Shown here: in pieces, positions 1 to 48,064 of the stretch
How the letters are laid out: each line of letters opens with the position of its first letter
Position numbering within the stretch: the stretch's first letter is position 1
Assembly: GCA_021813125.1 (NCBI GenBank)
Contig: JAKALT010000007.1
Coordinates: forward strand, 1 to 48,064
Length of the DNA stretch: 48,064 bases
Reading direction: 5' to 3'
Source of the DNA: a bacterium
Lineage (GTDB): Bacteria > Patescibacteriota > Microgenomatia > Curtissbacterales > GWA2-41-24
The notes under the pieces: generated by a model
The model's database searches: none
What the model saw: the letters and a program-made list of their open reading frames with translations, nothing else
Told to the model about the DNA's origin: nothing
Position numbers and translations under genes: made by a program

Positions 1-90
1 CACCTCAAAGAATCTGAGTTTCGCTGGAATACAAGAAATGATAATATGTACAGGAAGTTACTTAAAAACTTTAGAGAGAAACCACTCTAA
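1..90 (+). CDS. IS1595-family (IS1016-like) transposase, C-terminal fragment (5' end outside window)
   Basis: Frame 1 reads HLKESEFRWNTRNDNMYRKLLKNFREKPL*, matching the HLKE(C/S)EFR(F/W)N C-terminal motif of IS1595/IS1016 DDE transposases; absent from the ORF track. Confidence 0.8.
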   Translation, partial: HLKESEFRWNTRNDNMYRKLLKNFREKPL

Positions 91-105
91 AGTTGTCTAG
101 ACCCC
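1..105 (+). mobile_element. Right end of an IS1595-family insertion sequence; putative terminal inverted repeat ~91-105
   Basis: Transposase stop is followed directly by AGTTGTCTAGACCCC (reverse complement GGGGTCTAGACAACT), a GGGG-starting end typical of the IS1016 group. The left end is not visible. Confidence 0.65.
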
Positions 106-360
106 TACAAAATATTGTGAAACAAGTCGCTAATGATTAAACGTCGACTTAATTATTATTTATTATAATTTCAAAAAATGATAATACTTGGCAAAAAACC
201 ATTAAGTTTTTTGAAATTGTGTTACTTTAAAGCTAATCTCTCCCGTTAGGGGAATTTGTGGGAATAATCATTTTTCTATAAGTTAAGAAAAACACACCTC
301 TAATCCATATACCAAGCTTTAAAAATAATAGTTGAAAAAGTCAGTGAAAATTTGAAAAAA

Positions 361-1368
361 CTAGGTAAAATGAAGACTGCTGTCCGCCTGAACTGTCAAA
401 GGGTCGTCAGGTTTGCCAACAAAATATGCTGCTGATGCAATCATCGCGCCATTGTCTACGCTAAACTCAATCTTTGGAAAATGCACTCTAACTTGCAAGT
501 CTACGCAAAGCTCACCCAACTTATTGCGCAGTTTCAAATTAGCCGCGACACCACCGCCTATAGCCAGAGATCGCGGTTTGTATATGCCTAAAGCCCTTTT
601 GACTCTTGCTGCTATCGATTCGACGACAGCTTCTTCAAAATAAAAAGCTACTTTTGCAATATCTTTATCCGAAAGTCGAAGCTTATTAACTTCCACGTAT
701 CTGACAACTGCTGTTTTTATGCCTGAAAACGAAAATTCTAAGTTTTCCTTTCCGGACATAGTTATTGGGAAAGGATTTTGCTCGCGATTATTCTTATAGT
801 TTCTTGCCGCTTTTTCTATATGTGGGCCCCCAGGGTAGGGAAGTCCTAAAAATCTTGCCACCTTATCAAAAGCTTCGCCGACTGCATCATCTAATGTAGA
901 GCCGATTAGTTTAAAGTCCCCATGCTTTTGCATATAAACTAGGTCAGTATGCCCCCCCGAAACAACAAGTCCCACAAGAGGGAATTCCGGCGCATTTTTC
1001 GTTTCAAGCCAGTTTGCATAGATATGAGCAGTTAAGTGGTTAACGGGAATCAAAGGTTTCTGCCACGCTAAAGATAAAGTTTTTGCGGTTTCTACTCCAA
1101 CTAGAAGCGAACCGATAAGCCCTGGTCCGTAAGAAACAGCAATAGCGTCAATTTTATCTTCAGGTACTTTCCTTGATACAGAATCAAGGGTAGGGATAAT
1201 AACTTTTAGTTGTTCGCGGGCAGCAATTTCCGGAACAATACCGCCGTATTTGACAAACTTCGAGATAGATGTCGCCAACTCGTTTGCAAGAACCTTTGTG
1301 CCATTTTTGACAACTGCTATCCCAGTCTCATCACAAGTGGATTCGATACCTAATATATTAATATTCAT
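361..1368 (-). CDS. tsaD: tRNA N6-adenosine threonylcarbamoyltransferase TsaD
   Basis: ILGIESTCDET, GGIVPE, GPGL, HxxAH (NHLTAH), VSGGHT, DDAVGEAFDK, SFSGIKT, DNGAMIA motifs. Confidence 0.97.
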   Translation of the reverse strand: MNINILGIESTCDETGIAVVKNGTKVLANELATSISKFVKYGGIVPEIAAREQLKVIIPTLDSVSRKVPEDKIDAIAVSYGPGLIGSLLVGVETAKTLSLAWQKPLIPVNHLTAHIYANWLETKNAPEFPLVGLVVSGGHTDLVYMQKHGDFKLIGSTLDDAVGEAFDKVARFLGLPYPGGPHIEKAARNYKNNREQNPFPITMSGKENLEFSFSGIKTAVVRYVEVNKLRLSDKDIAKVAFYFEEAVVESIAARVKRALGIYKPRSLAIGGGVAANLKLRNKLGELCVDLQVRVHFPKIEFSVDNGAMIASAAYFVGKPDDPLTVQADSSLHFT

Positions 1369-1429
1369 TTAAATTCACTCATAGCATGTCGAACGGTGTA
1401 TTCAAATCCAAAAATAATCATGTAGAAAT

Positions 1430-1966
1430 TTAAAGTTCAAAACTGGCAATATCGCCCGTGGCAACATTATTTAAGTCTGAGAGTCCTGCATTTACTTCTA
1501 GTACATATTTGGCAGGGGAGGCAGGTTTATATTGCTTTAGCTGCAGGTCATTCTTACCGGGTTCTGCAGGCACATTTTTGGCAATTTCCACCACTTTTTT
1601 GTTTTCGTCAATCCAAATAATATCTATTGCAAACTTCATGTCTTTCATCCAAAAAATATAGCTGTCACTTTTATCGAAAACGAAAAGCATACCTTGGTCA
1701 AGGGGGAGGGAGTCATATATTGAAAGGCCTTTTTGCCTATCTTTCGTATTCGCAGCAATTTTGGCGTTAACGTTTAGTTTTCCGATAGTAACTGTCGTTG
1801 AATCGCGGCTTACAGGTGTTGAAGATGTCGAAGCAGAAGCAGTGCCTTGACCAAATCCCGTACCGCTGCCGCGTAAAAGACCGGCTGTTCCAAAGAAATT
1901 ACCAAAAAGAAGCAAAAATATTATAAGGATAAACAGACCGCCGATTATTGAAAGATCCTTCTTCAT
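1430..1966 (-). CDS. DUF192 family membrane-anchored protein
   Basis: N-terminal TM helix; GL...GMLFVF, FWMKDMKFAIDIIWID, YVLEVNAG motifs. ATG at 1966 preferred to the TTG at 1978. Confidence 0.9.
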   Translation of the reverse strand: MKKDLSIIGGLFILIIFLLLFGNFFGTAGLLRGSGTGFGQGTASASTSSTPVSRDSTTVTIGKLNVNAKIAANTKDRQKGLSIYDSLPLDQGMLFVFDKSDSYIFWMKDMKFAIDIIWIDENKKVVEIAKNVPAEPGKNDLQLKQYKPASPAKYVLEVNAGLSDLNNVATGDIASFEL

Positions 1967-2012
1967 AGTATTAGCCAAATTATATATCAGCCGGAAAGAT
2001 TTAAGAAGAATT

Positions 2013-3887
2013 CTAACTGGTCCCGACTAAAAAAACGGCCTGCCAGGGTTTAAAATTCGAATAAAATGCTTTATCTATCACAATCTGGCCGCCTTTATAA
2101 ACTTTTTGGGTAAAAACGCTTTTGGCCCCCCAGGCTGCAAAATCAACTTGTTTTACTGTTCCTTTTGGCAAAGTAGGGTCGTCCTGATATAGAGGCGGCG
2201 GTGGAGCTGTTTGGCTGGTGACAACAGGGTCACTTACCTCAACCCGCCTTCCGTCGGAAGTACCGTAAATATCAACTTCAAGTTTGGTATTGGCAGGGTC
2301 CATAACAGCCTGAACTAATATATGGTGGTCTGTATCATTTTTAAACTTCAAATCCACGGAAGGAGACCATATTGTGGCATCAAGCCCGGCACCAAATCCG
2401 TGTTGTTCGTAATATCCTACTCTGTAAGCGTGGGCTGTCCGCTCTAATATTGGGAAGCCTGCATTTAAAGCCGCCCTAAAAACTGTAGTCGAGACTTGGC
2501 AAATACCTCCACCGTCGTCCAGAACTGTCCTGCCGGAAGAGATAACATACGCCTGTTTAAATCCTTGCGCTGCAGAAACGGGTCCAACGAGCTTATCAAA
2601 AGAAAATACTTCTCCCGGTGGTACTAAAGTGCCGCTTACAAGGCTTGCCCCGAGACCAATATTAAATATTCTGTTGGGTATCGATCCGGCATAATAGGAA
2701 ACACCCCGGCCAATAAGCTCTTTTATTCCCAAAGTATTTACCTCGGGGTTGGCAATTTCCGCCTTAGTAACCCTTACCGGCAAGTCGATTTTAATATTTT
2801 TAACATCTTCCACGTTGTCAATAGAAACCTTAGAAAGCATTAACTGCTTTGTTTTTGCAACATCAAGCACCTGGCCATCTTGGGCGGGTTGGAATTGGCT
2901 TATTTTTCCATTTTCAAACTTAAGTGTTGCATTAACTGTTGGTTTGTTTACTGCCAAAGCAATGTCGCCAACAAATTCGTCTACTTTTTTCTGATTTAAA
3001 GACAAGTCAAGCTCGGGGGGAATAACTGACTTTGATCTAAACGTGCGGATATTTACAGGGTCACCCAAATTTATAGAAACAAAATTTTCGCCCTCATACC
3101 CAACAGGTTGAAATTGCAATATCGAAAGCAAATTATTTCCGGTTAAAGTCCATTTGTCGTAGCCAAAAACCAAACTGATGTTTCGGTCGTTTAAGTCCTT
3201 AACTTTTTCCAGCGCTTTTTTTGCCTGTTCTCTGGTTACAAGCGGCTGGATATCTATAACTTCAGTATCAATCGGAAAATATGAAAGGTTGGCAATATCT
3301 GCTTTTAAATTTCTAACGACCAAGGATTCGTCAACAGCTTTTCCTGGAGTTTCATTAACTATAATAGGCGTAGATCCGGAAACATCAATTGTTGCATCCA
3401 CAGCAGGCTTTTGAATAGCTGAAAGTTTCAAATCTAAAGTTTTAGAAAATAAATAATAGTCAACGGAATATGCAGGCGCGACATTGGCAGATTTAAAAGG
3501 TAAAATTACCCTTTGAGTGAACATCTCAAATGGCTTGCCATGTCTGCCATAAGCCATAAGTTCGGCAACTGTCTTTTCCTTATCAAAAGATATTCCTAAA
3601 TCGGAAGTAGTCATACTTAAGCTTTTCTCTCCGACATTAATAACCAAAGGTGTATTTTCAAAATTGTCTATGCTATTGCCAACAAAAATCTGCGTCTGCT
3701 GCTGATCCATTCCCATCATGCTTTTACCTGCGAAATAAACTCCTGGAACAATTTTATTTGCGTAATATTGGTTATAAATTACAAAAAAGGTAAAAATAAC
3801 AAAAATGGCAGTTAACAAGCTGAACTTGTATTTCCTAAGAAAGCGGAATCTTAAAGCGCTTACTACCTCTTGTTTTGGTTTGGGCAT
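2013..3887 (-). CDS. VanW family protein with N-terminal TM anchor and putative peptidoglycan-binding (YoaR-like) repeats
   Basis: GGGICQVSTTVFRAAL, ERTAH, GLDATI, DLKFKN VanW motifs; NKIVPGVY and P-x-(D/N)A-T repeats. Confidence 0.9.
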   Translation of the reverse strand: MPKPKQEVVSALRFRFLRKYKFSLLTAIFVIFTFFVIYNQYYANKIVPGVYFAGKSMMGMDQQQTQIFVGNSIDNFENTPLVINVGEKSLSMTTSDLGISFDKEKTVAELMAYGRHGKPFEMFTQRVILPFKSANVAPAYSVDYYLFSKTLDLKLSAIQKPAVDATIDVSGSTPIIVNETPGKAVDESLVVRNLKADIANLSYFPIDTEVIDIQPLVTREQAKKALEKVKDLNDRNISLVFGYDKWTLTGNNLLSILQFQPVGYEGENFVSINLGDPVNIRTFRSKSVIPPELDLSLNQKKVDEFVGDIALAVNKPTVNATLKFENGKISQFQPAQDGQVLDVAKTKQLMLSKVSIDNVEDVKNIKIDLPVRVTKAEIANPEVNTLGIKELIGRGVSYYAGSIPNRIFNIGLGASLVSGTLVPPGEVFSFDKLVGPVSAAQGFKQAYVISSGRTVLDDGGGICQVSTTVFRAALNAGFPILERTAHAYRVGYYEQHGFGAGLDATIWSPSVDLKFKNDTDHHILVQAVMDPANTKLEVDIYGTSDGRRVEVSDPVVTSQTAPPPPLYQDDPTLPKGTVKQVDFAAWGAKSVFTQKVYKGGQIVIDKAFYSNFKPWQAVFLVGTS

Positions 3888-3991
3888 AAATTGAAGAAAG
3901 TTAAAATATTGTGAGCCTTATACCTCTGAGCTTATGATATCATAGAAATAGGCTAATCCAAATTCAAAATATTTTTTAAAGTACAGAAAAA

Positions 3992-5275
3992 ATGGTTAGA
4001 TTTTTTTCTAAAATTGCAGCAGTATTCATTTTAAGTTTAGCTCTCTCCGCTTGCTCGGTTTTACCTTTAAAAAAAGGTAGCAGCCCCGTAACCTTAAAGC
4101 TTTGGGGTTTGTGGGAATCTGCAACAACTATGAACCAAGTTATAAACGATTACAAAAAGCTTCATCCGAATGTCAATATTGTTTATGAGAAAAAAAGCGT
4201 TCAACAATACCGTGAGTCTCTTCAAGCTCAAATCCAGTCCGCAAAAGGGCCCGATATATTTATGTTCCACAACACTTGGACACCGATGCTCAAAAATGAA
4301 CTTACTGCCGTTCCCTCAAACGTAGTTTCTTCTTCGGATTTTAAATCAAATTATTTCCCGACTGTTGCCTCAGACCTTCGCAATTCCAGCGGCAGTTACG
4401 TGGGAGTGCCTGCCGGTATCGATGGCTTAGGTTTATACTGGAATCAGGATATTTTTAACGCCGCAGGCATCGTGGCTCCACCCACAACCTGGCAGGAACT
4501 GGCCCAAGTTGCTGCAAAACTTACAGTTAGGGATACATCCGGCAACATCAGGACTGCCGGTGCTGCAATAGGAACCGCGTCCAATGTTGATCAATTTTCC
4601 GATATTTTAGGCATGATGATTATGCAAAACGGGGGAGACCTTAAAAAACCAACTAGCCAGCTGACTGCAGACGCCTTGGATTATTACACCCATTTTGCCA
4701 AAGGGCAAAACCGCGTTTGGGACGAAACTCTTCCGTCCTCAACAATTGCTTTTGCAGGCGGCAATTTGGCAATGTACTTAGGTCCAAGTTGGCGGGCTGC
4801 CGAAATAAAGCAGGCAAATCCGCTTCTGAATTTCAAAGTCGCACCGGTTCCGCAGCTTGAAGGCGGCAAACTGGCTTGGGCCAGTTATTGGGCGTATGGG
4901 GTTTCCGCTAAAAGCCCAAGCCAACAATCAGCCTGGGATTTCGTTAAATACCTTCAAGACGACCAAACGCTTATAAAAATATACAGCGAAGACGCTAAAA
5001 CTCCGGGCATGCTCTTTGGACCACCATACCCTAAAATTGCTCTCGCTCAAAAGCTGAGCCAGGATCCAATTGTCGGAGCATTTGTCACCGATGCCCCCTA
5101 TATGCGCTCTTTTCCGATGGCGGCAAGAACTTATGATAATGGCTTAAATGATCAGATAATTAAGGCTTATGAAGATGCAGTTAATAAAGTCCTGGCCGGG
5201 TCATCCCCATCCTCAGCCCTCGCAACAGCAGCAACAAATGTTCAAAATGTCTTGAACCGCTTCGGAGCCCAATAA
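3992..5275 (+). CDS. Extracellular solute-binding lipoprotein, family 1 (carbohydrate ABC-type)
   Basis: Lipobox LSAC; KGPDIF, GLYWNQDIF, PPTTWQEL, F.GG.LAMY, AWDFVKYL motifs. Confidence 0.9.
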   Translation: MVRFFSKIAAVFILSLALSACSVLPLKKGSSPVTLKLWGLWESATTMNQVINDYKKLHPNVNIVYEKKSVQQYRESLQAQIQSAKGPDIFMFHNTWTPMLKNELTAVPSNVVSSSDFKSNYFPTVASDLRNSSGSYVGVPAGIDGLGLYWNQDIFNAAGIVAPPTTWQELAQVAAKLTVRDTSGNIRTAGAAIGTASNVDQFSDILGMMIMQNGGDLKKPTSQLTADALDYYTHFAKGQNRVWDETLPSSTIAFAGGNLAMYLGPSWRAAEIKQANPLLNFKVAPVPQLEGGKLAWASYWAYGVSAKSPSQQSAWDFVKYLQDDQTLIKIYSEDAKTPGMLFGPPYPKIALAQKLSQDPIVGAFVTDAPYMRSFPMAARTYDNGLNDQIIKAYEDAVNKVLAGSSPSSALATAATNVQNVLNRFGAQ

Positions 5276-5321
5276 ATTTTAAAGCTTGCCATAAATTGCT
5301 AGTCACTGTTATATTTGCCGC

Positions 5322-6203
5322 GTGAATATTTCTGATTCTATAATTGCCGTACTTGCTTACCACGGGATCTTCAGTTACCCATTGAAAGCAGATGAAATCC
5401 ATAAGTATCAAACAAAAAAAGCAACCTTTCTCCAAACAGAAAAAACGATTAAAAATCTTCTTGAAAAAAAAACAATATCAAAAAAAGACGAATTTTATTT
5501 TCTGGGTAAAAATCAAAAACTAGTCACTTTACGCAAAAGTCGCCAGAGGATTTCGGAAAAAAAGTTTAAACGTGCAAATTTTTATGCGAATATCCTCAGA
5601 TCAATCCCGACAATCAAACTTGTAGCAATCTCCGGAGCTTTGGCAATGCAAAACAGTTCAGCCTCAGATGATATAGATTTTTTCATAATTTGCCAAAAAA
5701 ACTGTCTTTGGACAACAAGATTCATGGCCAATTTAGCCCTCCTCCCCTTTAAACGGGAACCTAAGAGTCGAACGCAAAAAGATAAAGCTTGCTTAAATCT
5801 TTTTTTGGACGAGCAGGCCCTTACTGTAAAAGAGCAAAATCTTTACACAGCGCATGAAATTTGTCAGCTGAATGTACTATGGGATAGAAACAACACTTAT
5901 CAGAAGTTTTTAAAGGCAAATTCATGGACTAAAAAGTACTTACCAAATTGGGTATCAAAAATAAAAACGAAGAGATCAAAAAGTAGGGGATCGACCAGCG
6001 GGTATCTACTACCCGGACTCTGGCCGCTAGTCGAAAGTTTTCTTAAATTCATTCAACTGAACTATATGAAATCAAAAATTACTTCCGAAAAAATAGGTGA
6101 TCACCAACTTTTTTTCCATCCTGAGGACACCCAAAAACAAATTTTAAAAAAATATAGCAGTTTTACTAGAAATCTTGACAAAAATCGTCTATTTTTGAGA
6201 TAA
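5322..6203 (+). CDS. Conserved hypothetical protein with Pol-beta-like nucleotidyltransferase motif
   Basis: hhhSGALAMQN...DDIDFFII resembles the G(S/A)-x(7-12)-DxD NTase signature; the N-terminus may be a winged helix. GTG start lies 6 nt after an extended -10. Confidence 0.65.
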   Translation: MNISDSIIAVLAYHGIFSYPLKADEIHKYQTKKATFLQTEKTIKNLLEKKTISKKDEFYFLGKNQKLVTLRKSRQRISEKKFKRANFYANILRSIPTIKLVAISGALAMQNSSASDDIDFFIICQKNCLWTTRFMANLALLPFKREPKSRTQKDKACLNLFLDEQALTVKEQNLYTAHEICQLNVLWDRNNTYQKFLKANSWTKKYLPNWVSKIKTKRSKSRGSTSGYLLPGLWPLVESFLKFIQLNYMKSKITSEKIGDHQLFFHPEDTQKQILKKYSSFTRNLDKNRLFLR

Positions 6204-6204
6204 T
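6175..6204 (+). promoter_or_regulatory. Sigma70-type promoter of pyrG
   Basis: TTGACA 6175-6180, 18-nt spacer, extended -10 TG-a-GATAAT 6196-6204; predicted +1 at G6211. Confidence 0.7.
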
Positions 6205-6212
6205 TCTAGCGG

Positions 6213-6235
6213 GCACCCCAAGTGGGTGCATTTTT
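6213..6235 (+). terminator. Intrinsic terminator/attenuator hairpin in pyrG leader
   Basis: GCACCC-CAAGT-GGGTGC stem-loop followed by ATTTTT. Confidence 0.6.
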
Positions 6236-6239
6236 AGTT

Positions 6240-7862
6240 TTGAACACAAAATTCATCTTCGTTTCAGGCGGCGTCATTTCCGGAATCGGAAAAGGGATAG
6301 CCACCTCTTCAATTGCCCTAATTCTAAAATCCCGCGGTTTTTCAGTAACTGCCATGAAGGCTGACCCCTACTTAAACATCGACGCTGGCACCTTAAATCC
6401 AATAGAACATGGCGAGGTCTTTGTTTTAGATGACGGCATGGAATGTGACCAGGATCTTGGTAATTACGAACGTTTCCTAGAGCAAAACCTTAACTCTACC
6501 AATTACATGACCACAGGCCAGGTTTTCAAATCCATTATAGATAGGGAAAGGTCACTTGGTTACGAAGGCAAAACGGTCGAATTTTTTCAAGATCCGCCAA
6601 GAGAAATAATAAGCCGCATTGTAAAATGCGCCAAAACCAATAAGGCCGAAATTGTCGTTTTTGAAGTTGGCGGCACAGTAGGGGAATACCAGAATTTGCT
6701 GTTTTTGGAAGCAAACCGTCTTTTAAAGCTGGAACACCCTCGCGATGTTTTGCATGTCCATGTAACTTATCTTCCCGTTCCGTCATCGGTAGGAGAAATG
6801 AAATCTAAGCCCGCGCAAATGTCCATCCAACAGCTTGCTTCATCCGGAATCGTTGCAGATTTTGTGCTTGCCCGGTCTCAATTCGCCGTCGACGAAAAAA
6901 GGCGCGAAAAAATTGCCATCGCCTGTGGTCTGCAAAAAGAGGATATTCTTTCCGCCCCGGATGTTGAAAACATCTATCAGGTGCCTCTAAACTTCGAAAA
7001 TCAGGGCCTTTCCGAAAAAATCCTCAAAAAATTAAACACAAAGCCCAGAAAATCCAACCTCGCGGAATGGAAAGTAATGGTCAATTCGGCCCTAACAGCC
7101 AAAAAACATGCCAAAATCGCCATGGTCGGCAAATATTTTTCAACCGGCGACTACACACTCTCCGACGCCTACCTTTCGGTCATCGAATCAATAAAGCATG
7201 CTGCGGCATGTTTTGACATCAAACCTAAAATGACTTGGATAGATTCCGCTCAAGTAGAAAAGGAAGGAATAGATATGTTAAAAGGCTTCGATGCCATTAT
7301 AGTTCCCGGGGGTTACGGTACCAGGGCGGTTGAAGGTATTGTCCAATCAATAAAATATGCCCGCGAAAATAAAGTGCCGTATTTTGGCCTCTGCTACGGT
7401 ATGCAGCAGGCAGCTGTTGAATTTGCCAGAAACGTATTAGGCTACAAGGATGCCAATACAACCGAAATCGATCCCAAAACCAAACATCCGATAATCCACG
7501 TTATGGCTTCACAAAAAGATCTAGTCAAATACCATAAACTTGGCGGTACTCAAAGACTTGGATCTTGGGAATGGAAAGCCAAAAAAGGCACAATTTTTGA
7601 AAAAGCCTACAAATCTACAACCGGCTCCGACCGGCATCGTCACCGCTACGAATTCAATAATACTTATAAGGAAGAGTTCGAAAAGCACGGTATGGTAATT
7701 TCTGCAACCACCAAAGACGGCTATTTAGTCGAGGCGCTTGAGCTCAAAGATCACCCCTTTTTCATTGGAACCCAGTTTCACCCGGAGTTAAAATCCCGCC
7801 CACTTCATCCTCATCCTTTATATATGGCTTTCATGGAAGCCATTGCCAAGACAAAAAACTAA
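6240..7862 (+). CDS. pyrG: CTP synthase
   Basis: KFIFVSGGVISGIGKG, DPYLNIDAGT, EVGGTVG, GLCYGMQ, RHRHRYEFN, QFHPE. TTG at 6240 fits the usual N-terminus better than GTG at 6222. Confidence 0.97.
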   Translation: MNTKFIFVSGGVISGIGKGIATSSIALILKSRGFSVTAMKADPYLNIDAGTLNPIEHGEVFVLDDGMECDQDLGNYERFLEQNLNSTNYMTTGQVFKSIIDRERSLGYEGKTVEFFQDPPREIISRIVKCAKTNKAEIVVFEVGGTVGEYQNLLFLEANRLLKLEHPRDVLHVHVTYLPVPSSVGEMKSKPAQMSIQQLASSGIVADFVLARSQFAVDEKRREKIAIACGLQKEDILSAPDVENIYQVPLNFENQGLSEKILKKLNTKPRKSNLAEWKVMVNSALTAKKHAKIAMVGKYFSTGDYTLSDAYLSVIESIKHAAACFDIKPKMTWIDSAQVEKEGIDMLKGFDAIIVPGGYGTRAVEGIVQSIKYARENKVPYFGLCYGMQQAAVEFARNVLGYKDANTTEIDPKTKHPIIHVMASQKDLVKYHKLGGTQRLGSWEWKAKKGTIFEKAYKSTTGSDRHRHRYEFNNTYKEEFEKHGMVISATTKDGYLVEALELKDHPFFIGTQFHPELKSRPLHPHPLYMAFMEAIAKTKN

Positions 7863-7892
7863 ATTTCTGCTATCATTTGCGCGTTTGTAGGT

Positions 7893-9113
7893 ATGACTCA
7901 CGAAATTGCATCACATGCGCCCACACCAGATAGGCTGTTTGACCTGGAAGAGGCTTTAAAAAAGACCGAAATCACCCATTTTGGCCCGGCAACTTTGGCA
8001 AGCGTCGCCTGCGGCACAAGAGTTACAAACGACGATTTGCTTTATGAATTCAAAGTATGCACCAATGCCAGCCCTGAAGAAGCCGAAGCCGCCGATGAAC
8101 TACTCAAAGCAACCGGCATAACCGTCAGGTATGCCTCTTGGGAAATCACCCTTACTCACGATGAAATCCTCCAAAGGACGACCAAAATCGGAGCCCATCT
8201 AATAAAGTCTCTCATGAAAGAAAAAGGTTGGGAGTCGGTAGATGCGGTTCTCGACACCTCTGCTTCACTACCCGAAAACATAGGTAAAAAGGTAATTGAA
8301 GAGGCAGGTCTTAATACTGAAACTACTGCTTCAAAACCGTATCGGGTAGCATGCGCGGGCGCAATTGCGGCAATAGTCGATACTCTGGCTGATCCCGAAA
8401 TGAAAGACAAGCGGGTAATTGTATTGGCTCTTGAGCCTTTGAGCCAGCATGTAAAACCATCTCAATGCGGTTCGAAAGACACGATACCCCTGCCTGCGAT
8501 TTTTGGAGACGACTTTGCCACTATTGGCTTCAACACAGACGATTTTGAAGTTGTTGGACCCAGGACACATATAATCGATGACGGTGCACATATTCGTTTT
8601 GACGCCGATTATTCGCTTCTACCAACAGACGAGACATCAATTCCGAAGCACTACACCTTCGGGGAAAGGGGAAGGGAAATTAGTTCAATCACCCCAAACA
8701 GAGTTCTCCTTGCTATCCAAAAACCGGAAAACGGAATGCCTTCGTCTATGTACGGCAGGGGAGTCTACAATTTTTTTGTGCCTGAGACAATAAGAGTCCT
8801 GGAAGATGTTGTTGAAAGGGCAAAGCGGCAGGGAATCAATGTTAGGCAAGCTGTCATGCACCAGCCTAGTTTGAAAGTAAACCAAGGCCTAAAGAGGCGC
8901 GCAACTGAAAAACACCCAAACCTCGCAGGTCTCGACATACCCGATTTTCTCCTTGGTCAAATTAAAAGATCTAACAGCAGCTCCGCAACATCGCTTGTAG
9001 TTTGGCAGCATTTGGCAAAAGAAGGAAAACTTGACCCAAACCAACCTCTTTTAGTTTGCGCCCCAGGCATTGGCTCCGCAATCTCGGCAGGCGTTATCGT
9101 CCCCGCTAAATAA
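7893..9113 (+). CDS. Divergent beta-ketoacyl synthase III (FabH)/thiolase-fold condensing enzyme
   Basis: VACAGA (Cys), ALEPLS, IFGDD, MYGRGVYNF, HQPS (His), SNSSSA (Asn), APGIG: FabH-like Cys-His-Asn triad in the correct order. Confidence 0.8.
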   Translation: MTHEIASHAPTPDRLFDLEEALKKTEITHFGPATLASVACGTRVTNDDLLYEFKVCTNASPEEAEAADELLKATGITVRYASWEITLTHDEILQRTTKIGAHLIKSLMKEKGWESVDAVLDTSASLPENIGKKVIEEAGLNTETTASKPYRVACAGAIAAIVDTLADPEMKDKRVIVLALEPLSQHVKPSQCGSKDTIPLPAIFGDDFATIGFNTDDFEVVGPRTHIIDDGAHIRFDADYSLLPTDETSIPKHYTFGERGREISSITPNRVLLAIQKPENGMPSSMYGRGVYNFFVPETIRVLEDVVERAKRQGINVRQAVMHQPSLKVNQGLKRRATEKHPNLAGLDIPDFLLGQIKRSNSSSATSLVVWQHLAKEGKLDPNQPLLVCAPGIGSAISAGVIVPAK

Positions 9114-9125
9114 TCGACAAACCCC

Positions 9126-9153
9126 TTGACAAACAAAAAAACCTTGCTAAAAT
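9126..9153 (+). promoter_or_regulatory. Sigma70-type promoter of groES-groEL
   Basis: TTGACA 9126-9131, 16-nt spacer, TGcTAAAAT 9145-9153. Confidence 0.75.
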
Positions 9154-9154
9154 A

Positions 9155-9181
9155 TTAGCAGTCACGGACACTAAGTGCTCG
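9155..9181. promoter_or_regulatory. CIRCE-like HrcA operator (degenerate)
   Basis: TTAGCAGTC-N9-AAGTGCTCG versus consensus TTAGCACTC-N9-GAGTGCTAA, immediately downstream of the groES -10. Confidence 0.65.
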
Positions 9182-9199
9182 TGATTTTTGCCCAAAAAG

Positions 9200-9253
9200 G
9201 ATTGAGGATTGAGAACTGAGTAGTTAACTCAGAACTAACAACTCAGAACTAAC
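9200..9253. repeat. Heptamer tandem/inverted repeat cluster in groES leader
   Basis: GATTGAG GATTGAG AACTGAG tagtt AACTCAG AACTAAC AACTCAG AACTAAC; exact 14-mer duplicate at 9226-9239/9240-9253. Confidence 0.8.
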
Positions 9254-9255
9254 CA

Positions 9256-9540
9256 ATGATAAAACCATTAGCCGGATACGTCTTAATAGAACCTGCCCCA
9301 AAAGAAACTAAAACAGCCAGTGGAATTGTCCTTCCGGAATCAGCCGAAGAAAAACCGCAGGAAGGAAAAGTTATCGCTTGCGGTGATGATTTAGTCGAAG
9401 AAGGAAAAACCGTCAAATGTCCTGTAAAAGTAGGGGAAAAGGTCATTTACAAAAAATGGGGCGGAAACGAACTTAAAGTCGAAGGAAAGGAGCTTTTGCT
9501 CATCAAATTTGAGGATTTGATGGCAATAGTAGGGAAATAA
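9256..9540 (+). CDS. groES: Co-chaperonin GroES
   Basis: IKPL, KTASGIVLP, EKPQEG, VKVGEKV motifs; 94 aa. Confidence 0.97.
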   Translation: MIKPLAGYVLIEPAPKETKTASGIVLPESAEEKPQEGKVIACGDDLVEEGKTVKCPVKVGEKVIYKKWGGNELKVEGKELLLIKFEDLMAIVGK

Positions 9541-9541
9541 A

Positions 9542-9727
9542 ATGAGCCTAAAGGACCGAGAATCGTCAGACAAAAATTCAATTCAGATGATACAAAAGCT
9601 TGATTCATCTGTTGTAGTCAGATTCTATGAAGGAGAACCCCCCATTCTTATAGAAGAAAGTCAATCACAAGCCGTCCAAACGCCAAAAAGTCCATTTGAG
9701 GAAAAACACCAGAAAATCCATTTTTGA
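9542..9727 (+). CDS. Hypothetical 61-aa protein between groES and groEL
   Basis: ATG starts 1 nt after the groES stop and the ORF fills the gap almost exactly; no recognisable motif. Confidence 0.5.
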   Translation: MSLKDRESSDKNSIQMIQKLDSSVVVRFYEGEPPILIEESQSQAVQTPKSPFEEKHQKIHF

Positions 9728-9748
9728 GAAAAACCAAGGACTAAACAA

Positions 9749-11374
9749 ATGGCTAAACAACTTTTATACGCAGAAGAAGCAAGAACAAAACTAAAGGCAG
9801 GTGTCGACAAGCTCGCAGCAGCCGTTGCAACTACTCTAGGCCCAAAAGGCAGGAATGTAGCCTTAGACAAGAAGTGGGGGGCCCCAAACGTTATCCACGA
9901 CGGTGTTACCGTCGCCAAAGAAATTGAACTCGAAGACCCGTTTGAAAACATGGGCGCATCACTTGTTAAAGAAGCAGCCAGCAAAACCAACGATTCTGCA
10001 GGAGACGGAACCACAACCGCAACAGTATTAGCACAAGCCATAGTAGAAGAAGGCCTCAAAAATGTAACTGCCGGCGCCAATCCAATGATCCTAAAACATG
10101 GTGTAGAGAAGGCAACCGAGGCAGTAGTAGCGGAACTTAAGAAAATGGCTAAAAAAGTTGCCGACCGTGGTGAAATTGAAAAAATCGCCACAATTTCCGC
10201 AGCCGATGCCACAATCGGCAAAATGATAGCCGACGCCCTGGAAAAAGTCGGCGCCGATGGTGTAGTCACGGTTGAAGAATCAAAAGGCTTGGATACCTAC
10301 GTTGACACCAAAGAAGGCATGGAGTTTGACCGCGGTTTCGTATCCCCTTATTTTGTTACCGACACGGACAAAATGAAGGCAATAGTAGACGACGCTCACA
10401 TTTTAATTACCGACCAAAAAATCGCATCTTTAAACGACCTTTTGCAATTCTTGGAAAATTTCGTCAAAGTGAGCAAAAACTTAGTCATTATAGCCGACGA
10501 AGTTGAAGGTGAAGCCCTGGCAACCTTGGTCATAAACAGAATCAAAAGCACATTCAACGTTCTGGCTGTCAAAGCCCCCGGTTTTGGTGACCGCCGAAAA
10601 GAAATGCTCGAAGACATCGCAATTCTTACAGGTGGAACTGTTATCTCTGAAGACATGGGCAGGAAACTTGAATCAGTAACCATTGATGATCTAGGAAAAG
10701 CGGATCAGGTAATTTCCGACAAAGAAAATACAATTATAGTTGGCGGAAAAGGTACAAAAAACGCAATTGACGCCCGAATAAAACAAATCAGAAACGAAAT
10801 CGAAACAACCGACAGCGATTTTGACCGCGAAAAGCTTCAGGAGCGTTTGGCCAAGCTTTCCGGCGGCGTTGCCGTCATAAATGTCGGTGCGGCTACCGAA
10901 ATCGAGCTCAAAGAGAAAAAAGAAAGGGTAGACGATGCTGTTCATGCTACAAAAGCCGCTGTTGAAGAAGGTTATGTTGTAGGTGGAGGGGTTGCTCTGG
11001 TGCGCGTCAGCAAATCACTCGACAAACTTATATCCTCAACCGCCGAAAATGACGAAAGAATCGGTGTTGAAATTGTCAAAGCAGCACTCAATAAACCGCT
11101 TGCAATGCTTGCCAAAAATGCAGGGATAGACAGCGGCTGGGCGGTCAAAGAAGTTGAAAAAGCTGCCGGCAATGTCGGTTTGAATGCCCTAAACGGTAAA
11201 TTCGAAGATTTGGTTGCAGCAGGCGTTATCGACCCTGTCAAAGTTACCCGGTCTGCACTCCAAAACGCAGCCTCCGTTGCCATGATGATTTTAACTACAG
11301 AAGCTTTGGTTACAGACCTTCCGGAAAAAGAAAAAGCCCCTATGATGCCTCCGGGCGGCATGGGCGACTATTAA
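9749..11374 (+). CDS. groEL: Chaperonin GroEL
   Basis: [39 protein letters not shown] tail. Confidence 0.99.
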
Positions 11375-11438
11375 AACCTAAATCCCACTTCAGTATCTTG
11401 ACTGCTCCAAATATTGGAGTTAACTTTGAATTGTACTA

Positions 11439-11466
11439 GCTTTTGTGCAAAGAAAAGCCTTTTTTT
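11439..11466 (+). terminator. Probable intrinsic terminator after groEL
   Basis: GCTTTT-gtgcaaag-AAAAGC followed by C and a T run. Confidence 0.5.
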
Positions 11467-11471
11467 GAATT

Positions 11472-11687
11472 ATGTCAGCAAGAGAAAGAGGAATGTATGG
11501 TGAAGTCATTCATCCAAGGGCGGCCTTGAAAGGTCACGACGGAGGAAGAGGGCCGACACCAAACCAGCGAGATCATCTTAACACTATCCACTGGAGAAGA
11601 ATATTAGATGGGTTGCCTAAACCTCGTACACAAACAAGCCCAAGGGAATCAGTATTATCTCCTGAATCAGCCCTAAACCTTTCTTGA
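11472..11687 (+). CDS. Hypothetical 71-aa protein
   Basis: ATG ORF filling the gap between groEL and the convergent gene; no motif. Confidence 0.4.
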   Translation: MSARERGMYGEVIHPRAALKGHDGGRGPTPNQRDHLNTIHWRRILDGLPKPRTQTSPRESVLSPESALNLS

Positions 11688-11696
11688 GGGGCTGAA

Positions 11697-12389
11697 CTAC
11701 TTCAGCACGATCTTAATCATCGCATTTCCTACATTTGCCGCAAAATCACTCATATCGGTTTTTGCCTGAATCCTATATGTTTTTGGGCCGTACTGGAAGG
11801 GTATCTTGGCAGAAGTTCTAAATTCACCCGTTGACGAGGATGAAGAAATCTCACTTTCATAATAAGGGTTGTTGTCATTGACATTAATTATTCTTGCCCA
11901 AGCTTTCCCGTTACCGTTTGTTACCCAGATTGAAGCCTGAAACACCATGTAGTCAATTGGCGGATATTTATTTGTGTCGATTGAAACTTCCGCACCGCTT
12001 ATATCAGAATAAGTGCTGCTCTTTGAAGATCCGGACCCGATGGGAATAAATATTTCCTTTTGCGCTGTTTGGATTATCGTTTGTGTTTCTTTTTGAATAA
12101 CAGTTTGTACGGGTTGAGATTGACTTTGGCTCCGAGGCTGAGTTGTCTGAGGTTGAACCGTAGGGCTTTCATGAGCAGAGGCTAAAGGTGCGGGAGATGG
12201 TGTTGCAAAAATCACACCTGGCGGAGGGCTTACAGCTACATTACCTTCAGAATTAGCTTTAGAAGAAGAAAGTTCGGCCGGCGTCTTTTTAAAGATCCAC
12301 CAGTTTAAAATTGCCAAATCTAAAAGTGCCACCACCAAAATAGCTAAACCGAATTTGGAAAGGATTTTAGAAGCCAAAGATTGTTCCAT
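11697..12389 (-). CDS. Membrane-anchored hypothetical protein with Pro/Ser/Gln linker and beta-rich C-terminal domain
   Basis: N-terminal TM, low-complexity linker (SPPP, TPSPAP, QPQ), EIFIPIGSG-type C-terminal domain. Confidence 0.75.
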   Translation of the reverse strand: MEQSLASKILSKFGLAILVVALLDLAILNWWIFKKTPAELSSSKANSEGNVAVSPPPGVIFATPSPAPLASAHESPTVQPQTTQPRSQSQSQPVQTVIQKETQTIIQTAQKEIFIPIGSGSSKSSTYSDISGAEVSIDTNKYPPIDYMVFQASIWVTNGNGKAWARIINVNDNNPYYESEISSSSSTGEFRTSAKIPFQYGPKTYRIQAKTDMSDFAANVGNAMIKIVLK

Positions 12390-12477
12390 AGGCAGTATTA
12401 ACCTTATTTTAGTCGTTGAAACGGTTATTGTCTAAGAAGCAATTTTAAAAAGTCATTATGATAAACTTAAAGTTGAA

Positions 12478-12984
12478 GTGGAACACAAAAAACCCCCTAA
12501 AGGCAAAAAGAAACAGCTCCAAAAACTTTTAGGAAGTGGGGAAGAGGTTGTTTATGTTACATCTATAGGAAGCCGCTATTTTTGGATAAACTTTATCACC
12601 ATGCTGCCTTTGGCATTTCTATTAATCGGGATGCCAAAACTTTCCCAGTTGGTCAGACAGCGCCAGTCATTCACGTATGCTCTCACAAATCGCCGTTTTA
12701 TGATAATTCGCGGTATTTTCTCAAGAAAAATTGTGACGGCACCCTTAACTGCAATTACCCACGTGACAATTGAACAGTCATTCGTCCAAAGGTTTGTCTA
12801 TAACACCGGCCATCTTGTCATCATTACAGCCGGATTCGACCAAAGGGAAATCGTTATCGAAAATATCGGCAATCCGGTCGAATTCAAAATTATGATAGAG
12901 GAACTAACCAGAAAGATCGAAGATTCTTGGGAAGGTGAAGACGACAAAAAAGAAACGTTTAAGCTGCGTTCTCTCTCAGGTTAA
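12478..12984 (+). CDS. Bacterial PH-domain (bPH_2) membrane-flanked protein
   Basis: GEEVVY, Y.LTNRR...RGIFSR, I..V.IEQS..QR...TGHL.I.TAG pattern. Confidence 0.8.
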   Translation: MEHKKPPKGKKKQLQKLLGSGEEVVYVTSIGSRYFWINFITMLPLAFLLIGMPKLSQLVRQRQSFTYALTNRRFMIIRGIFSRKIVTAPLTAITHVTIEQSFVQRFVYNTGHLVIITAGFDQREIVIENIGNPVEFKIMIEELTRKIEDSWEGEDDKKETFKLRSLSG

Positions 12985-13742
12985 TTGTCCGGCAAAACAC
13001 TTGAAGGATTAATCATAACCCCATTATCAAAAACCTCAATATGAACGTGCGGCCCGGTTGTATGTCCGGTTAAACCGACGTTTCCAATTTTTGTCGTTTC
13101 GGAAATCACATCACCTCTACCAACATCCATTCTGCTCATATGGGCGTAAAGCGACTGTAACCCGTCGCCGTGGTCGATAATAACCGTATTTCCATGGCCG
13201 TCAGGCATAAAACCAACATATATTACTTTTCCGCCCCCCAAAGGATAAATTGGAGACCCGTATGCTGCCGCAATGTCGTCGGCTCTATGATAACCACTAA
13301 ACCCTTGCGAAATCACACCCCCGACAACCGGCATTCTAAAATTGAATGGAGACCTTTTTGCAGCTATACTGGCCTGAAGCAGTATTTCGTCAGGATTTTT
13401 CGCTTCATTATTTTTTGCAACCAATATTGCTTCTCCATTGACTTTAATATCTGCCTCTTTAGCCTTAAGATAACCGGCACCGATATTTGTCAAAAACAGC
13501 AAAATAATAAGGATTAAGGTTAGTTTTGAAAACAGCCTTATTCTTGGCCTTATAGCAATTTGATTTTGAACGCCCTTGAACCCGTGCTTTATAGCTTTGT
13601 TAGCCTCCATTTTGGCGTATTTGCGAATAAGTCGGCTGTATTTGTTTTTGAAAACGACGAACCTAAAAGAGCGTTTTGCAGCTCTTTTTGCGATTACAAC
13701 TTGTCTTTTTACAGACTTTCTAAGTTGTTTGTTTAGTTTCAT
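12981..13742 (-). CDS. M23 family metallopeptidase (membrane-anchored)
   Basis: HRADD (HxxxD), GNTVIIDHGDG, SLYAHM, GLTGHTTGPHVH (HxH). Confidence 0.93.
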   Translation of the reverse strand: MKLNKQLRKSVKRQVVIAKRAAKRSFRFVVFKNKYSRLIRKYAKMEANKAIKHGFKGVQNQIAIRPRIRLFSKLTLILIILLFLTNIGAGYLKAKEADIKVNGEAILVAKNNEAKNPDEILLQASIAAKRSPFNFRMPVVGGVISQGFSGYHRADDIAAAYGSPIYPLGGGKVIYVGFMPDGHGNTVIIDHGDGLQSLYAHMSRMDVGRGDVISETTKIGNVGLTGHTTGPHVHIEVFDNGVMINPSSVLPDN

Positions 13743-13850
13743 TTATTTTTAAACTCCTCAAGCTTTAAAAAGCCCACAAAAACCCCTTTCAGAAAAAAGC
13801 AGGGGATTAATATGGGTATTCAGCCCATAGTGAGGAATTTACAAAGCAAA

Positions 13851-13879
13851 AGTATAGCATAAATAGAAGCCAAAGTCAA
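13851..13879 (-). promoter_or_regulatory. Sigma70-type promoter for M23 peptidase gene
   Basis: Minus strand TTGACT (13879-13874), 17-nt spacer, TGcTATACT (13859-13851); gives a ~100-nt leader. Confidence 0.75.
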
Positions 13880-13971
13880 ATCACAAACAAATACTAATAA
13901 AACCTATAGTTATAAAAGGGAATGCATTAAAATCTTGCTTATTTCTAATCTAAAGTGTTAATTTAAATCCA

Positions 13972-14799
13972 ATGCCTAAAGAGGGAATTCGCGCGAAAAA
14001 ATGCAAAAAAAATAAAATTACCGGCCTTGTTTTAATTTATTTTTTAGCCGCTTTTTTACTATCCGGTTGCAGCCTCACGGCTTTTAACAAGCCTGCCGCC
14101 CTTCAAGTGACATCTGTGCCTGGATCATCGGTATTTATGGACGGTAAGCTGTTAGGGAAAACGCCTTATTACTCGGATCAGGTTACATCGGGTGATCACA
14201 CTATCAAACTTTCAGCTTCCCAGTCTAGCTACACTACCCAAATCGCATTAAGGTCAGGAACTTTAACTGTTATAAACCGCGAGCTTGCGGACAATTTTTC
14301 CGCTCAATCTGGCGAAAATCTTTGGCTGGAACCAGGTTTATCGGGAACACTTTTAATTTCTCGCCCACAAGATACGGAAATTACAATTGACGGCAAATTT
14401 TACGGCACCGCGCCGAAACTTATTAAAAATCTCGATGATGGAGACCACCAGGTACAACTCACAAAAGCAGGTTACATAAACCGTCAATTCGCCATTAAAA
14501 CTTCTTCAAAATACAGGTTAACTGCTGATGTGACCCTGGCATCAGAAATAGGAAGGGGCCAGGTTCAGATGGCGGAACCAAGCCCCCAGGTTCAAGTCCA
14601 AAAAGTCGAGATCTTAAAAACCCCTCAGGGATTTTTAAGGGTCAGAAAAGATGCATCTTTAACCAGCGATGAAATTGGCCGCGTTTCCACTGGCGACCAG
14701 TTGGAAGTTATTCAAAAAACCGACGATTGGGTAAAAGTTCTCTTCGAGGGCAAACAAGGTTGGATCTCAAAAACTTACACTAAAGACCTTTCTCAATAA
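13972..14799 (+). CDS. Lipoprotein with two PEGA domains and C-terminal SH3-like domain
   Basis: Lipobox LSGC; LQVTSVPGSSVFMDGKLLGKTP and SRPQDTEITIDG PEGA repeats; LRVRK...GWIS SH3 motif. Confidence 0.88.
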   Translation: MPKEGIRAKKCKKNKITGLVLIYFLAAFLLSGCSLTAFNKPAALQVTSVPGSSVFMDGKLLGKTPYYSDQVTSGDHTIKLSASQSSYTTQIALRSGTLTVINRELADNFSAQSGENLWLEPGLSGTLLISRPQDTEITIDGKFYGTAPKLIKNLDDGDHQVQLTKAGYINRQFAIKTSSKYRLTADVTLASEIGRGQVQMAEPSPQVQVQKVEILKTPQGFLRVRKDASLTSDEIGRVSTGDQLEVIQKTDDWVKVLFEGKQGWISKTYTKDLSQ

Positions 14800-14861
14800 C
14801 TACTCTAAATATCTATTGGGCTAATCTTGATTCTTGGTACCCGATACTTGATACTTAACTT

Positions 14862-15401
14862 ATGGTCGCCAAAAGTCTCACAAAACTCATAGATGAGGCA
14901 ATTTTCCCCGCCCTTACACTTGTTGTTGCCAAAATGTTAGGCCTTCTTTTGAGCGCATTTTTTCTAAATCTTCCTTTTGAAATTAAAGCTAAAGCAATTT
15001 TTGGCATTTTGCCCGCAATTAATTTTTTAAACGTTTCAAATTATATTACTGCAGAAAATTATTCAAACCTTGCAATGTTTTTGGCGGCTGCTATAGGTGC
15101 CACCTTTGTTTTAATAAGAGCTTATTTTTTCCACGAAAGCCATGTTCACCCCAATCTTCAAGCTAAACTTGCGGCCCTGAATTTGGAAAACATCATTGCC
15201 CCAAGTTACCACCTTTACCATCAGGCTTTAATTTGGTTGATTTTTGTCTGGATGACCGTCGGATTTCTGGTCGTATCCACATTTCTTAAAATTACATATC
15301 CCGCGATTTCGGTAGTGGCCTTTATTCTGGCTGCTAATCTTTCGTGGATTTTTGCAATAGACGTTGAAAAAGAAATAGAAATCACAAAAACTTATCAATG
15401 A
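14862..15401 (+). CDS. Hypothetical integral membrane protein
   Basis: About 4 hydrophobic segments; overlaps the next gene via ATGA-type coupling. Confidence 0.75.
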   Translation: MVAKSLTKLIDEAIFPALTLVVAKMLGLLLSAFFLNLPFEIKAKAIFGILPAINFLNVSNYITAENYSNLAMFLAAAIGATFVLIRAYFFHESHVHPNLQAKLAALNLENIIAPSYHLYHQALIWLIFVWMTVGFLVVSTFLKITYPAISVVAFILAANLSWIFAIDVEKEIEITKTYQ

Positions 15402-15838
15402 AGCTAAACCTGCAAATCGCAATTGCAAATTTTCTAGCCACCTTTTTACTTGTGGCACTTATCGTAAGTCCGATTTATTTTGCCAAAAATTTTTCCCAGG
15501 TTGCCGGAGTCAAAACCGAGTCAAGATATTTGCTAATTTCCCAAACCGATAAATTTCCCAATATGACATTTACCCAAAGTGGCCAAACGTATCAACTATC
15601 ATTTACTAAGCAAAGCCAAAATCAGGCATTTTTAAGCGTTTTTATAGTCAATAACCCTACTCAAAGTCCTCAAAAATACACCCTCAAAACACCTTCAGCC
15701 CAAACAGCAATTTTTTTTGGTGATGATGTTAACAACTTGCAAAGTTCCGTGGTCGTCCCGGCACAGTCATCTGTACCAATCAGTATTTTTGCCAAAACAG
15801 ATTCTTTGGCTGATCTGATCTCTTTCACCATAAACTAG
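15398..15838 (+). CDS. Hypothetical membrane-anchored protein
   Basis: N-terminal TM followed by the QVAGV motif common in CPR secreted proteins; beta-rich domain. Confidence 0.7.
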   Translation: MKLNLQIAIANFLATFLLVALIVSPIYFAKNFSQVAGVKTESRYLLISQTDKFPNMTFTQSGQTYQLSFTKQSQNQAFLSVFIVNNPTQSPQKYTLKTPSAQTAIFFGDDVNNLQSSVVVPAQSSVPISIFAKTDSLADLISFTIN

Positions 15839-15846
15839 CTTAAAAA

Positions 15847-16857
15847 TTACTGGATGTAATGAAGAAACCTTGTCGGAAGGATATCTGCGCCGTAAATTAC
15901 CACAAAAACTAAAACTATCCAGATTACGACAGTTGCAAGAAGCGGTGTGTCCGAAAGTAAAATTCGCTCCGGTGATTCACCTTCTTTTTTCTCATAAATT
16001 ACGTAAAGATATCTCATAACCCCATAAATTACAAAAGGAACACTTCCCATAAGCCATTTGGATGCTAAAAAGGTTCGGGGTAAATAATCACCAAAAAGAA
16101 CGAGTACCTGAGGCCCTGCAGAGGGTGGCGGCTGCAGGAAAGTAAACATGGTATAAGAAAACCAGCAGGCAGTTGCAAACATCACAGTCAAAGAATCCAA
16201 AAGTGTTTCCGGGTAATGATGAAGAATTTCTCTAGTATTCAAATCTCGGACCCCTGCTCCCAAAAGAAGAGTGCGTTCAGAACGCCTTTTACCTATTGCC
16301 AAAAATAAAGCGAGTGAGGCAACTGTCAAAATAAACCAAACCGTAACATGTGCGTCAATAAGAACAGCCCCGGCATAGACCCTAAGCAAAAATCCCGACG
16401 CAATGGCCATTACGTCTATAAGAATTAATGATCTCAAAAACAGAGAATAGGCAATCTGCAATGTTGCATAGGCCAAAATAGCCGAAAAGAAAAAAGCCCC
16501 CAACCCTTGAGACAAAAACAAAGAGGCCAGAATTAGAATGATAGCAGCAACAAATGCCGCCTGTCTGTTAATTCTTCCGGCTGCAATAGGCCTTTTGCTT
16601 TTAAAAGGATGAGCTAAATCTTTTTTAAGGTCAATGATATCGTTTATAATATAAATTCCCGATGCCATCATTGAGAATACAAAAAAGCCGTAAACTGTAA
16701 GAAAAAATTTCTCCGGATTGAAAAAAGCCCCTTCAAATACAAGCGGTGCAAAAAGCGCCAGGTTCTTTAACCACTGCCTTGGCCTTGCCGATACAAGAAC
16801 CCAAAATGGCAGCCATATTATGCCTGGCCCTTTGTTTGTAAATTGGTATTTAACCAA
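15847..16857 (-). CDS. UbiA-family polyprenyl-phosphate phosphoribosyltransferase (DPPR synthase-like)
   Basis: RPRQWLKN, YIINDIIDLKKD.AHP.K..RPIAAG, GFLLRVYAGA, KRRSE, GESPERILLSD motifs. Confidence 0.9.
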   Translation of the reverse strand: MVKYQFTNKGPGIIWLPFWVLVSARPRQWLKNLALFAPLVFEGAFFNPEKFFLTVYGFFVFSMMASGIYIINDIIDLKKDLAHPFKSKRPIAAGRINRQAAFVAAIILILASLFLSQGLGAFFFSAILAYATLQIAYSLFLRSLILIDVMAIASGFLLRVYAGAVLIDAHVTVWFILTVASLALFLAIGKRRSERTLLLGAGVRDLNTREILHHYPETLLDSLTVMFATACWFSYTMFTFLQPPPSAGPQVLVLFGDYLPRTFLASKWLMGSVPFVIYGVMRYLYVIYEKKEGESPERILLSDTPLLATVVIWIVLVFVVIYGADILPTRFLHYIQ

Positions 16858-17906
16858 AGTAAGCCTCCTAAAACTATTATACCGATTACTACACCCGCAA
16901 ATACTTTCCCAGCACTAGGAAGAACGAGTGCAATGGCCCCCAAAATAGCACAGAGAATCCAATAAAACAAGGCAACTTGCCTTTGAGAAAACCCAATCTC
17001 TAAAAGTCGATGATGAAGATGACCTTTATCTCCAAGAAAAGGCGATTTACCCGAAGCGATTCTTCTTATTACGGTAAAAACACCATCTGTTAATGGAACA
17101 GCCATAACTAGCACTGCAGTTCCTACCTTTGCCCCGGAAATAATCGCCAAAACTGCAATTAAAAATCCTAAAAAATAAGAAGCTGAATCGCCAGGAAATA
17201 TTTTTGCGGGATAAAAATTAAAAATCAAAAAACCCAATGTTGCCCCGGCTCCAACCAAAGCAAGTTTAGCGACCATCATCTGGGTTGGGTCAACAAGCGA
17301 GAATCTCAAAGAAACGGCAAAGATAATAAAAAGGGCGATAAAAGCAATTCCACCCAGTTGCCCATCAACTCCTGCCGAAAAATTAACCATGTTAATAACC
17401 CAAATAATCCAAAAAACCGCAAATAGATCTGCCAAAATGAAAATTGAATGGGTGCCGGCAAAATTAATCACGAATCTTATCGTATCAAGTCGGATTATCT
17501 CTCCTAGCCCTAATCCGCCGAAGATATTTAGAGGATTTGCAATAAAGGAAATCCCGATTCCAAATCCTACTACAACAAGTGCGGCTGCAATTTGAAACCC
17601 AAATTTTGCCCACTCATCCAGGTCAAACTTATCATCCCAGATTCCACCGACGATTAGTATTATCCCTCCAAGCAAAATTCCTGCCACCTGTTTTGTTGGC
17701 CCGATCATGAAAAGCACAGTTGCCAAAAAGGATAGAAAAATTGCCAGGCCTCCTGCACGGGGAACCGTTTTTTTGTGCAAAATGGCAGGATGCGCGTGTT
17801 TTTTTGGATCATCGACCATACCGAATTTATTGGCAAAAACCATAGTCAATGGAATCAAAAGCACTGATAATCCCAAAGCGGTCAAAAACAAAACAAACAG
17901 ACTCAT
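16818..17906 (-). CDS. WecA/TagO-type polyprenyl-phosphate HexNAc-1-phosphate transferase (MraY superfamily)
   Basis: PRAGG, GIWDD, NMVNFSAGVDG, FNFYPAKIFPGD, HLHHRL. Confidence 0.92.
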   Translation of the reverse strand: MSLFVLFLTALGLSVLLIPLTMVFANKFGMVDDPKKHAHPAILHKKTVPRAGGLAIFLSFLATVLFMIGPTKQVAGILLGGIILIVGGIWDDKFDLDEWAKFGFQIAAALVVVGFGIGISFIANPLNIFGGLGLGEIIRLDTIRFVINFAGTHSIFILADLFAVFWIIWVINMVNFSAGVDGQLGGIAFIALFIIFAVSLRFSLVDPTQMMVAKLALVGAGATLGFLIFNFYPAKIFPGDSASYFLGFLIAVLAIISGAKVGTAVLVMAVPLTDGVFTVIRRIASGKSPFLGDKGHLHHRLLEIGFSQRQVALFYWILCAILGAIALVLPSAGKVFAGVVIGIIVLGGLLWLNTNLQTKGQA

Positions 17907-18334
17907 GTGATAAGTGTGATTATTTTAAACAAATCGTAAAGCATTGCTACTGCTACAACTAAAGACGCAACAACCAAAATTCGATGTAAAAACCTGTTTT
18001 CTCCAAAAATTGTGACAGCAAGAATAAAATTTATTATTGTAAAAACGGCTGTAACTGCTGGCAAAAGCCAAAGCTCCAAAGGCTTTGCAAGAACCGTTTC
18101 TCCCCACGGGTGTGAATAAAAAAGTGGCAGCTGTAGAGGCAGCCTGCGCCAAGATTCCAAAATTAAAAAAAACTGCAAAATAATAGATCCCAAACAAAAA
18201 ATGATTCCCCAAAAAAAGAATTTATCGGCTGAAAAATTCTTCTGCGCCTCCCGCCTTATTTCCAGTTTTCTAAAAGGATTTTCCCTTACTCCAACAGTAG
18301 GAATGAAGGTAGTATTCGTTTTTATATAAACCAT
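17903..18334 (-). CDS. Small membrane protein (DUF1648-like)
   Basis: 3 TM segments with LP.QLPLFYS.PWG motif. Confidence 0.65.
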   Translation of the reverse strand: MVYIKTNTTFIPTVGVRENPFRKLEIRREAQKNFSADKFFFWGIIFCLGSIILQFFLILESWRRLPLQLPLFYSHPWGETVLAKPLELWLLPAVTAVFTIINFILAVTIFGENRFLHRILVVASLVVAVAMLYDLFKIITLIT

Positions 18335-18339
18335 AAAGT

Positions 18340-19830
18340 CTAATTTCCACTTGTCTTAATAAACACTTCAGCCCCGTTTATTTTCGCAACCGAAGTATAC
18401 CTATTTAAAAGAAGCTTCTCAAGGCCTTCAAAGTAGCCAATTGAGCTTTGAGGTTTTATTATGTACAAAGGTGTGGCACTCTCAATTGCTTTTTCTACCT
18501 CTTCTTTTCCGTTTGGAACTCCAAATACATGAAATGATGTAACGTATCTTGTGGGGTTATGCAAATTGGAAATAGCATAAAGCCAAGGGATGTCGCCCCA
18601 TATATAAACAGGCTTATCATAAGCTTTATTAAAATATAAAAAGTCAGAAAGAGCCATAATTGTATTAACATTTTTATCAAAAAAATCGTTATAACTTCCG
18701 GCACTTTTATTACCCATAGAGTAATCCGCAAAATTGCGCCAATATCTAACTTGATTTATAGGTCCGCCGGTCAAAAAATCAGAAAATATTAATCGTGTTA
18801 AGAAAAATAAAGGCAGAAAGAAGAAAATTGCAAAGATTATTTTTGCCCTGTCAAATTTAATTTTGGGTAATGAAATAGATGCAATAAGAAGAGCGGTAGC
18901 CGGGGTAGCCTGGACTAAATAATGTCCATAAGTTCTTCCCGAAAAGTAGCTGCCTAAAAATGAAAATGCCATCCAAAGCAGAAGCAAATGCCACACCTCA
19001 ACCTTTTTATATTTGACCTTTTTGTAAAAACCATACGCAAAGGCAGCCAAAACCGGTAAATATTTCGCAATATTTATAAGTTGAGCGTATTTTGGGCTTT
19101 CATTCAAATAGATACGATAGTAGGTGTAGGCAGCAAATATAAAATCTCCAACCAGGTGTTTCGGCGCAAAGTAGGCAAGTGTGGCTATATATGGGAGCAA
19201 AAATCCCAGCGTTAGCACAAACCCTTTTTTCACAAAGTCTACAAAATTCCTGCTTGAAAGAAACAAAAATAACCCAAGTGCTCCAGCTTCTAAGGCACCG
19301 ACCTGTTTATATAATGATGCGACGGCAAACAATATACCGGCCAGGACAAGAGAAAAATAATCGAATTTCCGCTTGACAATTATCATCATAGCAACAGAAA
19401 TCGGCAGGATCATAAATACCTCTGTTAGTGCCAAATCTCCCTCGATTAACCTCAGTGACGTCAAAAACCCAAAAACCCCAGCTGCCGCAAGTGCTCTTTT
19501 TTCGCCAAGTATCTCCTGGGCAATCTCATATATTGCTGTTGCTGTCGCAACCACAAAAATTGCCGCGACCAAATGAAGCCAAAACATCGAAACACCAAAA
19601 ATTTTAAAAATTGCCTGGTATGTAAGGTAAATCATTGGTGGCTTGTTGTCCCAGGCAGTCTGGTATAAAACTCCACCCTGGTTCAAATTCCTGGCAACGG
19701 CTGCAAAAATTCCCTCATCGCCGTACCAAAATGGCTCAAAAATTGAAGGGAGTCTTAAAATAAATGTAAAAAGCAATATTATAACCAGAAAAAAATGGTG
19801 AGGCCTAAAATCGCGAATTATTTTCTTCAT
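18340..19830 (-). CDS. GT-C (GT39/PMT_2-like) glycosyltransferase
   Basis: FWYGDEG, WDNKPP motifs and multiple TM helices. Confidence 0.85.
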   Translation of the reverse strand: MKKIIRDFRPHHFFLVIILLFTFILRLPSIFEPFWYGDEGIFAAVARNLNQGGVLYQTAWDNKPPMIYLTYQAIFKIFGVSMFWLHLVAAIFVVATATAIYEIAQEILGEKRALAAAGVFGFLTSLRLIEGDLALTEVFMILPISVAMMIIVKRKFDYFSLVLAGILFAVASLYKQVGALEAGALGLFLFLSSRNFVDFVKKGFVLTLGFLLPYIATLAYFAPKHLVGDFIFAAYTYYRIYLNESPKYAQLINIAKYLPVLAAFAYGFYKKVKYKKVEVWHLLLLWMAFSFLGSYFSGRTYGHYLVQATPATALLIASISLPKIKFDRAKIIFAIFFFLPLFFLTRLIFSDFLTGGPINQVRYWRNFADYSMGNKSAGSYNDFFDKNVNTIMALSDFLYFNKAYDKPVYIWGDIPWLYAISNLHNPTRYVTSFHVFGVPNGKEEVEKAIESATPLYIIKPQSSIGYFEGLEKLLLNRYTSVAKINGAEVFIKTSGN

Positions 19831-21170
19831 TTGCTTTCAAGTTTAAACCCATGATCCCAAATCTCCGTTGTTGGTCCTGGGCTCATCAGAAATACTTTGC
19901 CACCAATATTATCACTCAAACTCACCTTGCTGTCTAAAACGTATGTATCAAGAAGACTTTTTCCCGAAAACTGTACGAGACCTTCCGGTAAAACAACGAG
20001 CCTATTGGATAAGTTGTTTCTTTCTTTATAATAAATAACTTCCGCAAAAGAAGGTAGTACAGTCACGATAGTATCATTGTTGCTTATTTTCCTAACTATC
20101 TTTTCATTAAATTCATCCCTAAAGTCCCTTGGCTGGCTTGCAAAAGTAAAACTGTCAATAACTACGCTCAAAACAACAATTATGCCGATACAAATCTTAA
20201 AAAGTTGTCTTGACAAACTTTGGGAAGCTTGCACCATAACCATCGAAAGTGGAATTGATGCGCCGATTAAATATCTCCAGAAAAATATTGGCCTGAAAGG
20301 CAACTTGACTCCATCAAACGCAAGTCCTGGAAGAGATGCTAAGAAAAAAGGGACAACTGCCCAAAGCCAAACCATAAGATATGGCTTTTCAAACTTTCTT
20401 TTGATCAAATGTTGGAATACCCCAGCAGTGAGCAAAATCAGCGAGATGGAAAATAATACTGTCCGCCAAATAGATTGGCTTTCTCCGCCTAAAATCCGCT
20501 CAAATGCATCAAAATATGTTTGCTTAAAATTAATTGGGGGAATCCAGTAGCTTGAACCCACAGACGCAATTTGTCCCAAGAGCACTTTCAGCCACGGTAA
20601 AAACAATAATCCGACTATCGTATAAAGGCCAATCATCCGCCAGAAAATTTTGCGGTCAAAAAGCAGTAAATATAGCCCTTCGGCCCCTAAAATAAATAGC
20701 ATGTAGTAATGTGTATATACCCCCAAAGCAGTAAATAAAACGAAAGAAACTGCCCGAAATCTATTAAATTTTTTGGAAAGCTCCAAAAGGAAGAAGACAG
20801 AACCGGTAGCCGCAAAAGCAAACATTGTGTAATTTCTAGCCTCGAACGCATATTTGAAAAAAATTGGATTTACGGCAACGACTATTGAAGATAAGACACC
20901 AAATTGCTTACCTTTCACATATGAAGACAGCTTGTAGACCATAAAAATCGTCAACAAAAAGAAAACGATGGAGGGAATTCTTGTTATTACCTCTGTGGGG
21001 GGGAAGAGTTTGTATAAAAATTCTATCACCGTGTAATATCCGGGAGGGTGAAAATCGCCCGCAGTGGTTTTGAGCATCTGCTCGTAAGGAAGTCTGGAAA
21101 TCATCGAAGTCCAAGCTTCATCACCCCAAAATCCACGGGTCAAATAGTTGTGGGCAAGAATAGCAAACAT
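19827..21170 (-). CDS. GT-C (GT39/PMT_2-like) glycosyltransferase
   Basis: FWGDEA, DFHPPGYY, EARNY, YTHYY motifs. Confidence 0.87.
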   Translation of the reverse strand: MFAILAHNYLTRGFWGDEAWTSMISRLPYEQMLKTTAGDFHPPGYYTVIEFLYKLFPPTEVITRIPSIVFFLLTIFMVYKLSSYVKGKQFGVLSSIVVAVNPIFFKYAFEARNYTMFAFAATGSVFFLLELSKKFNRFRAVSFVLFTALGVYTHYYMLFILGAEGLYLLLFDRKIFWRMIGLYTIVGLLFLPWLKVLLGQIASVGSSYWIPPINFKQTYFDAFERILGGESQSIWRTVLFSISLILLTAGVFQHLIKRKFEKPYLMVWLWAVVPFFLASLPGLAFDGVKLPFRPIFFWRYLIGASIPLSMVMVQASQSLSRQLFKICIGIIVVLSVVIDSFTFASQPRDFRDEFNEKIVRKISNNDTIVTVLPSFAEVIYYKERNNLSNRLVVLPEGLVQFSGKSLLDTYVLDSKVSLSDNIGGKVFLMSPGPTTEIWDHGFKLESK

Positions 21171-21244
21171 CGCCTAGTCTTAAGTATATGCTCAAAAATT
21201 AACGCTGACAATTGAGGATAAGAAAAATATGTATAATAAAATTA

Positions 21245-21946
21245 ATGCCCGTAAAAAAAAGCCACATTAAAGAAAAAGTTGGTAATTTATCTTCTGATTG
21301 GTTAACAAAAAGCACACTAGGCTTATTTTTTGGGTTTATAGAAATATCCATTGTTGGGTTGATATACAGCTTAATTCTCTCATCAAATCCTTCGCTTAAA
21401 ATTTCCGGCTATGCGGTGATTTTTGCAGGAATTCTTCAGGGTACAATTCTTGGGGAATGGCAGGTCAAGGCACTCAAACCGTCATTCCCGAAATTAAATT
21501 CTATAAACTGGATTGTTCTTACCGCTTGTGCTTCAGGGCTTATTTGGTTTTCCGTGATTGCTCTGCCTTTTTCCAGGATATTTCCAGCTGTGTCGCAGGA
21601 AGTAACAAAACAAAGTGTAGTTTACTCCCAGGCGGCCAAATCCCTTAACACAAGCCTGATTTTTACGTCGACGATAAGCTTTTTGGCAGGCCTCTTTTTA
21701 GGTTATATTGTCAGTTTTCTCCAGTGGATAGAGCTTGGAAGGCATGTCAAAACCTCATTCGGCTGGATTTTCTATAGTTCACTCGGCTGGGCATTAGGCT
21801 TTAGCTCAATCATTATTTTATTGACAAAGTTGCCTTATACAAATTTGTTTAGTCTCATTATCTCAGCACTCCTAACTTTTCTAATTAGCTCCTTTGTAAT
21901 TTCCGCAATTTCGCTTTTGGGAGTGGTATCCCTTAAAAAGAAATAA
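21245..21946 (+). CDS. Hypothetical integral membrane protein
   Basis: About 6 TM segments with a repeated G...QW..L...W pattern; ATG at 21245 lies 7 nt after TATAAT (21232-21237). Confidence 0.7.
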   Translation: MPVKKSHIKEKVGNLSSDWLTKSTLGLFFGFIEISIVGLIYSLILSSNPSLKISGYAVIFAGILQGTILGEWQVKALKPSFPKLNSINWIVLTACASGLIWFSVIALPFSRIFPAVSQEVTKQSVVYSQAAKSLNTSLIFTSTISFLAGLFLGYIVSFLQWIELGRHVKTSFGWIFYSSLGWALGFSSIIILLTKLPYTNLFSLIISALLTFLISSFVISAISLLGVVSLKKK

Positions 21947-21950
21947 GGTT

Positions 21951-23039
21951 TTAGTTTGTCTGGGAAAGCTCAGCTTTCCAGTCGTTAAACCGCTTTGCCA
22001 GATCAAGATTATTAATGGGAAAAGCACCAATATTGTATTTTTCAAAACCGTAATTTAAAAGAGTAGCAGCTGCCACGTCCCTATCCTCAATAGAACCTGC
22101 TCCCGAGACTATAGCCATAAACCTGTGCCCATCACGCTCGGCTGTCACAATAGTCGAGTACCCGGCATTTTCCGTATAGCCGATTTTCAGTCCATCCACA
22201 CCAGGGTAAGTCCCCAAAAGAGCGTTCCAATTTGGCAAATCATAAAGTTTATGGTTTTGGTTAGCATCAAGGCGCCTGTAAATCGTGGCCGCATAACCTG
22301 CAATATCTGGATAATTTACTTTGGCATCATGGGCAATTATTGCCAGATCGTAAACTGTTGAAAAATGATTTGGGTCGTCAAGCCCTGTTGCGGTTGCAAA
22401 ATGCGAGTCGCTGGCGCCTATTTTTGAAAGCTTAAAATTGACAAGATCCATAAAACCAGATAACCCAAGGCTGTACTCAGCTCCAATCGAGTCTGCTATT
22501 GCTTGGGCTGCATCATTGGCGCTTGTCATAATCGCCCCGCTAGCTGCATCATCCAATGTTAACCTCTCTCCGCTTTTCAAACCTAAAATTGTCGGAATTT
22601 GGTTGCTTGCATCATCTGATATTGAGATTAAATGGTCTCCTCTTGCCAAATCCATCGCCGCCGCAACCGTTGCAAGTTTAGAAAGGGAGGCGGGGGCAAT
22701 TTTTTGCTTTAAATTCAAAGACCAAATTACATTGCCAGAATCAAAATCTAATACCGCACCCGCTTTTATGATAGGTAACATGTTTAGGTATTCTCCCGAG
22801 CCCCAACCTATTGGATGCCAGTTAGAATTACCTTTAATATTTCCTTCTGCTGTAGTTAACGCGGATTTACTATCCAAAACAGTAGCGGAAGTGCCCTTTT
22901 GTACACTTGGACTTACCTCAAGCATCAAAGCGATAATAAATGACATAACAGCCAGAATAAAAACTCTTTTGTTAAATATCACAGCTCTTTTTAAAATACC
23001 ATTGAGTATATTTTTTACAATCGAAACGGAGGTTATCAT
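21951..23039 (-). CDS. D-alanyl-D-alanine carboxypeptidase (peptidase S11)
   Basis: PASLSK (SxxK), SANDAA (SxN), F.TATGLD, GLKIGYT (KTG position reads KIG). Confidence 0.9.
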   Translation of the reverse strand: MITSVSIVKNILNGILKRAVIFNKRVFILAVMSFIIALMLEVSPSVQKGTSATVLDSKSALTTAEGNIKGNSNWHPIGWGSGEYLNMLPIIKAGAVLDFDSGNVIWSLNLKQKIAPASLSKLATVAAAMDLARGDHLISISDDASNQIPTILGLKSGERLTLDDAASGAIMTSANDAAQAIADSIGAEYSLGLSGFMDLVNFKLSKIGASDSHFATATGLDDPNHFSTVYDLAIIAHDAKVNYPDIAGYAATIYRRLDANQNHKLYDLPNWNALLGTYPGVDGLKIGYTENAGYSTIVTAERDGHRFMAIVSGAGSIEDRDVAAATLLNYGFEKYNIGAFPINNLDLAKRFNDWKAELSQTN

Positions 23040-24265
23040 AGCTTATATGCCAGGTCATTTGGAGCAAATTTTTCCTTAAGAAGGGCCCAGAAGTTACCGT
23101 TATTTGCATCGTACCCTAAAGCCCAAATACCTACACCCGCCAATTTTTTTTCTTTGGCAAAATCATATTTAAGAGTTAGGGAATTTTTATCTTCCATATA
23201 AACAACATGCCAACCGGTATTATCCCAATAGCCTCGCCATGAAACTTTAGCATTGTTATCCCATCCTCCAACCGGAGTTATAGATAGAAGTTTATCTGAA
23301 TCAACCTTATCCGCAGTCGTTGGTGTTGCCCTCGTCCATCTCACACTATCCGACAGTGGCGAAGGACTATAAGCGTAATAATTCCAACCGTAGTAAGGAA
23401 CCCCTAAGATAATTTTTTTGGAATCTGCGACTTTGATAAAATCCTCAACAGCCGTCGAAACGTCATACCAAAAAGGACCTTGGCCGTTATTGTAACCATA
23501 AAGAGGCGCCGAAGGGCCGATAGAACCGGATGACGGAGTATAGAAGTCATAAGCCATCATAAAGATTCCGTCAGTCGATTTTGCCAGGGCAGCAATGTCG
23601 TATATTTTGTCAAAACGAACCGAAGAAGCCAGAACAGAAACTGTCACATAAGGATTATTAAGCCGCCTATGAAGCGTACTGCTGTAAAAATCTACAAAAC
23701 GACTGAACTTCTCCTTAAGTAAGTCATTGGAGGGGATATATTCAAAGTCTATGTTGACCCCGTCTAGATTGCGGCTTGCCAAAATTTCAACAGAATCATC
23801 AGCAAGCCGGCTCCAATAACTTTCATCAGATAGAAAAGATTCTATAGCTCCTGCATTCATTTGTGTTAACGTTACAACCTTTCGAACTTTGTGCTCGCCA
23901 GCTTTTTTAAAAAGCGATGCCAGTTTAGGGCCATTAAAGGCTTCCCACTCAAAAGATGTCTTGTCTATTGTGCCATCTGAATTAACAGGAAGAGAAAAAT
24001 ATGCAAAAGTTGTTAGTGCGCTCCAATCAATGCCATTCATTTTTGTTAGGGACCAAAAAGGAGCAAAACCAAAAACTTCACCTTTTATATGGACTACAGG
24101 TTGCAAATGAAGCAAACCTTGAATTTTACTGTTGTTTTTTACCAAAAAAAAACCTAAAAAAAATGATCCAGAAACAAAAATCGCGAAAATGGCAAAAACC
24201 CCAACTATAAAGATTCTCCGGAGAGGGTCTGGCAGATTTGAATCCATGAGTTGCGACTTTACCAA
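23036..24265 (-). CDS. Glycoside hydrolase family 18 protein, membrane-anchored
   Basis: LDGVNIDFE catalytic motif, MAYDF, LGVPYYG, GVGIWALG; true start may be ATG 24247. Confidence 0.92.
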   Translation of the reverse strand: MVKSQLMDSNLPDPLRRIFIVGVFAIFAIFVSGSFFLGFFLVKNNSKIQGLLHLQPVVHIKGEVFGFAPFWSLTKMNGIDWSALTTFAYFSLPVNSDGTIDKTSFEWEAFNGPKLASLFKKAGEHKVRKVVTLTQMNAGAIESFLSDESYWSRLADDSVEILASRNLDGVNIDFEYIPSNDLLKEKFSRFVDFYSSTLHRRLNNPYVTVSVLASSVRFDKIYDIAALAKSTDGIFMMAYDFYTPSSGSIGPSAPLYGYNNGQGPFWYDVSTAVEDFIKVADSKKIILGVPYYGWNYYAYSPSPLSDSVRWTRATPTTADKVDSDKLLSITPVGGWDNNAKVSWRGYWDNTGWHVVYMEDKNSLTLKYDFAKEKKLAGVGIWALGYDANNGNFWALLKEKFAPNDLAYKL

Positions 24266-24320
24266 GTGAAAACTGGCTTGTCAAATTTTAGCTATAATAA
24301 GAAATGGATATAATTATTTC

Positions 24321-24584
24321 ATGGATATCCCAAAGGACGAACCAGAAAAAATTGCCGATATTACTGCGCAAAAAGTAATTGACATCATAGGCCGTCCTGC
24401 GCCCGTGAAACGAATTCGCAACAGCCAACTCGCATCTGCGATCTTAGGCACTGTCGGATTTACTCTTTTTACAAACGGAGCTGCGAAAATTCTTGGAGAT
24501 ATATCGCCTCTTTTGTCAGCCACTTTAGGCCTGTCTGTTATGGTAATTGCAGGTGTCTTGTTTCAAAAACTTTCAAAAAATTAA
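24321..24584 (+). CDS. Small two-TM hypothetical protein
   Basis: 87 aa, two hydrophobic helices, TATAAT 6 nt upstream of ATG. Confidence 0.65.
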   Translation: MDIPKDEPEKIADITAQKVIDIIGRPAPVKRIRNSQLASAILGTVGFTLFTNGAAKILGDISPLLSATLGLSVMVIAGVLFQKLSKN

Positions 24585-26029
24585 ATTTTATCCCGGCGCT
24601 CCAATAAATAAGTGTCACCAGCAGAAAATGTAACTTCATACTGGCCACTAATTACCAAGTGAACCATTTGTATCTTAGCGCCCTCTAAATTTTTGGTATA
24701 AAAATTCCAAGCATTTTGTCCGGGATGCAAATCCAACATCACATAATCAGCTTCAGATACATTTGGTAAAAGATAAACATTTCTCCTATGCGACATGTGG
24801 GGTAACAAATTATTTTGAGAGGCAACAGATACTTTGCTAGGAATCAGAGAAAGAATCATTTCGTTGTCACTTATCGATAGCTGGCTCCGCCAAAATTGTC
24901 CTTTTAGTAAATTTTTCAAGGGTGCGTGCAGAAGGACATTGGTCACAAGATGTGGTACTAAAATAAGAATCATTAATACTATTATTGTCTTTGTTGATTT
25001 CCCATATCTCTTTAAAATTTTGCCTAGCGCAAGTATTGTTGCAATCGACATTAAAACACCCATCTCTGCACTATAGTGATAGTAAATAGTCCAGCGGATT
25101 GGGTGCATTAAATCTAAAAATCTTGAAGCAAACTGAAATCCAATTATTGGCAACAGGCTGAGAGCAATGAGTGGCGTAAAGCCAAACGAAAAAAACGTCC
25201 AGAATAAAGTCTCAGTTTTCCCAAGCGGAAGAAAGAAAGATTTTACCGCAAACACCGGACTAAAAATGTATGCGGTAATTGCGCTACCCAAAGTGTCACC
25301 CGGTTGGACAAAAGAGTCATAGCTATGTTGCCCAAAAAGCGGCATTATTAACTTTATGGCTACCACCGACCAAGTAATGGAGATTGCAGATGTAATTACC
25401 CCGATTTTGAAGTTTTTCTTAGCAGCCCAAATATAAATTCCCAAAAAAGAAAGCAATAACCCGACATGTTCTCTTACAGAAAGGCAAAGTATTAAGGTCA
25501 AAAAGAAACTTTTCCAATAACCGTTATCCAAAAAATAAAAAAGCCAGGCTAGAAAAAAAGGCAAAAGAGACATTTCATGGAAGTCATATACATTGACAGC
25601 TTGAATCCCGATGAAATCTACATAAATAAACGCAGTGGTGATAGCTAGTAATCGGGGCAAGCGTTTTCTGCTAACCAGCCAAATGGGAAAAACTGCTGCC
25701 GAAAGTATTATTGCTTGAAAAATTAGAAGTACGCGTTCATTTTGTGTAAACCAGTACAGTGGAGAAATAAAAAGCATTATCGGCCTAAATCGATCCGCAA
25801 GGTCTAAATTTCCACCAACGGTTGAAAATGGCCTTTCAAACTTACTATAAAGCCACAAAGCCTGGTCATAAGTACTAAAGTCTACTCCTTGCGACTGGAA
25901 ATGGTTGTGCCGGACTACAGAGAGAAGGCTGTAAAGTATGGAAAAAATGAGAAATATTGCGACAATTATCCAAAAGTCTACGGAGACTCCTAAAAAATGA
26001 CGGGGTAATTTAAACCTTTTCGGTAACAC
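24581..26029 (-). CDS. DUF2079 family membrane protein (GT-C-like)
   Basis: D..TYDQ.LW, LADRFRP, YDFHE, VRE, YHYSA, SQNNLLPH.SHR motifs. Confidence 0.85.
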   Translation of the reverse strand: MLPKRFKLPRHFLGVSVDFWIIVAIFLIFSILYSLLSVVRHNHFQSQGVDFSTYDQALWLYSKFERPFSTVGGNLDLADRFRPIMLFISPLYWFTQNERVLLIFQAIILSAAVFPIWLVSRKRLPRLLAITTAFIYVDFIGIQAVNVYDFHEMSLLPFFLAWLFYFLDNGYWKSFFLTLILCLSVREHVGLLLSFLGIYIWAAKKNFKIGVITSAISITWSVVAIKLIMPLFGQHSYDSFVQPGDTLGSAITAYIFSPVFAVKSFFLPLGKTETLFWTFFSFGFTPLIALSLLPIIGFQFASRFLDLMHPIRWTIYYHYSAEMGVLMSIATILALGKILKRYGKSTKTIIVLMILILVPHLVTNVLLHAPLKNLLKGQFWRSQLSISDNEMILSLIPSKVSVASQNNLLPHMSHRRNVYLLPNVSEADYVMLDLHPGQNAWNFYTKNLEGAKIQMVHLVISGQYEVTFSAGDTYLLERRDKI

Positions 26030-27500
26030 GATACTCTAGGTATTTACCAAGCATCAATCGAGTGTGCGCATCTATACCCGGTAGTGCTGTAAAAATCAAA
26101 GTCACAACTGGCATCAGTATAAACTCAAGTGGCATTGTCAGTTTTTTAAATAAAGTTGCATGCTCAGACCGTTTTGGCCTTTGTCTCAGATCGACAATTA
26201 AAATAACAGCTAAAAAGAGCCAACACGTTGTTAGGATCCCAAAAGAAATCCTGGGCAAGTTTTGTCCCATTACAGTTTGTGCAAACACTGGATTTAAAAG
26301 CACCGGAATTGTAGCACCAAGTGTGACAGCAAACCAATTTACAGGCCACAGAAAATGGTCTTCCAATACAATAAAAACCCGAACTGTCTTTTTCCAAAAA
26401 GGCACATTTGTTGAGGTTAACCATTTTTTTATAAAATATGCATCATCAGAAACGCCCCATGCCCAGCGTTTTTCCTGCTCGTATAAATTAACCAAAGACT
26501 TAAGATAGCTTGTTGATTCGGCAGCGTCTGTAATTGCCGAAAGGAATATCGGTTCTACGTCAACGTTTCCTTCTTTAGCAAAAAAAGTCTTAAAAAATAT
26601 CCTGAAGTCTTCAGGAATGACATCCACATCCCAATAACCTACATCGTCCAAAAGCTTCATAGATGTTGAATAAATTGAGCAATTAACCAACCTGTCCGTT
26701 CTGGAATTTACAGCGGTTTGCCAAACTGAAGAAAGTGAGCTAATAACCCTAATTGGTGCTGGCACTCTCCATATATTTGCGTAAAATAAAACAACCGGTT
26801 GCCAAAACCTTAAGTACCTATGTCTACTGGTAAGAAAGTTATAAGTTAAGCATGAGAAATATTTGGGTGAAAGCTCGCCATCTGCATCTTTAGAGGTAAC
26901 AGTCATCATTCTTATATCCATCTTTCTTCGAATAATAAGCTGCTGTTTTGCTACTTTTACTGCATAAGCTTGGTTCGAAGATTTACCTTTGACTTCTCTG
27001 GCTATATCTGGATGAAAAGTCGTTATCATGTTTGCAAACGAATTCTTATATTTATTACTTAAAATCTTTGCTTTCTCATAGGCATCACTGCCCTCTCTTT
27101 CCTCAAACGCTAAAACCACCGAAATTTGCTTTTTGTCAAAATCTTGTTTTAATAACGATTCAATTCCACGAGTAATAGTTGAAAGAGGTTCTTTGTAAGT
27201 CGGGACAATTACCAAATGGTGAACTTTATTGTAGCCTTTAACTTTTTTGGCATCCGTTAGCCAGTCGTATTTTTCGCTTGCTCTCAGTTTCAAATGCGAA
27301 ACGACAGCACTTATCGCCATAGCAGCCGATTTATAGAACCAAAAAATATCAAATAAAATAATGTAATAGGCAACATAATGGGGAATCCAAAAAGAACCCC
27401 ATACCGGAAACAAAATTAAAGTCCACGAAAATGTCCCCGGTAAGATTTCCAGGAACCTGTGAATAGGTCGATCGTGTTTTTCAACAAAACTGCTAACCAT
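26010..27500 (-). CDS. Glycosyltransferase family 2, membrane-integrated
   Basis: VPTYKEP, KGKSSN, DAD, PED, QEKRW (QxxRW) motifs with TM helices. Confidence 0.9.
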   Translation of the reverse strand: MVSSFVEKHDRPIHRFLEILPGTFSWTLILFPVWGSFWIPHYVAYYIILFDIFWFYKSAAMAISAVVSHLKLRASEKYDWLTDAKKVKGYNKVHHLVIVPTYKEPLSTITRGIESLLKQDFDKKQISVVLAFEEREGSDAYEKAKILSNKYKNSFANMITTFHPDIAREVKGKSSNQAYAVKVAKQQLIIRRKMDIRMMTVTSKDADGELSPKYFSCLTYNFLTSRHRYLRFWQPVVLFYANIWRVPAPIRVISSLSSVWQTAVNSRTDRLVNCSIYSTSMKLLDDVGYWDVDVIPEDFRIFFKTFFAKEGNVDVEPIFLSAITDAAESTSYLKSLVNLYEQEKRWAWGVSDDAYFIKKWLTSTNVPFWKKTVRVFIVLEDHFLWPVNWFAVTLGATIPVLLNPVFAQTVMGQNLPRISFGILTTCWLFLAVILIVDLRQRPKRSEHATLFKKLTMPLEFILMPVVTLIFTALPGIDAHTRLMLGKYLEYRVTEKV

Positions 27501-27532
27501 AATATCCTCTAGTAATTAACGGAAGCCAAATT

Positions 27533-28351
27533 TTACCATAAATTAAACAATTTTTGCGCGCAAGAAGATGTAGCAGTGACAATATCATCAAAAGACTGGT
27601 TTCTGATTTTACTTAGGAAGCTAGCAATTATTCTAACATTCTCCGGCGCATTTTTCTTGCCCCTCAAAGATTCCGGCGAAAGAAAAGGGGAGTCTGTTTC
27701 AACCAAAACCTGTCCATTAGGAGCCTTTCGGGCAACTTCCTGTATGTCTTTGGCATTTTTAAATGTCACAATTCCCGAAAAAGAAATATAAAATCCTAAA
27801 TTCAACGCTTTATCCATTGCCTCCACATTACCGGTCCATGAATGAAATACTCCACATAATTTGGAATTTGAAGCTTGGGATTTGGAAATTAAATCAAAAA
27901 TTTCGCCCCACCCGTTCCTGCAATGGACAACTAATGGCAGATCTAAATCGGCGGCCAACCTTATTTGTTCACCAAACAACTTTCTCTGAAATTGCTTTTC
28001 TTGCTCACTGGTATCTGGTCTCTGGCCACTGGAGTCTAAAAAATAATCCAGCCCGCATTCCCCAATTCCCACAACCTTTTTGGAGGATTTTGCGACTTTT
28101 CCAAGCTCACTCATCAACTGATCACCATATTTCCCAACATCAGCCTTTCCGTCTTCCGGATGAATTCCGCATGTTGCGTAAATTTGCAAATCATCACTGG
28201 AATATTTTTCAGCAATCTCGATACATTTTTTCGAACACTCAATCGATGTTCCAATAGTCACAATTTTTGAAACGCCCGCGCCATTTGCTCGATCCAATAA
28301 TTCTTTCAAATCATCAACAAAATCCAAATGAGCATGCGAATCAACAAGCAT
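27533..28351 (-). CDS. tatD: TatD family deoxyribonuclease
   Basis: DSHAH, GIHP, GECGLDY, VHCR, GVFHS, ETDSPFL; adjacent to metG as is common. Confidence 0.95.
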   Translation of the reverse strand: MLVDSHAHLDFVDDLKELLDRANGAGVSKIVTIGTSIECSKKCIEIAEKYSSDDLQIYATCGIHPEDGKADVGKYGDQLMSELGKVAKSSKKVVGIGECGLDYFLDSSGQRPDTSEQEKQFQRKLFGEQIRLAADLDLPLVVHCRNGWGEIFDLISKSQASNSKLCGVFHSWTGNVEAMDKALNLGFYISFSGIVTFKNAKDIQEVARKAPNGQVLVETDSPFLSPESLRGKKNAPENVRIIASFLSKIRNQSFDDIVTATSSCAQKLFNLW

Positions 28352-28352
28352 T

Positions 28353-29786
28353 TTAAATTCGGGGGAATAATGGTTTTTCTACAGAAACTTTCCCCGTAAA
28401 TTGTTCAAGTATCAAAGCCGAAGTTTGAGGTAAGAATGGCCCTAAATTAAAGCCAATTTCCCGTATTTCTTGGGCAATAGGTGAAATCACTCGTTTTAAA
28501 TCAGCACTTTCCAACTCCCAGGGCTTTTCCTCATTAATTTTTTTATCAAGAACCGAAATTGCGTCCCAAAGTGAAAGAATTGCTAAATCAAACCGGTATT
28601 TTTTTAAATTATCCGAAACCGTTTTTTTAAATTTGAAATTCTTTTTCGGCGGCAGTGATAAATTTGTGTCGCTTGCCAGTCGTGCAACGCGCGCCACTAA
28701 ATTTCCAAGACCGTTTGCCAGCTCGCCGTTATAAAGGTCTTTAAATCTTTGAATCGAGAAATCACCATCTCCCCACGCCGGAATTTCCCGAAGCAAATAA
28801 AACCTTAAGGCCTCAGCTCCAAATGTTTTAACCAAATCAAACGGGTCTATGACGTTTCCCAAAGATTTGGAAATCTTTTGACCGTCGACCGTAACATATC
28901 CATGAACAAATTCTTCATCCGGCAAGGGAAGTCCGGCTGACTCAAGCATCGCAATCCAGTAAACCGCATGAAACCTTAAAATACCTTTTCCCAAAACTTG
29001 GATTTTTTTAACCTCCGAATCCTTCCAATATTCATCAAAAAGTTTTTGATCATTTGTTCCAAAACCCAAAGCCGTCAGGTAAGTTGTTAACGCGTCAAAC
29101 CATACATACATGACCTGCGAATCATCACCCGGTACTGGCACACCCCAGCCGCGCGCCCGCTCGCGCGAACGGGAAATCGAAAAATCGGCTAACCCCGATT
29201 CAATAAAACTCAGCACTTCGTTTTTTCGTGTATTGGGAATAACCAAAAGCTTATCTTTTTTGATTAAATCCTCCAAAAACTTTTGATAATTGGAAAGTTT
29301 GAAAAAATAATTTTCTTCCTCCACGTCTTCTGGTTTTGTCAGATGTTCCGGACACTTTCCGTCAACGAGCTCATCAGGAGTATAAAACTGCTCGCAGCCG
29401 ACACAATAAAGACCTTTATACTTCTTTATATAAATGTCATCCGTTTTACATAAAGACCAAAGTTTTTGGGCACCCATAAAATGGTCTCTACAGCTTGTCC
29501 TGTTAAAAACATCAAAAGTTAAATTCAATGCGTCTTTAAAGTCGAAAAACTTTTTTGAATATTTATCAACTACTTCTTGTACACTAACGCCTTCTTTTTC
29601 TGCCGTCTGGACATTTTTCAAAGAATTTTCGTCAGCGCCGTCAGAATAAAAAGTTTCAAATCCGCTTGCACGGTAAAATCTCGCCAAACAGTCTGCCTGC
29701 ACGTATTCCAGCGCGTGCCCCACATGCGGCGCCGCATTAACATAAGGAATAGCCTGTGCTATGTAAATACGCTTGTCCTTTTGCAT
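28353..29786 (-). CDS. metG: Methionyl-tRNA synthetase (short form)
   Basis: YVNAAPHVGH, YCVGCE, YVWFDAL, KISKSLGN. Confidence 0.97.
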   Translation of the reverse strand: MQKDKRIYIAQAIPYVNAAPHVGHALEYVQADCLARFYRASGFETFYSDGADENSLKNVQTAEKEGVSVQEVVDKYSKKFFDFKDALNLTFDVFNRTSCRDHFMGAQKLWSLCKTDDIYIKKYKGLYCVGCEQFYTPDELVDGKCPEHLTKPEDVEEENYFFKLSNYQKFLEDLIKKDKLLVIPNTRKNEVLSFIESGLADFSISRSRERARGWGVPVPGDDSQVMYVWFDALTTYLTALGFGTNDQKLFDEYWKDSEVKKIQVLGKGILRFHAVYWIAMLESAGLPLPDEEFVHGYVTVDGQKISKSLGNVIDPFDLVKTFGAEALRFYLLREIPAWGDGDFSIQRFKDLYNGELANGLGNLVARVARLASDTNLSLPPKKNFKFKKTVSDNLKKYRFDLAILSLWDAISVLDKKINEEKPWELESADLKRVISPIAQEIREIGFNLGPFLPQTSALILEQFTGKVSVEKPLFPRI

Positions 29787-29847
29787 GTGTGTAATTCTAG
29801 CAAATCACCAAACAAGTACCAATATCAAATTTTTCTAAAACTAAAAG

Positions 29848-31254
29848 TCAGGAAATAGGGTATTTGGTTGGAGATTTAATAAATGAAACAAGACCGCCAA
29901 GATAGGAGACTTTGTATTTCTCTTTCACAATTACCTTATCGTATATATCTGGAAATGTTTTTGTAGAATCATATTTTTCCCTCAGCTTATCGTATTTTTG
30001 GCGATCATAAATCGACCAAAATTCAGATTCTGGATAGTAACACTGGGCGTAAAGAATTTTTCTGCCGCCTAACTCCAAAGTCTTTTTTTCTATTTTCCGA
30101 TTCAAATTTAATATTTTTTTAAAGTCTTTAATTAACTTTCCCCAAACACCAACATTGATGATCAAGTCAGTACTCATAAATATCGGTGACAAAAAAGCAT
30201 CCTTTATTGGCCTAAGAGGGCAAAACCAAAGTGGATAAATATTAATGTTTTTATCAAGATAATCAAGAAAAGTGAATATTTTATCGGCGGATAAACTAAT
30301 ATCTTGCGTTATTGTTTGCTGAGAAGTTTTTAGTGCTTGTAAAAAGCGAAACATTGCGCGTGTTTTAAATGCAACATTAAAAAGCATACGTGTAAATCGA
30401 TTAAATGGAAACTTAAGTCGCAAGAAAGCATATCTGGATACCCAAAATGTCCCCTGGTCATATCTAAAGAAGTAATCTCTTATCGGAATGATTTCTTCCC
30501 AGCCCGACTTTTTTTCTGCATTTTTTTTGGCATGTAAATAGAACCACTCGTCGGTTGTCTTTGAAAAAGTAGTAATTGGTAAATCCACATAGTCGGTTAA
30601 TGTGCCCTCCATTACAACGCCTAAATTTTTTGAAAAAAGTATTCCGTCGACAAAGTCACTACCTCTTTTTGTCTCCTTTTTTATAACTTCTACAACTTCC
30701 TCAAAACTATTAACTTTTATATACTTTAGCCTAACGTATTTTTTTGCCGGGATAAGTTTAAGCTTGGCAGCTGAAATTATTCCAACAGATCCATACGAGC
30801 TCGCTAAACCATAAAATAAATCTGCTTTGACTTTTGGAGACGCTTTGACGACTTTCCCGTTTCCTAAAATGACCTCATATTCTAAACAACAATTGTCAAA
30901 AAGACCCCATTTAAACGAGCTGCTTTCACCAGCCCCTCCCTGAATACCTCCACCAACGGTAATTCCGGGAAATTCCATGACAACTGGAGGAATTAATCCA
31001 TGTTTAAGGGTTTCGTTAACAAGTTTATCCATTGGAACATTTGGCTCAACGATTGCGTATCTTCCATTTTTGTTCACCTTTATCACCTGATCCAAATCGC
31101 TAATATCTACAACCCCATTTTTTTTAAATGATAGAACCCTAGTAGAATTAGATGTGCCATGATAAATTCTGACTTTTCGGGAATGGGCATAATTATCTTG
31201 CATTTCCCGGCTAAGACGTACAACCTTGCGGGCATGCTTTTTAGAAGTTTCCAT
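29848..31254 (-). CDS. FAD-binding oxidoreductase, Delta(24)-sterol reductase (DHCR24/DWF1)-like
   Basis: VEPNVPMDKLV, PVVMEFPGITVGGG..GGAGESSSFKWG, SYGSVG, YFFRYD, YPLWFCP, FPDIYDKV; ATG 31254 follows the PBP stop. Confidence 0.82.
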   Translation of the reverse strand: METSKKHARKVVRLSREMQDNYAHSRKVRIYHGTSNSTRVLSFKKNGVVDISDLDQVIKVNKNGRYAIVEPNVPMDKLVNETLKHGLIPPVVMEFPGITVGGGIQGGAGESSSFKWGLFDNCCLEYEVILGNGKVVKASPKVKADLFYGLASSYGSVGIISAAKLKLIPAKKYVRLKYIKVNSFEEVVEVIKKETKRGSDFVDGILFSKNLGVVMEGTLTDYVDLPITTFSKTTDEWFYLHAKKNAEKKSGWEEIIPIRDYFFRYDQGTFWVSRYAFLRLKFPFNRFTRMLFNVAFKTRAMFRFLQALKTSQQTITQDISLSADKIFTFLDYLDKNINIYPLWFCPLRPIKDAFLSPIFMSTDLIINVGVWGKLIKDFKKILNLNRKIEKKTLELGGRKILYAQCYYPESEFWSIYDRQKYDKLREKYDSTKTFPDIYDKVIVKEKYKVSYLGGLVSFIKSPTKYPIS

Positions 31255-31256
31255 AA

Positions 31257-33602
31257 TTAAGGATTTGGAGAAGGTGTCGGGGAAGGTGCCGCGGTTTGCG
31301 GGCAGGAGACGCAATAAGATTTATCCTGGTAAACGTCCTTGATTACGATCTGTTCCTGTTCTTCAGCATTAGGCGATCCTGCAGGCACAACTTGGCCTGT
31401 AGATTTATCTACCCAAACTTTGGCTTTAACAAACGTATCCTGTCTTGGTTCAGTACCGGAAATAAAATATTCAAAATGATTATTTGGACAGGAATCATTT
31501 TTTGCTCCCCCTGTTGCCCCACAGATGTTTATGCCGACAACGCCGCTTGGAACATTAAAAGATTCATTGATCTTATCCTTCAAGACAAAAGTCATTATTT
31601 GGTTCCAAATAGGTGCCGCGCCTGTAATACCCGAAGCCAAATACTGATTCATTGGCGTGTTATCGTTATTGCCGACCCAAACTGACACTAAATAACTAGG
31701 TGTATAGCCAATTGTCCAATTGTCTCTTTTGTCATCCGTTGTTCCTGTTTTGACTGCAACGGTTTTTCCGGGGACAACAAGCCCGCTTGCCGACCCAAAC
31801 TCCATAAGCCGAGCCGAATTGTCAGAAAGTATAGAAGACATTAAAAATGAAGTTTGAGAGGAAAGTACCCGGGTTCCGGCTCTTGGGGTAAATTGATCTA
31901 AAATGTGTCCTTGCGCGTCCTCAATTTTTAATATTGGATCAAGATCAACCTTTTTTCCTTGGTTTGCAAAAACACCAAAAGCAGTAGCCATATCGACCAT
32001 CTTTACCTCACCTCCACCCAAAGTCAGCGAAAGACCGTAACGTGAAGGGTCAGTAAATGTGGTAATACCCATCGCCTCGGCTTGCGTAATCATCGCCGGT
32101 ACTCCATTTAGGGCAAGCACCTTAACAGCGGGAATATTAAAGGAATTACCAAGAGCATTTCTTACTGTCACTGCTCCATGGTATTTACCATCATAATTTA
32201 CCGGCCTATAAGGCCTTGGTCCTTCGGAAAAAGTTGTAGGCACATCCATGATTATTGTTGCCGGGGTAATCAGTTTATGCTCAAGTGCTGTTGCATAGTT
32301 AACCGGTTTTATTGATGATCCTGGTTGCCTTAGGGCAGTCGTTAAATTTACTGCCCCGTCAATTGATGCGTCGAAGTAATCCTTTGATCCAACCATTGCT
32401 AATATTTCACCAGTTGAAGGCTTGGTAACAAGAGCGGCACCGTTAGTTACATGTAAATATCCAAGCTTGTCGATATTATTTTTTACTATTTCCTGCGCTT
32501 TTTCCTGCAAATCCAGATCCAGTGTTGTTGTAACTTTTAGCCCCCCCTTAGAAACAACCATGTCGCCATATTTTTGCGCTAAATATTCCCTAACAAACAT
32601 CACAAAATGTGGTGCCTTAATATTCGTTGCAGATGGTTTGAATTGGAGCTCCTCGCCTGATGCCTCATTCGCCTGAGCTTGAGTAATATAGTGCTCGTCT
32701 ACCATCCGCTTTAAAACCAAAAGCTGACGGTCTTTTGCCCTTTTTGGGTCTTGCCCGTAAGGAGAATAATAGGTGGGTGCTACAGGAAGCCCTGCCAGGA
32801 GAGCACTTTGTGCAAGATCAAGCTCCTGGACGGGTTTGCCGAAGTATTGCTCACTTGCCGCCTCAACTCCAAAAGCTGTTCCCCCATACGGTACCTGGTT
32901 TAAATACATTTCCAAAATTTTATCTTTTGAAAAAGCCATTTCAACCCTGAACGCCAAATACAATTCTTTAGCCTTCCGGGTTAAAGTTCGCTCAGGAGAA
33001 AGAAATACGCTTTTTACCAACTGCTGGGTTATAGTTGACCCGCCCTGAATATTTCCGGCAAAAACTGTTTGACCAAAAGCCCTGGCAATTCCGTAAATAT
33101 CAAAACCCTTATGTTTATAAAAATCTTTATCTTCTATAGCAATTGTCGCGTTTTTTAAATTGGCAGGTATTTCAGAAAGCGGAACTACGGTCCTATTTTG
33201 ATCCTCGTAAATGTCATACAAGAGTTTCCCGTTTCTATCCATTATTTTTGTCGTTTGCGGAACCTGTCTGTATTCCAATTGTTTTGGGCTAGGTAAGTCT
33301 TTTGTAAAATACCAGGAGGCAAATATAAAAAGAAAAATCACCACGAGCCCAACTTTAAAGCTGCGGTCTTCTCGAATAATCGGGCGTTTTATCAAATGTC
33401 GAAGGGCCTCAACTGGCGCGGTTTTAACTAAATCTAGGTTAAATCTGCGAAGAATAGAAAAAAGGCTTTTTGCACCTTGCTTGGCTACCCATATCGTAAC
33501 ATCACCAATAAAAGCAACAAGCCTTATAAACCAAGTTAGCCCCCCCAGAAAGCTTGAAGCAATTTTAAATATGGGCTTTTGGAACAATTTAGAATCAGAC
33601 AT
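31257..33602 (-). CDS. Class A penicillin-binding protein (PBP1a family, transglycosylase/transpeptidase)
   Basis: EDKDFY.H.G, GGSTITQQL, RKAKE, YLNQ; QPGSSIKP (SxxK), SFN, KTGT. Confidence 0.96.
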   Translation of the reverse strand: MSDSKLFQKPIFKIASSFLGGLTWFIRLVAFIGDVTIWVAKQGAKSLFSILRRFNLDLVKTAPVEALRHLIKRPIIREDRSFKVGLVVIFLFIFASWYFTKDLPSPKQLEYRQVPQTTKIMDRNGKLLYDIYEDQNRTVVPLSEIPANLKNATIAIEDKDFYKHKGFDIYGIARAFGQTVFAGNIQGGSTITQQLVKSVFLSPERTLTRKAKELYLAFRVEMAFSKDKILEMYLNQVPYGGTAFGVEAASEQYFGKPVQELDLAQSALLAGLPVAPTYYSPYGQDPKRAKDRQLLVLKRMVDEHYITQAQANEASGEELQFKPSATNIKAPHFVMFVREYLAQKYGDMVVSKGGLKVTTTLDLDLQEKAQEIVKNNIDKLGYLHVTNGAALVTKPSTGEILAMVGSKDYFDASIDGAVNLTTALRQPGSSIKPVNYATALEHKLITPATIIMDVPTTFSEGPRPYRPVNYDGKYHGAVTVRNALGNSFNIPAVKVLALNGVPAMITQAEAMGITTFTDPSRYGLSLTLGGGEVKMVDMATAFGVFANQGKKVDLDPILKIEDAQGHILDQFTPRAGTRVLSSQTSFLMSSILSDNSARLMEFGSASGLVVPGKTVAVKTGTTDDKRDNWTIGYTPSYLVSVWVGNNDNTPMNQYLASGITGAAPIWNQIMTFVLKDKINESFNVPSGVVGINICGATGGAKNDSCPNNHFEYFISGTEPRQDTFVKAKVWVDKSTGQVVPAGSPNAEEQEQIVIKDVYQDKSYCVSCPQTAAPSPTPSPNP

Positions 33603-33727
33603 GATAAAAAATCAAAATCAGAAAAAGGCGAAAAACAAATGTATTCTATCCTAAAAAAAACCTTTTTGACAGAGGGTCAAAGTAGCAAAAATTAGCTCCA
33701 AGCGGTATATTATACGAAAACTAAAAT

Positions 33728-34207
33728 ATGGCAGATGATGCGGAAAAACGAGGGCCTATTGAAAAAGGCGAAAAAGGCTGGCCGATAAACCCTGTTGGTG
33801 TAGTTGCCCTTGTTATCTTTGCCATAATTATCGTGTTTTTTATAGTCAAGCCTCTTTTCCAGCAAAAGGTTGAAAATAACATTCCTCAGCAAACAAATTC
33901 CAAAGGGGGGTCGATTACCGCACCCCAGGCAGGTCAAATTATAAGATCAAATAATCTTTCTCTTCAAATTTCGATCGAGGAGCCCCAGAAAGTGAACAAA
34001 GTACAGTACTGGGCTAAAACTTATGCGGATGGAAACTGGCAAATGATAGGGGAGGTGTTATCCACCCCATATAATCTTGACTGGCAAATTCCCGATAATT
34101 TCAAAAACAAAGCAATTGCCATAACCGCCCATATTTATCAAAAGGACGGCAATATCATAAAAGATCCGGGCGGCTGGCACGAAGGCATAATAATATTGGC
34201 TCAATAA
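33728..34207 (+). CDS. Membrane-anchored protein with Ig-like domain
   Basis: Single TM; ITAP..GQ, KVQY, PYNLDW pattern of bacterial Ig-like domains. Confidence 0.65.
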   Translation: MADDAEKRGPIEKGEKGWPINPVGVVALVIFAIIIVFFIVKPLFQQKVENNIPQQTNSKGGSITAPQAGQIIRSNNLSLQISIEEPQKVNKVQYWAKTYADGNWQMIGEVLSTPYNLDWQIPDNFKNKAIAITAHIYQKDGNIIKDPGGWHEGIIILAQ

Positions 34208-34632
34208 TGCAAATTAGAGAGGCTAAACCAGAAGACTATCATCAAATTATGGTCCTTTACAACGATTTTGTAGAGGAAGACAGATATTCAAAACATGATT
34301 CCGATTCTTTCTATAAAGTTATAAAAAATCCTAATAATTTAATATATATTGCAGAATCAAAGGGTGTTTTAATTGGTTTTGCAACACTTTCCTTAAGAAA
34401 TGTAGTCAGATACCCTAAACCGATAGCAGAGTTGGACGAACTATATGTTAATCCAAAATATAGAGAAAAAGGCATCGGTAGAAAATTGGTAGAAAAAGTT
34501 GAACAAAAAGCAAAACAGCTGGATTGCTATGTCATTTATATCGAATCACACAATGATAGAAAAACAGCCCACAAATTTTATCAATCACAAGGCTATTCAA
34601 AATATGGATTTGCATTCAGAAAAAGAATTTAG
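34207..34632 (+). CDS. GNAT family N-acetyltransferase
   Basis: IREAKPED, LYVNPKYREKGIGRKL, AHKFYQSQGY. Confidence 0.93.
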   Translation: MQIREAKPEDYHQIMVLYNDFVEEDRYSKHDSDSFYKVIKNPNNLIYIAESKGVLIGFATLSLRNVVRYPKPIAELDELYVNPKYREKGIGRKLVEKVEQKAKQLDCYVIYIESHNDRKTAHKFYQSQGYSKYGFAFRKRI

Positions 34633-34640
34633 CTAAACAT

Positions 34641-35012
34641 TTAATCTTTCTTTCCCAGATAGCTCCAAAGCGCAAACAAAATAAGAGCTACAATCAGAAG
34701 CGCAATGTTAAAAAAAGTAATTAACCTTAAAACTGCCAAAATCGAAATTAATCCTGCAAAAACACCCACAAAAAAAGCCATTTTGAAAGACGTATAAAAA
34801 TACCATTTCGCGCTATAGCGTTTGTACAGTCTTGTCCTTAAAAAATACAAGACAAGTCCGAGAAACCCAAATGTTGCGAGAAAAATAAAAAGAATCAGAA
34901 TTGCATAGATATAAAATGGGGCATCATCGGGGTTAACCCCGACAACAATCCATGAAATTCCAAAAAGTGCAATAACACTAACAAGAAATATCAATGGCAA
35001 AATGCGGGCCAT
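34641..35012 (-). CDS. Hypothetical 4-TM membrane protein
   Basis: Highly hydrophobic, 123 aa; TACAAT 6 nt upstream of ATG. Confidence 0.75.
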   Translation of the reverse strand: MARILPLIFLVSVIALFGISWIVVGVNPDDAPFYIYAILILFIFLATFGFLGLVLYFLRTRLYKRYSAKWYFYTSFKMAFFVGVFAGLISILAVLRLITFFNIALLIVALILFALWSYLGKKD

Positions 35013-35023
35013 AAGTACATTGT

Positions 35024-35151
35024 AAACTCGAAATTAGAATATCGAAACTCTAAACAATTTCCCAATTTAATAAATTTATATTTTTGAAATTGCTTATGAG
35101 CGTTTGCGCACCCTTATTTGTTTCGGGTTTAGTGCTTCGGATTTCGGATTT
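35024..35151. repeat. Heptamer-built imperfect inverted repeat element
   Basis: Left AAACTCG AAATTAG AATATCG AAACTCT AAACAA; right arm reverse complement AAATCCG AAATCCG AAGCACT AAACCCG AAACAA. Confidence 0.75.
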
Positions 35152-35172
35152 TGAATTATTGTTATAATTCGC

Positions 35173-36162
35173 ATGATGGATGCCCAGACTTCATTATTGG
35201 TTGTTTCCGCTTTAGTCATTGTTGCGCTAGTTGTAATTTATTTGCAGATAAAAAAACTTACTGATTCAAAAGGCAGGGACGAAACCACAAAACTACTCAC
35301 GCAGTTAGTTTCCGATATGCGCGGTTCTATGGACAAAACCACAGACAGCATGGTCCGCCAAACTACCGCAATCAACCAGCGCCTCGATCGTGCAGCCGAA
35401 GTTATATCAACCGTCAGTAAATCCGTTGGAGAAATGACCGAACTTGGGCGTTCCATGAAAGATCTGCAGGAATTTCTGCGTTCCCCAAAAATGCGCGGAC
35501 AAATAGGGGAGGCTGTTCTAAAAGATATTTTGGGTCAAGCCCTGCCAAAGCAGCATTTTCACCTTCAATACGCTTTTAAGGGTGGTGAAATTGTGGATGC
35601 CGCATTGCAACTGGAACAGGGAATAATCCCTATCGATGCCAAATTCCCGATGGAAAATTTCCGAAAAATGCAAAAGGCCAAGGACGAAAAGGAAATCGAA
35701 CAAATCAGAAAATTATTTATTGCCGACGTCAAAAAACACATTGACGCTATTGCCACCAAATACATCCGCCCACAGGAAGGCACTTTGGATTTTGCCCTCA
35801 TGTATATTCCCTCGGAACCTGTCTATTACGAAATGATTTCTAATGCCCCGGATCTGGACGATTATGCCTACCGCAAACGCGTCCGCCCCGTATCACCTTC
35901 TACAATGTATGCATATTTACGCGCCATTATCATGTCTCTTGAAGGTAGTAAAATCGAAGCCCAGGCCGGTCAAATACTGGCAGCCCTTCGCGAAATTTCC
36001 GACGAAACCAACAAATTCGGCTCTTCTCTCTCAGTTCTCACCAAACACATCAAAAACGCTGCTGCCTCCAGTGATGACGTTAATAGCCGCTATACCCGCC
36101 TGAGCACAAAAATATCAACGGTTCAAAACCTCGAGCCGAAATCTGTTAAGAAGTTGAAATAA
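35173..36162 (+). CDS. rmuC: DNA recombination protein RmuC
   Basis: N-terminal TM plus coiled coil, RGQIGE, PIDAKFP, IATKYI, TLDFALMYIPSE, SPST. Confidence 0.93.
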   Translation: MMDAQTSLLVVSALVIVALVVIYLQIKKLTDSKGRDETTKLLTQLVSDMRGSMDKTTDSMVRQTTAINQRLDRAAEVISTVSKSVGEMTELGRSMKDLQEFLRSPKMRGQIGEAVLKDILGQALPKQHFHLQYAFKGGEIVDAALQLEQGIIPIDAKFPMENFRKMQKAKDEKEIEQIRKLFIADVKKHIDAIATKYIRPQEGTLDFALMYIPSEPVYYEMISNAPDLDDYAYRKRVRPVSPSTMYAYLRAIIMSLEGSKIEAQAGQILAALREISDETNKFGSSLSVLTKHIKNAAASSDDVNSRYTRLSTKISTVQNLEPKSVKKLK

Positions 36163-36194
36163 ACTATAGGGTATGTTATAATTCTGCTTCTATT

Positions 36195-36791
36195 ATGGAA
36201 ACAGACAGCACGATTATATCTGCTGAAACCCCAAAAGGCACTCAGGTAGAGGTGAGGGAGTCTGGTGTTGCAGGAAAAGGCTGTTTTGCCACAAAGCCTA
36301 TTAAAGAGGGTGAAACAATCCATATTTTAAGAGGAGAGCTACTTACCGGTCCGGAGATTGATCAAAGGATTATTGCTGGCGAGGAAAGACCTGATGATGA
36401 ACTCCAAATCGGTGAAAACTTATTTTTTGCCCTAGACAATCCTTCGTATTTTTTTAATCATAGCTGTGAGCCAAATGGAGGGATTCGTGGAGCCAGCGAA
36501 CTCTTCGCGTTAAGAGATATCGAAGAAGGTGAAGAAATAACTTATGATTACGCAACTACAGTCGGGGTAAAGAGAGATCCTAGCTGGTTATTGGGCAACA
36601 ATGACTGGATTATGATGTGTCGATGCGGATCGGAAAAATGTCGCGGCGAAATAAAACCAGTAACTTCAATACCAGAAAAAACACTAGATAGGTATATTCA
36701 GCGCGGAGCAATACCAGCTTTCATCAGGCAACAGCTCTCACAAATAACGCCTTGGCTGTTTGAAACACAGCAAAATAGTCTGGCCTTGTAA
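36195..36791 (+). CDS. SET domain protein-lysine methyltransferase with post-SET motif
   Basis: GKGCFA, FNHSCEPN, EEITYDY, CRCGSEKCRG. Confidence 0.93.
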   Translation: METDSTIISAETPKGTQVEVRESGVAGKGCFATKPIKEGETIHILRGELLTGPEIDQRIIAGEERPDDELQIGENLFFALDNPSYFFNHSCEPNGGIRGASELFALRDIEEGEEITYDYATTVGVKRDPSWLLGNNDWIMMCRCGSEKCRGEIKPVTSIPEKTLDRYIQRGAIPAFIRQQLSQITPWLFETQQNSLAL

Positions 36792-36863
36792 ATTTAGGGT
36801 TTTTTTAATTAAAGTAGCATAGATGTGCCTATCAATGCTCTTAGTTCGTGCTAAAATAGCCGC

Positions 36864-39800
36864 GTGAGTGATATCCTGCAAGATTTAAATCCACAGCAAA
36901 AAGAAGCAGTAACTACTACAGAAGATCCGCTTCTGATAATCGCCGGTGCGGGAACCGGCAAAACCACGGTTATTGCCAGAAGAATCGCCTACATCATCGA
37001 AAAAAAACTCGCAAGACCCGCAGAAATTTTAGCGCTAACCTTTACCGACAAAGCTGCAGGCGAAATGGAGGAACGCGTCGATCAACTAGTGCCATACGGT
37101 TTCACCGACACCTGGATTTCCACATTCCATGCCTTTGGGGATCGCATCCTCCGCGACAATGCTTTTGACCTTGGCATTTCTCCGGATTTTAAAGTCCTTT
37201 CAAAACCTCAGCAGGTTTTGTTTTTCCAGCAAAATATATTTAAGTTTAATTTGAATTATTATCGCCCTCTGTCTAATCCCACAAAATTTATATCAGCAAT
37301 ATTGTCATTCTTCTCCCGCCTCAAAGATGAAAACGTATCACCAGAAGAATTTCAAAAGTATGTCAGAAGTCAGAAGTCCCAGCCAAAGGCTGGTCGTCCT
37401 TTGGACGAAAAAGCTAATAATAGCGAAGATAAAGTTGAACTCCAAAAGGTCGAAGAACTGGCAAACGCTTATGCAACTTACGAAAGCCTAAAAACTAAAG
37501 CCGGACTTTTGGACTTCGGCGACCAGGTCACCAAAACTATTGACCTGTTTATTAAACGGCCGAAAATTTTAAAAGAATACCAAAGCCATTTTAAATATAT
37601 ATTAGTCGACGAATATCAGGACACCAATTTTGCCCAAAACGAACTTGTAAAACTTTTATCAAACTCTCACAAAAACATCTGTGTTGTCGGCGACGACGAC
37701 CAATCTATCTACAAATTTCGTGGTGCAGCAATTTCAAATATCATGCGCTTTAAGCGTGATTTCAAAAATGCCAAACAAGTAGTTCTAACCCAAAATTACC
37801 GCTCAACTCAAGCAATTTTGGACTGCGCCTACCGCTTAATTCGCCACAACGACCCCGACCGCCTTGAAGTCCAAAACAAAATCGACAAAAAATTAAAATC
37901 GCAAAAAAAAGAATATGGCCCTGTTCCCAAAGAAATTTATGCAGACACCCTGTCACAGGAAGCGGATCTTGTTGCGGCAGAGATTGAAAAACTTATGTCA
38001 AAAAGTAAATCTAAAATCAAATATTCTTTAGGCCCACAGGCGAAGTCGAGGACCGCAAGCTTTGCTTATCGTGATATTGCGATTTTGGTCCGCGCTAATT
38101 CATCAGCCGACCCATTCCTTCGCGCCCTTAACATGCGCAGTATTCCCCATAAATTTGTTGGCTCTTCAGGCCTTTACCAGCAGGAAGAAGTAGCCGTTTT
38201 AATTTCGTTTTTAACCTCAATTACCAATTTCGAAGACAGCCTCAATCTTTACAATCTCTTAGTTTCCGACATTTACCAAATACCGCCTGTCGATGCTATT
38301 AAACTTACATCTTTTGCTAGCCGCAAGAACAAATCGCTTTATTATTTATTAAAAAATTTAGAAAAAATCACTAACGATGATCTTGAATTGTCGGAAGATT
38401 CAAAATCAATTATAGAAAGGGTCATTGAAGATTTAGATGCCGCAATTGATCTCTCCAAAAAGCAAAATGCAGGGCGCGTACTTTTTGATTTCCTAAAGCG
38501 CACAAATTATCTAAAGCGTCTTGAAAAGGAAAACACAATAGAATCCCAAATTAAAATCCAAAACATTGCCAAATTTTTCGACAAAGTGCGTGAATTTACG
38601 GATGTGGCATCGACAGAAACAGTCACTCAGTTTGTCGACTATCTCGAAGCCTTACGCGGCGCAGGTGACGACCCGGCAACCGTTGAATTCGACCCGGAGA
38701 CCGATGCCGTGAATGTCATGACGGTCCACAGCGCCAAAGGCCTGGAATTTCCGGTTGTATTTTTGGTAAATCTAATCTCTGACAAATTCCCTTCTCGTTC
38801 CCGTCCGGAACCAGTCGAAGTTCCCAAAGAATTAATAAAAGAAGATTTGCCGCAAGGGGACTGGCACCGAGAGGAAGAGCGCCGCCTTTTTTATGTCGGC
38901 ACAACTCGCGCTAAAGATCTGTTGTATTTTTCCTGGGCGCGCGATACAGGAGCTTATCGCATTAAAAAAATCTCACCGTTTGTTTTGGAGGCACTCGACA
39001 AAACCAAAGCCGAAGGTGAGCTTGTTAAACTTTCCCCTTTAGAAAAAATTGCCCAGTTTGAACAAGCTGCCCCAAAAACCCATATCCAGACAGCATTTTT
39101 CGATGTTGACGTTTTAAAACTGACCCAGGGTTCAATCGACGATTACCTCACTTGCGCTTACAAATACCGCTACATTCATGTCCTGAAAATTCCTATTCTT
39201 CGCCACCATGCCATTGTTTACGGATCTGCCCTTCATGCAGCAGTTGCGCAGTTCTTGCGAGCCAAAAAACGCGGCAAGATAATATCAATTTCTCAGCTCT
39301 ATGAAATTTTTGAAAATGCCTGGGATAGCGAAGGCTTTCTAACAGTCGAACACGAAGAAAAAAGGAAAGAGCAGGGAAAACTGGCACTTTCTGCCTTTTG
39401 GAAGCGCGAATCCAAAACAAAAGACCTACCTTCTTTAATTGAATCAAAGTTCAAATTCTCACTCGAAGGCATAACGGTTGTCGGCCGCTATGACCGGGTT
39501 GACGTCAAGCCAGGATCAAAAATCGAAATCATCGACTACAAATCCTCCGAAAACATAGACCAAGATCGGGCTGAAGCTCAAGCTAAAGAATCAACCCAGC
39601 TGGCAATTTATGCGCTTTCTTACTGGCGCATGTATCAAATCCTTCCCGAAAAACTTACACTGCACTTTTTAGAGACCGGAATAGAAGGGTCCTACTCACC
39701 AACTCAAAAAGATATCGAAAAATCCGAAAAATTAATTTTAGATACAGCTCAAAAAATCAACCGAGACCTAAAATCAAATCATTTTGAAGCAAATCCCAAG

Positions 39801-39872
39801 TACTTCGGCCGTGAACCAGCTTGTGTCTACTGTGCGTATAAATCCATCTGCCCGTTTTCTTTAGCAAAGTGA
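36864..39872 (+). CDS. UvrD/PcrA-family helicase fused to C-terminal PD-(D/E)XK nuclease (AdnA/AdnB-like)
   Basis: AGAGTGKT, TFT, DEYQDTN, GDDDQSIY, NYRS, TVHSAKGLEF, EERRLFYVG.TRA; then GRYDRVD, IIDYKS, QLAIY and Cys pattern C...CVYC.YKSIC. Confidence 0.93.
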   Translation: MSDILQDLNPQQKEAVTTTEDPLLIIAGAGTGKTTVIARRIAYIIEKKLARPAEILALTFTDKAAGEMEERVDQLVPYGFTDTWISTFHAFGDRILRDNAFDLGISPDFKVLSKPQQVLFFQQNIFKFNLNYYRPLSNPTKFISAILSFFSRLKDENVSPEEFQKYVRSQKSQPKAGRPLDEKANNSEDKVELQKVEELANAYATYESLKTKAGLLDFGDQVTKTIDLFIKRPKILKEYQSHFKYILVDEYQDTNFAQNELVKLLSNSHKNICVVGDDDQSIYKFRGAAISNIMRFKRDFKNAKQVVLTQNYRSTQAILDCAYRLIRHNDPDRLEVQNKIDKKLKSQKKEYGPVPKEIYADTLSQEADLVAAEIEKLMSKSKSKIKYSLGPQAKSRTASFAYRDIAILVRANSSADPFLRALNMRSIPHKFVGSSGLYQQEEVAVLISFLTSITNFEDSLNLYNLLVSDIYQIPPVDAIKLTSFASRKNKSLYYLLKNLEKITNDDLELSEDSKSIIERVIEDLDAAIDLSKKQNAGRVLFDFLKRTNYLKRLEKENTIESQIKIQNIAKFFDKVREFTDVASTETVTQFVDYLEALRGAGDDPATVEFDPETDAVNVMTVHSAKGLEFPVVFLVNLISDKFPSRSRPEPVEVPKELIKEDLPQGDWHREEERRLFYVGTTRAKDLLYFSWARDTGAYRIKKISPFVLEALDKTKAEGELVKLSPLEKIAQFEQAAPKTHIQTAFFDVDVLKLTQGSIDDYLTCAYKYRYIHVLKIPILRHHAIVYGSALHAAVAQFLRAKKRGKIISISQLYEIFENAWDSEGFLTVEHEEKRKEQGKLALSAFWKRESKTKDLPSLIESKFKFSLEGITVVGRYDRVDVKPGSKIEIIDYKSSENIDQDRAEAQAKESTQLAIYALSYWRMYQILPEKLTLHFLETGIEGSYSPTQKDIEKSEKLILDTAQKINRDLKSNHFEANPKYFGREPACVYCAYKSICPFSLAK

Positions 39873-39983
39873 AGACCAGTAATTATCCTTAACTTAACAC
39901 TTTTAGCCTCCAAGGCCTGGCCTTGAAATGATTTAAATGAGATGTAACTGTTTTTCTTTGAAAGGTTGAAATAAAATGTAAAG

Positions 39984-40517
39984 ATGTATTTTGTTGCGCT
40001 CTTACTTTTATTTCTGGTTGCTCTAGTTTTAATTTTTGTGATATTCGCCTTTTCTCTTTTTGCGGCCGGATTGTTTTTTGAACTGCCTTATGTTGCCACG
40101 AATGCCGATAAAGTTGAAACGATTATTAAACTCGCGCGCATCAAAAAAGGGGAAACTATTGTCGATTTAGGGTCCGGAGACGGCCGTCTTTTATATGCTG
40201 CCGCTAAAAAAGGCGCAATTGCAATTGGTTACGAACTTAATCCGCTTCTTATCATAATCACCATTCTGCGATCTAAAATCAGTGGGTTATCAAAGAATGT
40301 CAAAGTCAAAAAGCAAAGTCTCTGGGACGCAGACTTAAAAGATGCCGATGTTGTTTTTGTTTACGGTCGAAAACATACAATGAAAAGGTTTGAAGATTTT
40401 GTTTACAAGAATTGCAAAAAGGGAACGCGAATTACCGTAAACAGTGACAAAACAATTTCCTTTCCAAACAAAAAACCGCTTAAATCCGAAAACGGTATCT
40501 TTCTTTATATAGTCTGA
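39984..40517 (+). CDS. Class I SAM-dependent methyltransferase (FAM173/archaeal KMT-like), membrane-anchored
   Basis: N-terminal TM, LPYVAT, VDLGSGDGR, GYELNP, DADVVFVY. Confidence 0.88.
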   Translation: MYFVALLLLFLVALVLIFVIFAFSLFAAGLFFELPYVATNADKVETIIKLARIKKGETIVDLGSGDGRLLYAAAKKGAIAIGYELNPLLIIITILRSKISGLSKNVKVKKQSLWDADLKDADVVFVYGRKHTMKRFEDFVYKNCKKGTRITVNSDKTISFPNKKPLKSENGIFLYIV

Positions 40518-41074
40518 TTGCTTTGGATAATTGGGGCAATCGAGCTAAAAAGCGATTTATATACAAAATAGAAAAGAAAGCTGATTGCAAACATTTGCAG
40601 GAAAACTACAGCGATCATAGTCCAAGTTGCAAAACTGCTAAGTGAATTTATCTTTTTAACCTTTTGCCTGAAATATATACCCAAAACACACCCCATAAGA
40701 GAAAGAAGAATTGTAATGTTTCGAAATAGATTCAAAACTGACTCATTAATCCCAGTCTCGGAGCTGACTCCAAGCTTTGCAAATTGAGCCGGCATTTGAA
40801 CACTGGCACCAGAACTGATTGCGGACAAAAGAATCAAAACTGAAAACGCAATTGTAATTGCCGGCAAAACATGTGCTAAAACCTGTTTTTTGCTTGCCTT
40901 ATAAAATGCCCAGGCAGTTGTAAATGGCGGGAAAACCAAGCTTAAAACAATGTATCCCCAAACGCCAACCTTAGAGTTTTGTTGATTCTGAGAAATCAAT
41001 TGATTCAGATCACCAACGGTTTGCGCTGAGGGAGGTTGGGTATCAACGTTTTGAGATACATTATCGACGTTCAT
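40505..41074 (-). CDS. Hypothetical 4-TM membrane protein
   Basis: Q/N-rich N-terminus followed by hydrophobic helices. Confidence 0.7.
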   Translation of the reverse strand: MNVDNVSQNVDTQPPSAQTVGDLNQLISQNQQNSKVGVWGYIVLSLVFPPFTTAWAFYKASKKQVLAHVLPAITIAFSVLILLSAISSGASVQMPAQFAKLGVSSETGINESVLNLFRNITILLSLMGCVLGIYFRQKVKKINSLSSFATWTMIAVVFLQMFAISFLFYFVYKSLFSSIAPIIQSNQTI

Positions 41075-41086
41075 AATTAATTTGAA

Positions 41087-43384
41087 TTAGCTTACCGCAG
41101 AGTTGTTAGCACTTTGATAATTGGCCACTCTATCTATATTTTGAAGAACATCCTCACCCATTGCACCTTCATTGATTGCCTCAGAAACACTTTCTCTTAT
41201 TAAACCTCTCATTTTATCTAGCATTGGCCTATCAGCAGTAAATGGCGCAACGGGCCTACACCATTCTCCGCCCCTTCTCATAACAGGTTCGGTTAAACTA
41301 TCAGTGACTGGTCTACTGCCGTTTACACCTTTTGAAGCTGCATCTAGTACATCCCAAGCCTGAGCGGTAAGGATTCTTCTTGATGGATTGTTCGGGTCGA
41401 CTGTTGTTATCTGGACACTTCTGCTGGCACGATATTTTTTAAGCTCGTCAGTCGTATAAACAATATCGTGACCATGAACAGCTAAAGATCCATCACTTCG
41501 CCACTTTTCCGGACCTCTAAATTTTGAAATAACCGGAATTTCTCTGGGGCGAACAACAGTCCTTGGCGCTTTATACCTGGAAACTAACGCTTTTGCTGTA
41601 CCCAGTGTTTCCTGAGGCATCGCCCCTGCAGCAACCTGCTGCTCCAAATATTCGATGGCTTTTTGCTGTGCTTTTATAAGTGTTTCTCTATTTAGTGTCA
41701 ATTTGTTCCAGGAGTAATTTACATCAACATTTCTTGTTGCTCCTTCGGCATTTTTCACCTTTTTTCCAAAAGGAGCCCTCATCCTGACACTGTCTCTCCC
41801 TGCATCAATTGTTGCACCTCTGAAAGCCCCAACCGGTGATAATACTCCTTGCCTTACGTAAAATTTTGTAGCAAGTCGATCCGGGTTTGTTTCTATTATT
41901 TTCCAAAGTGCTGCTGTTGGCTTTTTTACCTCGCGACCGGTTGCCTCACTTGCATCTCCATCCCTCACTCCAAGCGAAATTTCTTGAGGGGCATAATGGC
42001 TTGCTAAATACTCTTCTGATTCATCATAATCTTCAGTACCTTTGTCAAAAGGATTTTTCGGTCGTACACTTTCCCGGGAATATACTAGCGAATCGCCATC
42101 CACCGAAAGTTCTCCCGCTCCCAGCCATTTTTGCTCTCCACCAATTTTCTTCTCCTTTTCTTTTGGTTGCGATTCTGATTCATCCTCGGTGTTGGCATCG
42201 ACACTTTCATTTTTAGCCTTTTTCCCCATTTCCTTTTCTAAGTTTTTGTATAAATTTTTGACAAGGTCCATACCGGGCATATCTTTTCCTTTTTTGATTT
42301 CGCTCCCAGCAGCTTTTATAAAAGCATCTAAATCTGTTTGCGTGTTTTTAATTCCAATTGCCATTTGGACCACGACTTTAGAAGAATCAGCTCCGTACAT
42401 GCCACTCATTTTTTGGATGACGTCCATATTTTCCTGAATTTGTTCTATGGTATTGTTTTGAGCGATTTTCGAAGCGAACAAACCGACATCGCCCTCTCCG
42501 TCAACAAATAGAGCCTGATACATTTTGTCAACAGCTTCTGGATCCTCTAGATCAACGCCCATTCTTTTGAAGAGTTCAGCTTGAGGTTTACCCTTGAAAC
42601 GATCAAGAAACACTTGAGTTTTCTTTTTCCATAATTCATATTTTTGTTCATCCGTTAAATTTTTATACGGACTGTTCTCCCCATTCCAGTATTCGTCCCT
42701 TTCTCGTATTGAAGCTTCTGTTGCTTCTTTAGCGTCAGGTTTTTCACCGTTGGCAATTGCTTCAAGTTTTTTTCTGTCAATAGATTTTGTTGCCGATTCC
42801 CCTGTAAGCAGTATTGCCTGCGCCCCGGCGTTTTCAGCGCTAATTAGCTTACTTTCCGTTCCAGCTTCTACGTCAATAGCCCCCGTTTCTTTGTCCTCAG
42901 CTGATTCTGAAAGTGCTGTGTCTGTGGGGAGTTCATCTCCCGTTCTACTGACATAATTTTTTTCAACTCTGACACTGTCTGCCAATAATTCATCATTTTC
43001 CTGCTGAACGTCTGTTCCGCTGCCTGTGTTTTTTGCGGGTTCATTCACCGATGCAGAATTTACGGGGCGCGAAGAAGCTCCAGTAGGATGTGTATCTATC
43101 CTCTTATACCTCCGCCGAACGGCAGATTTAGTATCTGTCGGCGCTTCTGTTTTAGGTTCTTCGGTGCTAGGAGAATCGGCACCTGTATTTCGATGGATAC
43201 GTCCACTTTGTCGCGCTAAATTGGCCAATTTCAGCCTGGCAGAAAGATCTCGAGTGTGTTCTATCAAAGCAGCTAATCCGCCACGGCGGCCGATTTTATC
43301 TGGTTTAGGAGTAGCAGCTTTTTTTGCCTCCCGTACGATGTCTTTCGGTATTCCTAATTCTGCTCCGGCTGCCCCCTTAGGCAT
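41087..43384 (-). CDS. Large hypothetical protein with disordered acidic N-terminus and duplicated C-terminal domain
   Basis: 765-aa uninterrupted ORF overlapping the upstream gene by 8 nt; internal repeat visible by eye. Confidence 0.8.
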   Translation of the reverse strand: MPKGAAGAELGIPKDIVREAKKAATPKPDKIGRRGGLAALIEHTRDLSARLKLANLARQSGRIHRNTGADSPSTEEPKTEAPTDTKSAVRRRYKRIDTHPTGASSRPVNSASVNEPAKNTGSGTDVQQENDELLADSVRVEKNYVSRTGDELPTDTALSESAEDKETGAIDVEAGTESKLISAENAGAQAILLTGESATKSIDRKKLEAIANGEKPDAKEATEASIRERDEYWNGENSPYKNLTDEQKYELWKKKTQVFLDRFKGKPQAELFKRMGVDLEDPEAVDKMYQALFVDGEGDVGLFASKIAQNNTIEQIQENMDVIQKMSGMYGADSSKVVVQMAIGIKNTQTDLDAFIKAAGSEIKKGKDMPGMDLVKNLYKNLEKEMGKKAKNESVDANTEDESESQPKEKEKKIGGEQKWLGAGELSVDGDSLVYSRESVRPKNPFDKGTEDYDESEEYLASHYAPQEISLGVRDGDASEATGREVKKPTAALWKIIETNPDRLATKFYVRQGVLSPVGAFRGATIDAGRDSVRMRAPFGKKVKNAEGATRNVDVNYSWNKLTLNRETLIKAQQKAIEYLEQQVAAGAMPQETLGTAKALVSRYKAPRTVVRPREIPVISKFRGPEKWRSDGSLAVHGHDIVYTTDELKKYRASRSVQITTVDPNNPSRRILTAQAWDVLDAASKGVNGSRPVTDSLTEPVMRRGGEWCRPVAPFTADRPMLDKMRGLIRESVSEAINEGAMGEDVLQNIDRVANYQSANNSAVS

Positions 43385-43688
43385 TTTTGATCATCTCCCC
43401 AACGGAAAGCCTCAGTTTTCCAATCATCTCAGTTCTATGTTTCTCATCTTGTTCGGAAAGTATTTGAAAAACCACACCCGAAAGTTCCGTTGCCTTGTCA
43501 TCAAGCTGGGGAATCACCTTTAGAAGCTGCTCATGGGTTATGTCCTCCGGAACCATCGCTAAAACAAGTTCTGCAATCTCGGCCGCCCTATCTCCGGTTA
43601 TTTCACCTTGGGAAAGTTGTTTTTGAAGATCGTCAACAATTAAAGCCTCTAATTTTTTGCGAAGGGTAACCGCGTCTTCGTTTTGCAT
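43377..43688 (-). CDS. Hypothetical all-alpha 103-aa protein
   Basis: Amphipathic helices; GAGG just before ATG; co-oriented with neighbours. Confidence 0.75.
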   Translation of the reverse strand: MQNEDAVTLRKKLEALIVDDLQKQLSQGEITGDRAAEIAELVLAMVPEDITHEQLLKVIPQLDDKATELSGVVFQILSEQDEKHRTEMIGKLRLSVGEMIKNA

Positions 43689-43713
43689 CCTCTAAAGCTA
43701 ATTGTAAACTATC

Positions 43714-44718
43714 CTACCTTCGTGTTGCGCGAAGGAATGTCCAGCGCAAACGGTCTGCAAAGTTCATGCTTTTGTAAAGTGCCTGACTCAAAATCAAATC
43801 ATAAGTCCCGATATACTCAACATGGGTGGGACCATACCCGGCTTTAAACCTATGGAATCCATACCAGGGGTCGCTATCTTTGGCGTCTGGCCCTAAAGCT
43901 CCCCACATATCAAATACCCTCATCCCCATTTTTTTACCTAAACGGATAGCTTCCCAGGCCACCAAATTGGAAGCCATCACTTCACGGTTTTCGTTCGAAG
44001 ATCCTCCGTACGGGTAATATAGTGTTTCCTTAAAGTTAAAAAGCATCCAGGCAACCAACGGTTTTCCCTGATATTTTGCAATTAAAACTCTTGCCATTCC
44101 GGCAGGCATCAGAGTTTTCCATACCAAACGATGGTATTGTGGCGTATGCCCAAAATATTTTTGCCGGTGTGTTGTGTCGAAATATAGCTTTAGGTAAATT
44201 TCAAAATCGGCATCTTTTATGGATTCGTAAACTTCAACGCCTTTTTTCTGCGCAACGCCTATGTTGTATCGGGTTTTAGGATGCATCGCCGAAAGCAAAT
44301 TTTGGTCGGGGCGTGTTAAGTCCAGCAAAAAATTGTAACGGGTAAATAAGGATTTTTTGGAAGGGGAATACCCTAAGGCAAGTATTTTTTGCTTTAAATC
44401 CTCCTGGGCAAAAACATTCGGCTCAATTTTTATAAACGCTACATTTTTTTCGCGCCCGATCTCGATTAAAGCTTTCGTGGATTCGGCTTCTGGCATCGGT
44501 CCCTTTGGGAGGTAACCTACAACCTGCGGAAAAATTGGCACCGGATGCAAAGTTAGCTGGTAAGCATTTACCATAGTATTACCGCTAAATTGCCCGAGTC
44601 TCACCAGGTCTAGCCCCGTGCTTTTTCGGAATTCCCCCCATTCCCAGGATTGGATAATATGGTAAACGTGGCTGTTATAAAGGGCTTTTTCCCCTTCCTC
44701 GACTTCTCTGACAATCAT
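43714..44718 (-). CDS. FemABX family peptidoglycan peptidyltransferase
   Basis: QSWEWGEF, YLPKGP, IKIEP, KTRYNI, YYPYGGS, FDMWG, GFHRFKAGYG. Confidence 0.93.
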   Translation of the reverse strand: MIVREVEEGEKALYNSHVYHIIQSWEWGEFRKSTGLDLVRLGQFSGNTMVNAYQLTLHPVPIFPQVVGYLPKGPMPEAESTKALIEIGREKNVAFIKIEPNVFAQEDLKQKILALGYSPSKKSLFTRYNFLLDLTRPDQNLLSAMHPKTRYNIGVAQKKGVEVYESIKDADFEIYLKLYFDTTHRQKYFGHTPQYHRLVWKTLMPAGMARVLIAKYQGKPLVAWMLFNFKETLYYPYGGSSNENREVMASNLVAWEAIRLGKKMGMRVFDMWGALGPDAKDSDPWYGFHRFKAGYGPTHVEYIGTYDLILSQALYKSMNFADRLRWTFLRATRR

Positions 44719-44819
44719 TATATTTTATATAGTAATTTTGACACTGAGCATATAGAGTCTCTCAATCATTCTAACAAATCTACCTACGCCCAGCCTTAGT
44801 GAAGTGATATATTTAAATT

Positions 44820-45320
44820 ATGCGCAAAGGTTTTGGAGTAATTGGTATAATTTTCTTCTTGATTGTACTTGCGGGAGCAGGCTTTCTTTTCTATAAAACA
44901 CATAATCAAGGCTTAAGCGAGAAGGAATTTCAATTTAATGGCCAACAGTATTCTATACTTCTACCCAAGAATCATTTAACAAAAACAGCAGAAAAGGGAG
45001 TTGTTTCTGCGGGCAAGGGAGATGTTTTTGCTTCAATAATCTCTTTTTTCCCAACAAGTTCTAACAAAGAAGTTTCTTGTAGCGATATAAAAGCACAAAA
45101 GGCATTTGTTGTTTATAATCAAAACTTCAAAAAAGATATTGAGGTTTGCTCAACTACTAGTACCGAGAAAGGCGTCGAAATAGTTATGCTTGATTCACCA
45201 AGTCTGAATGATGAGAAGTACAGATATACTGTTGGTATAGGGACAACAAAAAAATACTTCGAGACGGAAACCGGAAAAAGTAATCTTGAAAAAATCTTTG
45301 CGTCTTTTAAAGTAAAATAG
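44820..45320 (+). CDS. Prepilin-like (class III signal peptide) surface protein
   Basis: MRKG|FGVIGIIFFLIVLAG N-terminus; PsbP-like ending (LEKIFASFK). Confidence 0.7.
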   Translation: MRKGFGVIGIIFFLIVLAGAGFLFYKTHNQGLSEKEFQFNGQQYSILLPKNHLTKTAEKGVVSAGKGDVFASIISFFPTSSNKEVSCSDIKAQKAFVVYNQNFKKDIEVCSTTSTEKGVEIVMLDSPSLNDEKYRYTVGIGTTKKYFETETGKSNLEKIFASFKVK

Positions 45321-45333
45321 TTTTAACTATAAA

Positions 45334-45462
45334 ATGTTTGCACTTCCACAGTTAAATGATGACGAGAATCCTGAAAGAGCAGGATTAAACCTGATAGCAT
45401 TTATTATATTTTTGGTAGTAATGACTATCATTTTTGGGTTTATTTACGTCAAACTTTATTAG
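45334..45462 (+). CDS. Unannotated 42-aa single-TM small protein
   Basis: MFALPQLNDDENPERAGLNLIAFIIFLVVMTIIFGFIYVKLY*; begins 13 nt after the previous stop and ends 1 nt before the next ATG. Confidence 0.6.
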   Translation: MFALPQLNDDENPERAGLNLIAFIIFLVVMTIIFGFIYVKLY

Positions 45463-45463
45463 A

Positions 45464-46165
45464 ATGAAAAAAAATGGTTTTGCCCCAATTTTAATAATAA
45501 TTGTAGTCGCCGCAATTGCCATTGGTTCTGTAAGCTACGCACTTTACTTTAATAAAACAAGTAAGAGCGATGTTTCTACTTCGCAATTAAGAAACCTCTC
45601 TCCACCGGAAAAAGCAAATCAAGACATACAAAAATCAGGGATTTTGCAGCAACTTTTAGACAAAATGAAAGGCTACAAAAATTATCAACTAAACATAACT
45701 ATTATTGGTGCTTCAGTCAAAGCCAAGAATTATAAAATTTTAAGATTTAGTGAAAAACAATTTCAGGAATTTAATCCAATCATTACTACTTATGTGGACA
45801 ATAACCTTGGGAAAAGCTTCACTTATTACAAGGATAAAAATGAATATGGAGAAGGTAAATCAACTGACTTAGAATTTAGTGTTGGTACACCTGAATACTA
45901 TTTTAAAAACTGGACAATTGACGTGAAGATTAAAGGTGATGATGTCATAGATGGACAAAAGGTAACTGTCTATGAAAATATCAATAACGGTGCTTCTATA
46001 ACTGCATATATTTCTACCGATACTGGTCTTCCTGTTAAAACCATTCAAAAAATTACAAATGGGGAGATAATAGCTACTTTTAAATTCTCCCGCATAAATG
46101 AAATACAAGAATCAGAAGTTACACTTCCTGCAAATGCCAAGAAAATTGTGAACCTAAACCCATGA
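45464..46165 (+). CDS. Prepilin-like surface protein with LolA/RseB-like beta fold
   Basis: MKKNG|FAPILIII N-terminus (ATG 45464); G.D.IDG..V.VYE, YIS.DTGLPVK and F/V.LP.NAK motifs. Confidence 0.7.
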   Translation: MKKNGFAPILIIIVVAAIAIGSVSYALYFNKTSKSDVSTSQLRNLSPPEKANQDIQKSGILQQLLDKMKGYKNYQLNITIIGASVKAKNYKILRFSEKQFQEFNPIITTYVDNNLGKSFTYYKDKNEYGEGKSTDLEFSVGTPEYYFKNWTIDVKIKGDDVIDGQKVTVYENINNGASITAYISTDTGLPVKTIQKITNGEIIATFKFSRINEIQESEVTLPANAKKIVNLNP

Positions 46166-47079
46166 AAAAAGGCTTTGTACCAATAATAATTGTCCTCGCT
46201 ATTCTTGCGATTTTTTTCGCCATTTTGTTTATAAGACAAAAATTCTTCGCTCTCCCGAGAGAAGTTACCATTAGAGGTACTGTTGCAACAAATTATCTGC
46301 CTCAAAACCCCGACGATTATGCCTATTTTAAATTAACAAAGAATAACAACACCCAAACGGAAGTACTTTACCAGCAAGGGAAAAATAGTTGCGCTAACAA
46401 GGAATCGGAAAAGCTAGGGGCAACACTTAATCCGGGCGACGAGGTCGAAGTGAGGGGAATGGATTATGGTGACCAAATTCAAATTTGCTCATTTGCCAAA
46501 TACTACATTAAACTTCTCAAAAAGGGGCCGCCGCCACCGCCAACCCCAAGCCCAGAACCGTCTCCGACCGAGATCCAAAATCAAGGAAGCCACATATCAT
46601 ATCAGTTAGATTTCGTATCATCGACTGGTCAAAATAAAAAATTAATTTTGTACTACAACTTAGAAACCCAAAAAGACGAATTATATATATCTAAAAACGT
46701 TTTCGACCCTAAAACAGACACAAGAGTTACGTTTTCGGAACAGATTTTCGATTTTGGGTTGCAGAGACCAATTCAAGTATCACCAGGAAAGAAAAAATTC
46801 TTTTATGCTAGGGCAATGGCTGGAGACTCGATGTCTGTTGCGCTTTTTGATGAACAAGGTAAAGTAATCAACCGTCTTGAAGATATAGTAGAAAGCGCTA
46901 TCTACAAGAAGTATAGGGAGAAATATTTCAACTTGAGCTCCGAAGTAAAGCAATGGAACGGCTCAGACAGATTGACAGTCGATTTTGGAAGGTTCGCTTC
47001 ATCCGATCATTATTATCGTGTTGAGATAATGACAGATGGCTCAATAAAAAACATTGAGAAAGTCCTTTATAAAAACTAA
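46162..47079 (+). CDS. Prepilin-like surface protein with OB-fold-like domain and Pro-rich linker
   Basis: MKKG|FVPIIIVL N-terminus; L.PGDEVEVRG; PPPPPTPSPEPSPT linker. Confidence 0.7.
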   Translation: MKKGFVPIIIVLAILAIFFAILFIRQKFFALPREVTIRGTVATNYLPQNPDDYAYFKLTKNNNTQTEVLYQQGKNSCANKESEKLGATLNPGDEVEVRGMDYGDQIQICSFAKYYIKLLKKGPPPPPTPSPEPSPTEIQNQGSHISYQLDFVSSTGQNKKLILYYNLETQKDELYISKNVFDPKTDTRVTFSEQIFDFGLQRPIQVSPGKKKFFYARAMAGDSMSVALFDEQGKVINRLEDIVESAIYKKYREKYFNLSSEVKQWNGSDRLTVDFGRFASSDHYYRVEIMTDGSIKNIEKVLYKN

Positions 47080-48064
47080 ATTGCACTAACCAGCTCTTCC
47101 GGAATGTCTACAACAAACCTCGAAACTAAATTAGAAGAGGTTATCCCAAAATAAAGCCGCTGGGAAGCATATGTTAAATACAACTTTTGCTTGGCCCGCG
47201 TCATACCCACATACGCAAGCCGCCTTTCCTCCTCAATTTGCGAAACATCCAGCATCGATCGCGAATGCGGAAATAACCCTTCTTCCATACCGATTATAAA
47301 AACGTTCCCAAACTCCAAACCTTTAGCAGCATGTATTGTCATAAGAGTTACCGAATTTACATCAATTTGCCCTTCATGCGATTTGGAAGGAGTCACTTTA
47401 CCCTCCATCAGCGCAATATTTTCAAGAAGCGTCTGTAAATTTTCGTAGTCTTGCGCAACCGATTTAAGTTCTTTGACGTTTTCTACCCGCATCAATCCTT
47501 GTTCTGTCCCGTCGTCGATAAGCTCAATGTATCCGGTTACCTCAAGTACTTTGTCCATTACCTCGGCTGGTGTAGGCCTTTTTTTTGCCGCCTTAATTTT
47601 TTTGGCAACCTCCAAAAATTTTTTAAAACGGCCTTTGCCTAATTTTTCTATCCTTGTTAAAGAAACATCATCCAGCGGATTTTCAATAACTCTCAAATAC
47701 GCCAAAACATCTTTAACTTCTTTTCGTTCATAAAACCTTACGCCGCCGTAAATCCGGTAGGGGATATTGGCATGCAAAAGCGCCTCTTCCATTGTTCTGG
47801 ACTGGGCATTAGTCCGATATAAAATTGCAAATTCTCCAAATCCTTCTGTTGAATTTAAAATCCGATCAACTGCAAAATTCGCCTCGTCAATTTCATTTTG
47901 CGCGTTATAAATTGTAATTCCGTCACCCTTTGTGTTTTTGGTCCACAAATTTAAAACCGGATGCGCCATGTTTTTGGAAATAACTGCGTTTGCAGCCGTT
48001 AGTATATTTTGTGTGGACCTGTAATTTTGCTCCAGATTAAACACTTTAGCATCGGCAAAGATCG
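47076..48064 (-). CDS. pcrA: ATP-dependent DNA helicase PcrA/UvrD, C-terminal part (5' end outside window)
   Basis: LEQNYRS, ILYRTNAQSR, FYERKEVKD, TIHAAKGLEF, EERRLAYVGMTRA; frame stays open to the window edge. Confidence 0.93.
   Translation of the reverse strand, partial: IFADAKVFNLEQNYRSTQNILTAANAVISKNMAHPVLNLWTKNTKGDGITIYNAQNEIDEANFAVDRILNSTEGFGEFAILYRTNAQSRTMEEALLHANIPYRIYGGVRFYERKEVKDVLAYLRVIENPLDDVSLTRIEKLGKGRFKKFLEVAKKIKAAKKRPTPAEVMDKVLEVTGYIELIDDGTEQGLMRVENVKELKSVAQDYENLQTLLENIALMEGKVTPSKSHEGQIDVNSVTLMTIHAAKGLEFGNVFIIGMEEGLFPHSRSMLDVSQIEEERRLAYVGMTRAKQKLYLTYASQRLYFGITSSNLVSRFVVDIPEELVSAI

Follow-up and report, generated by a model that had tools for sequence, protein, structure and literature searches.

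A promoter, a GGGC and a single hairpin directly upstream of pyrG

The window (the whole stretch of DNA that was analysed, 48,064 nt from a bacterium of the Microgenomates) carries the CTP synthase gene pyrG, which is preceded on the same strand by an ORF without a Pfam family (Table 1). The TAA stop codon of this ORF (6201–6203) lies within the −10 box of the pyrG promoter, and this box belongs to a TTTGAGAnAAT box conserved among relatives. Because the non-template base at −1 is C, the template base at this position is a purine. The RNA predicted to start at G6211 reads GGGCACCCCAAGUGGGUGCAUUUUU; five of its six bases from +4 to +9 are C, and its hairpin P1 has a 6-bp stem with five G-C pairs, built from the arms GCACCC (6213–6218) and GGGTGC (6224–6229) around the loop CAAGT (6219–6223) and followed by A6230 and then five Ts (6231–6235). 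An earlier sequence-only reading of this DNA had described the promoter as TTGACA-18-TGaGATAAT and had written out the GGGC, the hairpin and the transcript, and all of these coordinates are correct; it had also placed a CCCC tract in the 5′ arm of the hairpin, of which three Cs are indeed in the stem while the fourth is the first base of the loop. The ORF list begins pyrG at GTG 6222, inside the hairpin, and we rejected this start because the CTP synthases of relatives align from TTG 6240 (MNTKFIFVSGG). With pyrG starting at TTG 6240, the leader of about 29 nt in the earlier reading comes to 29 nt, and it contains no Shine-Dalgarno match.

Table 1 Features at the pyrG locus (window coordinates)
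Feature	Position	Strand	Basis or remark
Upstream ORF, 293 aa	5322..6203	+	ORF list; no Pfam family
−35 box TTGACA	6175..6180	+	Letter check and promoter scan
Extended −10 box TGaGATAAT	6196..6204	+	18-nt spacer after −35; TG 6196–6197, GATAAT 6199–6204
Six bases, TCTAGC, from −10 box to GGGC	6205..6210	+	Base at −1 is C
GGGC, predicted initially transcribed sequence	6211..6214	+	Leaderless-gene calibration and conservation
Hairpin P1 (GCACCC / CAAGU / GGGUGC), here the predicted terminator stem-loop	6213..6229	+	−10.8 kcal/mol fold
CCCC tract, proposed target of non-templated 5′ Gs	6216..6219	+	
AUUUUUAGUU, predicted terminator U run reaching directly to the start codon	6230..6239	+	Without Shine-Dalgarno match
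pyrG (CTP synthase), TTG start, 540 aa	6240..7862	+	Pfam CTP_synth_N 1.2e-96, GATase 9e-35

Transcription is predicted to start on the G run

We calibrated the distance from −10 box to start site on leaderless genes, calling a gene leaderless when a start codon that opens an ORF of at least 80 aa lies 6–8 nt past the −10 box. Such start codons were present at 19 of the 76 strong promoter-like sites in this genome, with a gap of six nt in nine cases, seven in three and eight in seven, in line with the 6-nt offset that the sequence-only reading had taken from leaderless promoters. Because leaderless starts fall at gaps of 6–8 nt, the transcription start of pyrG is predicted to be on one of G6211–G6213. 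At only 4/76 of the strong promoter-like sites did a GGGC follow the −10 box by no more than 13 nt, and only at pyrG was the gap 5–6 nt; GGGC is not a general promoter feature in this genome.

The pyrimidine that is conserved before the G run would also suit start-site switching of the pyrC type, in which the polymerase would tend to start at C6210 when CTP is high and at a G farther downstream when CTP is low, with the choice altering hairpin formation. However, P1 begins at G6213, so that any start from 6210 to 6213 keeps the full stem, and C6210, G6211, G6212 and G6213 all retain the six stem pairs. The stem would be broken only by a start at least 9 nt from the −10 box, outside the leaderless gap of 6–8 nt, and the hairpin in the window masks no Shine-Dalgarno sequence. 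We therefore rejected switching of the pyrC/pyrD type on geometry and regard it as barely credible at this locus.

Within positions 1–20000 of the window, the pyrG promoter is one of just two 11/12 matches with TG among 56 promoter-like sites, and the pyrG hairpin tops the list of terminator-like sites. Terminator-like sites were not enriched overall in this interval (17 found vs 24.5 ± 5.9 in shuffles), and the fold of P1 (−10.8 kcal/mol, z = −1.77) was equalled by 8/200 shuffled sequences. Taken by itself, the window sequence is only suggestive, and it is the conservation among relatives that takes the leader past chance. Searches against Rfam returned no match at gathering score in the window and none in the loci of nine relatives; four sub-threshold matches in 6100–6400 (CyaR, mir-3167, Fluoride and RT-6) scored 12–17 bits against gathering scores of 34–86 and were rejected as chance. 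A search for sequencing runs containing window positions 5600–7400 turned up eight, all DNA or of guessed type; the sole candidate RNA run contained a fraction of 0.05 of the sequence words.

The promoter and leader are conserved with pyrG

The comparison drew on 29 Curtiss-/Woyke-like leaders, 34 of the Davies-like kind and seven with a single hairpin. The sequence-only reading had proposed comparing pyrG upstream regions across the Microgenomates for GGGC and a hairpin, and this comparison bore it out: the promoter with GGGC was present in 27/27 Curtissbacteria-family pyrG loci having upstream DNA, in 2/2 Woykebacteria-like loci and in 34–35 of 49 Daviesbacteria-like loci (one is doubtful), and in 0/16 other class-level families, with variable flanking bases. 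All 29 promoter rows of the Curtiss- and Woyke-like loci have TTGACA as the −35 box. Among these 29 loci, the base at +5 varies (C in 12, A in 9, G in 5 and T in 3), and the base at −1 is always a pyrimidine (C in 24, T in 5). Unlike in Bacillus, −1 is A in 34/34 Davies-like loci, giving a template pyrimidine, and the template purine at −1 is thus absent there. The Davies-like leaders have the form GGGCCUCAAAA ... CCCCC-N6-9-AUG. Some leaders of relatives contain an GUCCUGAG...CGAAGGAC element, which has no copy in this genome and is not relevant to the window.

A whole-genome search with the promoter-GGGC motif gave 33 matches in 30 of the 32 family genomes, while the reversed-pattern control gave none. 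Directly upstream of pyrG lay 27 of the 33 matches, and two more are probably separated from pyrG by contig ends; the motif is essentially unique to pyrG per family genome of about 1 Mb. Homologues of the upstream ORF precede pyrG in most family loci, and the promoter and leader remain with pyrG where the upstream neighbour differs. In locus L002, for instance, a CsrA gene adjoins pyrG as part of the DNA between pyrG and the upstream ORF. The possibility, named in the sequence-only reading as one that would speak against it, that the hairpin serves only to end the upstream gene is weakened by this persistence of the leader at pyrG when other DNA intervenes.

We also considered ordinary punctuation in a wider sense, in which CTP is not sensed, the hairpin and U run end the upstream ORF and, in pyrG RNA, act as a constitutive, leaky brake or as a hairpin that stabilizes the 5′ end, and the GGG serves efficient, perhaps GTP-sensitive, initiation. 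The upstream ORF stops 10 nt ahead of the hairpin, the terminator-like sites of the window show no enrichment, the 5′ hairpins in the leaders of all relatives could simply protect the mRNA, and the effect of extra Gs is partial at equilibrium (see below), all of which would fit this explanation. It leaves unexplained, however, why all 27 family loci have C at +4 but differ at +5, why the promoter-GGGC motif of 30 genomes occurs almost nowhere but at pyrG, why a C-rich arm lies beside the 5′ end in every leader, why in 29/29 leaders an essential gene is separated from its near-consensus promoter by a terminator, and why the leader stays with pyrG where the upstream gene differs. We therefore consider punctuation without CTP sensing unlikely, while giving it more weight than the other alternatives discussed here.

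The single-hairpin leader appears to derive from a two-hairpin leader

A hairpin is predicted at the 5′ end of the leader in all 29 relatives, in 28 distinct sequences, and a hairpin immediately precedes the U run in 29/29 Curtiss-/Woyke-like leaders. In most relatives, a second hairpin lies just 3′ of P1; it is a predicted terminator with a C-rich 5′ arm (e.g., GUCCCCC, UCCUCC or AGCUCCC) that also sequesters the ribosome-binding site. Its outer stem covaries among relatives, and its internal loop recurs as GUA (5/16) or GAA (9/16). The window and six other sequences have no second hairpin, so that in them the U run follows directly on the 5′ hairpin, which would itself be the terminator. Specifically, hairpin 2 of L012 and L008 is formed by a block that is precisely what the window and L002 lack, and the two-hairpin relative L012 carries a P1 identical to that of the window. 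The minimal form thus appears to have arisen from a two-hairpin leader by loss of a hairpin. Across the seven distinct single-hairpin sequences, GCGGGCACCCCA, GGGTG, TTTT and TTGACA are invariant and the promoter spacer varies freely; the changes in P1 comprise two substitutions in the loop and one C-to-U, by which the closing pair G-C becomes G-U. The Woyke-like locus L078 has a similar single-hairpin layout, and a GCACCC/GGGUGC terminator is present in L017.

Absence from the window and L002 of precisely the hairpin-2 block of L012 and L008, together with the lack of any remaining Shine-Dalgarno match and the TTG start codon, is also what would be seen in a decayed remnant, i.e., a leader in which the second hairpin, as the real regulated terminator and mask of the ribosome-binding site, was lost and the leftover no longer regulates, pyrG being constitutive or otherwise controlled. 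Against decay, P1 stays fused to the U run in seven distinct sequences, with GGGC, P1 and TTTT held invariant while the spacer varies, apart from the C-to-U and loop changes in P1 described above, and a similar single-hairpin arrangement is seen in L078 and the same terminator stem in L017. We judge decay to be quite unlikely.

Attenuation might instead depend on a trans-acting factor or ligand, such as CsrA, a PyrR-like protein or a small riboswitch, with GGGC being part of a bound or folded element; the recurring GUA/GAA-type internal loop in the second hairpin of relatives and the CsrA gene next to pyrG in L002 could be taken in this sense. Nevertheless, a 29-nt leader with a variable hairpin loop has no space for an aptamer, the Rfam searches, whether at gathering score or extended to E = 10, gave no fitting match, and the P1 sequences are nearly all different, and we therefore hold a trans-acting factor or ligand to be very unlikely.

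Added 5′ Gs are predicted to capture the C-rich arm in nascent RNA

We modeled the effect of added 5′ Gs by equilibrium folding and by folding of nascent RNA, i.e., RNA cut before the 3′ arm; neither model is calibrated on a known leader. For the window RNA cut at +13, folding predicts a poly-G:CCCC hairpin (about −8.5 kcal/mol) once at least three Gs have been added. Scoring as capture the pairing of at least three bases of the terminator arm with the 5′ G block, nascent-RNA folding gave capture in 0/29 leaders at 0 extra Gs, in 25/29 with four and in 27/29 with eight. In these models, two to four extra 5′ Gs would take the C-rich terminator arm before its partner arm exists.

At equilibrium, the probability of the window terminator is 0.99 at 0–2 extra Gs, 0.74 at four and ~0.5 at 8–10, and eight extra As had no effect. 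As many as 12 extra Gs leave the terminator as the minimum-energy structure, with a probability that stays at or above ~0.4–0.6. Among 28 relatives, eight extra Gs lowered the terminator probability by at least 0.3 in only 10 and to an intermediate extent in four, while in 14 the change was below 0.1 or the probability rose. The equilibrium effect of extra Gs as modeled is thus partial in the window and mixed among relatives, and because it is partial the attenuator model needs a kinetic argument. The fold-back of added Gs onto CACCCC (around +5 to +9), as suggested in the sequence-only reading, forms in the model as the poly-G:CCCC pairing; the equilibrium probability of the terminator drops only from 0.99 to ~0.5.

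A candidate CTP-sensitive attenuator

The comparison shows a strong promoter that is apparently set for a start on GGG and then C, followed by a predicted hairpin from +3, a U run and the start codon, kept together with pyrG. On balance, we lean towards the reading that this leader is a B. subtilis-type attenuator, based on CTP-sensitive reiterative transcription, that has been reduced to a single hairpin and would also terminate the upstream gene. With ample CTP, the polymerase would make 5′-GGGC normally, the hairpin (+3 to +19) would form, and transcription would stop within the U run, around +25 to +28, leaving pyrG untranscribed. With scarce CTP, the polymerase would stall before C4, slip on the three template Cs and add Gs. 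These would already be exposed as C6–C9 emerge and would pair with them, and because the added Gs would occupy C6–C9, G14–G16 of the 3′ arm would come too late to nucleate the terminator, and the polymerase would continue into pyrG. RNA reading through from the upstream gene would lack the G tail at its 5′ end, and its synthesis would invariably stop at P1; for this reason P1 very likely also terminates the upstream gene and would insulate pyrG. In most relatives, the extra Gs would pair instead with the C-rich 5′ arm of the second hairpin, which would act as terminator and Shine-Dalgarno mask, while the 5′ hairpin would bring the G tail beside the C tract.

Several points speak against the attenuator reading. 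The loop of P1 is only 5 nt, so that the fold-back would have only a short lead over the terminator; termination just 25–28 nt from the start is an assumption of the model; and with C-rich positions +4 to +9, low CTP itself could hinder promoter escape. P1, 10 nt past the stop of the upstream ORF, would terminate that ORF in any case, the C-rich arm in relatives also has an explanation in its pairing to the ribosome-binding site GGAGG, and the window leader combines the lack of a Shine-Dalgarno match with a TTG start.

A more far-reaching proposal, which we put forward tentatively and believe somewhat less readily than the attenuator itself, is that a whole metabolite-sensing attenuator is contained in the first 25 transcribed bases. 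In this proposal, the polymerase would sense CTP at GGGC, non-templated Gs on the adjacent CCCC would be the antiterminator, and the sole hairpin would serve as 5′ cap hairpin, pyrG terminator and upstream-gene terminator; the arrangement would have arisen by hairpin loss from a two-hairpin ancestor and would be one member of a family of G-run/C-tract pyrG leaders spread across the Microgenomates, to which a Daviesbacteria form without a terminator, possibly acting on translation, would also belong.

Bacteria of the candidate phyla radiation have genomes of about 1 Mb, and their gene regulation is largely unexplored. In agreement with the supposition in the sequence-only reading that such a leader had not been described there, the literature searched contained no report of reiterative transcription for Patescibacteria or the candidate phyla radiation. 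If the attenuator exists, such bacteria would need no dedicated regulator to adjust CTP synthesis to demand, since RNA polymerase, a GGGC start and a single hairpin would suffice as the switch. It would be a case of very small genomes regulating a gene without any regulator, and a mechanism known, as far as we found, only from Bacillota would extend to a very distant lineage. It would also be smaller than any self-contained transcription attenuator that we know of. The single-hairpin form, with a template of ~70 bp, would then mark how small a working attenuator can be; it is small enough for direct study in vitro, for which the leaders of relatives are natural variants.

Comparison with known systems

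In E. coli and Salmonella, pyrC and pyrD are controlled by CTP-sensitive start-site switching, in which a hairpin masks the ribosome-binding site and control is translational. The window leader resembles these systems in that the leader is very short, the first bases decide on a 5′ hairpin and the polymerase itself would sense the nucleotide pool; it differs in that every plausible start in the window keeps the hairpin, a U run follows and no Shine-Dalgarno sequence is masked.

The pyrG leader of Lactococcus lactis has a G-run start and a rho-independent terminator. For Streptococcus agalactiae, a dRNA-seq study notes a similar start sequence and terminator at pyrG and an enrichment of nucleotide-metabolism genes among those with reiterative initiation (PMC4448216). 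Both share with the window the G-run start and the rho-independent terminator upstream of pyrG; they differ in belonging to the Bacillota and having longer leaders, and the Streptococcus leader is backed by 5′-end data whereas the window leader is read from sequence.

The closest parallel is the pyrG leader of B. subtilis, which Meng, Turnbough and Switzer reportedly described in 2004 as a CTP-sensitive reiterative-transcription attenuator. According to a further account, this system requires only GGGC and a pyrimidine-rich terminator arm, and a purine at template position −1 is important for pyrG reiteration, guiding the slipped RNA (PMC7039003). The likeness extends to the same gene, GGGC at the predicted start, an intrinsic terminator (predicted in the window) between promoter and gene, a C-rich terminator 5′ arm able to pair with a tail of Gs, a purine at −1 of the template and a mechanism that would need no protein regulator. 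The host, by contrast, belongs to the Patescibacteria (Microgenomates) rather than the Bacillota, and neither sequence similarity to the B. subtilis leader nor an Rfam match was detected. Unlike in B. subtilis, the window terminator would begin at +3, so that 25 nt would accommodate the sensor, the target tract and the terminator, and the Gs would fold onto the adjacent CCCC; in relatives, the 5′ hairpin would place the G tail by the C tract and the terminator would mask the ribosome-binding site.

Architecture of the pyrG leader

The promoter, the GGGC and the hairpin are present in the window as the sequence-only reading had laid them out (see table), and no Shine-Dalgarno match lies within the leader. 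The leader is 29 nt long because relatives align only from TTG 6240; for the same reason GTG 6222, which lies inside the hairpin and is the pyrG start in a mechanical ORF list, was rejected.

Features in and around the pyrG leader of the window
Feature	Position	Remarks
Upstream ORF	5322-6203	293 aa; no Pfam family; TAA stop inside the pyrG -10 box
-35 box, TTGACA	6175-6180	Followed by an 18-nt spacer
TG of extended -10	6196-6197	
-10 box, GATAAT	6199-6204	Followed by TCTAGC
GGGC	6211-6214	
Hairpin 5' arm, GCACCC	6213-6218	Followed by the loop CAAGT
Hairpin 3' arm, GGGTGC	6224-6229	Followed by A
T5	6231-6235	Followed by AGTT
pyrG	TTG 6240 start	Pfam CTP_synth_N 1.2e-96, GATase 9e-35
Downstream ORF	7893-9113	406 aa; no Pfam match
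Second promoter match	9126-9153	TTGACA-16-TAAAAT
ORF beyond second match	9256-9540	94 aa

By itself, the window sequence is at most suggestive of a regulatory element. Among 56 promoter-like sites at positions 1-20000, the pyrG promoter is one of two with an 11/12 match and an upstream TG; the other lies ~100 nt upstream of an ORF that looks like GroES by eye. The leader hairpin tops the ranking of terminator-like sites in the same region, where such sites are not enriched (17 observed versus 24.5 +/- 5.9 in shuffles), and its folding energy of -10.8 kcal/mol (z = -1.77) is matched by 8 of 200 shuffles.

To place the transcription start, we used the window's genome (1.04 Mb, 31 contigs, 94% complete, 41.9% G+C), which contains 76 strong promoter-like sites, defined as TTGACN-16..19-[TG]AnAAT. 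At 19 of these, the start codon of an ORF of at least 80 aa lies 6, 7 or 8 nt after the -10 box (9, 3 and 7 cases, respectively). Judging from these 19 leaderless genes, pyrG transcription should start at G6211, G6212 or G6213; the 6-nt offset that had been proposed as shared with the leaderless promoters is that of nine of them. GGGC occurs at most 13 nt from the -10 box at only 4/76 sites, and at a gap of 5-6 nt solely at pyrG; thus, it is not a general promoter feature in this genome. Leaderless genes appear common here (examples on three contigs are C10:24930, C20:13263 and C28:12049). At four Daviesbacteria-like (Davies-like) loci (L101, L107, L110, L126), the GGGC leader is absent and pyrG, too, appears to be leaderless (GGATAAT-gctagc-GTG).

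Conservation of the promoter and GGGC

As the sequence-only reading had proposed, pyrG upstream regions were compared across relatives, using 30 family loci with PyrG 78-100% identical, from which L022, L027 and L029 were left out because their upstream DNA was too short. In all 27 other loci of the Curtissbacteria family, TTGACA is separated by 17-19 nt from a conserved (T)TTGAGAnAAT box, and GGGC follows 5-6 nt after that box. Across 29 loci, including two Woykebacteria-like (Woyke-like) ones, the +5 base varies (C 12, A 9, G 5, T 3) and the discriminator is unlike in nearly every locus, save for position -1, always a pyrimidine (C 24, T 5). Shin et al. (PMC7039003) describe a purine at template position -1 as important for pyrG reiteration. 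In 32 family genomes, the pattern TTGACA-N17-19-RANAWT-N5-6-GGGC gave 33 matches in 30 genomes and the reversed control pattern gave none. Of these matches, 27 lie directly upstream of pyrG and four elsewhere. The other two, at G026:C6 and G028:C19, share the conserved box; contig breaks 70-74 nt upstream of pyrG probably separate them from their genes. Promoter and GGGC also precede pyrG at 2/2 Woyke-like and 35/49 Davies-like loci (one doubtful), and are absent at all 16 pyrG loci from other families of the class.

Both pyrG neighbours are conserved in Curtissbacteria: homologues of the upstream ORF (46-65% identity) occur in synteny at most family loci, and those of the downstream ORF at four distinct further loci (41-81% identity). 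Several hundred bases separate the upstream homologue from pyrG in L002, L012, L016 and L028; in L002, a CsrA gene (PF02599, 1.8e-15; 93 aa; 1161-1442 of that locus) occupies this gap and ends in a stop codon that overlaps the -35 box of the pyrG promoter. Promoter, GGGC and hairpin nevertheless remain beside pyrG in all four, which argues against the alternative, raised in the sequence-only reading, that the hairpin solely terminates the upstream gene. As the hairpin would also block transcription coming in from any upstream DNA, it probably has two functions.

Leader hairpins in relatives

All 29 leaders are predicted to fold a hairpin near the 5' end after GGGC (28 distinct hairpin sequences), with the outermost pair beginning at +1 to +5, most commonly +3. 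Most have a second hairpin that leads directly into a U run and then the start codon, and a hairpin precedes the first U run in 29/29. This last hairpin has a C-rich 5' arm (GUCCCCC, UCCUCC, AGCUCCC) and a 3' arm resembling GGAGG; in 18/29 the distance from the 3' arm to the start codon is no more than 20 nt, so that the arm would double as a ribosome-binding site. A 7-bp outer stem of the second hairpin was found in 16/29 leaders, with the picks in L025 and L078 doubtful, and it covaries (pair 5: C-G 9, U-A 6, U-G 1; pair 7: C-G 11, U-A 4, U-G 1). A 3x3 internal loop next to a short GC helix recurs within the second hairpin (for example L004 24-50). It places GUA across from GAA, found in 5/16 and 9/16, respectively, and may stabilise the hairpin or serve as a site for protein binding.

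In an alignment with L012 and L008, which have the first hairpin in common with the window, the block missing from the window and L002 is precisely the one that folds into the second hairpin; the remainder is collinear. This brings the first hairpin directly against the U run, where it would serve as the terminator. The same layout is found in L002 and L003 (same genus) and in 4/6 metagenome sequences retrieved with a pattern that specified the first hairpin only, so the single-hairpin form is not a one-off. In the seven single-hairpin sequences, TTGACA, TTTGAGA, AAT, GCGGGCACCCCA, GGGTG and TTTT are invariant, whereas every column of the promoter spacer varies; hairpin changes are limited to G-C to G-U at the closing pair and two loop substitutions.

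The Davies-like loci L031 and L082-L130 read TATTAT-attga-GGGCCUCAAAA upstream of the start codon, and the -1 base is A in 34/34. A run of 4-6 Cs is present in 31/34 Davies-like leaders versus 14% of shuffled leaders. Short leaders of this group have the run 5-10 nt before AUG, where a ribosome-binding site would be expected, and lack both a U run and a G-rich partner. The sole obvious partner of the C run is a 5' G tail, so these leaders may carry the same switch in a translational form.

Two further elements were seen. A conserved block, GGCCCGCAGUCC...GAGGACCGCA, lies 3' of the leader U run in L003, L025, L027 and L028, with no Rfam match at gathering score in the three of these loci scanned, L003, L025 and L028. 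A hairpin element with tandem G-A mismatches, GUCCUGAG...CGAAGGAC, is inserted in pyrG leaders in one orientation (L010, L023, L024, L026, L028, L031, L086) or the other (L084, L087, L111, L112), which suggests a mobile palindromic repeat; it has 17 copies in 371 kb of the loci analysed, none in the window's genome, and no Rfam match.

Folding with extra 5' Gs

We added 0-12 Gs computationally to leader 5' ends before folding. At equilibrium, the window terminator forms with a probability of 0.99 if no more than 2 Gs are added; this drops to 0.74 for 4 extra Gs and to ~0.5 for 8-10. The terminator is the minimum-energy structure at all counts, and 8 extra As have no effect on it. When the window RNA is cut at +13, before the 3' arm, a poly-G:CCCC hairpin of ~-8.5 kcal/mol is predicted with at least 3 extra Gs, versus only -2.9 kcal/mol for the corresponding structure with none. 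With 8 extra Gs, equilibrium terminator probability in 28 relatives drops by at least 0.3 in 10 and changes by an intermediate amount in 4; in the remaining 14 it either increases or drops by less than 0.1. In 29 leaders cut before the terminator 3' arm, the 5' G block captures at least 3 bases of the 5' arm in 0/29 without extra Gs, 25/29 with 4 and 27/29 with 8. In L011, L016 and L019 with 8 extra Gs, G tail and C tract prolong the first hairpin as a single helix, which would explain why this hairpin always sits between them.

Proposed mechanism and comparison with B. subtilis

Beyond the sequence features, we infer every step of the following scheme, which is modelled on that of B. subtilis. 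At high CTP, the transcript would begin 5'-GGGC, the hairpin would form and the RNA would be released in the U run. At low CTP, slippage on the three template Cs would generate a G tail, which would pair with C6-C9 as soon as these are exposed and prevent G14-G16 from nucleating the terminator, so that polymerase would continue into pyrG. Its weak points include the brief kinetic advantage allowed by a 5-nt loop, a termination site only ~25 nt downstream of the start, and the presence of five Cs within +4 to +9.

No similarity of the pyrG leader to catalogued RNA families was detectable with Rfam in the window or relatives' loci, and the limited literature searched yielded no publication that connects Patescibacteria or the candidate phyla radiation to reiterative transcription. 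The present analysis contributes the single-hairpin variant, the whole-genome specificity control, the start calibration by leaderless genes, and the extension to Woyke- and Davies-like loci. For B. subtilis, PMC7039003, which cites Meng et al. 2004, describes a pyrG leader that needs no segments other than GGGC and the pyrimidine-rich terminator arm; when CTP is low, the transcript gains as many as 10 additional Gs. In every sequence-level feature tested, the window leader appears to match this B. subtilis-type attenuator.
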